Part shown: positions 1 to 64,000 of the stretch, one piece after another | Layout: each line of letters begins with the position of its first letter | How positions within the stretch are numbered: the stretch's first letter is position 1 | Assembly: GCF_964204645.1 (NCBI RefSeq) | Contig: NC_134030.1 | Location: 1,099,355-1,163,354 of the forward strand | Length of the DNA: 64,000 nt | Source of the DNA: Tubulanus polymorphus | Taxonomy: Eukaryota; Animalia; Nemertea | Reading direction: 5' to 3' | The notes under the pieces: generated by a model | Told to the model about the DNA's origin: nothing | The model's input: only the letters and a program-made list of their open reading frames with translations | Database searches by the model: none | Translations under genes and position numbers: made by a program

Positions 1-1322
1 CGGTCCGGGCTACTCCGAGCACCGGTCCGGTCCAGGCCTCACTGGGTAATGAACATCTGGTCCGGTCCGGTCCAGGCATCACCAGATACTGAACATCCTG
101 TCCAGTCAGCTCCGTGCACCGGTCCGGTCCAGGCATCACCGGGTACTGAACATCTGGTCCGGTAGCTTCGAGAACTGGTCCGGTCTAGGCATCACCGGAT
201 ACTGAACATCCTGTCCGGTCAGCTCCGTGCACCGGTCCGGTCCAGGCATCACCGGATACTGAACATCTGGTCCGGTCAGCTTTGAGAACCGGTCCAGGCA
301 TCACTGGGTACTGAACATCTGGTCCGGTAGCTTCGAGAACTGGTCCGGTCCAGGCATCACTGGGTACTGAACATCTGGTCCGGTAGCTTCGAGAACTGGC
401 CTGGTCCAGGCATCACCGGGTACTGAACATCTGGTCCGGTCAGCTCTGTGCACCGGTCCGGTCCAGGCATCACCAGTTACTGGTCCGGTCCGGGCAGCTT
501 TGAGCACCAGTCCATTCCAGGCATCACTGAGTACTGAACATCCAGTCTGGTCCGGTCCAGGCAACACCGGGTACTGATCATCCAGTCCGGTCCGGTCCAG
601 GCATCACTGGGTACTGAACATCTGCTCCGGTAGCTTCGAGAACTGGTCCGGTCCAGGCATCACCGGGTACTGAACATCTGGTCCGGTAGCTTCGAGAACT
701 GGTCCGGTCCAGGCATCACCGGGTACTGAACATCTGGTCCGGTAGCTTCGAGAACTGGTCCGGTCCAGGCATCACCGGGTACTGAACATCTGGTCCGGTA
801 GCTTCGAGAACTGGTCCGGTCCAGGCATCACTGAGTACTGAACATCCAGTCTGGTCCGGTCCAGGCATCACCGGGTACTGATCATCCGGTCCGGTCCGGT
901 CCAGGCATCACCGGGTACTGAACATCCAGTCTGGTCCGGTCCAGGCATCACCAGTTACTGAACATCCAGTCCGGTCCGGTCCAGGCATCACTGGGTACTG
1001 AACATCCAGTCCGGTCCGGTCCAGGCATCACCGGGTTCTGATCATCCAGTCCGGTCCGGTCCAGGCATCACCGGGTACTGAACATCCAGTCCGGTCCGGT
1101 CCAGGCATCACTGGGTACTGAACATCCAGTCCGGTCCGGTCCAGGCATCACTGGGTACTGAACATCCACTCTGGTCCGGTCCAGGCATCACCGGGTACTG
1201 AACATCCAGTCTGGTCCGGTCCAGGCATCACTGGGTACTGAACATCCGGTCCGGTCCGGTCCGGTCCAGGCATCACCGGGTACTGAACATCCAGTCCGGT
1301 CCAGTCCAGGCATCACCGGGTA
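1..1322. repeat. GC-rich composite minisatellite (~39-56 bp, ccggtccaggcatcaccgggtactgaacat), continues 2525-2785
   Basis: Direct tandem repetition with 39-bp and 51-56-bp variants. Confidence 0.95.
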
Positions 1323-2524
1323 CGTCGCGGTGCTTGAAAAGCTTGAAATGGCTTGAATTTGAAAAATACTACTCAAGCGCTTGAAAACAGCTTGAAAATA
1401 GATCGAAAGCTTGAAATAATTATTTTTGACTTGAAATAAAAAGATATGGCTTGAAATGCTTGATTATCACAAATTTTCTTCTTCGCGAATTTTTTTCGAT
1501 GAAATCGCAGACAGAATATGTTCTTGAGTTGTTTCTACGCGTGCGTCATGTTTTAGGCATCAATAAAGAAATTAATTGAATTGTATTGAATCGCTATGAG
1601 ACTCTTGTGGTGAAACTCTACGGTGTCTGGAGACATGAACATACGGGGAAATTTCAGTCATGCATGTTATCGAGCATTGATGTAAAATGGCATTGAAATC
1701 CCACACCAGGAGTGAGAGCCATGTTGAAGGCACCGCGACCTAGTCAAAGTCATTGAACATTACAAATTTCGTATTAGGCCATCCAAAAATCAAGGTCTGT
1801 TTGCCGTCATCCGACCGACCCGACTTCAAAGGTACCCAGTGGAAACTTTTTTCTTGGATTCATTGAAATAAATTGTATTTTTGATACAAATGGCCGACCC
1901 ACTGCCGATGTATGAGCTATGTATGTTTGAAGTTAAGTGTGCATCATGTGAAAACATGCCTCGACTATTTACTTGAAGTTTTCCAGGAAACTGGCAGTGT
2001 TCCAATAAGCTGCCATTCATTCTAAAGCTGGTAATGTTATAGCGTGCATATATTCAATCTACTGTTTCATTTTGAACGCAGATTTCGGATGTTGTTTCCG
2101 CTAAAAGTGGTGATGATAAATTTGTTGTTTTTTTTGCCCCAAAATTTTGCAAAAAAAAAATGATGCTACCTTCCTACTGACTTATCCCAAAAATTTTAGT
2201 AGGTGTAACGGCAAAACAGACAATTAATTTGGGATGGCCAAATATCCAAATCTTGATTGATATGAATATTTAAGCTAGGAAATGCTGAAAATCATTGTGA
2301 TGAACAGGTTTCATCTCTAACAGAATCGTATCAACTCGGAGGTTCCACTGGAATCAAAATTTTACCTCTTTTTTAACATTTTTATACGAACCTGTTCAAA
2401 ATAGGCAAATTGGCTGCGACTAACGAAAATTGCTTCCAACGTGCCTTAAAAAATAGCTTGAAAATGGTATAAATCTAGCTTGAAATGGCTTGAATTTCAC
2501 CTGAGCTTGAGACAATGAACCCTG
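1323..2524. mobile_element. Same hAT5-like element, copy A, left TIR deleted
   Basis: Right end GAACCCTG|CTGAA is intact. The left junction reads gggta-cgtcgcgg, with 12 bp missing relative to copy B. Confidence 0.78.
1777..2239. mobile_element. MITE nested in the hAT5-like element (copy B 36197-36656)
   Basis: Imperfect TIRs GGCCATCCAAAAAT..TCTGTTTGCCGT / ACGGCAAAACAGAC..ATTTGGGATGGCC. Confidence 0.7.
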
Positions 2525-2935
2525 CTGAACATCTGGTCCGGTCAGCTTCCAGCACCGGTCCGGTCCAGGCATCACCGGTTACTGAACATCCGGTCCGGTC
2601 AGCTTCCAGCACCGGTCCGGTCCAGGCATCACCGGTTACTGGTCCGGTCCGGGCAGCTTTGAGCACCGGTCCGGTCCAGGCATCACTGAGTACTGAACAT
2701 CCAGTCCGGTCCGGTCAGCTCCGAGCACCGGTTCAGGCATCACCAGGTACTGAACATCTGGTCTGGTCCGGGCGGCCTGGCATCAATGTTTCGAATTTAA
2801 AACATAGTTATCATGGTTCTAGGTTTGGTAGAGGGCGCTCTTCTACCAGATGCAGGAGCGAGGTCACCTTCACGGAGATCGAGATCGAGGGATTATGATT
2901 GATTCTGTAGGAACCATCATCATTCATCAGTTCAG

Positions 2936-3028
2936 GTCGAGGGACCGTTTAGGAAGTTCACGTCTTTCACGTCGAGGGACCGTTTAGGAAGTTCACGTCT
3001 TTCACGTCGAGGGACCGTTAAGGAAGTC
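2936..3028. repeat. 35-bp tandem repeat (~2.7 units; ~5.7 units at 37352-37548)
   Basis: gtcgagggaccgtttaggaagttcacgtctttcac. Confidence 0.92.
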
Positions 3029-3090
3029 GTCACAATAATCAGGATTTCCGCGATTTCGAAAGTAAGATTTTAAACTTGTTATTGTCATTG

Positions 3091-3860
3091 TAAGCTACCG
3101 CAGTTACAGGTAAGCCTATTCTTGATTGCCCGAGACAGGCGTGCATATATTGTTCCCGACTTAAGTTTTTGGTTGATTTTCTTGTGACTTGTTTGTTTTA
3201 GGGGTGAGATGGATGAGCCTTATTGTTTTTTGACATATATAGGTCATCCAAGATGGCCGCCACAGCCATTTCAATGTGTGAAATAGCCATTTTGAAGCTT
3301 GTGACAACTCTACAATCTACAGTTTCAGACCAATTTACCAATTACTTATTCTGTGGTTTCATAATGGTAAGAGGATGAGCCTTATTGTTTTTTGACATAT
3401 ATAGGTCATCCAAGATGGCCGCCACAGCCATTTCAATGTGTAAAATAGCCATTTTGAAGCTTGTGACAACTCTACAATCTACAGTTTCAGACCAATTTAC
3501 CAATTACTTATTCTGTGGTTTCATAATGGTAAGAGGATGAGCCTTATTGTTTTTGACATATATAGGTCATCCAAGATGGCCGCCACAGCCATTTCAATGT
3601 GTGAAATAGCCATTTTGAAGCTTGTTACCGCTCTACGGACTTAAGTTTTAAGCTTAAGACTTAAGATGGCCACCACAGTTATATCAATGTGTTAAATCTT
3701 ATCCGATTTGGAGCTTGTTACTGCTCTAAGATGTAGAGGTTTAGAGGTTTATAATTTCATTCATACTTGTACTGTGGTTTATTTATGGTGGTCAGAGGAT
3801 GAGACCTATTACAATTTGCATTCTCTACTTGACTCACTGGTCAAGGGTTAATATCTAGTT
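3091..3860 (+). mobile_element. Helentron/HINE-like non-autonomous element with ~151-bp internal tandem repeats (copy B 37612-38380)
   Basis: About 3 x 151-bp units containing caagatggccgcc..gccattttg. The 3' end is CTAGTT in a T-rich context. The family call is from architecture only. Confidence 0.55.
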
Positions 3861-4329
3861 TGATAAATGTGGAGCATGTCGGTGAATCATCCCCCCCCCC
3901 CCGGACTCTGATCTCAATGTCTGATGTCAATCGTCAGCAGTTTCAATGGAATAGGCTCGATTAGGTGTGGAACAAGTGGAATCCTCGATTGCCACAGTCG
4001 AACCTAGAGTATTAAGAGCTCAATTAGGTTCTTCTTTGCGTCTCTTCTCCAGTTGGAGTGCTCCAGTTTCCACCGAATGGAGGAAGATTCGAGATGTGCA
4101 GATTCAAGTCCACCATGCGGACTCCGGCTCCGGCTCCGGCAGCTCAAGGTTCAGCCCGAACTCACACAATGCCATCTCAAGCATCCGTACTTTCTCAAGC
4201 GGCTACTAATGCTGTTTGGAGAACAAGTGCACAGCTCCAACATTCTCGTGCCCCTTCTGGTCAGAATAATTCTAGTTCATATCGGGGAATGCTCCTAAAA
4301 GGAGCTCTTCCTCTCGGAGAAACTCAAAA

Positions 4330-5265
4330 TGAATGCTCGGGGCCAGTGAGAGGTTGTCTATAACGAGCAGCCACCTACTGATCCGGCGTTCCCGGGTCGT
4401 ATCACGGCGGCTACTGTCTTCAATTCTGAACACCTCCCGACATGCGCCCGAAAGCAGGTCACGAGACACTAATCTCGTCAGCTCTCAAAGATCTGGCCAA
4501 AAAGAGAGCAATAGAACCAGTACGGGACGAAGCCACATCCGGCTGGTTTTCATGAATATTTATGCTCCTGAAAACCACAGGGCGTCGATGGACTGTCATT
4601 CCTCGAGCGGCACCTGGATATCCCGAGGCTTCCGATGACTAAAACAGGGAGGTAATTCAAGGTCTCCGCCGAGGTTAATGGGCGGCTTCATTGGACCTGA
4701 AAGATGTCAGGTTCCTATTCACCCAAAATCTCATCAATTTCACAGAATGAAGTGGAAACGCCGCCAGTTCCAGTTCAGGTCTCTTCCAGTCGGCCTCAGT
4801 ACAGCCCACGCCCTGGGTATTTACCAGCTTGGGTCAAGTCCAGAAGGTACATTACACTCCAGGGCTGGGTTTCATAGATATGGAAGAAAAATAATTCCAG
4901 GGAACATTTTGAAATTTGTCAGTTATAACCATGGTTTCTCATTGTTAGTATGGTGGTTGAGGATTTATCCCTTTGGATAACTTTGATACTCAGTCTATGA
5001 AACCGGGTCCTGGAGTATTTGTCTGTTGGTTTACCTCGACGACTGGTTACTAGTACCAAACTCGACTATAGAATGTCAGGAGGCGGTGACCGCTGTCGAC
5101 CGCTGTCGTAGACTTAGTTCACCAGTTCCGCGTAAACTAAGTAAAATCTCACTTGATGCCGTCCCAACAGTTCACATCTCCGGATCAGCACGGTCTTTCC
5201 GTCCATGGCTCGAGTAGCCAAACTTCAAGAAGCGTAGTTACCACAAACGAGAGGACAGCTAGTTA
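4330..5265 (+). mobile_element. Degenerate DIRS-type reverse transcriptase, copy A
   Basis: ASLDLKD (4686), QVPIHPKS..FQFRSLPVGLSTA, VYLDDWLL (5029), with stops and frameshifts. Confidence 0.87.
4860..5012. mobile_element. MITE inserted in the DIRS RT (copy B 39384-39536)
   Basis: TIRs CAGGGCTGGGTTTCATAGA / TCTATGAAACCGGGTCCTG, lying between the LPVGLSTA and YLDD motifs. Confidence 0.72.
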
Positions 5266-5659
5266 TCGGTGACGCCTGTGGCTAAATGCAATACCGCACT
5301 GCCAGGGGTCGTATCTCTGGCTATCTACACATTCAGAGAATATTAACTAAAACCATAGGAAAGGGTCAAGCACTACTCCGAAAAAAAACTAATTTTATTT
5401 CCAAAAAATTATGATATTATATGGATTGCATGCTGTGTGGAAGAAGTTTTCAAAATTATTTAGGAGCTTATTATAATTTGAATGCATGAATTGAGAGCAA
5501 TTTGAAATGTGTTGATATCCGAAAGTGTCTCCATTGACTTCACTCATTCACCTGATGAAGCTTCTATACATTAGTACCCAAAGCTTGTGTGTCAAATAAA
5601 CTAGTTACACGTCCTATAAAGTACTACTTGTCTCGTTATATATTCTAAACCCCAGTTAA

Positions 5660-7410
5660 CAATTCCAGTAAGTCAGGTTTAGGGAATAGATATCTAAACC
5701 TTGAGATGATACCGATGTGATACAATTCCAGTAAGTCAGGTTTAGGGAATAGATATTTAAACCTTGAGATGATACCGATGTGATACAATTCCAGTAAGTC
5801 AAGTTTAGGGAATAGATATTTAAACCTTGAGATGAAACCGATGTGATACAATTCCAGTAAGTCAGGTTTAGGGAATAGATATTTAAACCTTGAGATGATA
5901 CCGATGTGATACAATTCCAGTAAGTCAGGTTTAGGGAATAGATATTTAAACCTTGAGATGATACCGATGTGATACAATTCCAGTAAGTCAGGTTTAGGGA
6001 ATAGATATTTAAACCTTGAGATGATACCGATGTAATACAATTCCAGTAAGTCAGGTTTAGGGAATAGATATTTAAACCTTCAGATGAAACCGATGTAATA
6101 CAATTCCAGTAAGTCAGGTTTAGGGAATAGATATTTAAACCTTCAGATGATACCGATGTAATACAATTCCAGTAAGTCAGGTTTAGGGAATAGATATTTA
6201 AACCTTCAGATGAAACCGATGTGATACAATTCCAGTAAGTCAGGTTTAGGGAATAGATATTTAAACCTTCAGATGATACCGATGTAATACAATCCCAGTA
6301 AGTCAGGTTTAGGGAATAGATATTTAAACCTTCAGATGATACCGATGTAATACAATTCCAGTAAGTCAGGTTTAGGGAATAGATATTTAAACCTTGAGAT
6401 GAAACCGATGTGATACAATTCCAGTAATTCAGGTTTAGGGAATAGATATTTAAACCTTGAGATGATACCGATGTGATACAATTCCAGTAATTCAGGTTTA
6501 GGGAATAGATATTTAAACCTTGAGATGATACCGATGTGATACAATTCCAGTAAGTCAGGTTTAGGGAATAGATATTTAAACCTTGAGATGATACCGATGT
6601 GATACAATTCCAGTAATTCAGGTTTAGGGAATAGATATTTAAACCTTGAGATGATACCGATGTGATACAATTCCAGTAAGTCAGGTTTAGGGAATAGATA
6701 TTTAAACCTTCAGATGATACCGATGTGATACAATCCCAGTAAGTCAGGTTTAGGGAATAGATTTTTAAACCTTCAGATGATACCGATGTAATACAATTCC
6801 AGTAAGTCAGGTTTAGGGAATAGATATTTAAACCTTCAGATGAAACCGATGTGATACAATTCCAGTAAGTCAGGTTTAGGGAATAGATATTTAAACCTTC
6901 AGATGATACCGATGTGATACAATTCCAGTAAGTCAGGTTTAGGGAATAGATATTTAAACCTTCAGATGATACCGATGTGATACAATTCCAGTAAGTCAGG
7001 TTTAGGGAATAGATATTTAAACCTTCAGATGATACCGATGTAATACAATTCCAGTAAGTCAGGTTTAGGGAATAGATATTTAAACCTTGAGATGATACCG
7101 ATGTTATACAATTCCAGTAAGTCAGGTTTAGGGAATAGATATTTAAACCTTGAGATGATACCGATGTTATACAATTCCAGTAAGTCAGGTTTAGGGAATA
7201 GATATTTAAACCTTCAGATGAAACCGATGTGATACAATCCCAGTAAGTCAGGTTTAGGGAATAGATATTTAAACCTTGAGATGAAACCGATGTGATACAA
7301 TTCCAGTAAGTCAGGTTTAGGGAATAGATATTTAAACCTTCAGATGATACCGATGTAATACAATTCCGGTAAGTCAGGTTTGATATTTAAACCTTGAGAT
7401 GATACCGATG
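5660..7410. repeat. 63-bp satellite, ~28 units
   Basis: acaattccagtaagtcaggtttagggaatagatatttaaaccttgagatgataccgatgtgat. Confidence 0.97.
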
Positions 7411-7508
7411 AATTTAGCAATTTTGAATGAATTAAACCAATATGAGATTTCGATCCTAAGAATATTGGAAGCTTGTGTTTAACGTTACTAAATATTAATA
7501 TTATATAA

Positions 7509-7714
7509 AGCTAGAAGGACACGAGCGTATCCATTTTTCGCCCGATCGCGACGATTAAATTCGCCGGTGAATTTATACGCCCGATACGAGCGGGTACCGA
7601 TCTATCTATAAATCGGCCGTCACGGTGATTTCGTCGCCCGCCGACATTAAACATGTTCGATATTTACGCCGGTGTTCGGGTCACTTGTTAATTCGCTCGT
7701 CTTGTCGGCAAGCT
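7509..7714. mobile_element. PIF/Harbinger-like MITE (copy B 41402-41607)
   Basis: TAA|AGCT..GACACGAGCG ... CGCTCGTCTTGTC..AGCT|TAA; imperfect TIRs with TAA TSD; CpG-rich. Confidence 0.6.
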
Positions 7715-7865
7715 TAAAAAGATTTAGAAAAAACTAGAAATTCTCATTCCTGAATGAACTGGATTCATCTGGGTTCAGTTTCATGAGACACAGTTCAAAC
7801 TGCTCTTGAATTTGAGTTTGTAATTAATGTATGTGATTATAATGAATTGTATTTTTGTTTTACAG

Positions 7866-10800
7866 CTTTGGCATTTCGGTTAAGTCGTGCGTTCCGGCGG
7901 GAGGAGTTCGTCAGAATATTTCTACCGGAGTGTAAGTAGTTTCATACAATATCATTTAGTGTGACGTGTGTTACTGATTCAGGCACGGATCCAGGAATGT
8001 TTCCAAGACGGGGTTCATAAAAATGCTGACTAAAATCTCTAATAATAGCCGGGGCCTATACGGCATATTTTTTGGCCAAACATAAGGCCTTTTTTTAATA
8101 GCATGGTTTGGTTGCTCCCAAAATTTGAAGAAACATAAAATAAAAAAGAATTAGAAAAAAAATTTTTTATTCCTGTCTGTGAAACAAATTCAGTGAAAAA
8201 CCGAGCAAAAAAGATTTTTCACCTCGGCCGAATGAGAATCCTGGATTGAACGATGAAACAATTGAAAAACGCGAGGTTCTTTTTTGATCGCAGTGTGCAG
8301 AATTCAAACTTTCCAAGAATCATTTGTTCGGACATATGTATATTGCCCTATTGACAGTTCCCTCTTCCTTCTAAAAGTGATTTTATCTCACTGAGGGAAT
8401 TTTTAAAAAATTTTCTCTGAAATGATATGGTAGCGTTTTTTTTTTTGCTTTAAAAATTTTTTGGTAGCCGATCAGCGGGGTCACGACCCCTGAAACCCTC
8501 CCTGGATCCGCGCCTATGATATCTCCTCAAAATCTAATAAAAACTTTCAATGAATTAATGCTGTAATGACGATATGTAGCCATCTGTCTATTTGAATGCA
8601 TTTGCAAAAAGACAAAAAGAAATAGTAGCAGAATTTTGGCTAAAAGTTTAGAATACCCAAATTCAACATTGCTTGCAGCAGACGGAATTTCCGCCATTTT
8701 GGTTAACAGGGGATTCCCCCCTCCGGTACTTCCCATGATCAATAGTGTCTATGACGCGTTGCGTACGGAATGCCATGGAATTCCCTCACATGATTTATGA
8801 TAATAATGTTTACTTGCATTCTGATTGGTTAAAATCGCGTGTAGTTTGAACGTAGGCAATGTTTACATTTGTAACGTCACCGGCGAGTCGCTGACATTAA
8901 CGTAGTCATTGAGTTAACATTATCTTGCACTGAATGGTGATATCAATCGCATTCATTTTATAAATATTTTGAATATGAATTTGTTTTTATATATCAACTG
9001 CGAGTAACAGTGTTACGCTATTGAGTCTTAAGAGACAGCCTTTATGGACCTTATTGGTTGTTATAACTCACAAGCTGACTGAGTTAGCATTCTGGATCCG
9101 TCAGATTAGTTACTTCTAGAAAATATGTTAGTCACATTTTCTGACTATATTCTGGAAAACAGTGGAAGCTTGTATCCACCCTAGATTAGAACCAATCAGA
9201 ATAGAACCAATCAGAATACACTATTTTACAGAAAATGTATTTATGACAATTGCGTAAGGTTTTAGTAAAATAGTGTTTTTTCTCGAGTAGTTGCCGAAGA
9301 AGCATCAAAATTTGATTCAATTTCATTCAGATTTAAACAAACAAATCGAATTTCATTTCATTCAGCGCAAACTTCAAATCTAATTAAAATTTTGTTCAGT
9401 ATGAATAAGTTGCAAATCATTGAGAGGAAAAAATAATTAATTGTGTTACTTAAAAAAATCACAATTGTACTGTGTTTATCAAAACAGGAGACCACAGGAC
9501 CTTTGGTCCTCTAGTATTCTTTTCCTAGTTATTCCAAAAACACTAAAACAGTCCAATCAGCGATCGCTGCCAGACCAACACGATTACATTGAAATCAAAC
9601 TTAAGTAACATCAGGCGCCCCCTGTTGGAATAATATTCATAGCCGTAGCATCGAAACCATTCGACTTGTTGTTTAATGTATTTCTCTCTATTTTTATTTT
9701 ACAGTGATGAACATTTTAGAAGAATGTCCGTTTGGGGACTTGGTGGGGGAATTCAAAAGAAACTTGGTTCCCGATAGGATACCACCACCGGTTAATCCTA
9801 TGTCGCCCGCTGCTGCCCCTCCCCCACGTCCATTAAATTCGCCTCAGCAGCGGCCTGTCAGACAGCCGCCCCCGGCCGCCACTCGTTCGTCAGACAGAGT
9901 CCGGGGACGGCTGTTTGAAGGAGATCTGACGGAGGTAAGAATCTTTATTTGTTTTCATATTTTATTCAGGATATCAGTTGAAGTTCAGCAAATAAATTAC
10001 CAGACCTGTAAACAGAAGAGTAGTCATAAATTTCCATTTGCGGGTAAAACCCCATAGTCGAAAACCTTCGGTTATTGATCTATATCTGCTTAAGACCAAT
10101 GGTTGTACACACGAGTGCGAAAACTTATCGCTCAAACTTTGATTGTATCCATGGTAACGCGTACAGTATACTATGCGTGACTTACCGTTTCCTATCACTG
10201 GAATACAATACTGTTTTAGACCATGAGCGCCATCTGTGGCGGTCATAACGGACTGAGTGGTGATTGGCTGAAATGCTCGTCTTCCGTGGTGACGATTATT
10301 CGGTGTTACACGTGCAGCAGACACGTCTCTGAATATCTAACATTTGATTGTTGTAACTCATCGGGAAAAATATGTTTATGAGTCGATTTTTTGTCGAAAT
10401 TTTGTTCGGCAGAAAATTGGCTGCGTACGTCAAGAAGGCGGCTGATATTTGTATCGTGTGACCCCTCGTCCCGGTAATATGCCGACCCACGTACACCTGA
10501 GACCAGTTGCATAGTCAGAGCTTAGAATTAAGACCGTTCTAAGACCAACTTAGTTCTATAGCCAATCTAATAACTTAAGACCAGTCTTTAGATTTAAGAC
10601 CACTTTTGGACTTAAGTCTTGACCATGGAATCGGCCCCAGATGCTTATTCCGCTGTATTGGATGCTGACGTGCTCGTGTCTTCCAGCAATGTTGTTATTC
10701 ACCAAAAATATCATGTTTTGTTCGAATAACACGATTCATCTGAGTCTGGGTTTAACGGATGACACGTTCAAACAGAACTACGAAATCAATATCAGAAGTC

Positions 10801-11461
10801 CTTTTATATTGAAACGGTCCCAGAAGTCCCTGTTATAATGGGTACTTTTTCAAAAAAAGTAACGAGAACTCCGATGGCTTCCCGTATCGGTAAAAACTAA
10901 CTATTTCTATGAGCGTCACTCGTAGATTTACCGAAACGCCACCTTGTGACACGATATCCTAACTACGTATAGGTGTTTTATTTGCTGAATCGCTGGTTTC
11001 TCATTCTCATTTTTTAAACTTGTGTTTAATTTTATACTAAACAAATTTTTCACTTTTTCTCTTTACAGACACGACCACCGCCAAAAAAAACTAGAACAAA
11101 AAGGAAAAGAAAAGTTGCGGTCATCGTGGCTCCGCAGGGAGGAGGAGCAAGAGTGGTCCCGGCGGATGGTGCGGCTGAAGAAGGTAATCGGGAGGAAGGG
11201 GAGGGGATAAATAGGAAGCGGCCGAGGAGGGATGGTGGTGGGGCTGGGGATGGTGCGGGTCCTGCTCCTCCTGCTCCTCCATCCGTATCTCGGGCGGTCA
11301 CTCGTTCACTCGCCAAAAAGCTGGCGAGTGAACGAGTGGCCCGAGAGGTAGAGGTGGTGGCCCGACATACGGATGGAATGTGGGAGGAGCGGCTTCGTTC
11401 GGGGACAATTCCGGATTTGTTAACTGATTTAAAAAATATTCTTTCAGTGAAGGGATATTAG
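7866..11461 (+). CDS. Last three coding exons of the upstream copy of the same gene (5' part outside window)
   Basis: join(7866-7931,9705-9934,11069-11461) with intact AG/GT sites and open frame. Differs from the complete copy by M/I (exon 9705), I/V and one synonymous AGA/AGG (last exon). Confidence 0.83.
7980..8517. mobile_element. hAT-like MITE (copy B ~41882-42419)
   Basis: Ends AGGCACGGATCCAGG / CCTGGATCCGCGCCT. Confidence 0.7.
10497..10640. mobile_element. Short palindromic MITE (copy B 44399-44542)
   Basis: CTGAGACCAGTTGCATAGTC / GACCATGGAATCGGCCCCAG imperfect TIRs, internal TTAAGAC repeats. Confidence 0.6.
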
Positions 11462-12109
11462 GTGCCTTGAACGCATGAGTCGTTCATGCGCGCCTAATAT
11501 GCCTTCACTGAAAAAAATCAACTATAACATGTACCACATATTTTTTGATTTAATTTTAGTCCAATTCCACAATTATTTCGGCTTACAATAGTGTCTTCAA
11601 TTCTTTAAAGCCCAAAGCACCTTTTTGACTCAACATCCAGTATGAAGGTGGCCGGGAATCGGGCCTGTTTTCTTCCATTTTTGTATCCCGCCCAGCATAC
11701 TGGTTGTTGACTCGAAAAGGTGCTCGCTCTGGGAGCTTATCAAAGGCAGGTGATGGGAAAGGTGCCATCACACACTCTCCTTTGATAAGTTTCCTAGAGT
11801 GTCACGGGCTTTAACGGGTTGAATTCACTATAATACCAATTTTCCAAAATCAATTTAATTTCTTTCAGGCCATTCTTTTTCCATGTTTTTCTGGTACATG
11901 TTATGGTTGATTTCCATTTTCGAAAATCCGGAATTGAAGCCGTTCGAAGTCAGGGGGATGGTGGTGGGGTTGGGTTAGTTTAGGGTTCCTCTCTGATTAC
12001 CTTCTTTAGCTCATCATCCGTGCAGGTGGCGCTTGCTCTTCTAGCCGGTGTTCCCTGGGGTAAACATTTTAAATTTAAAAAATCAAAAATAAAAAAAAAT
12101 TATAAAATC

Positions 12110-12570
12110 TTTAAAAATCTCATCTCATTTCATCCAATTTATTTATTTGCGGGTGCGATGCCTATCGCACCCATTCATGTCATCCATCAAAAAAAAAATT
12201 AAAACTAAAAACGAAAAAAAATATAAAAATTTAAAAAATCTCATCTCATTTCATCCAATTTATTTGCGGGTGCGATTCCTATCGCACCCATTCATGTCAT
12301 TCATCCAAAAAAAATAAAAAACTAAAAACGAAAAAAAAATATAAAAATTAAAAAAATCTCATCTCATTTCATCCAATTTATTTATTTGCGGGTGCGATTC
12401 CTATCGCACCCATTCATGTCATTCATCCAAAAAAAAATAAAAAACTAAAAACGAAAAAAAAATATTAAAATTAAAAAATCTCATCTCATTTCATCCAATT
12501 TATTTATTTGCGGGTGCGATTCCTATCGCACCCATTCATGTCATTCATCCAAAAAAAATTTAAAAACTAG
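12110..12570. repeat. ~118-bp tandem repeat with GGGTGCGAT-N-ATCGCACCC hairpin, 4 units (5 units at 46012-46600)
   Basis: Direct repeats separated by A-rich spacers. Confidence 0.92.
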
Positions 12571-12825
12571 AAATTAAAGTTCTAAGTTTGTTGTTAGATT
12601 CTATTGAAAGAACGTTGTAAAGTTCTTAATTTGTCGTAAAAAACGTTTGAAAAAAAGAACTTCTTAAAGTTCTCAATCTGCCGTAAAATGCAATTGAAAA
12701 GATTATAACTCACATGAAAATTAAAAAGATAAAATAATTGATAAATAATCATTAATAAAAATTGAACTTTGGTCTCGCAATGTTTCCCCGTTATGCATTT
12801 TTTACTCGTCGTCAAACATCGGCAG

Positions 12826-13404
12826 CTCATCGTCGATACTCGCAGCTCGATACACACCAGCAGCTTGTCGTCGATACACACCAGCAGCTCGATACACACC
12901 AGCAGCTTGTCGTCGATACTCACCAGCATCTCGATTCACACCAGCAGTTCGTCGTTGATACACACCAGCAGTTCGTCGTCGATACACACCAGCAGTTCGT
13001 CATCGATACACACCAGCAGTTCGTCGTCGATACACACCAGCAGCTCGATACACACCAGCAGTTCGTCATCTATACACACCAGCAGTTTGTCGTCGATACA
13101 CACCAGCAGTTCGTCGTCGATACACACCAGCAGTTCGTCGTCGATACACACCAGCAGTTCGTCGTCGATACACACCAGCAGCTCGATACTCAGCAGTAGT
13201 TTGATACACACCAGCAGCTCGTCGATACACACCAGCAGTTCGTCGTCGATACACACCAGCAGCTCGTCGTCGATACACACCAGCCGCTTGATACTCACAG
13301 CTCGATACACACCAGCAGCTCGTCGATACACACCAGCAGCTCGATACTCACCAGCAGCTCGATACACACCAGCAGCTCGTCGTCGATACACACCAGCAGC
13401 TTGA
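12826..13404. repeat. 18/21/24-bp minisatellite (cgtcgtcgatacacaccagcagtt); copy B 46854-47366
   Basis: Direct tandem repetition; accounts for the DTHQQ/IHTSSS ORFs. Confidence 0.95.
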
Positions 13405-14377
13405 TACCAAAACAGCTTTTAGCTGGTGAAAACCTACCCCCCATCGGGGTTAAACATGATCAAGCTATTATTCTAGGAATATAACTGTTGCAAGGGAAGT
13501 TAAGATTCATTATATCCTAAACTTGATACAAAGAGATTATTGCTAATTATGAATTTCAAGGGTTTAAAAACTGATTTAAAAATCTTGAAAGACGCTCGGT
13601 CTCACTAGAGATTTTCATCTTAAAGATTTATTGTCCTCTTACTATTGTTTAGGTGATCTATAATTTGGTAAATGCTGCTGTTGGAAAGATGCCAGAAGAA
13701 AGTTGATTCGTGCACATCTTCACTTCACGTATTTATTGCACAAGGCGCCGACTTGCACCTGCACTACACCATTCACACTTCACCACTTCTGCATCTTTAT
13801 CAATTAATTCTGGCATCTATTTGAAAATTACTTTAAACATCAGATCTCAAACTGAAACATTGAGGTATTGAATTTCAAACTGAAATATCGAGCTATCGAA
13901 TCTCGATCTCAAATGTTTACTGGAAGCCATATTTGATGTTGTATTATTCATCATAGATTGTTTAGTGTTTTCTGGCATATGCGGGCCATTTAAGATGGTC
14001 AGATAAATTCCCCGGTGGAAATATATCTCGTGGAAGAGTCATGGAAATGAAAAATATCTTATGTAGATGTGAAGTTAGGAACCTTGCAACAGTTATTCCA
14101 CCTGAGGATAATTTGATATAAGATGAATCAGTTATTGGATCATTTAACTGAAGCCAAATATAGTGAAAAATCTTAGTAAAAATTTGTCTCAAACTACAAT
14201 TGAAAGGACTTATCACAGTTCTAATTCGACTCTAGGTGCGTTCAGAAGAACTTCTTAACAGTGAAAAAACTTGACTAAAAATCAGGAATCGACCCTGTTC
14301 ATTGATAAGATTTGATCTTTATTTGAAGATTAAGAATCAAACTCGCTAATTCACAATTTTTGGTAGTAAATACTGTT

Positions 14378-14584
14378 GATCCATCATATTCGCAGCCCCC
14401 CGTGGGCTTACCAATCCATCATACGTGCAGCCACCTTGCGCTTACCAGTCTATCATACTCGCAGCCCCAGTGGGCTTTTCGATCCATCATACGTGCAGCC
14501 CCCGTGGGCTTACCAGTCCATCATACTCGCAGCCCCAGTGGGCTTATCAATCCATCATACGCGCAGCCCCCTTGGGCTTATCAA
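14378..14584. repeat. ~35-bp tandem repeat (atccatcatacgcgcagcccccgtgggcttacca), ~6 units; copy B 48338-48544
   Basis: Diverged direct repeats. Confidence 0.88.
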
Positions 14585-15469
14585 TGAGAAACATTCAGAC
14601 ATAGTAACCGTTTTACTCGTGCTTTTCAACGACACCGTCTTATCACTCTGTAGAACGGCGATCGCAGCGTGAAATTTGTAATCGTATTTCTCCGCTGAAT
14701 TTGAATATTTGATACGCGACGCGCGTGATTGAAGCTTTGTTTATGTTCGTGCTTGCCGCGATGAATTGTCATAAATATATCCTCCGTACAGGAGGACCAT
14801 GAAAAGGTTTGAAGGGATCCCTAGTTAGCGCTTGTCCAGGTTTGGCTCTGGACCCGCTTGTTCGACTAGGCATCTTGTTGGAAATTTTGTCGACTGAAAC
14901 TTCCGTAACTTTCGTTTTAGACCTCGCTGCTCGAAGAGCCGTTGCTGCGTCGGTTACTGTCATGCTTCGGCACAATTTTGAACGATTGTTGGAAACCGCC
15001 TTGTTCTTCTGCTGCAGATGTTGACTGTGTCGTACCCACAGTAAAGTAGCCATCTTAAATTCAAATAGTTTCGGACATTTGAGGTCCTCATCAACTCCGA
15101 GTCTTCATTCAACTGCAGTTACTGCCATTTGCCAGTGTCTGATGTAGAAGTTCTGACTTGACATTTTGATTTTCAGAATTAAAACCTTTTTTCTATTAAA
15201 GAAATTAGATATTGGTTAAAAAGAAATTAGATATTGGTTAAAAAACAAGTGAATAATTGTTTGTATGAAAAAAGAAAATCATGTTAGAAAAAAATATAGA
15301 TGTGAAAAAATATAGATGTAAGAAAAAAAAAGTATATTGTAAATCGACGAGACGACAGAACCAGCATCAGCAACAACAACATCAGAGGAAGCAGTAACCA
15401 GTTATTTATCAGCTCCATAAATTACTGAAACGAAATCCACAACTCGGAAACCAACCACACTCAACTCTA

Positions 15470-17130
15470 GAATTGTTCATACAACTGTCAACATGGAGTT
15501 CATCTCACAAGCAAATAAGGTAATTATCTTATGAAATTGTATGAATTGCCAATTTAACATTTTTGCATTTCAAGTAGGTGTAATTGAATGTTTGTCAACC
15601 TTACTCTTATAAAACTGTGTTAACCGTTGAACAGGATTCTAAGACTGTGCAGAAAACCCGTTATCGCTGCTTTGCACCTATAATTATCTGATAAATTAGT
15701 ATGGAATGCCAATTTTACATTTTTGCATTTAAGTTTAAGTGAGTTTAAAATCACGTTTCATTTGTTGTTTATTTTGTCTTTTCAGTTTTCAATTTGCCGA
15801 GGTCAGTCGTCAAAAACTGTTACAACGGAAACTGAGATAACAAAGACTTGATTTGGCAAAGATTGAAGAAATCCTGCGAAAAGATTATTCATGAATTGTT
15901 CATACAACTGTAAACATGGAGTTCATCTCACAAGCAAATTAGGTAATTATCTTATGATTTTGTATGAAATGCTAATTTTTACTCGTTAATTTTTTACAAA
16001 TAAGTTGACTTTGAAATCTTTATTAATTTCTTGTTTATTTTGTTTTTTCAGTTTTCAATTTGCCGAGATCAGTCATCAAAAACTGTTACAACGGAAACTA
16101 AGATAACAAAGACTTGATTTGGCAAAGATTGAAGAAATCCTGCGAAAAGCTTATTCATGAATTGTTCATACAACTGTCAACATGGAGTTCATCTCACAAG
16201 CAAATTAGGTAGTTATCTTATGATTTTGTATGAAATGCTAATTTTTACTCGTTAATTTTTTACAAATAAGTTGACTTTGAAATCTTTATTAATTTCTTGT
16301 TTATTTTGTTTTTTCAGTTTTCAATTTGCCGAGATCAGTCATCAAAAACTGTTACAACGGAAACTAAGATAACAAAGACTTGATTTGGCAAAGATTGAAG
16401 AAATCCTGCGAAAAGCTTATTCATGAATTGTTCATACAACTGTCAACATGGAGTTCATCTCACAAGCAAATTAGGTAGTTATCTTAGGATTTTGTATGAA
16501 ATGCTAATTTTTACTCGTTAATTTTTTACAAATAAGTTGACTTTGAAATCTTTATTAATTTCTTGTTTATTTTGTTTTTTCAGTTTTCAATTTGCCGAGA
16601 TCAGTCATAAAAAAACTGTTACAACGGAAACTAAGATAACAAAGACTTGATTTGGCAAAGATTGAAGAAATCCTGCGAAGAGATTATTCAAGAATTGTTC
16701 ATACAACTGTCAACATGGAGTTCATCTCACAAGCAAATTAGGTAATTATCTTATGGTTTTGTATGAAATGCTAATTTTACATTTTTGCATTTAAGTTTAA
16801 ATGAGTTTAAAATCACGTTTCATTTGCTGTTTATTTTGTCTTTTCAGTTTTCAATTTGCCGAGATCAATCGTCAGAAAACTGTTTCAACGGAAACTAAGA
16901 TAACAAAGACTTGATTTGGCAAAGATTGAAGAAATCCTGCGAAAAGCTTATTCATGAATTGTTCATACAACTGTCAACATGGAGTTTATCTCACAAGCAA
17001 ATTAGGTAATTATCTTATGATTTTGTATGAAATGCTAAATTTTACTCGTTATTTTTTTACTAATAAGTTGACTTTGAAATCTTTATTTATTTCTTGTTTA
17101 TTTTGTCTTTTCAGTTTTGAATTTGCCGAG
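15470..17130 (+). repeat. ~266-bp tandem repeat made of an exon-like segment plus an intron-like segment (6 donor/acceptor pairs)
   Basis: AG|GTAATT or GTAGTT donors at 15520, 15943, 16209, 16475, 16742, 17006; ttttcAG acceptors at 15785, 16051, 16317, 16583, 16847, 17114. Confidence 0.85.
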
Positions 17131-17229
17131 ATTCACATGTAGCAGATATAATGGAATTAAGTATTGAGAACCGCAACTTAACAATAAACCGGATCAACTT
17201 AATATAGTGCTGAGGACCAAAAATAAAGG

Positions 17230-18060
17230 ATAAACCCGACCAGTGTAATTCAGTGTCGAGAACCGCAGTTAAACGATGAACCCGACCAGTGTAATTCAGT
17301 GTCGAGAACCGCAGTTAAACGATGAACCCGACCAGTGTAATTCAGTGTCGAGAACCGCAGTTAAACGATGAACCCGACCAGTGTAATTCAGTGTCGAGAA
17401 CCGCAGTTAAACGATGAACCCGACCAGTGTAATTCAGTGTCGAGAACCGCAGTTAAACGATGAACCCGACCAGTGTAATTCAGTATTGAGAACCACAATT
17501 AAACGATGAACCGGACCAGTGTAATTCAGTGTCGAGAACCACAATTAAACGATGAACCGGACCAGTGTAATTCAGTGTCCAGAGCTGCAGTTAAACAATG
17601 AACCGGACCAGTGTAATTCAGTGTCGAGAACTGCAGTTAAACGATGAACCCGACCAGTGTAATTCAGTATTGAGAACCACAATTAAACGATGAACCGGAC
17701 CAGTGTAATTCAGTGTCCAGAGCCGCAGTTAAACAATGAACCGGACCAGTGTAATTCAGTGTCGAGAACCGCAATTAAACGATGAACCGGACCAGTGTAA
17801 TTCAGTGTCGAGAACCACAATTAAACGATGAACCGGACCAGTGTAATTCAGTGTCGAGAACCGCAATTAAACGATGAACCGGACCAGTGTAATTAAGTGT
17901 CGAGAACCACAATTAAACGATGAACCGGACCAGTGTAATTAAGTGTCGAGAACCACAATTAAACGATAAACCGGTCCAGTGTAATTCAGTGTCGAGAACC
18001 GTAATTAAACGATGAACCGGACCAGTGTAATTCAGTTTCGCAATAACCGCAATAAAACGA
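17230..18060. repeat. 46-bp satellite, ~18 units (~12 units at 51606-52160)
   Basis: ccgaccagtgtaattcagtgtcgagaaccgcagttaaacgatgaac. Confidence 0.96.
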
Positions 18061-18227
18061 TAATCTGGAGTTGTAATAGTGTTGTGTATTTGCGTAGTGG
18101 ATCAAGTGGAAGGATTTTAAGTGTATTTGGTGACTTTAATTCGTTCGCATCCAACAGAATCAACAAAGACATTACAAAAAACGACAAAAAATGATTGAAT
18201 GTAAATGCATTGAATTTAGGTTTGATG

Positions 18228-19205
18228 ATCAAGATAATCACTGATCAAGATTGACAGTTATAATCCATAATTGTTGAACTTGATCAGAGATTTTCAAGAT
18301 CGATTTTAAGGTGATTCAGAAGTTTAAATCTGATGTTTTAATCTCTGGGACTCAGATATTAAATCAATAGATTTTTACTGCTGAATGATCTTCATGTACA
18401 GATGAGCTACAATTGTTCCTAGTGTGTTCTGTTAAGACTGATTAAAGGGTGGAAAAACTTGACTCAAATTCAAATTGAGTCGAGTTTTTCCAAGATAATC
18501 TCTGATCAAGATCGGCAGTTACTGGTATAATCCACAATTGTTGAACTTGATTGGTGATTTTCAAGGTCTGTTTTAAGGTGATTCACAAGTTTAAATCTGA
18601 TGTTTGAATCTCTGGGTTCCAGATATTAAATCAATAGATTTTTACTGCTGAATGACCTTCGTGTTCAGATAAGCTACATTTGTTCCTAGTGTGCTGTTAA
18701 GAAAGGGTGGAAAAACTTGACCCAAATTCAAATTGAGTCGAGTTTTTCCAAGATAATCTCTGATCAAGATCGGCAGTTATAATCCATAATTGTTGAACTT
18801 GATTGGAGATTTTCGAGAACTGTTTTTAAGGTGATTCAGAAGTGTGAATCTGATGTTTTAATCTCTGGGTTTCAGAGATTAAATCAATAGGTTTTAACTT
18901 CTGAATCACTTCGGGTTTAGGTAAGTTAAAGTGTTTCCTATTGTAATCTGTTAAACTGATTAAAGGGTGGAAAAACTTGATTCAAATTAATAATCTGAAT
19001 CAAGTTTTCCAATGATAATCCGCGATCAAGTTCGGCAGTTATAATTCATAACTGTTGAACTCAATTCACAATTAAATGAACTTTTTTAAGGTGATTCAGA
19101 AGTATAAATCTGATGTTTTAATCTCTGGGTTTCAGAGATTAAATCAATAGGCTTTACTTCTGAATCACTGTTAGGTTTTGATAAGTTGTAAGTTGTTCCT
19201 ATTGT
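18228..19205. repeat. ~250-bp diverged tandem repeat with internal inverted repeat, ~4 units (~5 at 52328-53555)
   Basis: Units contain ggaaaaacttgactcaa..ttgagtcgagtttttcc. Confidence 0.88.
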
Positions 19206-19854
19206 TTAATGAATTGGTAGAAATTCTATTTTTAGGTGACAGGTCAAATAGATTAGAACAGTAATTTATGCAGAGGTTGAATTAATTTAATGTTTGATAT
19301 ACCAAAGAATGGTTTATTGTGAAGATTTAATTAAAATCTTAAATAAAGAGTTGTTCAATTTCATAAATGTTTTGTTTTCGATGAAGTTTTTTCATTTTCT
19401 GGATTTGAGGAATTTGACTTTAAACACATCGGTGGATTCAGCACAGTTCTGTGGACACAGTTTTGGGACCGAGACCTGGAGACACAGCTCAAGACCCAGT
19501 TACAAGTTCAACTGGACTCCATCCCAAAAAACCCTGGGCCCTTCAAACCTTTAAGTAAGATGCTCACTTACAGATTCATAAAATTGACCCTTATTATCTT
19601 GTCATCTGCAGCACCATCTCAGAGGCTTAAACCAAGAATTTCTTGTAATGTTCAACAAATGTGAATTACATTAAGTAATTTTTGAGATCGACTTATTACC
19701 ACCAGTATTGAGTTTTTTCTAAATCACAGTCTACTTATTTTATATTCATCCACGATTTCATAGCTCTTTAACTATTCAACCCTTTCCCTGATGGGCCCTG
19801 GCCCCAATTGCTGAACCCAGTTCTCCAAGTCTAACTTCTGGGTTTAATGGTTTA

Positions 19855-19971
19855 TCAGAGAATTAATGGATTAATTGGAAATAATCTAACAATCAATAAA
19901 GTTGTTCTTTTTTGATACGGGCTAGACGTTGAGGGGCCCGCGCCCCGGGTTTTCTTTAAAGCTTTTGGCAT
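19855..19971 (-). pseudogene. Inverted paralog of the first coding exon (MPKALKKTRGAGPSTSSPYQK..., 38-aa ORF); pseudogene or short gene
   Basis: 18/21 aa identical to 29677-29739, same acceptor context. The donor is absent and the frame runs on to TGA at 19855. Confidence 0.8.
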
Positions 19972-20042
19972 TATCTAGAAAAACAAGTAAAAATATTAAA
20001 TCATTTGAAAATATATCAGTCAGTCTTATTCTGGTTCAGTGA

Positions 20043-21031
20043 ACTAATTCTCTATATGGTGCATGTAGGGGTCCGGGAACACAACATCCACTAATTCTCT
20101 ATATGGTGCATGTAGGGGTCCAGGGACACCACATCCACTAATTCTCTATATGGTGCATGTAGGGGTCCAGGGACACGACATCCACTAATTCTCTATATGG
20201 TGCATGTAGGGGTCCAGGGACACGACATCCACTAATTCTCTATATGGTGCATGTAGGGGTCCAGGGACACCACATCCACTAATTCTCTATATGGTGCATG
20301 TAGGGGTCCAGGGACACCACATCCACTAATTCTCTATATGATGCATGTAGGGGTCCAGGGACACCACATCCACTAATTCTCTATATGGTGCCTGTAGGGG
20401 TCCAGGGACACCACATCCACTAATTCTCTATATGATGCATGTAGGGGTCCAGGAACACCACATCCACTAATTCTCTATATGGTGCATGTAGGGGTCCAGG
20501 GACACCACATCCACTAATTCTCTATATGGCGCATGTAGGGGTCCAGGGACACCACATCCACTAATTCTCTATATGTGGTGCATGTAGGGGTCCAGGGACA
20601 CCACATCCACTAATTCTCTATATGGCGCATGTAGGGGTCCAGGGACACCACATCCACTAATTCTCTATATGATGCATGTAGGGGTCCAGGGACACCACAT
20701 CCACTAATTCTCTATATGGCGCATGTAGGGGTCCAGGGACACCACATCCACTAATTCTCTATATGGTGCATGTAGGGGTCCAGGGACACCACATCCACTA
20801 ATTCTCTATATGGTGCATGTAGGGGTCCAGGGACACCACATCCACTAATTCTCTATATGGCGCATGTAGGGGTCCAGGGACACCACATCCACTAATTCTC
20901 TATATGATGCATGTAGGGGTCCAGGGACACCACATCCACTAATTCTCTATATGGTGCATGTAGGGGTCCAGGAACACCACATCCACTAATTCTCTATATG
21001 GTGCATGTAGGGGTCCAGGGACACCACATCC
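20043..21031 (-). repeat. 47-bp satellite, ~21 units, inverted relative to 28086-29605 (copy B 54381-55367)
   Basis: actaattctctatatggtgcatgtaggggtccagggacaccacatcc. Confidence 0.97.
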
Positions 21032-21809
21032 TCTATTCTGTTTGGGGCATGGAGATTGCCCAGATTGCCTCTGCTAACAACAGACACCCATTCAACATTT
21101 CTCTTTATGGTACTTTCTTCTTCCTCTTTTCTCTCATTTTACAAATTGATATTCAACTATGACCTTTTTCATTTTGATATGATGTTTATCTTTACATCAT
21201 GGTTGCTGGAGATTGTACAAGGAATGACACAAGAAATAATATCCTTAGTTTTAAACTCACAGCTGTTTGCAATTCTTTCATTTAAGCACAGGTTCAATTG
21301 AAACGATGCATTCCTATACATATACGCAATCATATCTTTTTTCGAGTCATCATTCTCAGGGAAATTTGATCTCCACTCAGGTACAGTCTACTGGCTTGCC
21401 AGTTATCCTTTAACTTTTTTACAAAATTATCTTTTCAAAATGAATTACCATGAAAGCAGTAAATTTGAACTTGCCTTATCATAAGGGCTTTTTCTTTTAC
21501 TCTTTGTTTTAGCTTTAGGTATCTTTGATTTGCTGGTGGTTTTAACATGCATGTTGAGGGAGCTATATCAATCCAGGAACAGTCAGCTCACAAGCAGCCC
21601 CTGCCCAAAAGGTTTTGACGTTATATTTTCAAAAGCTCTAGTTGTTCTGTAGAACCGAGAGCGGAGCTCTGACTTGTTCCCCTCACTGCTGAGGTCTACT
21701 TTCTCTGATTCGCTGATTGGCTTCTCTTTGGTACATATTGGATGATCAAAAACTAGAAACTGTCATGCGTTTATTCATTTTGGTATATGTTAAAATTCTT
21801 TTACAGTAA

Positions 21810-22125
21810 TAGCATATTAGGCACATCAAAACAAATCCGGAATTGTCCCCGAACGAAGTGGCTCCCTCCACTCTCCATCAGTATGCCGGGCCACCACCTC
21901 TACCTCTCGGGCCACTCGATCACTCGCCAGCTTTTTGACGAGTGACCGCCCAAGATACGGATGGAGGAGCAGGACCCGCACCATCTCCAGCCCCACCACC
22001 ATCCCTCCTCGGCCGCTTCCTATTTATCCCCTCCCCTTCCTCCCGATTACCTTCGTCAGCCGCACCATCCGCCGGGACCACTCTTGCTCCTCCTCCCTGC
22101 GGAGCCACGACGACTGCAACTGGTA
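21810..22125 (-). pseudogene. Inverted, frameshifted copy of the gene's last exon
   Basis: VAVVVAPQGGGARVVPADGAADEGNREEGEGINRKRPRRDGGG matches 11113-11420. An 8-bp deletion at tcactcgt-tcactcgc shifts the frame. A further 9-bp deletion is specific to copy A. Confidence 0.9.
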
Positions 22126-23042
22126 CTTTTCGGTTTCTCATGGTTTCCCACCATCTTTCAAAAGAGAACTATCGATATATCATTAGCTACAAGGAAACTT
22201 TTCAGAAACTTTTTCAGGTCATTCTTTCTTGTATTATTAGCATTTGATTCTCTATATATCGTCAGAACATGGACTCAGAGTGTTTCTTTAATGGTTAAGA
22301 ATGTCTCTTTAACCAACATCCCCCTAGCCTGCTTCCTAAATATCCCTTCCCTTTCCTCCTGATTACCTTTGATCCCCACTGCCTAGCAGCTAACAGCTGC
22401 TGCTATTTTATCTGGTTTACATGTTTTGCAGATAGTGTCTGTTATGCTATAGTTGTTCTTTTAATCGTTTAACTTCTTCATCTGAAATTTCATTATTCTA
22501 ATTTCAGTTTCACGCAGGAAATGGTTCATGAAAATCTGCATTGAGACTGGGACGAAATGTGCATTGAGACGGATGAAATCTGCATGAACAGAGATATACT
22601 TTAAGATCCCCATTTTATCCATCGGAGTGAATGTACATCCACTACTCACAGGTAGCAAACCTACAAACGCTAAACACTCATCCCTGGGCCCTGATTCAAA
22701 AATAAAAATAAAAGATTAAATTAAGAATTAACATTTTTATGAATCAGTGATCAGTTTCATAAAATAATTCCTAAATTAATTTTAGGGGTTTATTATTTCA
22801 GATTGAAATGAATTCTTCATGTTTATGCAATTCTCATTATCTTTCATTGCAGCATTTATATATTCAATTTTAATCATACATGTGAAATATATAATGTATT
22901 TTCAGGGAAACGTAAACAAGAAAGGAAGGGAAGAAAGAGAAGGGAAGAAAGAGTTGGATGATTAATGCGCACTTATTCTCCATTCCGAATTCCTGTATTC
23001 GACTCTAGGTGATCATCATACGAACGAGATATAGAAAAAAAA

Positions 23043-23350
23043 ACATTACTGAAGTCATCTCTATTTTTTAGTCTCAATTTGTATTTCTAATTCAATTTAC
23101 TAAGTGTGTAAGTCATCATTTGGATAAGTCGTCACATTACTGAAGTCATCTCTATTTTTTAGTCTCAATTTGTATTTCTAATTCAATTTACTAAGTGTAA
23201 GTCATAATTTGGATAAATCGTCACATTACTGAAGTCATCTCTATTTTCTAGTCTCAATTTGTATTTCTAATTCAATTCACTAAGTGTGTAAGTCATCATT
23301 TGGATAAGTCGTCACATTATTGAAGTCATCTCTATTTTGAAGTCTCAATT
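23043..23350. repeat. ~91-bp tandem repeat, ~3.3 units (copy B 57387-57695)
   Basis: acattactgaagtcatctctattttttagtctcaatttg... Confidence 0.92.
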
Positions 23351-25819
23351 AGTATTCAATTTACTTCAGATAACGTAATTTGGTTTAATCACAAGTCGTC
23401 AACATTATAATCAATGTAACTACAGTGACTACATTATTGTCCTTTTATTGAGAAATTTATGTTAATTTTTGATTTCTGGGATAAATCAAAATTCAAATGT
23501 TATCATTTTTTGTATCAAAAATTGTAAAAAATTGAATAATTTGTGTGCTATTGAAACATTCAGTTATGGGGAGTTTTAAGCTCAGAAAACTTTGAGCCTG
23601 TTTATACAAGTGTTGTAACAAGTGTTGAACAATTCAAAGATCATGTTTTTTATACTTTGTCATGTTAGAAAAAATGTTTTCTAGTATATTGATGTTTCTA
23701 AAAAAACATATGATTCAACTTTAAAAGGCCAACAAGCCTTCTAATAAAACTAGTTTGTCATATATATATATATATATTACTTGGTCATTGTTAAGTTTTT
23801 TAAAAAATATTTTGGTTTTCTCAGCTTTCTCTGGTGGAAATTTCTTCGTGGAATTCCTCTTCTATACAAGTTCCTCCTCAGACTGTTTTTATGCGAGAGT
23901 TTATAACAACCGGATCCTCAGAAAATGGTCGGAGTGCCAAGTCTTCGATTTAAGATCACCAGTCTTATCTGAGACCATAAGTTCACTAGCAAGTTTCACT
24001 AGCGATTCCAACAGCTATAGGATGGAACAGTATTATTATATAGGTCACCACTGTGCAATTGAGCCCAGATCATCAGAAAAAGATAAAAGTGAAGATATGT
24101 GATGGGATTCATTGAAAATTTTGCATATATAATTAATTCATTGAACTACTTAATTTGTATGATTTATTTTTTGGGAATTTTCGAATTTGTCATCAATAAC
24201 TAGTATATATTTCTTTTCAAGTTGTGAGCGATCTAGTTCTCTGTCGACCCATTGAAAATGAATCGACTCTGAACTGTAGAACTGGACCCAGGGAGCTGAA
24301 TCTCGCGTGCCACAGCAAGATACAGAGCTCTTCAATGTCTTAACCGTCAGGTGCTGCCCCTAAACAAATCAATAGCGGTAAATCTGTGAACTAACTTATA
24401 GCTCGCTTGCCAGAGTAGAATCATAGCGAGCTGTCTAAAATCTTGAACCGTCTAGTGCTGCCCCTTAATCGATATGTATCGGAAAAGTGAATTTATTACT
24501 CGCATGCCACAGTAGTTGAGTAGTTGGAACATCATGATAGACTCGTTTTTCTGTGCAGCTATAACGGGAACTATTTCAGATCTGATAATGAATATAAACT
24601 CAGTCACAGTTCGATAAAAAAACGCCGCTGGGTGAAATTGATGTAAACAAATAATCGTGTTGAAATTGAATTTAGTTTAAGATATATTTTCGTGGTAGTT
24701 TTTATTTTCAAGCTGTTTACGTTCACTTCAAATGATGAAACGATGACACCATATTAAATACATCCCTGTTTTAGTGGGGATTTTGAGTTTTGGTCCTTTC
24801 CGTATCTTCTAGAAACATCAAGTAGAAAGGCATTAACTGAACCCTATGTCTTTAACTTCAGGAGTCTATATGGAGTTTTCGGATGCCTCTTTTCCTCACT
24901 TCTTGCATTCGTCACTATTAGAAATCCGGACAAACTGAATTCAGTTCGACGAGGCCGAAGAACAGAAGACCAAAGAGTGATCTGCACTAGCCGCAGGGTT
25001 CGTGTTGGCTTGGATCGGTGGGAGGCAATCAAACCCCGACACGTGAACCTGTATCCTCAAAAATGGATACCGGAACGCTTCTCTGGTTTACGATGATTAG
25101 TCTGCAGGGATAACTCTTTGGCGGGGCGTGATCGCGTGAATAGCCCAAACTAAACCTTCAGAGTTCACTGTACTACAGCATACAACATCTGATAACTTGC
25201 ATAATAAAGCGCGGCGTGCATGAAAAGAATTGTATAAATGCGGGCAAGATTCCGTGCCCTGGCAATCGAACGCCGGAGTGGAGGTATTCCATACACTGGT
25301 AGGTGAGTCGGAGCATAGACTGGTTGCTCGTCCCATAGAGACCGGTAACCAGTCTAGCCACCTCACGATCAGTCTACATTGAAAAACCATTACTGAAATA
25401 TGGTTGACGGAAATATTCATTTTATATCAGATTCTAAAATATTTTCTCGTATTGAATACAAAATTTTTATTATCTTAATAAGATAAATCTGCCAAAGCTC
25501 AACAATTTAAATTAGTGAAAACCGATGTGCGAAGTCGTCAATTCAGTAGCCCGATAGAGCCCGGTAACCAGTCTAACTGTCAATGTTCATTGCGCGGGAA
25601 TGAACGGGCAACTAGTCTACGATGAAAAATCATTTCTGAAAAATTATGAACGGAGATATTCATTTAACTTTGAATTTTGAATTATCTTATAAAACTGACA
25701 GCCATATTAACCAAAGTATTAATAGTAAATCTGATAAAATCTAATACTGGTTTTAGAATAGGTGAAAACTGATTTATGTGAAGCCGTCGGTTCAGAAGAC
25801 TGATCCGTAGAATCGTTCG

Positions 25820-25983
25820 CCACTTTCTTCCGGTCCACTAACTTCCGCGTTTGTGATTTGCATACAAGTAGTTTGAATGTTAAATGTATTAAGCCGCGTG
25901 TTGATTGGTTGAGGTCAGTGCGGTTTACTGAACGATAACCAGCTGTCAGCTGATCGAATCATTCGTTTCACAGACATTACGAC
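25820..25983 (+). promoter_or_regulatory. Putative promoter and non-coding first exon of the 340-aa gene
   Basis: ETS-like CTTCCGG (25827), octamer ATTTGCAT (25856), reverse CCAAT (25903), TCAGT Inr-like (25915), then a strong donor GAC|GTAAGT at 25984 with no upstream ATG. The next good acceptor seen is 29673. Confidence 0.5.
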
Positions 25984-26609
25984 GTAAGTATATTTTACAT
26001 CTTTGATCAAAAATTGTAGTGTAAAAAACTCAAAACTAAGGCCTCTATAAATGATCGATTGACTTTAAATGATTACTTTAGCACAGCTCTTGTAGACAAT
26101 GATTAGGTGTTATAGTAGTTTAGCTCGAAAGTGCACATATAAGGTTAATTTTCATCCGTTATTTAGAGACCGAGGTATTGAGCGTCCATTTCAGCCCTTA
26201 AAACATCATCAACCTACCTCAAACTGACGGTTTTTAAATCCAGCAATAGTTACCTAACTATTGACTCATCATGGATTCGATTCAAAAACAATTTGAGTGA
26301 TCATAGTGATTCGAAACGTTTGAATTTTTGAAAAACACGAATGCTAAACGACGGATCCGGACTTCGATTGCGGCCCAATGGCAGAGTTGATTTTCTTATT
26401 TGGAATTTGAAGATATAAATCAGTGAAATCAATTGGTTTTCTCAACCAAAATTAAAATTAAGAAGAATTTAGGATGGAGATGTTTGATTTTCATTTTGTC
26501 TAAAATGCCGACTTAAAAATTAATTCAATTGAATCAAATTAATGAATTCATCATTTCACGATATTAGGCCTATAGATAATCAAAGTGTGAATATGAAATC
26601 ACCTTTTCA

Positions 26610-28033
26610 ATCGCTGTTTTTGGGTAAGATCGCAGTTTTTAGGTAAGATCGCAGTTTTTAGGTTAGATCGCTGTTTTGAGGTTAGATCACCGTTTTGTGT
26701 TAGATTGCGGTTTTGTGTTAGATCACTTTTTTGTGTTAGATCGCTGTTTTGTGTTAGATCGCTGTTTTAGGTTAGATCGCAGTTTTTAGGTTACATTGCA
26801 GTATTTGGGTTAGACCGCAGTTTTTTGTTAGATCGCAGTTTTTAAGTTAGATCGCTGTTTTGGGTTAGATCACAGTTTTTGTGTTAGATCGCTGTTTTAG
26901 GTTAGATCGCAGTTTTTGTGTTAGATTGCATTTTTGTGTTAGATCACTGGTTTTTTTTTAGATCGCAGTTTTTAGGTTAGATCGCAGTTTTTAGGTTAGA
27001 TCGCTGTTTTGTGTTAGATCGCTGTTTTTAGGTTAGATTGCTGTTTTTAGTTTAGATCGCTGTTTTGTGTTAGATCGCTGTTTTTAGGTTAGATTGCTGT
27101 TTTTGGGTTAGATCGCAGTTTTTGTGTTAGATAGCAGTTTTTAGGTTAGATCGCAGTTTTTGAGTTAAATCGCCTTTTTGGGTTAGATCACAGTCTTTGT
27201 GTTAGATCGCAGCTTTTAGGTTAGATTGCTGTTTTTAGGTTAGATGGCTGTTTTTCTGTTAGATCCCTTTTTTTCTTAGATCGCAGTATTTAGGTTAGAT
27301 CGCTTTTTTTGGATTAGATCGCAGTTTTTGGGTTAGATCGCAGTTATTGTGTTAGATCGCAGTTTTTTGTTAGATCGCTGTTTTTGGGTTAGACGGCAGT
27401 GTTTAGGTTAGATTGCACTTTTTAGGTTAGAACAATGTTTTTCTGTTAGATCGCAGTTTTTTTGTTAGATCGCAGTTTTTAGGTTAGATCGCAATTTTTT
27501 GTGTAAGATCGCAGTTTTTTGTTAGGTCGCTGTTTTTGGGTTAGAAAGCTGTTTTTGTGTTAGATTGGTGTTTTTAGGTTAGATCGCTATTTTTGTGTTA
27601 GATCGCTGTTTTTGGGTTAGATGGCTGTTTTTGGGTTAGATTGGTGTTTTTGGGTTTGATCGCTGTTTTTGGGTTAGATCGCTGTTTTTGGGTTAGATCG
27701 CTGTTTTTAGGTTAGATCGCTGTTTTCGGGTTAGATCGCTGTTTTTGGGTTAGATCGCTGTTTTTAGGTTAGATCGCTGTTTTTAGGTTAGATCGCTGTT
27801 TTTGGGTTAGATCGCTGTTTTTGGGTTAGATCGCTGTTTTTGGGTTAGATCGCTGTTTTTAGGTTAGATCGCTGTTTTTGGGTTAGATTGGTGTTTTTGG
27901 GTTTGATCGCTGTTTTTGGGTTTGATCGCTTTTTTGGGGTTAGATCGCTGTTTTTGGGTTAGATCGCTGTTTTTAGGTTAGATCGCTGTTTTTGGGTTAG
28001 ATCGCTGTTTTTGGGTTAGATCACTGTTTTTGT
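26610..28033. repeat. ~19-20-bp T-rich minisatellite (gttagatcgctgtttttgg); copy B 60890-61930
   Basis: Direct tandem repetition, more homogeneous toward the 3' end in copy A. Confidence 0.96.
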
Positions 28034-28085
28034 GTTTTTGTCAATCATCATATCAAGATTTGCAATCCCAGTTGCCTTCAAGTTT

Positions 28086-29605
28086 CATATAGAGAATTAG
28101 TGGATGTGGTGTCCCTGGACCCCTACATGCACCATATAGAGAATTAGTGGATGTGGTGTCCCTGGACCCCTACATGCACCATATAGAGAATTAGTGGATG
28201 TGGTGTCCCTGGACCCCTACATGCACCATATAGAGAATTAGTGGATGTGGTGTCCCTGGACCCCTACATGCACCATATAGAGAATTAGTGGATGTGGTGT
28301 CCCTGGACCCCTACATGCACCATATAGAGAATTAGTGGATGTGGTGTCCCTGGACCCCTACATGCACCATATAGAGAATTAGTGGATGTGGTGTCCCTGG
28401 ACCCCTACATGCACCATATAGAGAATTAGTGGATGTGGTGTCCCTGGACCCCTACATGCACCATATAGAGAATTAGTGGATGTGGTGTCCCTGGACCCCT
28501 ACATGCATCATATAGAGAATTAGTGGATGTGGTGTCCCTGGACCCCTACATGCACCATATAGAGAATTAGTGGATGTGGTGTCCCTGGACCCCTACATGC
28601 ATCATATAGAGAATTAGTGGATGTGGTGTCCCTGGACCCCTACATGCACCATATAGAGAATTAGTGGATGTGGTGTCCCTGGACCCCTACATGCATCATA
28701 TAGAGAATTAGTGGATGTGGTGTCCCTGGACCCCTACATGCACCATATAGAGAATTAGTGGATGTGGTGTCCCTGGACCCCTACATGCATCATATAGAGA
28801 ATTAGTGGATGTGGTGTCCCTGGACCCCTACATGCACCATATAGAGAATTAGTGGATGTGGTGTCCCTGGACCCCTACATGCACCATATAGAGAATTAGT
28901 GGATCTGGTGTTCCTGGACCCCTACATGCACCATATAGAGAATTAGTGGATGTGGTGTCCCTGGACCCCTACATGCACCATATAGAGAATTAGTGGATCT
29001 GGTGTTCCTGGACCCCTACATGCACCATATAGAGAATTAGTGGATGTGGTCTTCCTGGACCCCTACATGCACCATATAGAGAATTAGTGGATGTGGTGTC
29101 CCTGGACCCCTACATGCACCATATAGAGAATTAGTGGATGTGGTGTCCCTGGACCCTTACATGCACCATATAGAGAATTAGTGGATGTGGTGTCCCTGGA
29201 CCCCTACATGCATCATATAGAGAATTAGTGGATGTGGTGTCCCTGGACCCTTACATGCACCATATAGAGAATTAGTGGATGTGGTGTCCCTGGACCCCTA
29301 CATGCATCATATAGAGAATTAGTGGATGTGGTGTCCCTGGACCCCTACATGCACCATATAGAGAATTAGTGGATGTGGTGTCCCTGGTCCCCTACATGCA
29401 TCATATAGAGAATTAGTGGATGTGGTGTCCCTGGACCCTTACATGCACCATATAGAGAATTAGTGGATGTGGTGTCCCTGGACCCCTACATGCATCATAT
29501 AGAGAATTAGTGGATGTGGTGTCCCTGGACCCCTACATGCACCATATAGAGAATTAGTGGATGTGGTGTCCCTGGACCCCTACATGCACCATATAAAGAA
29601 TTAGT
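28086..29605 (+). repeat. 47-bp satellite, ~32 units, just upstream of the first coding exon
   Basis: Reverse complement of the 20043-21031 unit. Confidence 0.97.
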
Positions 29606-29676
29606 TCACTGAACCAGAATAAGACTGACTGATATATTTTCAAATGATTTAATATTTTTACTTGTTTTTCTAGATA

Positions 29677-32600
29677 ATGCCGAAGGCAAATAAAAAAACT
29701 CGGGGCGTGGGGCCCTCAACATCTAGCCCCTATAATAAAGTAAGTACAAATTTACTGCTTCCATGCTTATTTATTCATCCCATACTTAGTATTTTGTACC
29801 CCTGGGTCCAGTTTCACAAAAAGGATTAACGCCTAAATCGATTTAAGATAAACTGTATTAATGAAGGAATTAAATCGATTTAAGAGTTAAACCTGTTTGT
29901 GAAACTGGGCCCTGAATTGCATCTAGAATGAAAAAAAAGAAAAAAAAATATTGAAAATAACGTTGGTGAAATATTTCTGGATCTCTCTGGATTTCTGCTC
30001 AATGCATCGTTTAGTAAAATATCGATATTCTCTAAAAGTAAAGATATAAGTATAAAAATATTGTATTGAATCGTGATTAGTTACTGTATGCGCTGCTAGT
30101 TGTTGCCCAACCCATAGCCTCATTTCTCTCCATTCTAAATTTGCATTGTTTAACATTGTCTGGTCGCTATGGAAACTATTTATTTAAGTTTCTTTGTGGT
30201 ATCCATGGCAACAGTAACGTTTAGGTAGTGGCACCAATTATGGGTCCCAACGTTCCCATGGCGATACATGAGAACATTTATCCTATTTTTGACCTACATG
30301 ACGTAAGATGGTAGTGAGTCGATGACGTCATTTTCGTCTCACCACTAATGAAAAAAAAAATTAAATGAAAAAAAAAGGAAGAAATGGTTAGAATTACGTT
30401 TATGAAATTTTTCTGGATCGGCTAAATGTATTGTTCCATTAAATATCGACATTCTCTAAAATTATAGGCATCAATATCAAAATGATGATACAGCAGACTC
30501 CGCTTAACTCTGTTCTATTTGGACCATTAATTAACCGAATACCAACTTTTTAAAATTTTAGGATTTTTACGTTAAGGATCAGAAAATGTGTATGCAATTT
30601 CAACCGGGTACCGAGTAGGGTGGCCGAGTCTACTGTAGTCTGCTGCCCCCTCGAATCCATTACCTTATTATCTCTCAATTTGCATTGTTTGACCTCGTCT
30701 GGTTGCTATGGAAACTATTTAGTTATATCAGGAACGGTTTTTTCGAGGTAACCAGTGGCAACAGTTAACAGACGTGTCCGTCCTAGAGATAAACTGTCTG
30801 ATTTCACAGCCACATCCGTCCTAGAGATAAACTGTTAGATAAACTCTGATTTCGCGTCTGTCCTATTTCTTGTCATTGTATGAATATGTTTTCTCTTTTA
30901 TAGGGTACAGCGCAGCAACAACAACAACAACAACAACAACAGCAACAGCAACAACAACAACAAAAATTTAATATTTCTATGTCCGGAATAGACGTAAGTT
31001 ATCGTAAACGCCTGTTTGAAGTCATCATTCTTGAGCTTGAAACCGAAATTTATATTATAGAATATTAAACCCTGCTTCTGCTACTGACAGGTAATGTCCG
31101 TCATACATTACTGCATCGTCAAATCTATACCAGGGTGCACCCAGGCAGATCGTTCGCATCATCACATGCAAAGGGCTGATTATTTTGGAACCCAGTTTTT
31201 ATCAGCTGGAACATTCTGCACATTCGACCATATTGATTGATAGCCCGTTATAGACGAGTGGAGAAAAACTGAAAAACCAGTTCGGAAAAACTTCGATTGA
31301 TTTCACTCACATTTACAGAAATTTGGTCCGACCCCAAAACCATTTACTTACACTATACAAATCAGATCAGGTTTTTAACATTGTCTTTGATTGTATTTTC
31401 AGTTTTTGCCGACAACGCCGCCCAGTGGTGTTTCGACGCCGGTAAGTGATAACTATTTTCTAATAAATCACGCTTATTTCAATTTGTAATTTGAAAATAG
31501 AGGGTAGTAGCTGTTATGTATAAATTATGCTAATTAGGAATAAATTCATATTCGATTAAGTCTCATCATCGTAGAAGTCATATATTAATGATGCTATCTC
31601 TAAAGTTGTCATTTAAATTAAGTGTTATATTTACTACTTCATTTGCTTCATGACCCAAAAACCTCTACTATATAACTACTGGTTTTGTTCTAATCTTGGA
31701 GAATTTGCTGCAAAATTTACTTATCATTTGTTAAACAGTTTTTATTGAAAACCTGAATCAGTGATACATGCATTCATGAATATCCATCTAATATTTTGTT
31801 TTATTTTATCTTTACAGGATTTATCACCGATACAGCACGTGGACGTAAGAGATTAAACATTGATCTTGAATTTTAAGTTCAAACTAATTTATTTTTTATC
31901 TCACTCGGGACTATAGTTATTGCGTTCACTTTGCGTCCAGTTGTCTCGGGTAGTTTTTGATTTATCGTGTTGATAATTGGTTTATATACTCAAACTCAAA
32001 ATATCGGCGCAATTGGAATTAAGATGGCGCACTTGTATGTCCATTTTTTTCCCCGGCAAAATTAGCACTTTAGCAGATTTTAAGGATCAATTCTGTTGTT
32101 ATATTACATTGAAATCAGAGTTTAATATATATCGGTATAGAGCAGATTTTTGCTCTAGTTATAAATAAAGTTATAAATAATCTCATGACATGTTCTGTAT
32201 ATGTGTAGTGAGTTTCGATGTCTTTGGTTCCTTTTAAACCAGGGGGAGTTAAATTTGAAAATGTCAGATCGTCGAGCATTTCAGACCGCTTCCAAAGTGG
32301 GTCCCTGCACCCCTAGTTATACCGTTAATATTTTAATAAAACATTAATATTTTTATTTGATAGAATATATTGATATACCATACATTGATATCGGTCTTGT
32401 AATTGGATCAACAACCATGAGATCAAAACACAGCAAATATGAACCTGCTGTGAATCAATAGATTTGTGATAAATGTAATGAAATTGTTATTTTTCATATT
32501 GACTTTTTGAGTTAAGGGTCTGTTGTATAAGAGTATTTGGTCTCGCGTGTCAATGTATGATATCAATCTGTTGTATTTCCTCGTTCCAATGTTTAAAAGG

Positions 32601-35600
32601 TGTTCGTCACCTTATATTAATAAACTACTTTAACCGTTAGATGGCGCCATAAGTGTGATATTTGATTTATGGGATACCCGCAAAACCAGCTATTCCACCA
32701 GATGGCGCAACGAGTAGTAGGTCGTTCGTTGTCAAAATTAGTTCATTTTCGATAAACTTTGAGATGGTTTGAAGAAGAAATACTTTCATTCTTCTACTCT
32801 GATATCGATTTAGTTTTCATTAATAATTGATTCATTTAAGAGAACAATTCATTCAGATTTAATTGAAATGTACAAGAAAATCGAACGCAGACGACCAACT
32901 ATTTACTAGCGACACCTGGGGAATCCTCGCCTGCCATAAGTGGAATCCTCGATTGCCACAGTAAGACTGCGGGTATCCCATTGTTTGGCGTGTGAAGTAA
33001 AGTAAAGTTAGAAAACGGATGTTTAACTTTGTTGTGAAACGAAAGCGTTTTGGAGATTTTTAAACCAATCAAATCAATATTTTGATATTACGCTTGAAAC
33101 CCTTCCCACTCATATTCTACGTACTAAGTATATATTCTTGTTTCCGTGGAAATCATGGTGAGTGGCGCCATCTATACAGTGGAGTTAGCTTTAAAAATCG
33201 AGCATGCTTCGACAAGTGGCTCCATCTATTCCCTAATACTGAAGCGAGGTAACCAGCAGCGCCCTTATATACAGGAAATGAACGCCTATCAAGTTTAACA
33301 ATGCACGGTGTATTGACCACAGCGACCGGTGATAATTATATCAATGTTGATTAGCTATTGCCATAGACAGGTCCGTAGCGTTTGACTGGACCAGAACGGG
33401 GCCCCCTAACCAAAACAAATTTTGAAAACGTGCCCAGATAAATTGCCTCTGGGAGATTGATTTAACGAGGTTTTGATTAAATGAACAAATTTTAATATTT
33501 GTAAGTTTAACATTTCTGTTTTTAATTTTTCTTTGTAAGGAACTGAATTTTCGAACCCCCCTTAACCACTTCAAGCTACGTTCCTGATATAGTGCTAGCT
33601 ATACCTGAATACTTTTCTCTTATTGAAATTGTCTAAAAAACCAGCACCTTGAACTAATGAACGTCATAATGAAAATGTTTAAAAATTCAACCGTTAATGA
33701 ATTTGACTAATATATTTTTTTTATTTTCATTTCTAGCGTCAGTTTGCCTCACAGGCAAGGTCGCCGTCGCTTAATGTAAGTATCAGTGACGCCCTCAATC
33801 TCACATGCCTCACTTCCCTCCTAATGTAACCATTTTTATGAAATTCCTCAAGAAAATATATACTAGTAATCTTAGAATACACGTTTTTGTACCCAGACCC
33901 CTTCATTCTACTGAACTACCGTGTAATAAGTGCCTGTTGTGTTCATTTTCTGTTGCATTGATTTATATATTATTTCTATTTACAGTTGTCAAACAACAGC
34001 AGCAGCAGCAGCAGCAGCGCACCCCTCCCGCCGGAGACGCCTCCCGACTTGCAAGCAAGAAGTAAGTTCAGTCTTCAAATACAATTTCAATGCATTCAAT
34101 TTTGTGTATGGCATTAAAACGGTTAAAGTTGTGACTAGTTTTCATAACTCCGTGACGTCATATTTCCATCGAGTACCGGACCCTTTCCTATGTTTTTTGC
34201 CAATTTGGATTGAATGATCGCCAGCGGTTTTTCTATACGACCCGGCTCTGCTGTATTGCATTTAGCCATCCTTTTTCTTGGCGTTTTTTATAAGAAGGTG
34301 TTTGATTTTGTCTCTAAGGGATTTAGGAATTTAAGAGACACTTGTACTCTCTATACAGTGAGTTTGTTCTGTTTTTGTTCCCTCGTGAATTTTATTTTGT
34401 TTGAATCAAATCAAATCAGTGCATCTTTCTTGAATTGCGTGTATGTTATAATATTATGTAAGTTATAACGTTAAAATTTCTGTTATATTTAAACCGAATA
34501 TTTAATTGTTGTATTTTGAATGCGATAATGCCGCTCCCTGCTAAAGTCCAGCGTCGTCATCGTGAGGGATGCGGTCATCTGTTCGGGCCCTGATTACGTT
34601 CTGTGTTCATCCTGTTGGGCTACATCGGGCGTTATATGAGTTCATCCTTCCTGGACTTGCGGATTGTGGTCGGAAGATCTATGGGTTCGGGCCGATAAGT
34701 CCCGGAAACAGAAAGTACAGTTTCTGCCGATGTGCCCATTGATGTCTCTATTTCAGAACATCACAGCGGTCGCCGGCTGTACAAGCACGGTCGGCTTCCC
34801 AACTCCATTCTCTGAGGAGGATCGCTGGTTCTCTAGTAACGGTCAGTCACCAGTCAATCAACGGTTCAGCTGGTTCAGTTTCCCAGGTATCGGCGCGCGA
34901 CAGTCGGGATACCTGCACAGGAACTCAGGTCCGGTCCGGGCTACTCCGAGCACCGGTCCGGTCCAGGCATCACCGGATACTGAACATCCTGTCCAGTAGC
35001 TTCGAGAACTGGTCCGGTCCAGGCATCACAGGGTACTGAACATCTGGTCTGGTCAGCTTCGAGAACCGGTCCAGGCATCACCGGATACTGAACATCTGGT
35101 CCGGTCAGCTTCGAGAACTGGTCCGGTCCAGGCATCACCGGGTAATAAACATCCGGTCCGGTCCGGGTGGCTTCGAGCACCGGTCCGGTCCAGGCATCAC
35201 CGGGTACTGAACATCCAGTCTGGTCCGGTCCAGGCATCACCGGGTACTGAACATCCAGTCTGGTCCGGTCCAGGCATCACCGGGTACTGAACATCCAGTC
35301 CGGTCCGGTCCAGGCATCACCGGATACTGAACATCCGGTCCGGTAGCTTCGACAACTGGTCCGGTCCAGGCATCACCGGGTACTGAACATCCAGTCCGGT
35401 CCGGTCCAGGCATCACCGGGTACTGAACATCCAGTCTGGTCCGGTCCAGGCATCAGTGGATACTGAACATCTGGTCCGGTAGCTTCGAGAACTGGTCCGG
35501 TCCAGGCATCACTGGGTACTGAACATCCAGTCCGGTCCGGTCCAGGCATCACTGGGTACTGAACATCCAGTCCGGTCCAGGCATCACCGGGTACTGAACA

Positions 35601-38600
35601 TCCAGTCTGGTCCGGTCCAGGCATCAGTGGATACTGAACATCCTGTCCGGTCAGCTCCGTGCACCGGTCCGGTCCAGGCATCACTGGGTACTGAACATCC
35701 ACTCTGGTCCGGTCCAGGCATCACCGGGTACTGAACAGGGTTCGTCGCGGTGCTTGAAAAACTTGAAATGGCTTGAATTTGAAAAATACTACTCAAGCGC
35801 TTGAAAACAGCTTGAAAATAGATCGAAAGCTTGAAATAATTATTTTTGACTTGAAATAAAAAGATATGGCTTGAAATGCTTGATTATCACAAATTTTCTT
35901 CTTCGCGAATTTTTTTCGATGAAATCGCTGACAGAATATGTTCTTGAGTTGTTTCTACGCTTGCGTCATGTTTTAGGCATCAATAAAGAAATTAATTGAA
36001 TTGTATATAATCGCTATGAGGCTCTTGTGGTGAAACTCTACGGTGTCTGGAGACATGAACATACGGGGAAATTTCAGTCATGCATGTTATCGAGCATTGA
36101 TGTAAAATGGCATTGAAATCCCACACCAGGAGTGAGAGCCATGTTGAAGGCACCGCGACCTAGTCAAAGTCATTGAACATTACAAATTTCGTATTAGGCC
36201 ATACAAAAATCAAGGTCTGTTTGCCGTCATCCGACCGACCCGACTTCAAAGGTACCCAGTGGAAACTTTTTTCTTGGATTCATTGAAATAAATTGTATTT
36301 TTGATACAAATGGCCGACCCACTGCCGATGTATGAGCTATGTATGTTTGAAGTTAAGTGTGCATCATGTGAAAACATGCCTCGACTATTTAGTTGAAGTT
36401 TTCCAGGAAACTGGCAGTGTTCCAATAAGCTGCCATTCATTCTAAAGCTGGTAATGTTATAGCGTGCATATATTCAATCTACTGTTTCATTTTGAACGCA
36501 GATTTCGGATGTTGTTTCCGCTAAAAGTGGTGATGATAAATTTGTTGTTTTTTTTGCCCCAAAATTTTGCAAAAAAAAAATGATGCTACCTTCCTACTGA
36601 CTTATCCCAAAAATAGTAGGTGTAACGGCAAAACAGACAATTAATTTGGGATGGCCAAATATCCAAATCTTGATTGATATGAATATTTAAGCTAGGAAAT
36701 GCTGAAAATCATTGTGATGAACAGGTTTCATCTCTAACAGAATCGTATCAACTCGGAGGTTCCACTGGAATCAAAATTTTACCTCTTTTTTAACATTTTT
36801 ATACGAACCTGTTCAAAATAGGCAAATTGGCTGCGACTAACGAAAATTGCTTCCAACGTGCCTTAAAAATAGCTTGAAAATGGTATAAATCTAGCTTGAA
36901 ATGGCTTGAATTTCACCTGAGCTTGAGACAATGAACCCTGCTGAACATCTGGTCCGGTCAGCTTCCAGCACCGGTCCGGTCCAGGCATCACCGGTTACTG
37001 AACATCCGGTCCGGTCAGCTTCCAGCACCGGTCCGGTCCAGGCATCACCGGTTACTGGTCCGGTCCGGGCAGCTTTGAGCACCGGTCCGGTCCAGGCATC
37101 ACTGAGTACTGAACATCCAGTCCGGTCCGGTCAGCTCCGAGCACCGGTCCAGGCATCACCAGGTACTGAACATCTGGTCTGGTCCGGGCGGCCTGGCATC
37201 AATGTTTCGAATTTAAAACATAGTTATCATGGTTCTAGGTTTGGTAGAGGGCGCTCTTCTACCAGATGCAGGAGCGAGGTCACCTTCACGGAGATCGAGA
37301 TCGAGGGATTATGATTGATTCTGTAGGAACCATCATCATTCATCAGTTCAGGTCGAGGGACCGTTTAGGAAGTTCACGTCTTTCACGTCGAGGGACCGTT
37401 TAGGAAGTTCACGTCTTTCACGTCGAGGGACCGTTTAGGAAGTTCACGTCTTTCACGTCGAGGGACCGTTTAGGAAGTTCACGTCTTTCACGTCGACGGA
37501 CCGTTTAGGAAGTTCACGTCTTTCATGTCGAGGGACCGTTAAGGAAGTCGTCACAATAATCAGGATTTCCGCGATTTCGAAAGTCAGATTTTAAACTTGT
37601 TATTGTCATTGTAAGCTACCGCAGTTACAGGTAAGCCTATTCTTGATTGCCCGAGACAGGCGTGCAGATATTGTTCCCGACTTAAGTTTTTGGTTGATTC
37701 TCTTGTGACTTGTTTGTTTTAGGGGTGAGATGGATGAGCCTTATTGTTTTTTGACATATATAGGTCATCCAAGATGGCCGCCACAGCCATTACAATGTGT
37801 AAAATAGCCATTTTGAAGCTTGTGACAACTCTACAATCTACAGTTTCAAACCAATTTGCCAATTACTTATTCTGTGGTTTCATAATGGTAGGAGAATGAG
37901 CCTTATTGTTTTTGACATATATAGGTCATCCAAGATGGCCGCCACAGCCATTTCAATGTGTGAAATAGCCATTTTGAAGCTTGTGACAACTCTACAATCT
38001 ACAGTTTCAGACCAATTTACCAATTACTTATTCTGTGGTTTCATAATGGTAAGAGGATGAGCCTTATTGTTTTTGACATATATAGGTCATCCAAGATGGC
38101 CGCCACAGCCATTTCAATGTGTGAAATAGCCATTTTGAAGCTTGTTACCGCTCTACGGACTTAAGTTTTAAGCTTAAGACTTAAGATGGCCACCACAGTT
38201 ATATCAATGTGTTAAATCTTATCCGATTTGGAGCTTGTTACTGCTCTAAGATGTAGAGGTTTAGAGGTTTATAATTTCATTCATACTTGTACTGTGGTTT
38301 ATTTATGGTGGTCAGAGGATGAGACCTATTACAATTTGCATTCTCTACTTGACTCACTGGTCAAGGGTTAATATCTAGTTTGATAAATGTGATAAGCATG
38401 TCGGTGAATCACCCCCCCCCCCCCCCGGACTCTGATCTCAATGTCTGATGTCAATCGTCAGCAGTTTCAATGGAATGGGCTCGATTAGGTGTGGAACAAG
38501 TGGAATCCTCGATTGCCACAGTCGAACCTAGAGTATTAAGAGCTCAATTAGGTTCTTCTTTGCGTCTCTTCTCCAGTTGGAGTGCTCCAGTTTCCACCGA

Positions 38601-41600
38601 ATGGAGGAAGATTCGAGATGTGCAGATTCAAGTCCACCATGCGGACTCCGGCTCCGGCTCCGGCAGCTCAAGGTTCAGCCCGAACTCACACAATGCCATC
38701 TCAAGCATCCGTACTTTCTCAAGCGGCTACTAATGCTGTTTGGAGAACAAGTGCACAGCTCCAACATTCTCGTGCCCCTTCTGGTCAGAATAATTCTAGT
38801 TCATATCGGGGAATGCTCCTAAAAGGAGCTCTTCCTCTCGGAGAAACTCAAAATGAATGCTCGGGGCCAGTGAGAGGTTGTCTATAACGAGCAGCCACCT
38901 ACTGATCCGGCGTTCCCGGGTCGTATCACGGCGGCTACTGTCTTCAATTCTGAACACCTCCCGACATGCGCCCGAAAGCAGGTCACGAGACACTAATCTC
39001 GTTAGCTCTCAAAGATCTGGCCAAAAAGAGAGCAATAGAACCAGTACGGGACGAAGCCACATCCGGCTGGTTTTCATGAATATTTATGCTCCTGAAGACC
39101 ACAGGGCGTCGATGGACTGTCATTCCTCGAGTGGCACCTGGATATCCCGAGGCTTCCGATGACTAAAACAGGGAGGTAATTCAAGGTCTCCGTCGAGGTT
39201 AATGGGCGGCTTCATTGGACCTGAAAGATGTCAGGTTCCTATTCACCCGAAATCTCATCAATTGCACAGAATGAAGTGGAAACGCTGCCAGTTCCAGTTC
39301 AGGTCTCTTCCAGTCGGCCTCAGTACAGCCCACGCCCTGGGTATTTACCAGCTTGGGTCAAGTCCAGAAGGTACACTACACTCCAGGGCTGGGTTTCATA
39401 GATATGGAAGAAAAATAATTCCAGGGAACATTTTGAAATTTGTCAGTTATAACCATGGTTTCTCATTGTTAGTATGGTGGTTGAGGATTTATCCCTTTGG
39501 ATAACTTTGATACTCAGTCTATGAAACCGGGTCCTGGAGTATTTGTCTGTTGGTTTACCTCGACGACTGGTTACTAGTACCAAACTCGACTATAGAATGT
39601 CAGGAGGCGGTGACCGCTGTCGACCGCTGTCGTAGACTTAGTTCACCAGTTCCGCGTAAACTAAGTAAAATCTCACTTGATGCCGTCCCAACAGTTCACA
39701 TCTCCGGATCAGCACGGTCTTTCCGTCCATGGCTCGAGTAGCCAAACTTCAAGAAGCGTAGTTACCACAAACGAGAGGACAGCTAGTTATCGGTGACGCC
39801 TGTGGCTAAATGCAATACCGCACTGCCAGGGGTCGTATCTCTGGCTATCTACACATTCAGAGAATATTAACTAAAACCATAGGAAAGGGTCAAGCACTAC
39901 TCCGAAAAAAACTAATTTTATTTCCAAAAAATTATGATATTATATGGATTGCATGCTGTGTGGAAGAAGTTTTCAAAATTATTTAGGAGCTTATTATAAT
40001 TTGAATGCATGAATTGAGAGCAATTTGAAATGTGTTGATATCCGAAAGTGTTTCCATTGACTTCACTCATTCACCTGATGAAGCTTCTATACATTAGTAC
40101 CCAAAGCTTGTGTGTCAAATAAACTAGTTACACGTCCTATAAAGTATTACTTGTCTCGTTATATATTCTAAACCCCAGTTAACAATTCCAGTAAGTCAGG
40201 TTTAGGGAATAGATATTTAAACCTTGAGATGATACCGATGTGATACAATTCCAGTAACTCAGGTTTAGGGAATAGATATTTAAACCTTGAGATGATACCG
40301 ATGTGATACAATTCCAGTAAGTCAGGTTTAGGGAATAGATATTTAAACCTTGAGATGAAACCGATGTGATACAATCCCAGTAAGTCAGGTTTAGGGAATA
40401 GATATTTAAACCTTGAGATGATACCGATGTTATACAATTCCAGTAAGTCAGGTTTAGGGAATAGATATTTAAACCTTGAGATGAAACCGATGTGATACAA
40501 TTCCAGTAAGTCAGGTTTAGGGAATAGATATTTAAACCTTCAGATGATACCGATGTGATACAATTCCAGTAAGTCAGGTTTAGGGAATAGATATTTAAAC
40601 CTTCAGATGATACCGATGTAATACAATTCCAGTAAGTCAGGTTTAGGGAATAGATATTTAAACCTTGAGATGATACCGATGTTATACAATTCCAGTAAGT
40701 CAGGTTTAGGGAATAGATATTTAAACCTTGAGATTAAACCGATGTAATACAATTCCAGTAAGTCAGGTTTAGGGAATAGATATTTAAACCTTGAGATGAA
40801 ACCGATGTGATACAATCCCAGTAAGTCAGGTTTAGGGAATAGATATTTAAACCTTGAGATGAAACCGATGTGATACAATTCCAGTAAGTCAGGTTTAGGG
40901 AATAGATATTTAAACCTTCAGATGATACCGATGTGATACAATTCCAGTAAGTCAGGTTTAGGGAATAGATATTTAAACCTTCAGATGATACCGATGTGAT
41001 ACAATTCCAGTTAGTCAGGTTTAGGGAATAGATATTTAAACCTTCAGATGAAACCGATGTGATACAATTCCAGTAAGTCAGGTTTAGGGAATAGATATTT
41101 AAACCTTCAGATGAAACCGATGTAATACAATTCCAGTAAGTCAGGTTTAGGGAATAGATATTTAAACCTTGAGATGAAACCGATGTGATACAATTCCAGT
41201 AAGTCAGGTTTAGGGAATAGATATTTAAACCTTCAGATGATACCGATGTAATACAATTCCGGTAAGTCAGGTTTGATATTTAAACCTTGAGATGATACCG
41301 ATGAATTTAGCAATTTTGAATGAATTAAACCAATATGAGATTTCGATCCTAAGAATATTGGAAGCTTGTGTTTAACGTTACTAAATATTAATATTATATA
41401 AAGCTAGAAGGACACGAGCGTATCCATTTTTCGCCCGATCGCGACGATTAAATTCGCCGGTGAATTTATACGCCCGATACGAGCGGGTACCGATCTATCT
41501 ATAAATCGGCCGTCACGGTGATTTCGTCGCCCGCCGACATTAAACATGTTCGATATTTACGCCGGTGTTCGGGTCACTTGTTAATTCGCTCGGCTTGTCG

Positions 41601-44600
41601 GCAAGCTTAAAAAGATTTAGAAAAAACTAGAAATTCTCATTCCTGAATGAACTGGATTCATCTGGGTTCAGTTTCATGAGACACAGTTCAAACTGCTCTT
41701 GAATTTGAGTTTGTAATTAATGTATGTGATTATAATGAATTGTATTTTTGTTTTACAGCTTTGGCATTTCGGTTAAGTCGTGCGTTCCGGCGGGAGGAGT
41801 TCGTCAGAATATTTCTACCGGAGTGTAAGTAGTTTAACTATTTTCATACAATATCATTTAGTGTGACGTGTGTTACTGATTCAGGCACGGATCCAGGAAT
41901 GTTTCCAAGACGGGGTTCATAAAAATGCTGACTAAAATCTCTAATAATAGCCGGGGCCTATACGGCATATTTTTTGGCCAAACATAAGGCCTTTTTTTAA
42001 TAGCATGGTTTGGTTGCTCCCAAAATTTGAAGAAACATAAAATAAAAAAGAATTAGAAAAAAAATTTTTTATTCCTGTCTGTGAAACAAATTCAGTGAAA
42101 AACCGAGCAAAAAAGATTTTTCACCTCGGCCGAATGAGAATCCTGGATTGAACGATGAAACAATTGAAAAACGCGAGGTTCTTTTTTGATCGCAGTGTGC
42201 AGAATTCAAACTTTCCAAGAATCATTTGTTCGGACATATGTATATTGCCCTATTGACAGTTCCCTCTTCCTTCTAAAAGTGATTTTATCTCACTGAGGGA
42301 ATTTTTAAAAAATTTTCTCTGAAATGATATGGTAGCGTTTTTTTTTTTGCTTTAAAAATTTTTTGGTAGCCGATCAGCGGGGTCACGACCCCTGAAACCC
42401 TCCCTGGATCCGCGCCTATGATATCTCCTCAAAATCTGATAAAATCTTTCAATGAATTAATGCTGTAATGACGATATGTAGCCATCTGTCTATTTGAATG
42501 CATTTGCAAAAAGACAAAAAGAAATAGTAGCAGAATTTTGGCTAAAAGTTTAGAATACCCAAATTCAACATTGCTTGCAGCAGACGGAATTTCCGCCATT
42601 TTGGTTAACAGGGGATTCCCCCCTCCGGTACTTCCCATGATCAATAGTGTCTATGACGCGTTGCGTACGGAATGCCATGGAATTCCCTCACATGATTTAT
42701 GATAATAATGTTTACTTGCATTCTGATTGGTTAAAATCGCGTGTAGTTTGAACGTAGGCAATGTTTACATTTGTAACGTCACCGGCGAGTCGCTGACATT
42801 AACGTAGTCATTGAGTTAACATTATCTTGCACTGAATGGTGATATCAATCGCATTCATTTTATAAATATTTTGAATATGAATTTGTTTTTATATATCAAC
42901 TGCGAGTAACAGTGTTACGCTATTGAGTCTTAAGAGACAGCCTTTATGGACCTTATTGGTTGTTATAACTCACAAGCTGACTGAGTTAGCATTCTGGATC
43001 CGTCAGATTAGTTACTTCTAGAAAATATGTTAGTCACATTTTCTGACTATATTCTGGAAAACAGTGGAAGCTTGTATCCACCCTAGATTAGAACCAATCA
43101 GAATAGAACCAATCAGAATACACTATTTTACAGAAAATATATTTATGACAATTGCGTAAGGTTTTAGTAAAATAGTGTTTTTTCTCGAGTAGTTGCCGAA
43201 GAAGCATAAAAATTTGATTCAATTTCATTCAGATTTAAACAAACAAATCGAATTTCATTTCATTCAGCGCAAACTTCAAATCTAATTAAAATTTTGTTCA
43301 GTATGAATAAGTTGCAAATCATTGAGAGGAAAAAATAATTAATTGTGTTACTTAAAAAAATCACAATTGTACTGTGTTTATCAAAACAGGAGACCACAGG
43401 ACCTTTGGTCCTCTAGTATTCTTTTCCTAGTTATTCCAAAAACACTAAAACAGTCCAATCAATGATCGCTGCCAGACCAACACGATTACATTGAAATCAA
43501 ACTTAAGTAACATCAGGCGCCCCCTGTTGGAATAATATTCATAGCCGTAGCATCGAAACCATTCGACTTGTTGTTTAATGTATTTCTCTCTATTTTTATT
43601 TTACAGTGATGAACATTTTAGAAGAATGTCCGTTTGGGGACTTGGTGGGGGAATTCAAAAGAAACTTGGTTCCCGATAGGATACCACCACCGGTTAATCC
43701 TATATCGCCCGCTGCTGCCCCTCCCCCACGTCCATTAAATTCGCCTCAGCAGCGGCCTGTCAGACAGCCGCCCCCGGCCGCCACTCGTTCGTCAGACAGA
43801 GTCCGGGGACGGCTGTTTGAAGGAGATCTGACGGAGGTAAGAATCTTTATTTGTATTCATATTTTATTCAGGATATCAGTTGAAGTTCAGCAAATAAATT
43901 ACCAGACCTGTAAACAGAAGAGTAGTCATAAATTTCCATTTGCGGGTAAAACCCCATAGTCGAAAACCTTCGGTTATTGATCTATATCTGCTTAAGACCA
44001 ATGGTTGTACACACGAGTGCGAAAACTTATCGCTCAAACTTTGATTGTATCCATGGTAACACGTACAGTATACTATGCGTGACTTACCGTTTCCTATCAC
44101 TGGAATACAATACTGTTTTTGACCATGAGCGCCATCTGCGGCGGTCATAACGGACTGACTGGTGATTGGCTGAAATGCTCGTCTACCGTGGTGACGATTA
44201 TTCGGTGTTACACGTGCAGCAGACACGTCTCTGAATATCTAACATTTGATTGTTGTAACTCATCGGGAAAAATATGTTTATGAGTCGATTTTTTGTCGAA
44301 ATTTTGTTCGGCAGAAAATTGGCTGCGTACGTCAAGAAGGCGGCTGATATTTGTATCGTGTGACCCCTCGTCCCGGTAATATGCCGACCCACGTACACCT
44401 GAGACCAGTTGCATAGTCAGAGCTTAGAATTAAGACCGTTCTAAGACCAACTTAGTTCTATAGCCAATCTAATAACTTAAGACCAGTCTTTAGATTTAAG
44501 ACCACTTTTGGACTTAAGTCTTGACCATGGAATCGGCCCCAGATGCTTATTCCGCTGTATTGGATGCTGACGTGCTCGTGTCTTCCAGCAATGTTGTTAT

Positions 44601-45363
44601 TCACCAAAAATATCATGTTTTGTTCGAATAACACGATTCATCTGAGTCTGGGTTTAACGGATGACACGTTCAAACAGAACTACGAAATCAATATCAGAAG
44701 TCCTTTTATATTGAAACGGTCCCAGAAGTCCCTGTTATAATGGGTACTTTTTCAAAAAAAGTAACGAGAACTCCGATGGCTTTCCGTATCGGTAAAAACT
44801 AACTATTTCTATGAGCGTCACTCGTAGATTTACCGAAACGCCACCTTGTGACACGATATCCTAACTACGTATAGGTGTTTTATTTGCTGAATCGCTGGTT
44901 TCTCATTCTCATTTTTTATACTTGTGTTTAATTTTATACTAAACAAATTTTTCACTTTTTCTCTTTACAGACACGACCACCGCCAAAAAAAACTAGGACA
45001 AAAAGGAAAAGAAAAGTTGCGGTCGTCGTGGCTCCGCAGGGAGGAGGAGCAAGAGTGGTCCCGGCGGATGGTGCGGCTGAAGAAGGTAATCGGGAGGAAG
45101 GGGAGGGGATAAATAGGAAGCGGCCGAGGAGGGATGGTGGTGGGGCTGGGGATGGTGCGGGTCCTGCTCCTCCTGCTCCTCCATCCGTATCTCGGGCGGT
45201 CACTCGTTCACTCGCCAAAAAGCTGGCGAGTGAACGAGTGGCCCGAGAGGTAGAGGTGGTGGCCCGACATACGGATGGAATGTGGGAGGAGCGGCTTCGT
45301 TCGGGGACAATTCCGGATTTGTTAACTGATTTAAAAAATATTCTTTCAGTGAAGGGATATTAG
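29677..45363 (+). CDS. Spliced gene, 340-aa uncharacterised low-complexity, probably nuclear protein (polyQ, polyS, S/T-P rich, NLS); complete copy
   Basis: join(29677-29739,30904-30993,31403-31441,31818-31844,33737-33775,33986-34061,41759-41824,43607-43836,44971-45363) = 1023 nt. Every exon has a pyrimidine tract+AG acceptor and every internal junction a GTAAG donor. Intron phases 0,0,0,0,0,1,1,0 give no stop: MPKANKKTRGVGPSTSSPYNK/GTAQ17KFNISMSGID/FLPTTPPSGVSTP/DLSPIQHVD/RQFASQARSPSLN/LSNNS7APLPPETPPDLQAR/TLAFRLSRAFRREEFVRIFLPE/LMNILEECPFG..FEGDLTE/TRPPPKKTRTKRKRKV..LSVKGY*. Confidence 0.85.
29802..29914. mobile_element. Short palindromic MITE (copy B 63040-63152)
   Basis: TIRs CTGGGTCCAGTTTCACAAA / TTTGTGAAACTGGGCCCTG. 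Confidence 0.78.
30163..30762. promoter_or_regulatory. Cluster of RFX X-box-like motifs plus CRE
   Basis: GTCGCTATGGAAAC 30163, GTATCCATGGCAAC 30199, GTTCCCATGGCGAT 30252, TGACGTCA 30323, GTTGCTATGGAAAC 30702, GTAACCAGTGGCAAC 30748. Confidence 0.4.
32634..33270. promoter_or_regulatory. Cluster of CTCF-like motifs
   Basis: CCGTTAGATGGCGC (32634) and CCACCAGATGGCGC (32695); reverse-oriented GCGCCATCTA (33165) and GCTCCATCTA (33219). Confidence 0.5.
32671..32979. mobile_element. MITE-like element with perfect 12-bp TIR, carrying a CTCF-like site
   Basis: GGGATACCCGCA ... TGCGGGTATCCC; no clear TSD. Confidence 0.6.
33368..33586. mobile_element. hAT-like MITE remnant
   Basis: CAGGTCCGTAGC ... 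GCTACGTTCCTG termini. Confidence 0.5.
34925..35735. repeat. Same minisatellite, copy B (continues 36941-37200)
   Basis: Same unit, about 500 bp shorter than in copy A. Confidence 0.95.
35736..36940. mobile_element. Non-autonomous DNA transposon with CAGGGTTC termini and 5-bp TSD (hAT5-like)
   Basis: CTGAA|CAGGGTTC...GAACCCTG|CTGAA, inserted in the minisatellite, with subterminal GCTTGAAA repeats at both ends. Confidence 0.8.
40182..41303. repeat. 63-bp satellite, ~18 units (copy B)
   Basis: Same unit and flanks. Confidence 0.97.
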
Positions 45364-48300
45364 GTGCCTTGAACGCATGAGTCGTTCATGCGCGCCTAAT
45401 ATGCCTTCACTGAAAAAAATCAACTATAACATGTACCACATATTTTTTGATTTAATTTTAGTCCAATTCCACAATTATTTCGGCTTACAATAGTGTCTTC
45501 AATTCTTTAAAGCCCAAAGCACCTTTTTGACTCAACATCCAGTATGAAGGTGGCCGGGAATCGGGCCTGTTTTCTTCCATTTTTGTATCCCGCCCAGCAT
45601 ACTGGTTGTTGACTCGAAAAGGTGCTCGCTCTGGGAGCTTATCAAAGGCAGGTGATGGGAAAGGTGCCATCACACACTCTCCTTTGATAAGTTTCCTAGA
45701 GTGTCACGGGCTTTAACGGGTTGAATTCACTATAATACCAATTTTCCAAAATCAATTTAATTTCTTTCAGGCCATTCTTTTTCCATGTTTTTCTGGTACA
45801 TGTTATGGTTGATTTCCATTTTCTAAAATCCGGAATTGAAGCCGTTCGAAGTCGGGGGGATGGTGGTGGGGTTGGGTTAGTTTAGGGTTCCTCTCTGATT
45901 ACCTTCTTTAGCTCATCATCCGTGCAGGTGGCGCTTGCTCTTCTAGCCGGTGTTCCCTGGGGTAAACATTTTAAATTTAAAAAATCAAAAATAAAAAAAA
46001 AATTATAAAATCTTTAAAAATCTCATCTCATTTCATCCAATTTATTTATTTGCGGGTGCGATGCCTATCGCACCCATTCATGTCATCCATCAAAAAAAAA
46101 ATTAAAACTAAAAACGAAAAAAAATATAAAAATTTAAAAAATCTCATCTCATTTCATCCAATTTATTTATTTGCGGGTGCGATCCCTATCGCACCCATTC
46201 ATGTCATTCATCCAAAAAAAAATAAAAAACTAAAAACGAAAAAAAAATGTAAAAATTAAAAAAATCTCATCTCATTTCATCCAATTTATTTATTTGCGGG
46301 TGCGATTCCTATCGCACCCATTCATGTCATTCATCCAAAAAAAAATAAAAAACTAAAAACGAAAAAAAAATATTAAAATTAAAAAATCTCATCTCATTTC
46401 ATCCAATTTATTTATTTGCGGGTGCGATTCCTATCGCACCCATTCATGTCATTCATCAAAAAAAAATTAAAACTAAAAACGAAAAAAAATATAAAAATTT
46501 AAAAAATCTCATCTCATTTCATCCAATTTATTTATTTGCGGGTGCGATTCCTATCGCACCCATTCATGTCATTCATCCAAAAAAAATTTAAAAACTAGAA
46601 ATTAAAGTTCTAAGTTTGTTGTTAGATTCTATTCAAAGAACGTTGTAAAGTTCTTAATTTGTCGTAAAAAACGTTAGAAAAAAAGAACTTCTTAAAGTTC
46701 TCAATCTGCCGTAAAATGCAATTGAAAAGATTATAACTCACATGAAAATTAAAAAGATAAAATAATTGATAAATAATCATTAATAAAAATTGAACTTTGG
46801 TCTCGCAATGTTTCCCCGTTATGCATTTTTTACTCGTCGTCAAACATCGGCAGCTCATCGTCGATACTCGCAGCTCGATACACACCAGCAGCTTGTCGTC
46901 GATACACACCAGCAGCTCGATACACACCAGCAGCTTGTCGTCGATACTCACCAGCAGCTCGATTCACACCAGCAGTTCGTCGTTGATACACACCAGCAGT
47001 TCGTCGTCAATACACACCAGCAGTTCGTCGTCGATACACACCAGCAGTTCGTCATCTATACACACCAGCAGTTTGTCGTCGATACACACCAGCAGTTCGT
47101 CGTCGATACACACCAGCAGTTCGTCGTCGATACACACCAGCAGCTCGATACTCAGCAGCAGTTTGATACACACCAGCAGCTCGTCAATACACACCAGCAG
47201 TTCGTCGTCGATACACACCAGCAGCTCGTCGTCGATACACACCAGCCGCTCGATACTCACAGCTCGATACACACCAGCAGCTCGTCGATACACACCAGCA
47301 GCTCGATACTCACCAGCAGCTCGATACACACCAGCAGCTCGTCGTCGATACACACCAGCAGCTTGATACCAAAACAGCTTTTAGCTGGTGAAAACCTACC
47401 CCCCATCGGGGTTAAACATGATCAAGCTATTATTCTAGGAATATAACTGTTGCAAGGGAAGTTAAGATTCATTAACCTAAACTTGATACAAAGAGATTAT
47501 TGCTAATTATGAATTTCAAGGGTTTAAAAACTGATTTAAAAATCTTGAAAGACGCTCGGTCTCACTAGAGATTTTCATCTTAAAGATTTATTGTCCTCTT
47601 ACTATTGTTTAGGTGATCTATAATTTGGTAAATGCTGCTGTTGGAAAGATGCCAGAAGAAAGTTGATTCGTGCACATCTTCACTTCACGTATTTATTGCA
47701 CAAGGCGCCGACTTGCACCTGCACTACACCATTCACACTTCACCACTTCTGCATCTTTATCAATTAATTCTGGCATCTATTTGAAAATTACTTTAAACAT
47801 CAGATCTCAAACTGAAACATTGAGGTATTGAATTTCAAACTGAAATATCGAGCTATCGAATCTCGATCTCAAATGTTTACTGGAAGCCATATTTGATGTT
47901 GTATTATTCATCATAGATTGTTTAGTGTTTTCTGGCATATGCGGGCCATTTAAGATGGTCAGATAAATTCCCCGGTGGAAAATATATCTCGTGGAAGAGT
48001 CATGGAAATGAAAAATATCTTATGTAGATGTGAAGTTAGGAACCTTGCAACAGTTATTCCACCTGAGGATAATTTGATATAAGATGAATCAGTTATTGGA
48101 TCATTTAACTGAAGCCAAATATAGTGAAAATCTTAGTAAAAATTTGTCTCAAACTACAATTGAAAGGACTTATCACAGTTCTAATTCGACTCTAGGTGCG
48201 TTCAGAAGAACTTCTTAACAGTGAAAAAACTTGACTAAAAATCAGGAATCGACCCTGTTCATTGATAAGATTTGATCTTTATTTGAAGATTAAGAATCAA

Positions 48301-49429
48301 ACTCGCTAATTCACAATTTTTGGTAGTAAATACTGTTGATCCATCATATTCGCAGCCCCCCGTGGGCTTACCAATCCATCATACGTGCAGCCACTTTGCG
48401 CTTACCAGTCTATCATACTCGCAGCCCCAGTGGGCTTTTCGATCCATCATACGTGCAGCCCCCGTGGGCTTACCAGTCCATCATACTCGCAGCCCCAGTG
48501 GGCTTATCAATCCATCATACGCGCAGCCCCCTTGGGCTTATCAATGAGAAACATTCAGACATAGTAACCGTTTTACTCGTGCTTTTCAACGACACCGTCT
48601 TATCACTCTGTAGAACGGCGATCGCAGCGTGAAATTTGTAATCGTATTTCTCCGCTGAATTTGAATATTTGATACGCGACGCGCGTGATTGAAGCTTTGT
48701 TTATGTTCGTGCTTGCCGCGATGAATTGTCATAAATATATCCTCCGTACAGGAGGACCATGAAAAGGTTTGAAGGGATCCCTAGTTAGCGCTTGTCCAGG
48801 TTTGGCTCTGGACCCGCTTGTTCGACTAGGCATCTTGTTGGAAATTTTGTCGACTGAAACTTCCGTAACTTTCGTTTTAGACCTCGCTGCTCGAAGAGCC
48901 GTTGCTGCGTCGGTTACTGTCATGCTTCGGCACAATTTTGAACGATTGTTGGAAACCGCCTTGTTCTTCTGCTGCAGATGTTGACTGTGTCGTACCCATA
49001 GTAAAGTAGCCATCTTAAATTCAAATAGTTTCGGACATTTGAGGTCCTCATCAACTCCGAGTCTTCATTCAACTGCAGTTACTGCCATTTGCCAGTGTCT
49101 GATGTAGAAGTTCTGACTTGACATTTTGATTTTCAGAATTAAGACCTTTTTTCTATTAAAGAAATTAGATATTGGTTAAAAAGAAATTAGATATTGGTTA
49201 AAAAACAAGTGAATAATTGTTTGTAAGAAAAAAGAAAATCATGTTAGAAAAAAATATAGATGTAAAAAAATATAGATGTAAGAAAAAAAAAGTATATTGT
49301 AAATCGACGAGACGACAGAACCAGCATCAGCAACAACAACATCAGAGGAAGCAGTAACCAGTTATTTATCAGCTCCATAAATTACTGAAACGAAATCCAC
49401 AACTCGGAAACCAACCACACTCAACTCTA

Positions 49430-51507
49430 GAATTGTTCATACAACTGTCAACATGGAGTTCATCTCACAAGCAAATTAGGTAATTATCTTATGAAATTGT
49501 ATGAATTGCCAATTTAACATTTTTGCATTTCAAGTAGGTGTAATTGAATGTTTGTCAACCTTACTCTTATAAAACTGTGTTAACCGTTGAACAGGATTCT
49601 AAGACTGTGCAGAAAACCCGTTATCGCTGCTTTGCAGCTATAATTATCTGATAAATTAGTATGGAATGCCAATTTTACATTTTTGCATTTAAGTTTAAGT
49701 GAGTTTAAAATCACGTTTCATTTGTTGTTTATTTTGTCTTTTCAGTTTTCAATTTGCCGAGATCAGTCGTCAAAAACTGTTACAACGGAAACTAAGATAA
49801 CAAAGACTTGATTTGGCAAAGATTGAAGAAATCCTGCGAAAAGATTATTCATGAATTGTTCATACAACTGTCAACATGGAGTTCATCTCACAAGCAAATT
49901 AGGTAATTATCTTATGAAATTGTATGAATTGCCAATTTAACATTTTTGCATTTCAAGTAGGTGTAATTGAATGTTTGTCAACCTTACTCTTATAAAACTG
50001 TGTTAACCGTTGAACAGGATTCTAAGACTGTGCAGAAAACCCGTTATCGCTGCTTTGCAGCTATAATTATCTGATAAATTAGTATGGAATGCCAATTTTA
50101 CATTTTTGCATTTAAGTTTAAGTGAGTTTAAAATCACGTTTCATTTGTTGTTTATTTTGTCTTTTCAGTTTTCAATTTGCCGAGATCAGTCGTCAAAAAC
50201 TGTTACAACGGAAACTAAGATAACAAAGACTTGATTTGGCAAAGATTGAAGAAATCCTGCGAAAAGATTATTCATGAATTGTTCATACAACTGTCAACAC
50301 GGAGTTCATCTCACAAGCAAATTAGGTAATTATCTTGTGATTTTGAAAGAAATGCTAATTTTTACTCGTTAATTTTTTACAAATAAGTTGACTTTGAAAT
50401 CTTTATTAATTTCTTGTTTATTTTGTTTTTTCAGTTTTCAATTTGCCGAGATCAGTCATCAAAAACTGTTACAACGGAAACTAAGATAACAAAGACTTGA
50501 TTCGGCAAAGATTGAAGAAATCCTGCGAAAAGCTTATTCAAGAATTGTTCATATAACTGTCAACATGGAGTTCATCTCACAAGCAAATTAGGTAGTTATC
50601 TTATGATTTTGTATGAAATGCTAATTTTTACTCGTTAATTTTTTACAAATAAGTTGACTTTGAAATCTTTATTAATTTCTTGTTTATTTTGTTTTTTCAG
50701 TTTTCAATTTGCCGAGATCAGTCATCAAAAATTGTTACAACGGAAACTAAGATAACAAAGACTTGATTTTGCAAAGATTGAAGAAATCCTGCGAAAAGCT
50801 TATTCATGAACTGTTCATACAACTGTCAACATGGAGTTCATCTCACAAGCAAATTAGGTAGTTATCTTATGATTTTGTATGAAATGCTAATTTTTACTCG
50901 TTAATTTTTTACAAATAAGTTGACTTTGAAATCTTTATTAATTTCTTGTTTATTTTGTTTTTTCAGTCTTCAATTTGCCGAGATCAGTCATAAAAAAACT
51001 GTTACAACGGAAACTAAGATAACAAAGACTTGATTTGGCAAAGATTGAAGAAATCCTGCGAAGAGATTATTCAAGAATTGTTCATACAACTGTCAACATG
51101 GAGTTCATCTCACAAACAAATTAGGTAATTATCTTATGATTTGTATGAAATGCTAATTTTTACATTTAAGTTTAAATGAGTTTAAAATCACGTTTCATTT
51201 GTTGTTTATTTTGTCTTTTCAGTTTTCAATTTGCCGAGATCAGTCGTCAGAAAACTGTTACAATGGAAACTAAGATAACAAAGACTTGATTTCGGCAAAG
51301 ATTGAAGAAATCCTGAGAAGAGATTATTCATGAATTGTTCATACAACTGTCAACATGGAGTTCATCTCACAAGCAAATTAGGTAATTATCTTATGATTTT
51401 GTATGAAATGCTAAATTTTACTCGTTATTTTTTTACTAATAAGTTGACTTTGAAATCTTTATTTATTTCTTGTTTATTTTGTCTTTTCAGTTTTGAATTT
51501 GCCGAGA
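49430..51507 (+). repeat. Same exon/intron repeat, copy B (7 pairs; the long first unit is duplicated)
   Basis: The 423-bp first unit is present twice. Confidence 0.85.
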
Positions 51508-54192
51508 TTCACATGTAGCAGATATAATGGAATTAAGTATTGAGAACCGCAACTTAACAATAAACCGGATCAACTTAATATAGTGCTGAGGACCAAAAAT
51601 AAAGGATAAACCCGACCAGTGTAATTCAGTGTCGAGAACCGCTGTTAAACGATGAACCCGACCAGTGTAATTCAGTGTCGAGAACCGCAGTTAAACGATG
51701 AACCCGACCAGTGTAATTCAGTATTGAGAACCACAATTAAACGATGAACCGGACCAGTGTAATTCAGTGTCCAGAGCCGCAGTTAAACAATGAACCGGAC
51801 CAGTGTAATTCAGTGTCGAGAACCGCAATTAAACGATGAACCGGACCAGTGTAATTAAGTGTCGAGAACCACAATTAAACGATGAACCGGACCAGTGTAA
51901 TTCAGTGTCGAGAACCGCAATTAAACGATGAACCGGACCAGTGTAATTAAGTGTCGAGAACCACAATTAAACGATGAACCGGACCAGTGTAATTCAGTGT
52001 CGAGAACCGCAATTAAACGATGAACCCGACCAGTGTAATTAAGTGTCGAGAACCACAATTAAACGATAAACCGGACCAGTGTAATTCAGTGTCGAGAACC
52101 GTAATTAAACGATGAACCGGACCAGTGTAATTCAGTTTCGCAATAACCGCAATAAAACGATAATCTGGAGTTGTAATAGTGTTGTGTATTTGCGTAGTGG
52201 ATCAAGTGGAAGGATTTTAAGTGTATTTGGTGACTTTAATTCGTTCGCATCCAACAGAATCAACAAAGACATTACAAAAAACGACAAAAAATGATTGAAT
52301 GTAAATGCATTGAATTTAGGTTTGATGATCAAGATAATCACTGATCAAGATTGACAGTTATAATCCATAATTGTTGAACTTGATCAGAGATTTTCAAGAT
52401 CGATTTTAAGGTGATTCAGAAGTTTAAATCTGATGTTTTAATCTCTGGGACTCAGATATTAAATCAATAGATTTTTACTGCTGAATGATCTTCATGTACA
52501 GATGAGCTACAATTGTTCCTAGTGTGTTCTGTTAAGACTGATTAAAGGGTGGAAAAACTTGACTCAAATTCAAATTGAGTCGAGTTTTTCCAAGATAATC
52601 TCTGTTCAAGATCGGCAGTTATAATCCATAATTGTTGAACTTGATTGGTGATTTTCAAGATCTGTTTTAAGGTGATTCACAAGTTTAAATCTAATGTTTT
52701 AATCTCTGGGTTCCAGATATTGAATCAATAGATTTTTACTGCTGAATGACCTTCGTGTTCAGATAAGCTACAATTGTTCCTAGTGTGTTCTGTTAAGAAT
52801 GGGTGGAAAAACTTGACCCGAATTCAAATTGAGTCGAGTTTTTCCAAGATAATCTCTGTTCAAGATCGGCAGTTATAATCCATAATTGTTGAACTTGATT
52901 GGTGATTTTCAAGATCTGTTTTAAGGTGATTCACAAGTTTAAATCTAATGTTTTAATCTCTGGGTTCCAGATATTGAATCAATAGATTTTTACTGCTGAA
53001 TGACCTTCGTGTTCAGATAAGCTACAATTGTTCCTAGTGTGTTCTGTTAAGAATGGGTGGAAAAACTTGACCCGAATTCAAATTGAGTCGAGTTTTTCTA
53101 AGATAATCTCTGATCAAGATCGGCAGTTATAATCCATAATTGTTGAACTTGATTGGAGATTTTCGAGAACTGTTTTTAAGGTGATTCAGAAGTGTGAATC
53201 TGATGTTTTAATCTCTGGGTTTCAGAGATTAAATCAATAGGTTTTAACTTCTGAATCACTTCGGGTTTAGGTAAGTTAAAGTGTTTCCTATTGTAATCTG
53301 TTAAACTGATTAAAGGGTGGAAAAAATTGATTCAAATTAATAATCTGAATCAAGTTTTCCAATGATAATCCGCGATCAAGTTTGGCAGTTATAATTCATA
53401 ACTGTTGAACTCAATTCACAATTAAATGAACTGTTTTAAGGTGATTCAGAAGTATAAATCTGATGTTCTAATCTCTGGGTTTCAGAGATTAAATCAATAG
53501 GCTTTACTTCTGAATCACTGTTAGGTTTTGATAAGTTGTAAGTTGTTCCTATTGTTTAATGAATTGGTAGAAATTCTATTTTTAGGTGACAGGTCAAATA
53601 GATTAGAACAGTAATTTATGCAGAGGTTGAATTAATTTAATGTTTGATATACCAAAGAATGGTTTATTGTGAAGATTTAATTAAAATCTTAAATAAAGAG
53701 TTGTTCAATTTCATAAATGTTTTGTTTTCGATGAAGTTTTTTCATTTTCTGGATTTGAGGAATTTGACTTTAAACACATCGGTGGATTCAGCACAGTTCT
53801 GTGGACACAGTTTTTGGACCGAGACACAGCTCAAGACCCAGTTACAAGTTCAACTGGACTCCATCCCAAAAAACCCTGGGCCCTTCAAACCTTTAAGTAA
53901 GATGCTCACTTACAGATTCATAAAATTGACCCTTATTATCTTGTCATCTGCAGCACCATCTCAGAGGCTTAAACCAAGAATTTCTTGTAATGTTCAACAA
54001 ATGTGAATTACATTAAGTAATTTTTGAGATCGACTTACACCAGTATTGAGTTTTTTCTAAATCACAGTCTACTTATTTTATATTCATCCACGATTTCATA
54101 GCTCTTTAACTATTCAACCCTTTCCCTGATGGGCCCTGGCCCCAATTGCTGAACCCAGTTCTCCAAGTCTAACTTCTGGGTTTAATGGTTTA

Positions 54193-54309
54193 TCAGAGAA
54201 TTAATGGATTCATTGGAAATAATCTAACAATCAATAAAGTTGTTCTTTTTTGATACGGGCTAGACGTTGAGGGGCCCGCGCCCCGGGTTTTCTTTAAAGC
54301 TTTTGGCAT
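54193..54309 (-). pseudogene. Inverted first-coding-exon paralog, copy B
   Basis: Copy of 19855-19971. Confidence 0.8.
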
Positions 54310-56147
54310 TATCTAGAAAAACAAGTAAAAATATTAAATCATTTGAAAATATATCAGTCAGTCTTATTCTGGTTCAGTGAACTAATTCTCTATATGGTGC
54401 ATGTAGGGGTCCGGGAACACAACATCCACTAATTCTCTATATGGTGCATGTAGGGGTCCGGGGACACGACATCCACTAATTCTCTATATGGTGCATGTAG
54501 GGGTCCGGGGACACGACATCCACTAATTCTCTATATGGTGCATGTAGGGGTCCAGGGACACCACATCCACTAATTCTCTATATGGTGCATGTAGGGGTCC
54601 AGGGACACCACATCCACTAATTCTCTATATGGTGCATGTAGGGGTCCAGGGACACCACATCCACTAATTCTCTATATGGTGCATGTAGGGGTCCAGGGAC
54701 ACCACATCCACTAATTCTCTATATGGTGCATGTAGGGGTCCAGGGACACCACATCCACTAATTCTCTATATGGTGCATGTAGGGGTCCAGGGACACCACA
54801 TCCACTAATTCTCTATATGGTGCATGTAGGGGTCCAGGGACACCACATCCACTAATTCTCTATATGGTGCATGTAGGGGTCCAGGGACACCACATCCACT
54901 AATTCTCTATATGATGCATGTAGGGGTCCAGGGACACCACATCCACTAATTCTCTATATGGTGCATGTAGGGGTCCAGGAACACCACATCCACTAATTCT
55001 CTATATGGTGCATGTAGGGGTCCAGGGACACCACATCCACTAATTCTCTATATGGTGCATGTAGGGGTCCAGGGACACCACATCCACTAATTCTTTATAT
55101 GATGCATGTAGGGGTCCAGGGACACCACATCCACTAATTCTCTATATGGTGCATGTAGGGGTCCAGGGACACCACATCCACTAATTCTCTATATGGTGCA
55201 TGTAGGGGTCCAGGGACACCACATCCACTAATTCTCTATATGGTGCATGTAGGGGTCCAGGGACACCACATCCACTAATTCTCTATATGGTGCATGTAGG
55301 GGTCCAGGAACACCACATCCACTAATTCTCTATATGATGCATGTAGGGGTCCAGGGACACCACATCCTCTATTCTGTTTGGGGCATGGAGATTGCCCAGA
55401 TTGCCTCTGCTAACAACAGACACCCATTCAACATTTCTCTTTATGGTACTTTCTTCTTCCTCTTTTCTCTCATTTTACAAATTGATATTCAACTATGACC
55501 TTTTTCATTTTGATATGATGTTTATCTTTACATCATGGTTGCTGGAGATTGTACAAGGAATGACACAAGAAATAATATCCTTAGTTTTAAACTCACAGCT
55601 GTTTGCAATTCTTTCATTTAATCACAGGTTCAATTGAAACGATGCATTCCTATACATATACGCAATCATATCTTTTTTCGAGTCATAATTCTCAGGGAAA
55701 TTTGATCTCCACTCAGGTACAGTCTTCTGGCTTGCCAGTTATCCTTTAACTTTTTTACAAAATTATCTTTTCAAAATAAATTACCATGAAAGCAGTAAAT
55801 TTGAACTTGCCTTATCATAAGGGCTTTTTCTTTTACTCTTTGTTTTAGCTTTATGTATCTTTGATTTGCTGGTGGTTTTAACATGCATGTTGAGGGAGCT
55901 CTATCAATCCAGGAACAGTCAGCTCACAAGCAGCCCCTGCCCAAAAGGTTTTGACATTATATTTTCAAAAGCTCTAGTTGTTCTGTAGAACCGAGAGCGG
56001 AGCTCTGACTTGTTCCCCTCACTGCTGAGGTCTACTTTCTCTGATTCGCTGATTGGCTTCTCTTTGGTACATATTGGATGATCAAAAACTAGAAACTGTA
56101 ATGCGTTTATTCATTTTGGTATATGTTAAAATTCTTTTACAATAATG

Positions 56148-56470
56148 GCATATTAGGCACATCAAAACAAATCCGGAATTGTCCCCGAACGAAGTGGCTC
56201 CCTCCACTCTCCATCAGTATGCCGGGCCACCACCTCTACCTCTCGGGCAACTCGATCACTCGCCAGCTTTTTGACGAGTGACCGCCCAAGATACGGATGG
56301 AGGAGCAGGAGGAGCAGGACCCGCACCATCTCCAGCCCCACCACCATCCCTCCTCGGCCGCTTCCTATTTATCCCCTCCCCTTCCTCCCGATTACCTTCG
56401 TCAGCCGCACCATCCGCCGGGACCACTCTTGCTCCTCCTCCCTGCGGAGCCACGACGACTGCAACTGGTA
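56148..56470 (-). pseudogene. Inverted, frameshifted last-exon copy, copy B
   Basis: As 21810-22125 but retains the 9 bp (PAPPAPP). Confidence 0.9.
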
Positions 56471-59400
56471 CTTTTCGGTTTCTCATGGTTTCCCACCATC
56501 TTTCAAAAGAGAACTATCGATATATCATTAGCTACAAGGAAACTTTTCAGAAACTTTTTCAGGTCATTCTTTCTTGTATTATTAGCATTTGATTCTCTAT
56601 ATATCGTCAGAACATGGACTCAGAGTGTTTCTTTAATGGTTAAGAATGTCTCTTTAACCAACATCCCCCTAGCCTGCTTCCTACATATCCCTTCCCTTTC
56701 CTCCTGATTACCTTTGATCCCCACTGCCTAGCAGCTAACAGCTGCTGCTATTTTATCTGGTTTATATGTTTTGCAGATAGTGTCTGTTATGCTATAGTTG
56801 TTCTTTTAATCGTTTAACTTCTTCATCTGAAATTTCATTATTCTAATTTCAGTTTCACGCAGGAAATGGTTCATGAAAATCTGCATTGAGACTGGGACGA
56901 AATGTGCATTGAGACGGATGAAATCTGCATGAACAGAGATATACTTTAAGATCCCCATTTTATCCATCGGAGTGAATGTACATCCACTACTCACAGGTAG
57001 CAAACCTACAAACGCTAAACACTCATCCCTGGGCCCTGATTCAAAAATAAAAATAAAAGATTAAATTAAGAATTAACATTTTTATGAATCAGTGATCAGT
57101 TTCATAAAATAATTCCTAAATTAATTTTAGGGGTTTATTATTTCAGATTGAAATGAATTCTTCATGTTTATGCAATTCTCATTATCTTTCATTGCAGCAT
57201 TTATATATTCAATTTTAATCATACATGTGAAATATATAATGTATTTTCAGGGAAACGTAAACAAGAAAGGAAGGGAAGAAAGAGAAGGGAAGAAAGAGTT
57301 GGATGATTAATGCGCACTTATTCTCCATTCCGAATTCCTGTATTCGACTCTAGGTGATCATCATACGAACGAGATATAGAAAAAAAACATTACTGAAGTC
57401 ATCTCTATTTTTTAGTCTCAATTTGTATTTCTAATTCAATTTACTAAGTGTGTAAGTCATCATTTGGATAAGTCGTCACATTACTGAAGTCATCTCTATT
57501 TTTTAGTCTCAGTTTGTATTTCTAATTCAATTTACTAAGTGTGTAAGTCATCATTTGGATAAGTCGTCACATTACTGAAGTCATCTCTATTTTTTAGTCT
57601 CAATTTGTATTTCTAATTCAATTTACTAAGTGTGTAAGTCATCATTTGGATAAGTCGTCACATTATTGAAGTCATCTCTATTTTGAAGTCTCAATTAGTA
57701 TTCAGTTTACTTCAGATAACGTAATTTGGTTTAATCACAAGTCGTCAACATTATAATCAATGTAACTACAGTGACTACATTATTGTCCTTTTATTGAGAA
57801 ATTTATGTTAATTTTTGATTTCTGGGATAAATCAAAATTCAAATGTTATCATTTTTTGTATCAAAAATTGTAAAAAATTGAATAATTTGTGTGCTATTGA
57901 AACATTCAGTTATGGGGAGTTTTAAGCTCAGAAAACTTTGAGCCTGTTTATACAAGTGTTGTAACAAGTGTTGAACAATTCAAAGATCATGTTGTTTATA
58001 CTTTGTCATGTTAGAAAAAATGTTTTCTAGTATATTGATGTTTCTAAAAAAACATATGATTCAACTTTAAAAGGCCAACAAGCCTTCTAATAAAACTAGT
58101 TTGTCATATATATATATATATTACTTGGTCATTGTCAAGTTTTTTTAAAAATATTTTGGTTTTCTCAGCTTTCTCTGGTGGAAATTTCTTCGTGGAATTC
58201 CTCTTCTATACAAGTTCCTCCTCAGACTGTTTTTATGCGAGAGTTTATAACAACCGGATCCTCAGAAAATGGTCGGAGTGCCAAGTCTTCGATTTAAGAT
58301 CACCAGTCTTATCTGAGACCATAAGTTCACTAGCAAGTTTCACTAGCGATTCCAACAGCTATAGGATGGAACAGTATTATTATATATGTCACCACTGTGC
58401 AATTGAGCCCAGATCATCAGAAAAAGATAAAAGTGAAGATATGTGATGGGATTCATTGAAAATTTTGCATATATAATTAATTCATTGAACTACTTAATTT
58501 GTATGATTTATTTTTTGGGAATTTTCGAATTTGTCATCAATAACTAGTATATATTTCTTTTCAAGTTGTGAGCGATCTAGTTCTCTGTCGACCCATTGAA
58601 AATGAATCGACTCTGAACTGTAGAACTGGACCCAGGGAGCTGAATCTCGCGTGCCACAGCAAGATACAGAGCTCTTCAATGTCTTAACCGTCAGGTGCTG
58701 CCCCTAAACAAATCAATAGCGGTAAATCTGTGAACTAACTTATAGCTCGCTTGCCAGAGTAGAATCATAGCGAGCTGTCTAAAATCTTGAACCGTCTAGT
58801 GCTGCCCCTTAATCGATATGTAACGGAAAAGTGAATTTATTACTCGCATGCCACAGTAGTTGAGTAGTTGGAACATCATGATAGACTCGTTTTTCTGTGC
58901 AGCTATAACGGGAACTATTTCAGATCTGATAATGAATATAAACTCAGTCACAGTTCGATAACAAACGCCGCTGGGTGAAATTGATGTAAACAAATAATCG
59001 TGTTGAAATTGAATTTAGTTTAAGATATATTTTCGTGGTAGTTTTTATTTTCAAGCTGTTTACGTTCACTTCAAATGATGAAACGATGAAACCATATTAA
59101 ATACATCCCTGTGTTAGTGGGGATTTTGAGTTTTGGTCCTTTCCGTATCTTCTAGAAACATCAAGTAGAAAGGCATTAACTGAACCCTATGTCTTTAACT
59201 TCAGGAGTCTATATGGAGTTTTCGGATGCCTCTTTTCCTCACTTCTTGCATTCGTCACTATTAGAAATCCGGACAAACTGAATTCAGTTCGACGAGGCCG
59301 AAGAACAGAAGACCAAAGAGTGATCTGCACTAGCCGCAGGGTTCGTGTTGGCCTGGACCGGTGGGAGGCAATCAAACCCCGACACGTGAAGATGTATCCT

Positions 59401-60104
59401 CAAAAATGGATACCGGAACGCTTCTCTGGTTTACGATGATTAGTCTGCAGGAGTAACTCTTTGGCGGGGCGTGATCGCGTGAATAGCCCAAACTAAACCT
59501 TCAGAGTTCACTGTACTACAGCATACAACATCTGATAACTTGCATAATAAAGCGCGGCGTGCATGAAAAGAATTGTATAAATGCGGGCAAGATTCCGTGC
59601 CCTGGCAATCGAACGCCGGAGTGGAGGTATTCCATACACTGGTAGGTGAGTCGGAGCATAGACTGGTTGCTTGTCCCATAGAGACCGGTAACCAGTCTAG
59701 CCACCTCACGATCAGTCTACATTGATTATTTTATCATTTTATACACAATTTTTATTATGTTAATAAGATAAATCTGCCAAAGCTCAACAATTTGAATTAG
59801 TGAAAACCGATGTGCGAAGTCGTCAATTCAGTAGCCCGATAGAGCCCGGTAACCAGTCTAACTGACAATGTTCATTGCGCGGGAATGAACGGGCAACCAA
59901 TCTACGATGAAAAATCATTTCTGAAAAATTATGAACGGAGATATTCATTTTACTTTGAATTTTGAATTATCTTATAAAACTGACAGCCATATTAACCAAA
60001 GTATTAATAGTAAATCTGATAAAATCTAATACAGGTTTTAGAATAGGTGAAAACTGATTTATGTGAAGCCGTCGGTTCAGAAGACTGATCCGTAGAATCG
60101 TTCG

Positions 60105-60268
60105 CCACTTTCTTCCGGTCCACTTACTTCCGCGTTTGTGATTTGCATACAAGTAGTTTGAATGTTAAATGTATTAAGCCGCGTGTTGATTGGTTGAGGT
60201 CAGTGCGGTTTACTGAACGATGACCAGCTGTCAGCTGATCGAATCATTCGTTTCACAGACATTACGAC
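60105..60268 (+). promoter_or_regulatory. Putative promoter and non-coding first exon, copy B
   Basis: Same motifs as 25820-25983; donor GTAAGT at 60269. Confidence 0.5.
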
Positions 60269-61982
60269 GTAAGTATATTTTACATCTATGATCAAAAATT
60301 GTAGTGTAAAAAAACTCAAAACTAAGGCCTCTATAAATGATCGATTGACTTTAAATGATTACTTTAGCACAGCTCTTGTAGACAATGATTAGGTGTCATA
60401 GTAGTTTAGCTCGAAAGTGCACATATAAGGTTAATTTTCATCCCTTATTTAGAGACCGAGGTATTGAGCGTCCATTTCAGCCCTTAAAACATCATCAACC
60501 TACCTCAAACTGACTGTTTTTAAATCCAGCAATAGTTACCTAACTATTGACTCATCATGGATTCGATTCAAAAACAATTTTTGATGATCATAGTGATTCG
60601 AAACGTTTGAATTTTTGAAAAACACGAATGCTAAATGACGGATCCGGACTTCGATTGCGGCCCAATGGCAGAGTTGATTTTCTTATTTGGAATTTGAAGA
60701 TATAAATCACTGAAATCAATTGGTTTTCTCAACCAAAATTAAAATTAAGAAGAATTTAGGATGGAGATGTTTGATTTTCATTTTGTCTAAAATGCCGACT
60801 TAAAAATTAATTCAATTGAATCAAATTAATGAATTCATCATTTCACGATATTATAGATAATCAAAATGTGAATATGAAATCACCTTTTCAATCGCTGTTT
60901 TTGGGTAAGATCGCAGTTTTTAGGTAAGATCGCAGTTTTTAGGTTAGATCGCTGTTTTGAGGTTAGATCACCGTTTTTGGTTAGATTGCTGTTTCGTGTT
61001 AGATCACTTTTTGTGTTAGATCACAGTTTTTGTGTTAGGTCGCTGTTTTTGGGTTAGATCGCTGTTTTGTGTTAGATCGCTGTTTTAGGTTAGATCGCAG
61101 TTTTTAGGTTACATTGCAGTATTTTGGTTAGACCGCAGTTTTTTGTTAGATCGCAGTTTTTAAGTTAGATCGCTGTTTTGGGTTAGATCACAGTTTTTGT
61201 GTTAGATCGCTGTTTTAGGTTAGATCGCAGTTTTTAAGTTAGATCGCAGTTTTTGTGTTAGATCGCTGTTTTAGGTTAGATCGCAGTTTTTAAGTTAGAT
61301 CGCTGTTTTGGGTTAGATCACAGTTTTTGTGTTAGATCGCTGTTTTTAGGTTAGATCGCAGTTTTTAGGTTACATTGCAGTATTTGGGTTAGACTGCAGT
61401 TTTTTTGTTAGATCGCAGTTTTTAAGTTAGATTGCTGTTTTGGGTTAGATCACAGCTTTTGTGTTAGATCACAGTTTTTGGGTTAGATCGCTGTTTTTGG
61501 GTTAGATCGCTGTTTTAGGTTAGATCACAGTTTTGGGTTAGATCGCTGTTTTGGGTTAGATCACAGTTTTTGTGTTAGATCGCTTTTTTTGGATTAGATC
61601 GCTGTTTTTGGGTTAGATCGCAGTTATTGTGTTAGATCGCAGTTTTTTGTTAGATCGCTGTTTTTGGGTTAGACCGCAGTGTTTAGGTTAGATTGCAGTT
61701 TTTGGGTTAGAACACTGTTTTTCTGTTAGATCGCAGTTTTTTGTTAGATCGCTGTTTTAGGTTGGATCGCTGTTTTAGGTTAGATCGCAGTTTTTTGTTA
61801 GGTCGCTGTTTTTGGGTTAGAAAGCTGTTTTTGTGTTAGATTGGTGTTTTTAGGTTAGATCGCTATTTTTGTGTAAGATCGCTGTTTTTGGGTTAGATCG
61901 CTGTTTTTGGGTTAGATCGCTGTCTTTGTGTTTTTGTCAATCATCATATCAAGATTTGCAATCCCAGTTGCCTTCAAGTTTC

Positions 61983-62843
61983 ATATAGAGAATTAGTGGA
62001 TGTGGTGTCCCTGGACCCCTACATGCATCATATAGAGAATTAGTGGATGTGGTGTCCCTGGACCCCTACATGCACCATATAGAGAATTAGTGGATGTGGT
62101 GTCCCTGGACCCCTACATGCACCATATAGAGAATTAGTGGATCTGGTGTTCCTGGACCCCTACATGCACCATATAGAGAATTAGTGGATGTGGTGTCCCT
62201 GGACCCCTACATGCACCATATAGAGAATTAGTGGATCTGGTGTTCCTGGACCCCTACATGCACCATATAGAGAATTAGTGGATGTGGTCTTCCTGGACCC
62301 CTACATGCACCATATAGAGAATTAGTGGATGTGGTGTCCCTGGACCCCTACATGCACCATATAGAGAATTAGTGGATGTGGTGTCCCTGGACCCTTACAT
62401 GCACCATATAGAGAATTAGTGGATGTGGTGTCCCTGGACCCCTACATGCATCATATAGAGAATTAGTGGATGTGGTGTCCCTGGACCCTTACATGCACCA
62501 TATAGAGAATTAGTGGATGTGGTGTCCCTGGACCCCTACATGCATCATATAGAGAATTAGTGGATGTGGTGTCCCTGGACCCCTACATGCACCATATAGA
62601 GAATTAGTGGATGTGGTGTCCCTGGTCCCCTACATGCATCATATAGAGAATTAGTGGATGTGGTGTCCCTGGACCCTTACATGCACCATATAGAGAATTA
62701 GTGGATGTGGTGTCCCTGGACCCCTACATGCATCATATAGAGAATTAGTGGATGTGGTGTCCCTGGACCCCTACATGCACCATATAGAGAATTAGTGGAT
62801 GTGGTGTCCCTGGACCCCTACATGCACCATATAAAGAATTAGT
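61983..62843 (+). repeat. 47-bp satellite, ~18 units (copy B)
   Basis: Same unit; the variant order at the 3' end matches copy A. Confidence 0.97.
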
Positions 62844-62914
62844 TCACTGAACCAGAATAAGACTGACTGATATATTTTCAAATGATTTAATATTTTTACT
62901 TGTTTTTCTAGATA

Positions 62915-62977
62915 ATGCCGAAGGCAAATAAAAAAACTCGGGGCGTGGGGCCCTCAACATCTAGCCCCTATAATAAA
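62915..62977 (+). CDS. First coding exon of the downstream copy of the same gene (MPKANKKTRGVGPSTSSPYNK)
   Basis: ttttctag|ATAATGCCG...AATAAA|gtaagt, identical to 29674-29739. Confidence 0.8.
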
Positions 62978-64000
62978 GTAAGTACAAATTTACTGCTTCC
63001 ATGCTTATTTATTCATCCCATACTTAGTATTTTGTACCCCTGGGTCCAGTTTCACAAAAAGGATTAACGCCTAAATCGATTTAAGATAAACTGTATTAAT
63101 GAAGGAATTAAATCGATTTAAGAGTTAAACCTGTTTGTGAAACTGGGCCCTGAATTGCATCTAGAATGAAAAAAAAGAAAAAAAAATATTGAAAATAACG
63201 TTGGTGAAATATTTCTGGATCTCTCTGGATTTCTGCTCAATGCATCGTTTAGTAAAATATCGATATTCTCTAAAAGTAAAGATATAAGTATAAAAATATT
63301 GTATTGAATCGTGATTAGTTACTGTATGCGCTGCTAGTTGTTGCCCAACCCATAGCCTCATTTCTCTCCATTCTAAATTTGCATTGTTTAACATTGTCTG
63401 GTCGCTATGGAAACTATTTATTTAAGTTTCTTTGTGGTATCCATGGCAACAGTAACGTTTAGGTAGTGGCACCAATTATGGGTCCCAACGTTCCCATGGC
63501 GATACATGAGAACATTTATCCTATTTTTGACCTACATGACGTAAGATGGTAGTGAGTCGATGACGTCATTTTCGTCTCACCACTAATGAAAAAAAAAATT
63601 AAATGAAAAAAAAAGGAAGAAATGGTTAGAATTACGTTTATGAAATTTTTCTGGATCGGCTAAATGTATTGTTCCATTAAATATCGACATTCTCTAAAAT
63701 TATAGGCATCAATATCAAAATGATGATACAGCAGACTCCGCTTAACTCTGTTCTATTTGGACCATTAATTAACCGAATACCAACTTTTTAAAATTTTAGG
63801 ATTTTTACGTTAAGGATCAGAAAATGTGTATGCAATTTCAACCGGGTACCGAGTAGGGTGGCCGAGTCTACTGTAGTCTGCTGCCCCCTCGAATCCATTA
63901 CCTTATTATCTCTCAATTTGCATTGTTTGACCTCGTCTGGTTGCTATGGAAACTATTTAGTTATATCAGGAACGGTTTTTTCGAGGTAACCAGTGGCAAC

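Follow-up and report, generated by a model that had tools for sequence, protein, structure and literature searches.

A tandemly amplified nemertean gene whose first eight exons outpace the adjacent introns and whose copies may be escaping gene-silencing RNAs

The window, meaning the whole 64,000-nucleotide stretch of Tubulanus polymorphus DNA analysed here, raises the question of whether a single hidden gene described in an earlier note is real, and of how such a gene has evolved. The nine exons (63, 90, 39, 27, 39, 76, 66, 230 and 393 nt) were recovered at the lengths claimed and with canonical splice sites, the internal acceptors all showing a polypyrimidine tract and YAG, the donors all GTAAG and the introns GT-AG. 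When joined, they give a stop-free CDS of 1023 nt and 340 aa with a single terminal stop, and the phase 1 exit at 34061 matches the phase 1 entry at 41759 across a 7.7-kb intron, as had been proposed. An acceptor/donor scan of positions 29600-45000 that was blind to the model returned 11 candidates on the + strand and 0 on the - strand, the 11 being exons 1-8, two alternative acceptors inside those exons and one candidate in satellite. The GC content of the exons is 0.38-0.62 against 0.28-0.35 in their flanks, and in diverged copies the exons form conserved islands of unchanged order and phase; exon order and intron phases are kept in diverged paralogs even where the introns no longer align. 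Together, the blind scan, the GC contrast and the conserved islands make chance exons unlikely. The coding part of the gene is composed as follows.

26610..29605: 19-bp and 47-bp satellites in the first intron
29674..29739, + strand: coding exon 1, basic N-terminus, hypervariable among copies, ATG at 29677
30904..30993, + strand: exon 2, polyQ (Q17; Q10-Q12 in paralogs), phase 0/0
31403..31441, + strand: exon 3, S/T-P rich, phase 0/0
31818..31844, + strand: exon 4, a 27-nt microexon, phase 0/0
33737..33775, + strand: exon 5, phase 0/0
33986..34061, + strand: exon 6, S7 and a conserved PPETPP motif, phase 0/1
34062..41758, + strand: 7.7-kb intron with 40/56-bp, 35-bp, 161-bp and 63-bp satellites
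41759..41824, + strand: exon 7, 66 nt, of phase 1/1 in all paralogs, encoding the first half of a variable helical domain
43607..43836, + strand: exon 8, phase 1/0, encoding the rest of the variable helical domain, a Pro-rich linker and a conserved R-x-S-x-R-hydrophobic / GRLxEG motif (aa 194-208)
44971..45363, + strand: coding part of exon 9, two NLS-like stretches and a conserved four-helix C-terminal domain

The phase-0 exons, for which combinatorial skipping had been proposed, follow one another in unchanged order in the four complete copies, and two copies carry one more. The long intron, which is about 4.6-4.9 kb and unalignable in diverged copies, contains the satellites that had been reported; the reported transposon content was not confirmed, 9 non-satellite frames of the unit being without a Pfam match. 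Exon 1 truly starts at 29674, and since its acceptor lies 3 nt ahead of the ATG, an upstream non-coding exon is implied. The candidate for it lies in the following region.

25780..25983, + strand: putative promoter and short non-coding first exon
25904-25908: reverse CCAAT within the putative promoter region
25959-25964: Inr-like TCATTC within the putative promoter region
25984: donor GTAAGT of the non-coding first exon, which perhaps starts at about 25961

This putative promoter/first-exon block occurs once per unit on the same strand and is 97-100% identical, and its part 25872-25979 is 86-87% conserved in diverged C8 copies, with the donor at its end in both. An AATAAA search was uninformative and placed no poly(A) site for the gene, and a bacterial promoter scan was likewise uninformative. 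The reading frames are stop-free in all four complete copies compared, and dN/dS between copies is mostly 0.06-0.4, i.e. well below 1 in this comparison of paralogs, as expected of purifying selection. Judged by its sequence, the locus is a spliced, intact protein-coding gene under purifying selection.

The idea of a single gene had to be given up, because the gene belongs to a multigene family and is repeated, unit after unit, in a large tandem array. The array unit is about 34 kb long, with 17 copies on this contig and about 34 genome-wide (family A), mostly in tandem arrays. An assembly artefact was rejected as the source of the array, as its units are 1-5% different from one another and have satellites of unequal length. 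A sister family B of 9 copies, 43-47% identical, keeps phases and order, and has its exons but not its flanks in common with family A. Subfamilies A (34 copies), B (9) and perhaps C can be distinguished. The C3 copies are mosaic, joining a C8-type exon 7 end to a window-type exon 8. A search of the unit for transposase, helicase, integrase and shared element ends found none, although intron-split element genes could escape it. Parts of both neighbouring copies lie in the window.

7866..11461, + strand: previous tandem copy, exons 7-9 (7866-7931, 9705-9934, 11069-11461)
62912..62977, + strand: next tandem copy, exon 1, identical to that of the window gene

The comparison drew on few copies, four complete ones and about 17 for exon 8, and on family B outside its 5' part; the C12 matches and most of the array did not enter it. 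Exons 1-8 outpace the adjacent introns, mostly at synonymous sites and with boundaries at the splice sites, and this is the most unusual property of the gene. Between the window and the C8:15.60M copy, 95 of 627 positions differ in exons 1-8 as against 61 of 1257 in the 70-nt flanks (Fisher p 1.6e-13). In the same pair exon 1 differs at 16/66 positions, including 11 of about 15 synonymous sites, and its flanks at 0/140; the flanks of exon 3 are also identical (0/140). Among four exon-1 variants, 5-11 of about 15 synonymous sites differ as compared with 0-2/70 positions of the upstream intron, and the longest run in common is 8-18 nt. The variants do not fall into a few old types, each of them carrying changes of its own; in exon 1 synonymous changes exceed the others and are found beyond the first amino-acid change as well as being the majority. 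In the most diverged region dN/dS is 0.14-0.23. The 95 exonic changes (56 of them transversions) carry no single-base mutational signature, and CpG decay was not supported as their cause, only 24 being in CpG context; in the one pair tested, the exon excess persists after removal of CpG sites. Recent variants form compact patches, one of them with 5 changes within 9 nt, for which no donor was found among the copies compared. In exon 8 the latest patches mainly alter amino acids (7/9 nt). One patch runs continuously in mRNA coordinates over the exon 7/8 junction, and in C3 copies the part in exon 7 is found apart from the part in exon 8.

The translation contains Q17 (aa 25), S7 (aa 91), the eight S/T-P sites previously counted (aa 17, 56, 63, 67, 82, 104, 167 and 179) and the basic NLS-like stretches, the latter conserved in family A. 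The protein is mostly low-complexity and, as had been proposed, lineage-specific, no homologue or fold match being found outside the genome when the exons were searched singly. The "one hydrophobic island" was mistaken, since hydrophobic helices occur in two places, at aa 113-156 and at aa 290-340, and the island is the most variable folded part rather than a conserved core. The aa 113-156 domain keeps its length and hydrophobic pattern and differs at 39-52% of nonsynonymous sites among the most diverged C8 paralogs, in which the better conserved C-terminal domain (51 aa in four helices, 45208-45360) is almost invariant. Family and fold searches took the exons one at a time rather than the whole protein or the aa 113-156 domain as joined from exons 7 and 8. 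On this basis, Pfam gave nothing above cut-off, 1.84 billion protein representatives gave one spurious FN3-repeat match and no self-match, and structure comparison reached a best Z of 4.0, Foldseek E above 2 and an atlas TM of 0.46. P0001 was rejected as a homologue, being a bacterial-type fibronectin-repeat protein matched over 17 positions only; the weak Pfam rows DUF6508, LisH, PARP and BCL_N are all below cut-off, and RGRLF does not fit the spacing of a cyclin-binding RxL. The spacing of aa 123-153 has some likeness to Dpy-30, a reading without Pfam support when exon 8 alone was searched. The R-x-S-x-R-hydrophobic motif at aa 194 is present in every exon-8 variant and is conserved in families A and B. 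The protein is mostly disordered, probably nuclear and without known relatives.

Each unit of family A also holds inverted, broken pieces of the gene, and a hairpin lies at its stop codon.

21830..22131, - strand: inverted, broken exon 9 fragment (next unit 56166-56476)
19891..20043, - strand: inverted exon 1 fragment with identical upstream intron (next unit near 54230-54380)
45344..45415, + strand: 72-nt, 31-pair hairpin straddling the stop codon

Exon 9, the least diverged exon, matches the inverted pieces of every unit perfectly over 59-68 nt, and no 16-mer of exons 1-8 recurs exactly on the minus strand of the same unit. The hairpin (-45.9 kcal/mol, z -10.7) hardly varies within family A, is missing from family B and has no match in Rfam. 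A pre-miRNA has a stable stem of about 33-35 bp, single-stranded flanks and two precisely processed arms; the hairpin approaches this form with 31 pairs and 2 mismatches, but its loop is short and two-sided covariation was not found.

The divergence of the first eight exons may reflect copies escaping gene-silencing RNAs. We tentatively favour, as a real possibility, an ampliconic chromatin-associated gene of the Dox or Kindr kind that evades small RNAs by recoding its mRNA. The basic stretches would import the protein into the nucleus, the HMGN/Dsup-like R-x-S-x-R motif would hold it on nucleosomes, proline-directed kinases would switch it, and the fixed C-terminal and variable N-terminal helical domains would recruit partners. 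The family would be pitted against the small-RNA silencing of the host, most likely by PIWI/piRNA. Guide RNAs derived from copies that are older or scrambled would pair with the spliced mRNA, so that copies changing many exon letters while keeping the protein would escape and rise in number; the introns, absent from mRNA, would stay homogenised. PIWI slicing, which tolerates single mismatches, requires 15 or more contiguous pairs (PMC10338343), and dense change is therefore what escape would need. Six Piwi-domain loci were found in the genome, and an RdRP search of it was empty and uninformative. The exon excess over the flanks, the compact patches lacking a donor, the low CpG share, the low dN/dS and the absence of a 16-mer shared by exons 1-8 and the minus strand of the unit speak for escape. 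In nemerteans DICER2 and an siRNA signature are reported absent (10.1101/2023.05.08.538551), which counts against escape in leaving piRNA-type guides alone. The more specific form of this reading, a germline-conflict or selfish spiralian family with PIWI-type escape by synonymous recoding of the 5' half, suppressor fragments within the unit, a stop-codon hairpin and a new nucleosome-binding protein, is doubtful. Against escape stands exon 9, which diverges least in spite of its matches, so that either the pieces are ineffective as triggers or exon 9 is exempt. The pieces are, moreover, in sense to a divergent transcript, antisense requiring read-through or opposite-strand transcription, and the amino-acid changes of the newest exon-8 patches also count against it. 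The nucleosome motif is a resemblance of 6 residues, the first arginine of RRSxRL being missing from the window copy. The small number of copies compared also weighs against the reading.

The exons may on the other hand be old and the introns young, which we consider somewhat unlikely: short gene conversion would homogenise introns, promoter and exon 9, and selection would keep N-terminal protein variants as specificity codes, as in toxin-antidote/recognition families, with synonymous differences riding along. The variable aa 113-156 beside an almost invariant C-terminal domain, the mosaic C3 copies and the mainly nonsynonymous exon-8 patches agree with this, but linked retention should spill into the introns and the divergence stops at the splice sites of exons 1 and 3. 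Exon 1, with its predominance of synonymous changes outside the first amino-acid change and its individually changed variants, also speaks against it. In MHC class I and similar families the introns are homogenised and the exons diverged, the excess being driven by amino-acid selection; the introns here are likewise more alike than the exons between copies, whereas the exon excess is largely synonymous, with dN/dS about 0.2. It is quite unlikely that an ordinary host gene was amplified for dosage, or was carried along passively by a large mobile element or a segmental duplication of 34 kb, under raised exonic mutation (e.g. methylation). Satellite-rich arrays do duplicate easily, purifying selection bespeaks a useful protein and the exons are GC-rich; however, exon 9 is equally GC-rich and hardly diverges, the CpG share is low, the unit has no transposase, helicase or integrase match, and families A and B have exons but not flanks in common. 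If exons were rewritten by an RNA-templated or RNA-guided process, either conversion through cDNA of diverged paralog mRNAs or mutagenic repair where RNAs target the DNA, and purifying selection then acted on them, this would account for the exon-sharp limits and the patch crossing the exon 7/8 junction, but no intron loss or processed copy was seen, the patch halves are separate in C3 copies, and neither a donor among the copies compared nor a single-base signature was found, which renders it very doubtful. That the joined model is not expressed as drawn, being chance exons or a silent array, is highly improbable in view of the phase and order conserved to the 43-47% identical sister family, the low dN/dS and the four intact frames, even though the protein is absent from the public protein collections searched.

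The escape reading can be compared with known systems. The features of drivers found here are lineage restriction, amplification among repeats and the presence of degenerate inverted gene copies. Like Drosophila simulans Dox/Dxl with the Nmy/Tmy hairpin suppressors, the family is multicopy and lineage-restricted, encodes a predicted chromatin protein and lies amid satellites with inverted derivatives of itself alongside; unlike it, Dox copies are dispersed, X-linked and protamine-like, and no sequence similarity is apparent (PMC12941216). Drive and siRNAs are proven for Dox and would be predictions here, and exon-restricted synonymous recoding is absent from the review covering Dox (PMC12941216). 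Maize Ab10 Kindr/pseudo-Kindr also combines a tandem amplified cluster with degenerate, truncated and inverted copies, the inverted degenerate ones being proposed to yield silencing RNAs, and both this system and Dox/Nmy are described as working by small RNAs from degenerate copies; Kindr, however, is a kinesin of known family, unlike the orphan here, and pseudo-Kindr is on other chromosomes whereas the fragments here lie inside each unit (PMC12941216). Mouse Slx/Slxl1-Sly and fission yeast wtf share co-amplified subfamilies, mosaic copies, and variable and constant protein parts, but the protein here has no transmembrane segments, and sex linkage, germline expression or poison-antidote isoforms would be hypothetical here (PMC12941216). 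HMGN and tardigrade Dsup are likewise disordered basic proteins with an R-x-S-x-R-hydrophobic motif (RRSARL / RRSSRL, here RSSDRV / RWSRRV), with no other similarity (PMC12487698).

Orphan disordered nuclear proteins are common and alone of modest interest. What is unusual is that synonymous sites are near saturation in small exons while neighbouring intron letters are identical, and this reversed divergence contradicts the usual assumption that synonymous and intron sites follow the same clock. If the small-RNA escape were true, the array would allow a direct test of the old question whether recoding lets genes keep ahead of piRNA silencing, as it would offer dozens of copies that can be dated and would predict guides and their targets explicitly, the approximately 34 copies being readable as a time series. 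The protein would then define a new nucleosome-binding family, and the locus would provide a case from animals in which hardly any conflict over drive or silencing is known.

All nine exons proposed in the earlier note were found with the proposed lengths, and together they form a 1023-nt open frame of 340 aa that carries the predicted Q17 and S7 runs and both basic stretches, along with eight S/T-P sites. Every donor reads GTAAG and every acceptor is pyrimidine-rich with YAG. Moreover, a model-blind acceptor/donor scan of 29600-45000 returned 11 candidates on the plus strand (exons 1-8, two alternative acceptors within these exons and one satellite site) and 0 on the minus strand. The ATG lies 3 nt downstream of the acceptor at 29673/29674 and therefore an earlier exon exists. 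The block 25872-25979 occurs once per gene copy, is kept in diverged copies and runs up to a donor at 25984. Within it are a CCAAT box in reverse orientation and an Inr-like TCATTC; we infer a putative promoter and short non-coding exon in this region. Further features of the window include the following.

29674-29739 (+), coding exon 1
43607-43836 (+), exon 8
44971-45363 (+), coding part of exon 9
26610-28036, 19-bp satellite with a telomere-like core, GGGTTAG, in the first intron
29804-29912, imperfect MITE-like palindrome of ~110 nt in intron 1
21454 region (-) and 55790, a second, far more diverged exon-1-like remnant with a donor, between two inverted fragments

The gene is very probably real and belongs to an amplified orphan family, standing in a tandem array. 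The window spans almost two copies of the ~34-kb repeat unit. Across the 268-Mb genome, intact exon 9 is present in 17 tandem copies on the plus strand of the window's contig, C6 (1.06-1.75 Mb), with one further inverted copy at 0.65 Mb, 10 copies on C3 and 6 on C8, giving ~34 for this family (family A). A sister family, B, with 9 copies distributed over C8, C9 and C11, is 43-47% identical to family A in its best parts. A tandem array on C12 (G000:C12:3299246-3340636, minus strand, period ~11.3 kb) gave eight weak matches to the exon-8 profile (E 3e-4 to 7e-4) and may be a third family. Every unit carries inverted, broken fragments of exon 9 and exon 1; upstream of the C8 copies lie scrambled exon pieces in inverted orientation (L030:3432-7227 and L026:5181-8855, two stretches with paralog copies), some of which join part of exon 8 to part of exon 9. 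A 2.7-kb repeat made of exon-9 pieces was also seen at C8:15.158-15.172 Mb, and exon-8 fragments stand in tandem at L027:4394-6177 (C8:15.07 Mb), each bearing its own version of the helical segment.

The exons of two C8 copies form islands of similarity with order and phases unchanged, together with one additional phase-0 exon, while the long introns are not alignable. Three complete C8 copies have open frames of 343, 344 and 347 aa. The family B gene at L021:586-5953 (minus-strand count; L021 is G000:C11:383000-392999) keeps the exon phases of family A, its series being 0/0, 0/0, 0/1, 1/1 (66 nt, as in family A), 1/0 and 0/stop. dN/dS between paralogs is mostly 0.06-0.4.

Residues 1-112 and 157-289 are poor in hydrophobic residues. 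The proposed hydrophobic island was recovered at aa 113-156, but it is not the only one, as aa 290-340 is also not low in hydrophobics. The helical region at aa 113-156 keeps its length and hydrophobic pattern and is highly variable in sequence among paralogs. The C-terminal region (aa 290-340) hardly varies within family A and shares 47% identity with family B; AlphaFold predicts four helices (best model pLDDT 82, others 58-68, pTM 0.57), and structure searches with this predicted domain gave no match. The most conserved linear motif, R-x-S-x-R-hydrophobic followed by GRLxEG (aa 194-208), resembles the acidic-patch motif of HMGN/Dsup (PMC12487698), which is a lead only. The L021 gene carries RRSPRL, which comes nearer to the HMGN motif, in the exon preceding the phase 0/1 exon. 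Exon-by-exon searches, two of which covered only proteins near the query length, found no homologue outside this genome; the single-exon queries split the aa 113-156 domain. The earlier reading of a lineage-specific disordered nuclear protein is plausible, if incomplete.

A 72-nt stem of 31 pairs spans the stop codon (45344-45415; -45.9 kcal/mol, z -10.7). Its only occurrences are at the ends of family A copies, where it is nearly invariant, showing a single U-A to U-G change and no two-sided covariation; family B lacks it. It is pre-miRNA-like, and an Rfam search with it gave no match. The hairpin could be a substrate for Microprocessor, an element for localisation or decay, or a local inversion that has become fixed.

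Exons 1-8 were found to diverge faster than the flanking introns. When the window copy is compared with the one at 15.60 Mb on C8, 95/627 positions differ in these exons against 61/1257 in the 70-nt flanks (p 1.6e-13); exon 1 differs at 16/66 against 0/140 in its flanks, and exon 9 at 3/393. Introns 1-5 diverge by 2-8% over their full length. Among four exon-1 variants, 5-11 of ~15 synonymous sites differ, with 0-2 differences in the upstream 70 letters. Across the arrays, identity is 91-100% for the exon-1 block, 98-100% for exon 9 and 97-100% for the promoter block. That block is weak as a control for RNA effects, since its exon is perhaps only ~23 nt long. CpG decay was rejected as the cause of the exon changes (24/95 in CpG context, 56 transversions). 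In exon 8 the young variants form tight patches. Exon 9 of family B (L023 versus L021, two paralog stretches) points weakly in the same direction, with 13/465 differences against 0/136 in the flanks.

The reading we favour, though tentatively, is that the exons were recoded to escape small-RNA silencing. Selection acting on the mRNA sequence would jointly explain the splice-site limits, the synonymous excess and the low dN/dS. PIWI slicing requires a contiguous run of at least 15 pairs and still proceeds when mismatches are scattered (PMC10338343), therefore escape would require dense change; such change is seen in the exon 1 variants, whose longest shared runs are 8-18 nt. DICER2 and an siRNA signature are reported absent in nemerteans (10.1101/2023.05.08.538551), hence only guides of piRNA type would be available. 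Six Piwi-domain loci are present in the genome (C1:4.26, C2:0.40, C2:20.26, C4:24.72, C8:8.21 and C8:14.11 Mb), and an RdRP search of it, run without a working control, gave no match. One result speaks against the simple form of this reading: exon 9 still matches the inverted pieces within the same unit perfectly over 59 and 68 nt and shows hardly any change, so these pieces cannot count as a proven trigger.

Protein-level selection combined with gene conversion is the nearest rival, less probable than escape. Passive or dosage amplification is improbable, and RNA-templated rewriting slightly more so. That there is no real gene is very unlikely.

As for the favoured small-RNA escape, Dox and Kindr are typical cases of lineage-specific genes that have been amplified and are accompanied by degenerate copies in inverted orientation (PMC12941216), a pattern also seen in the family A gene. 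This gene is not classifiable as a driver; its closest counterpart is an ampliconic conflict gene exposed to small-RNA pressure.
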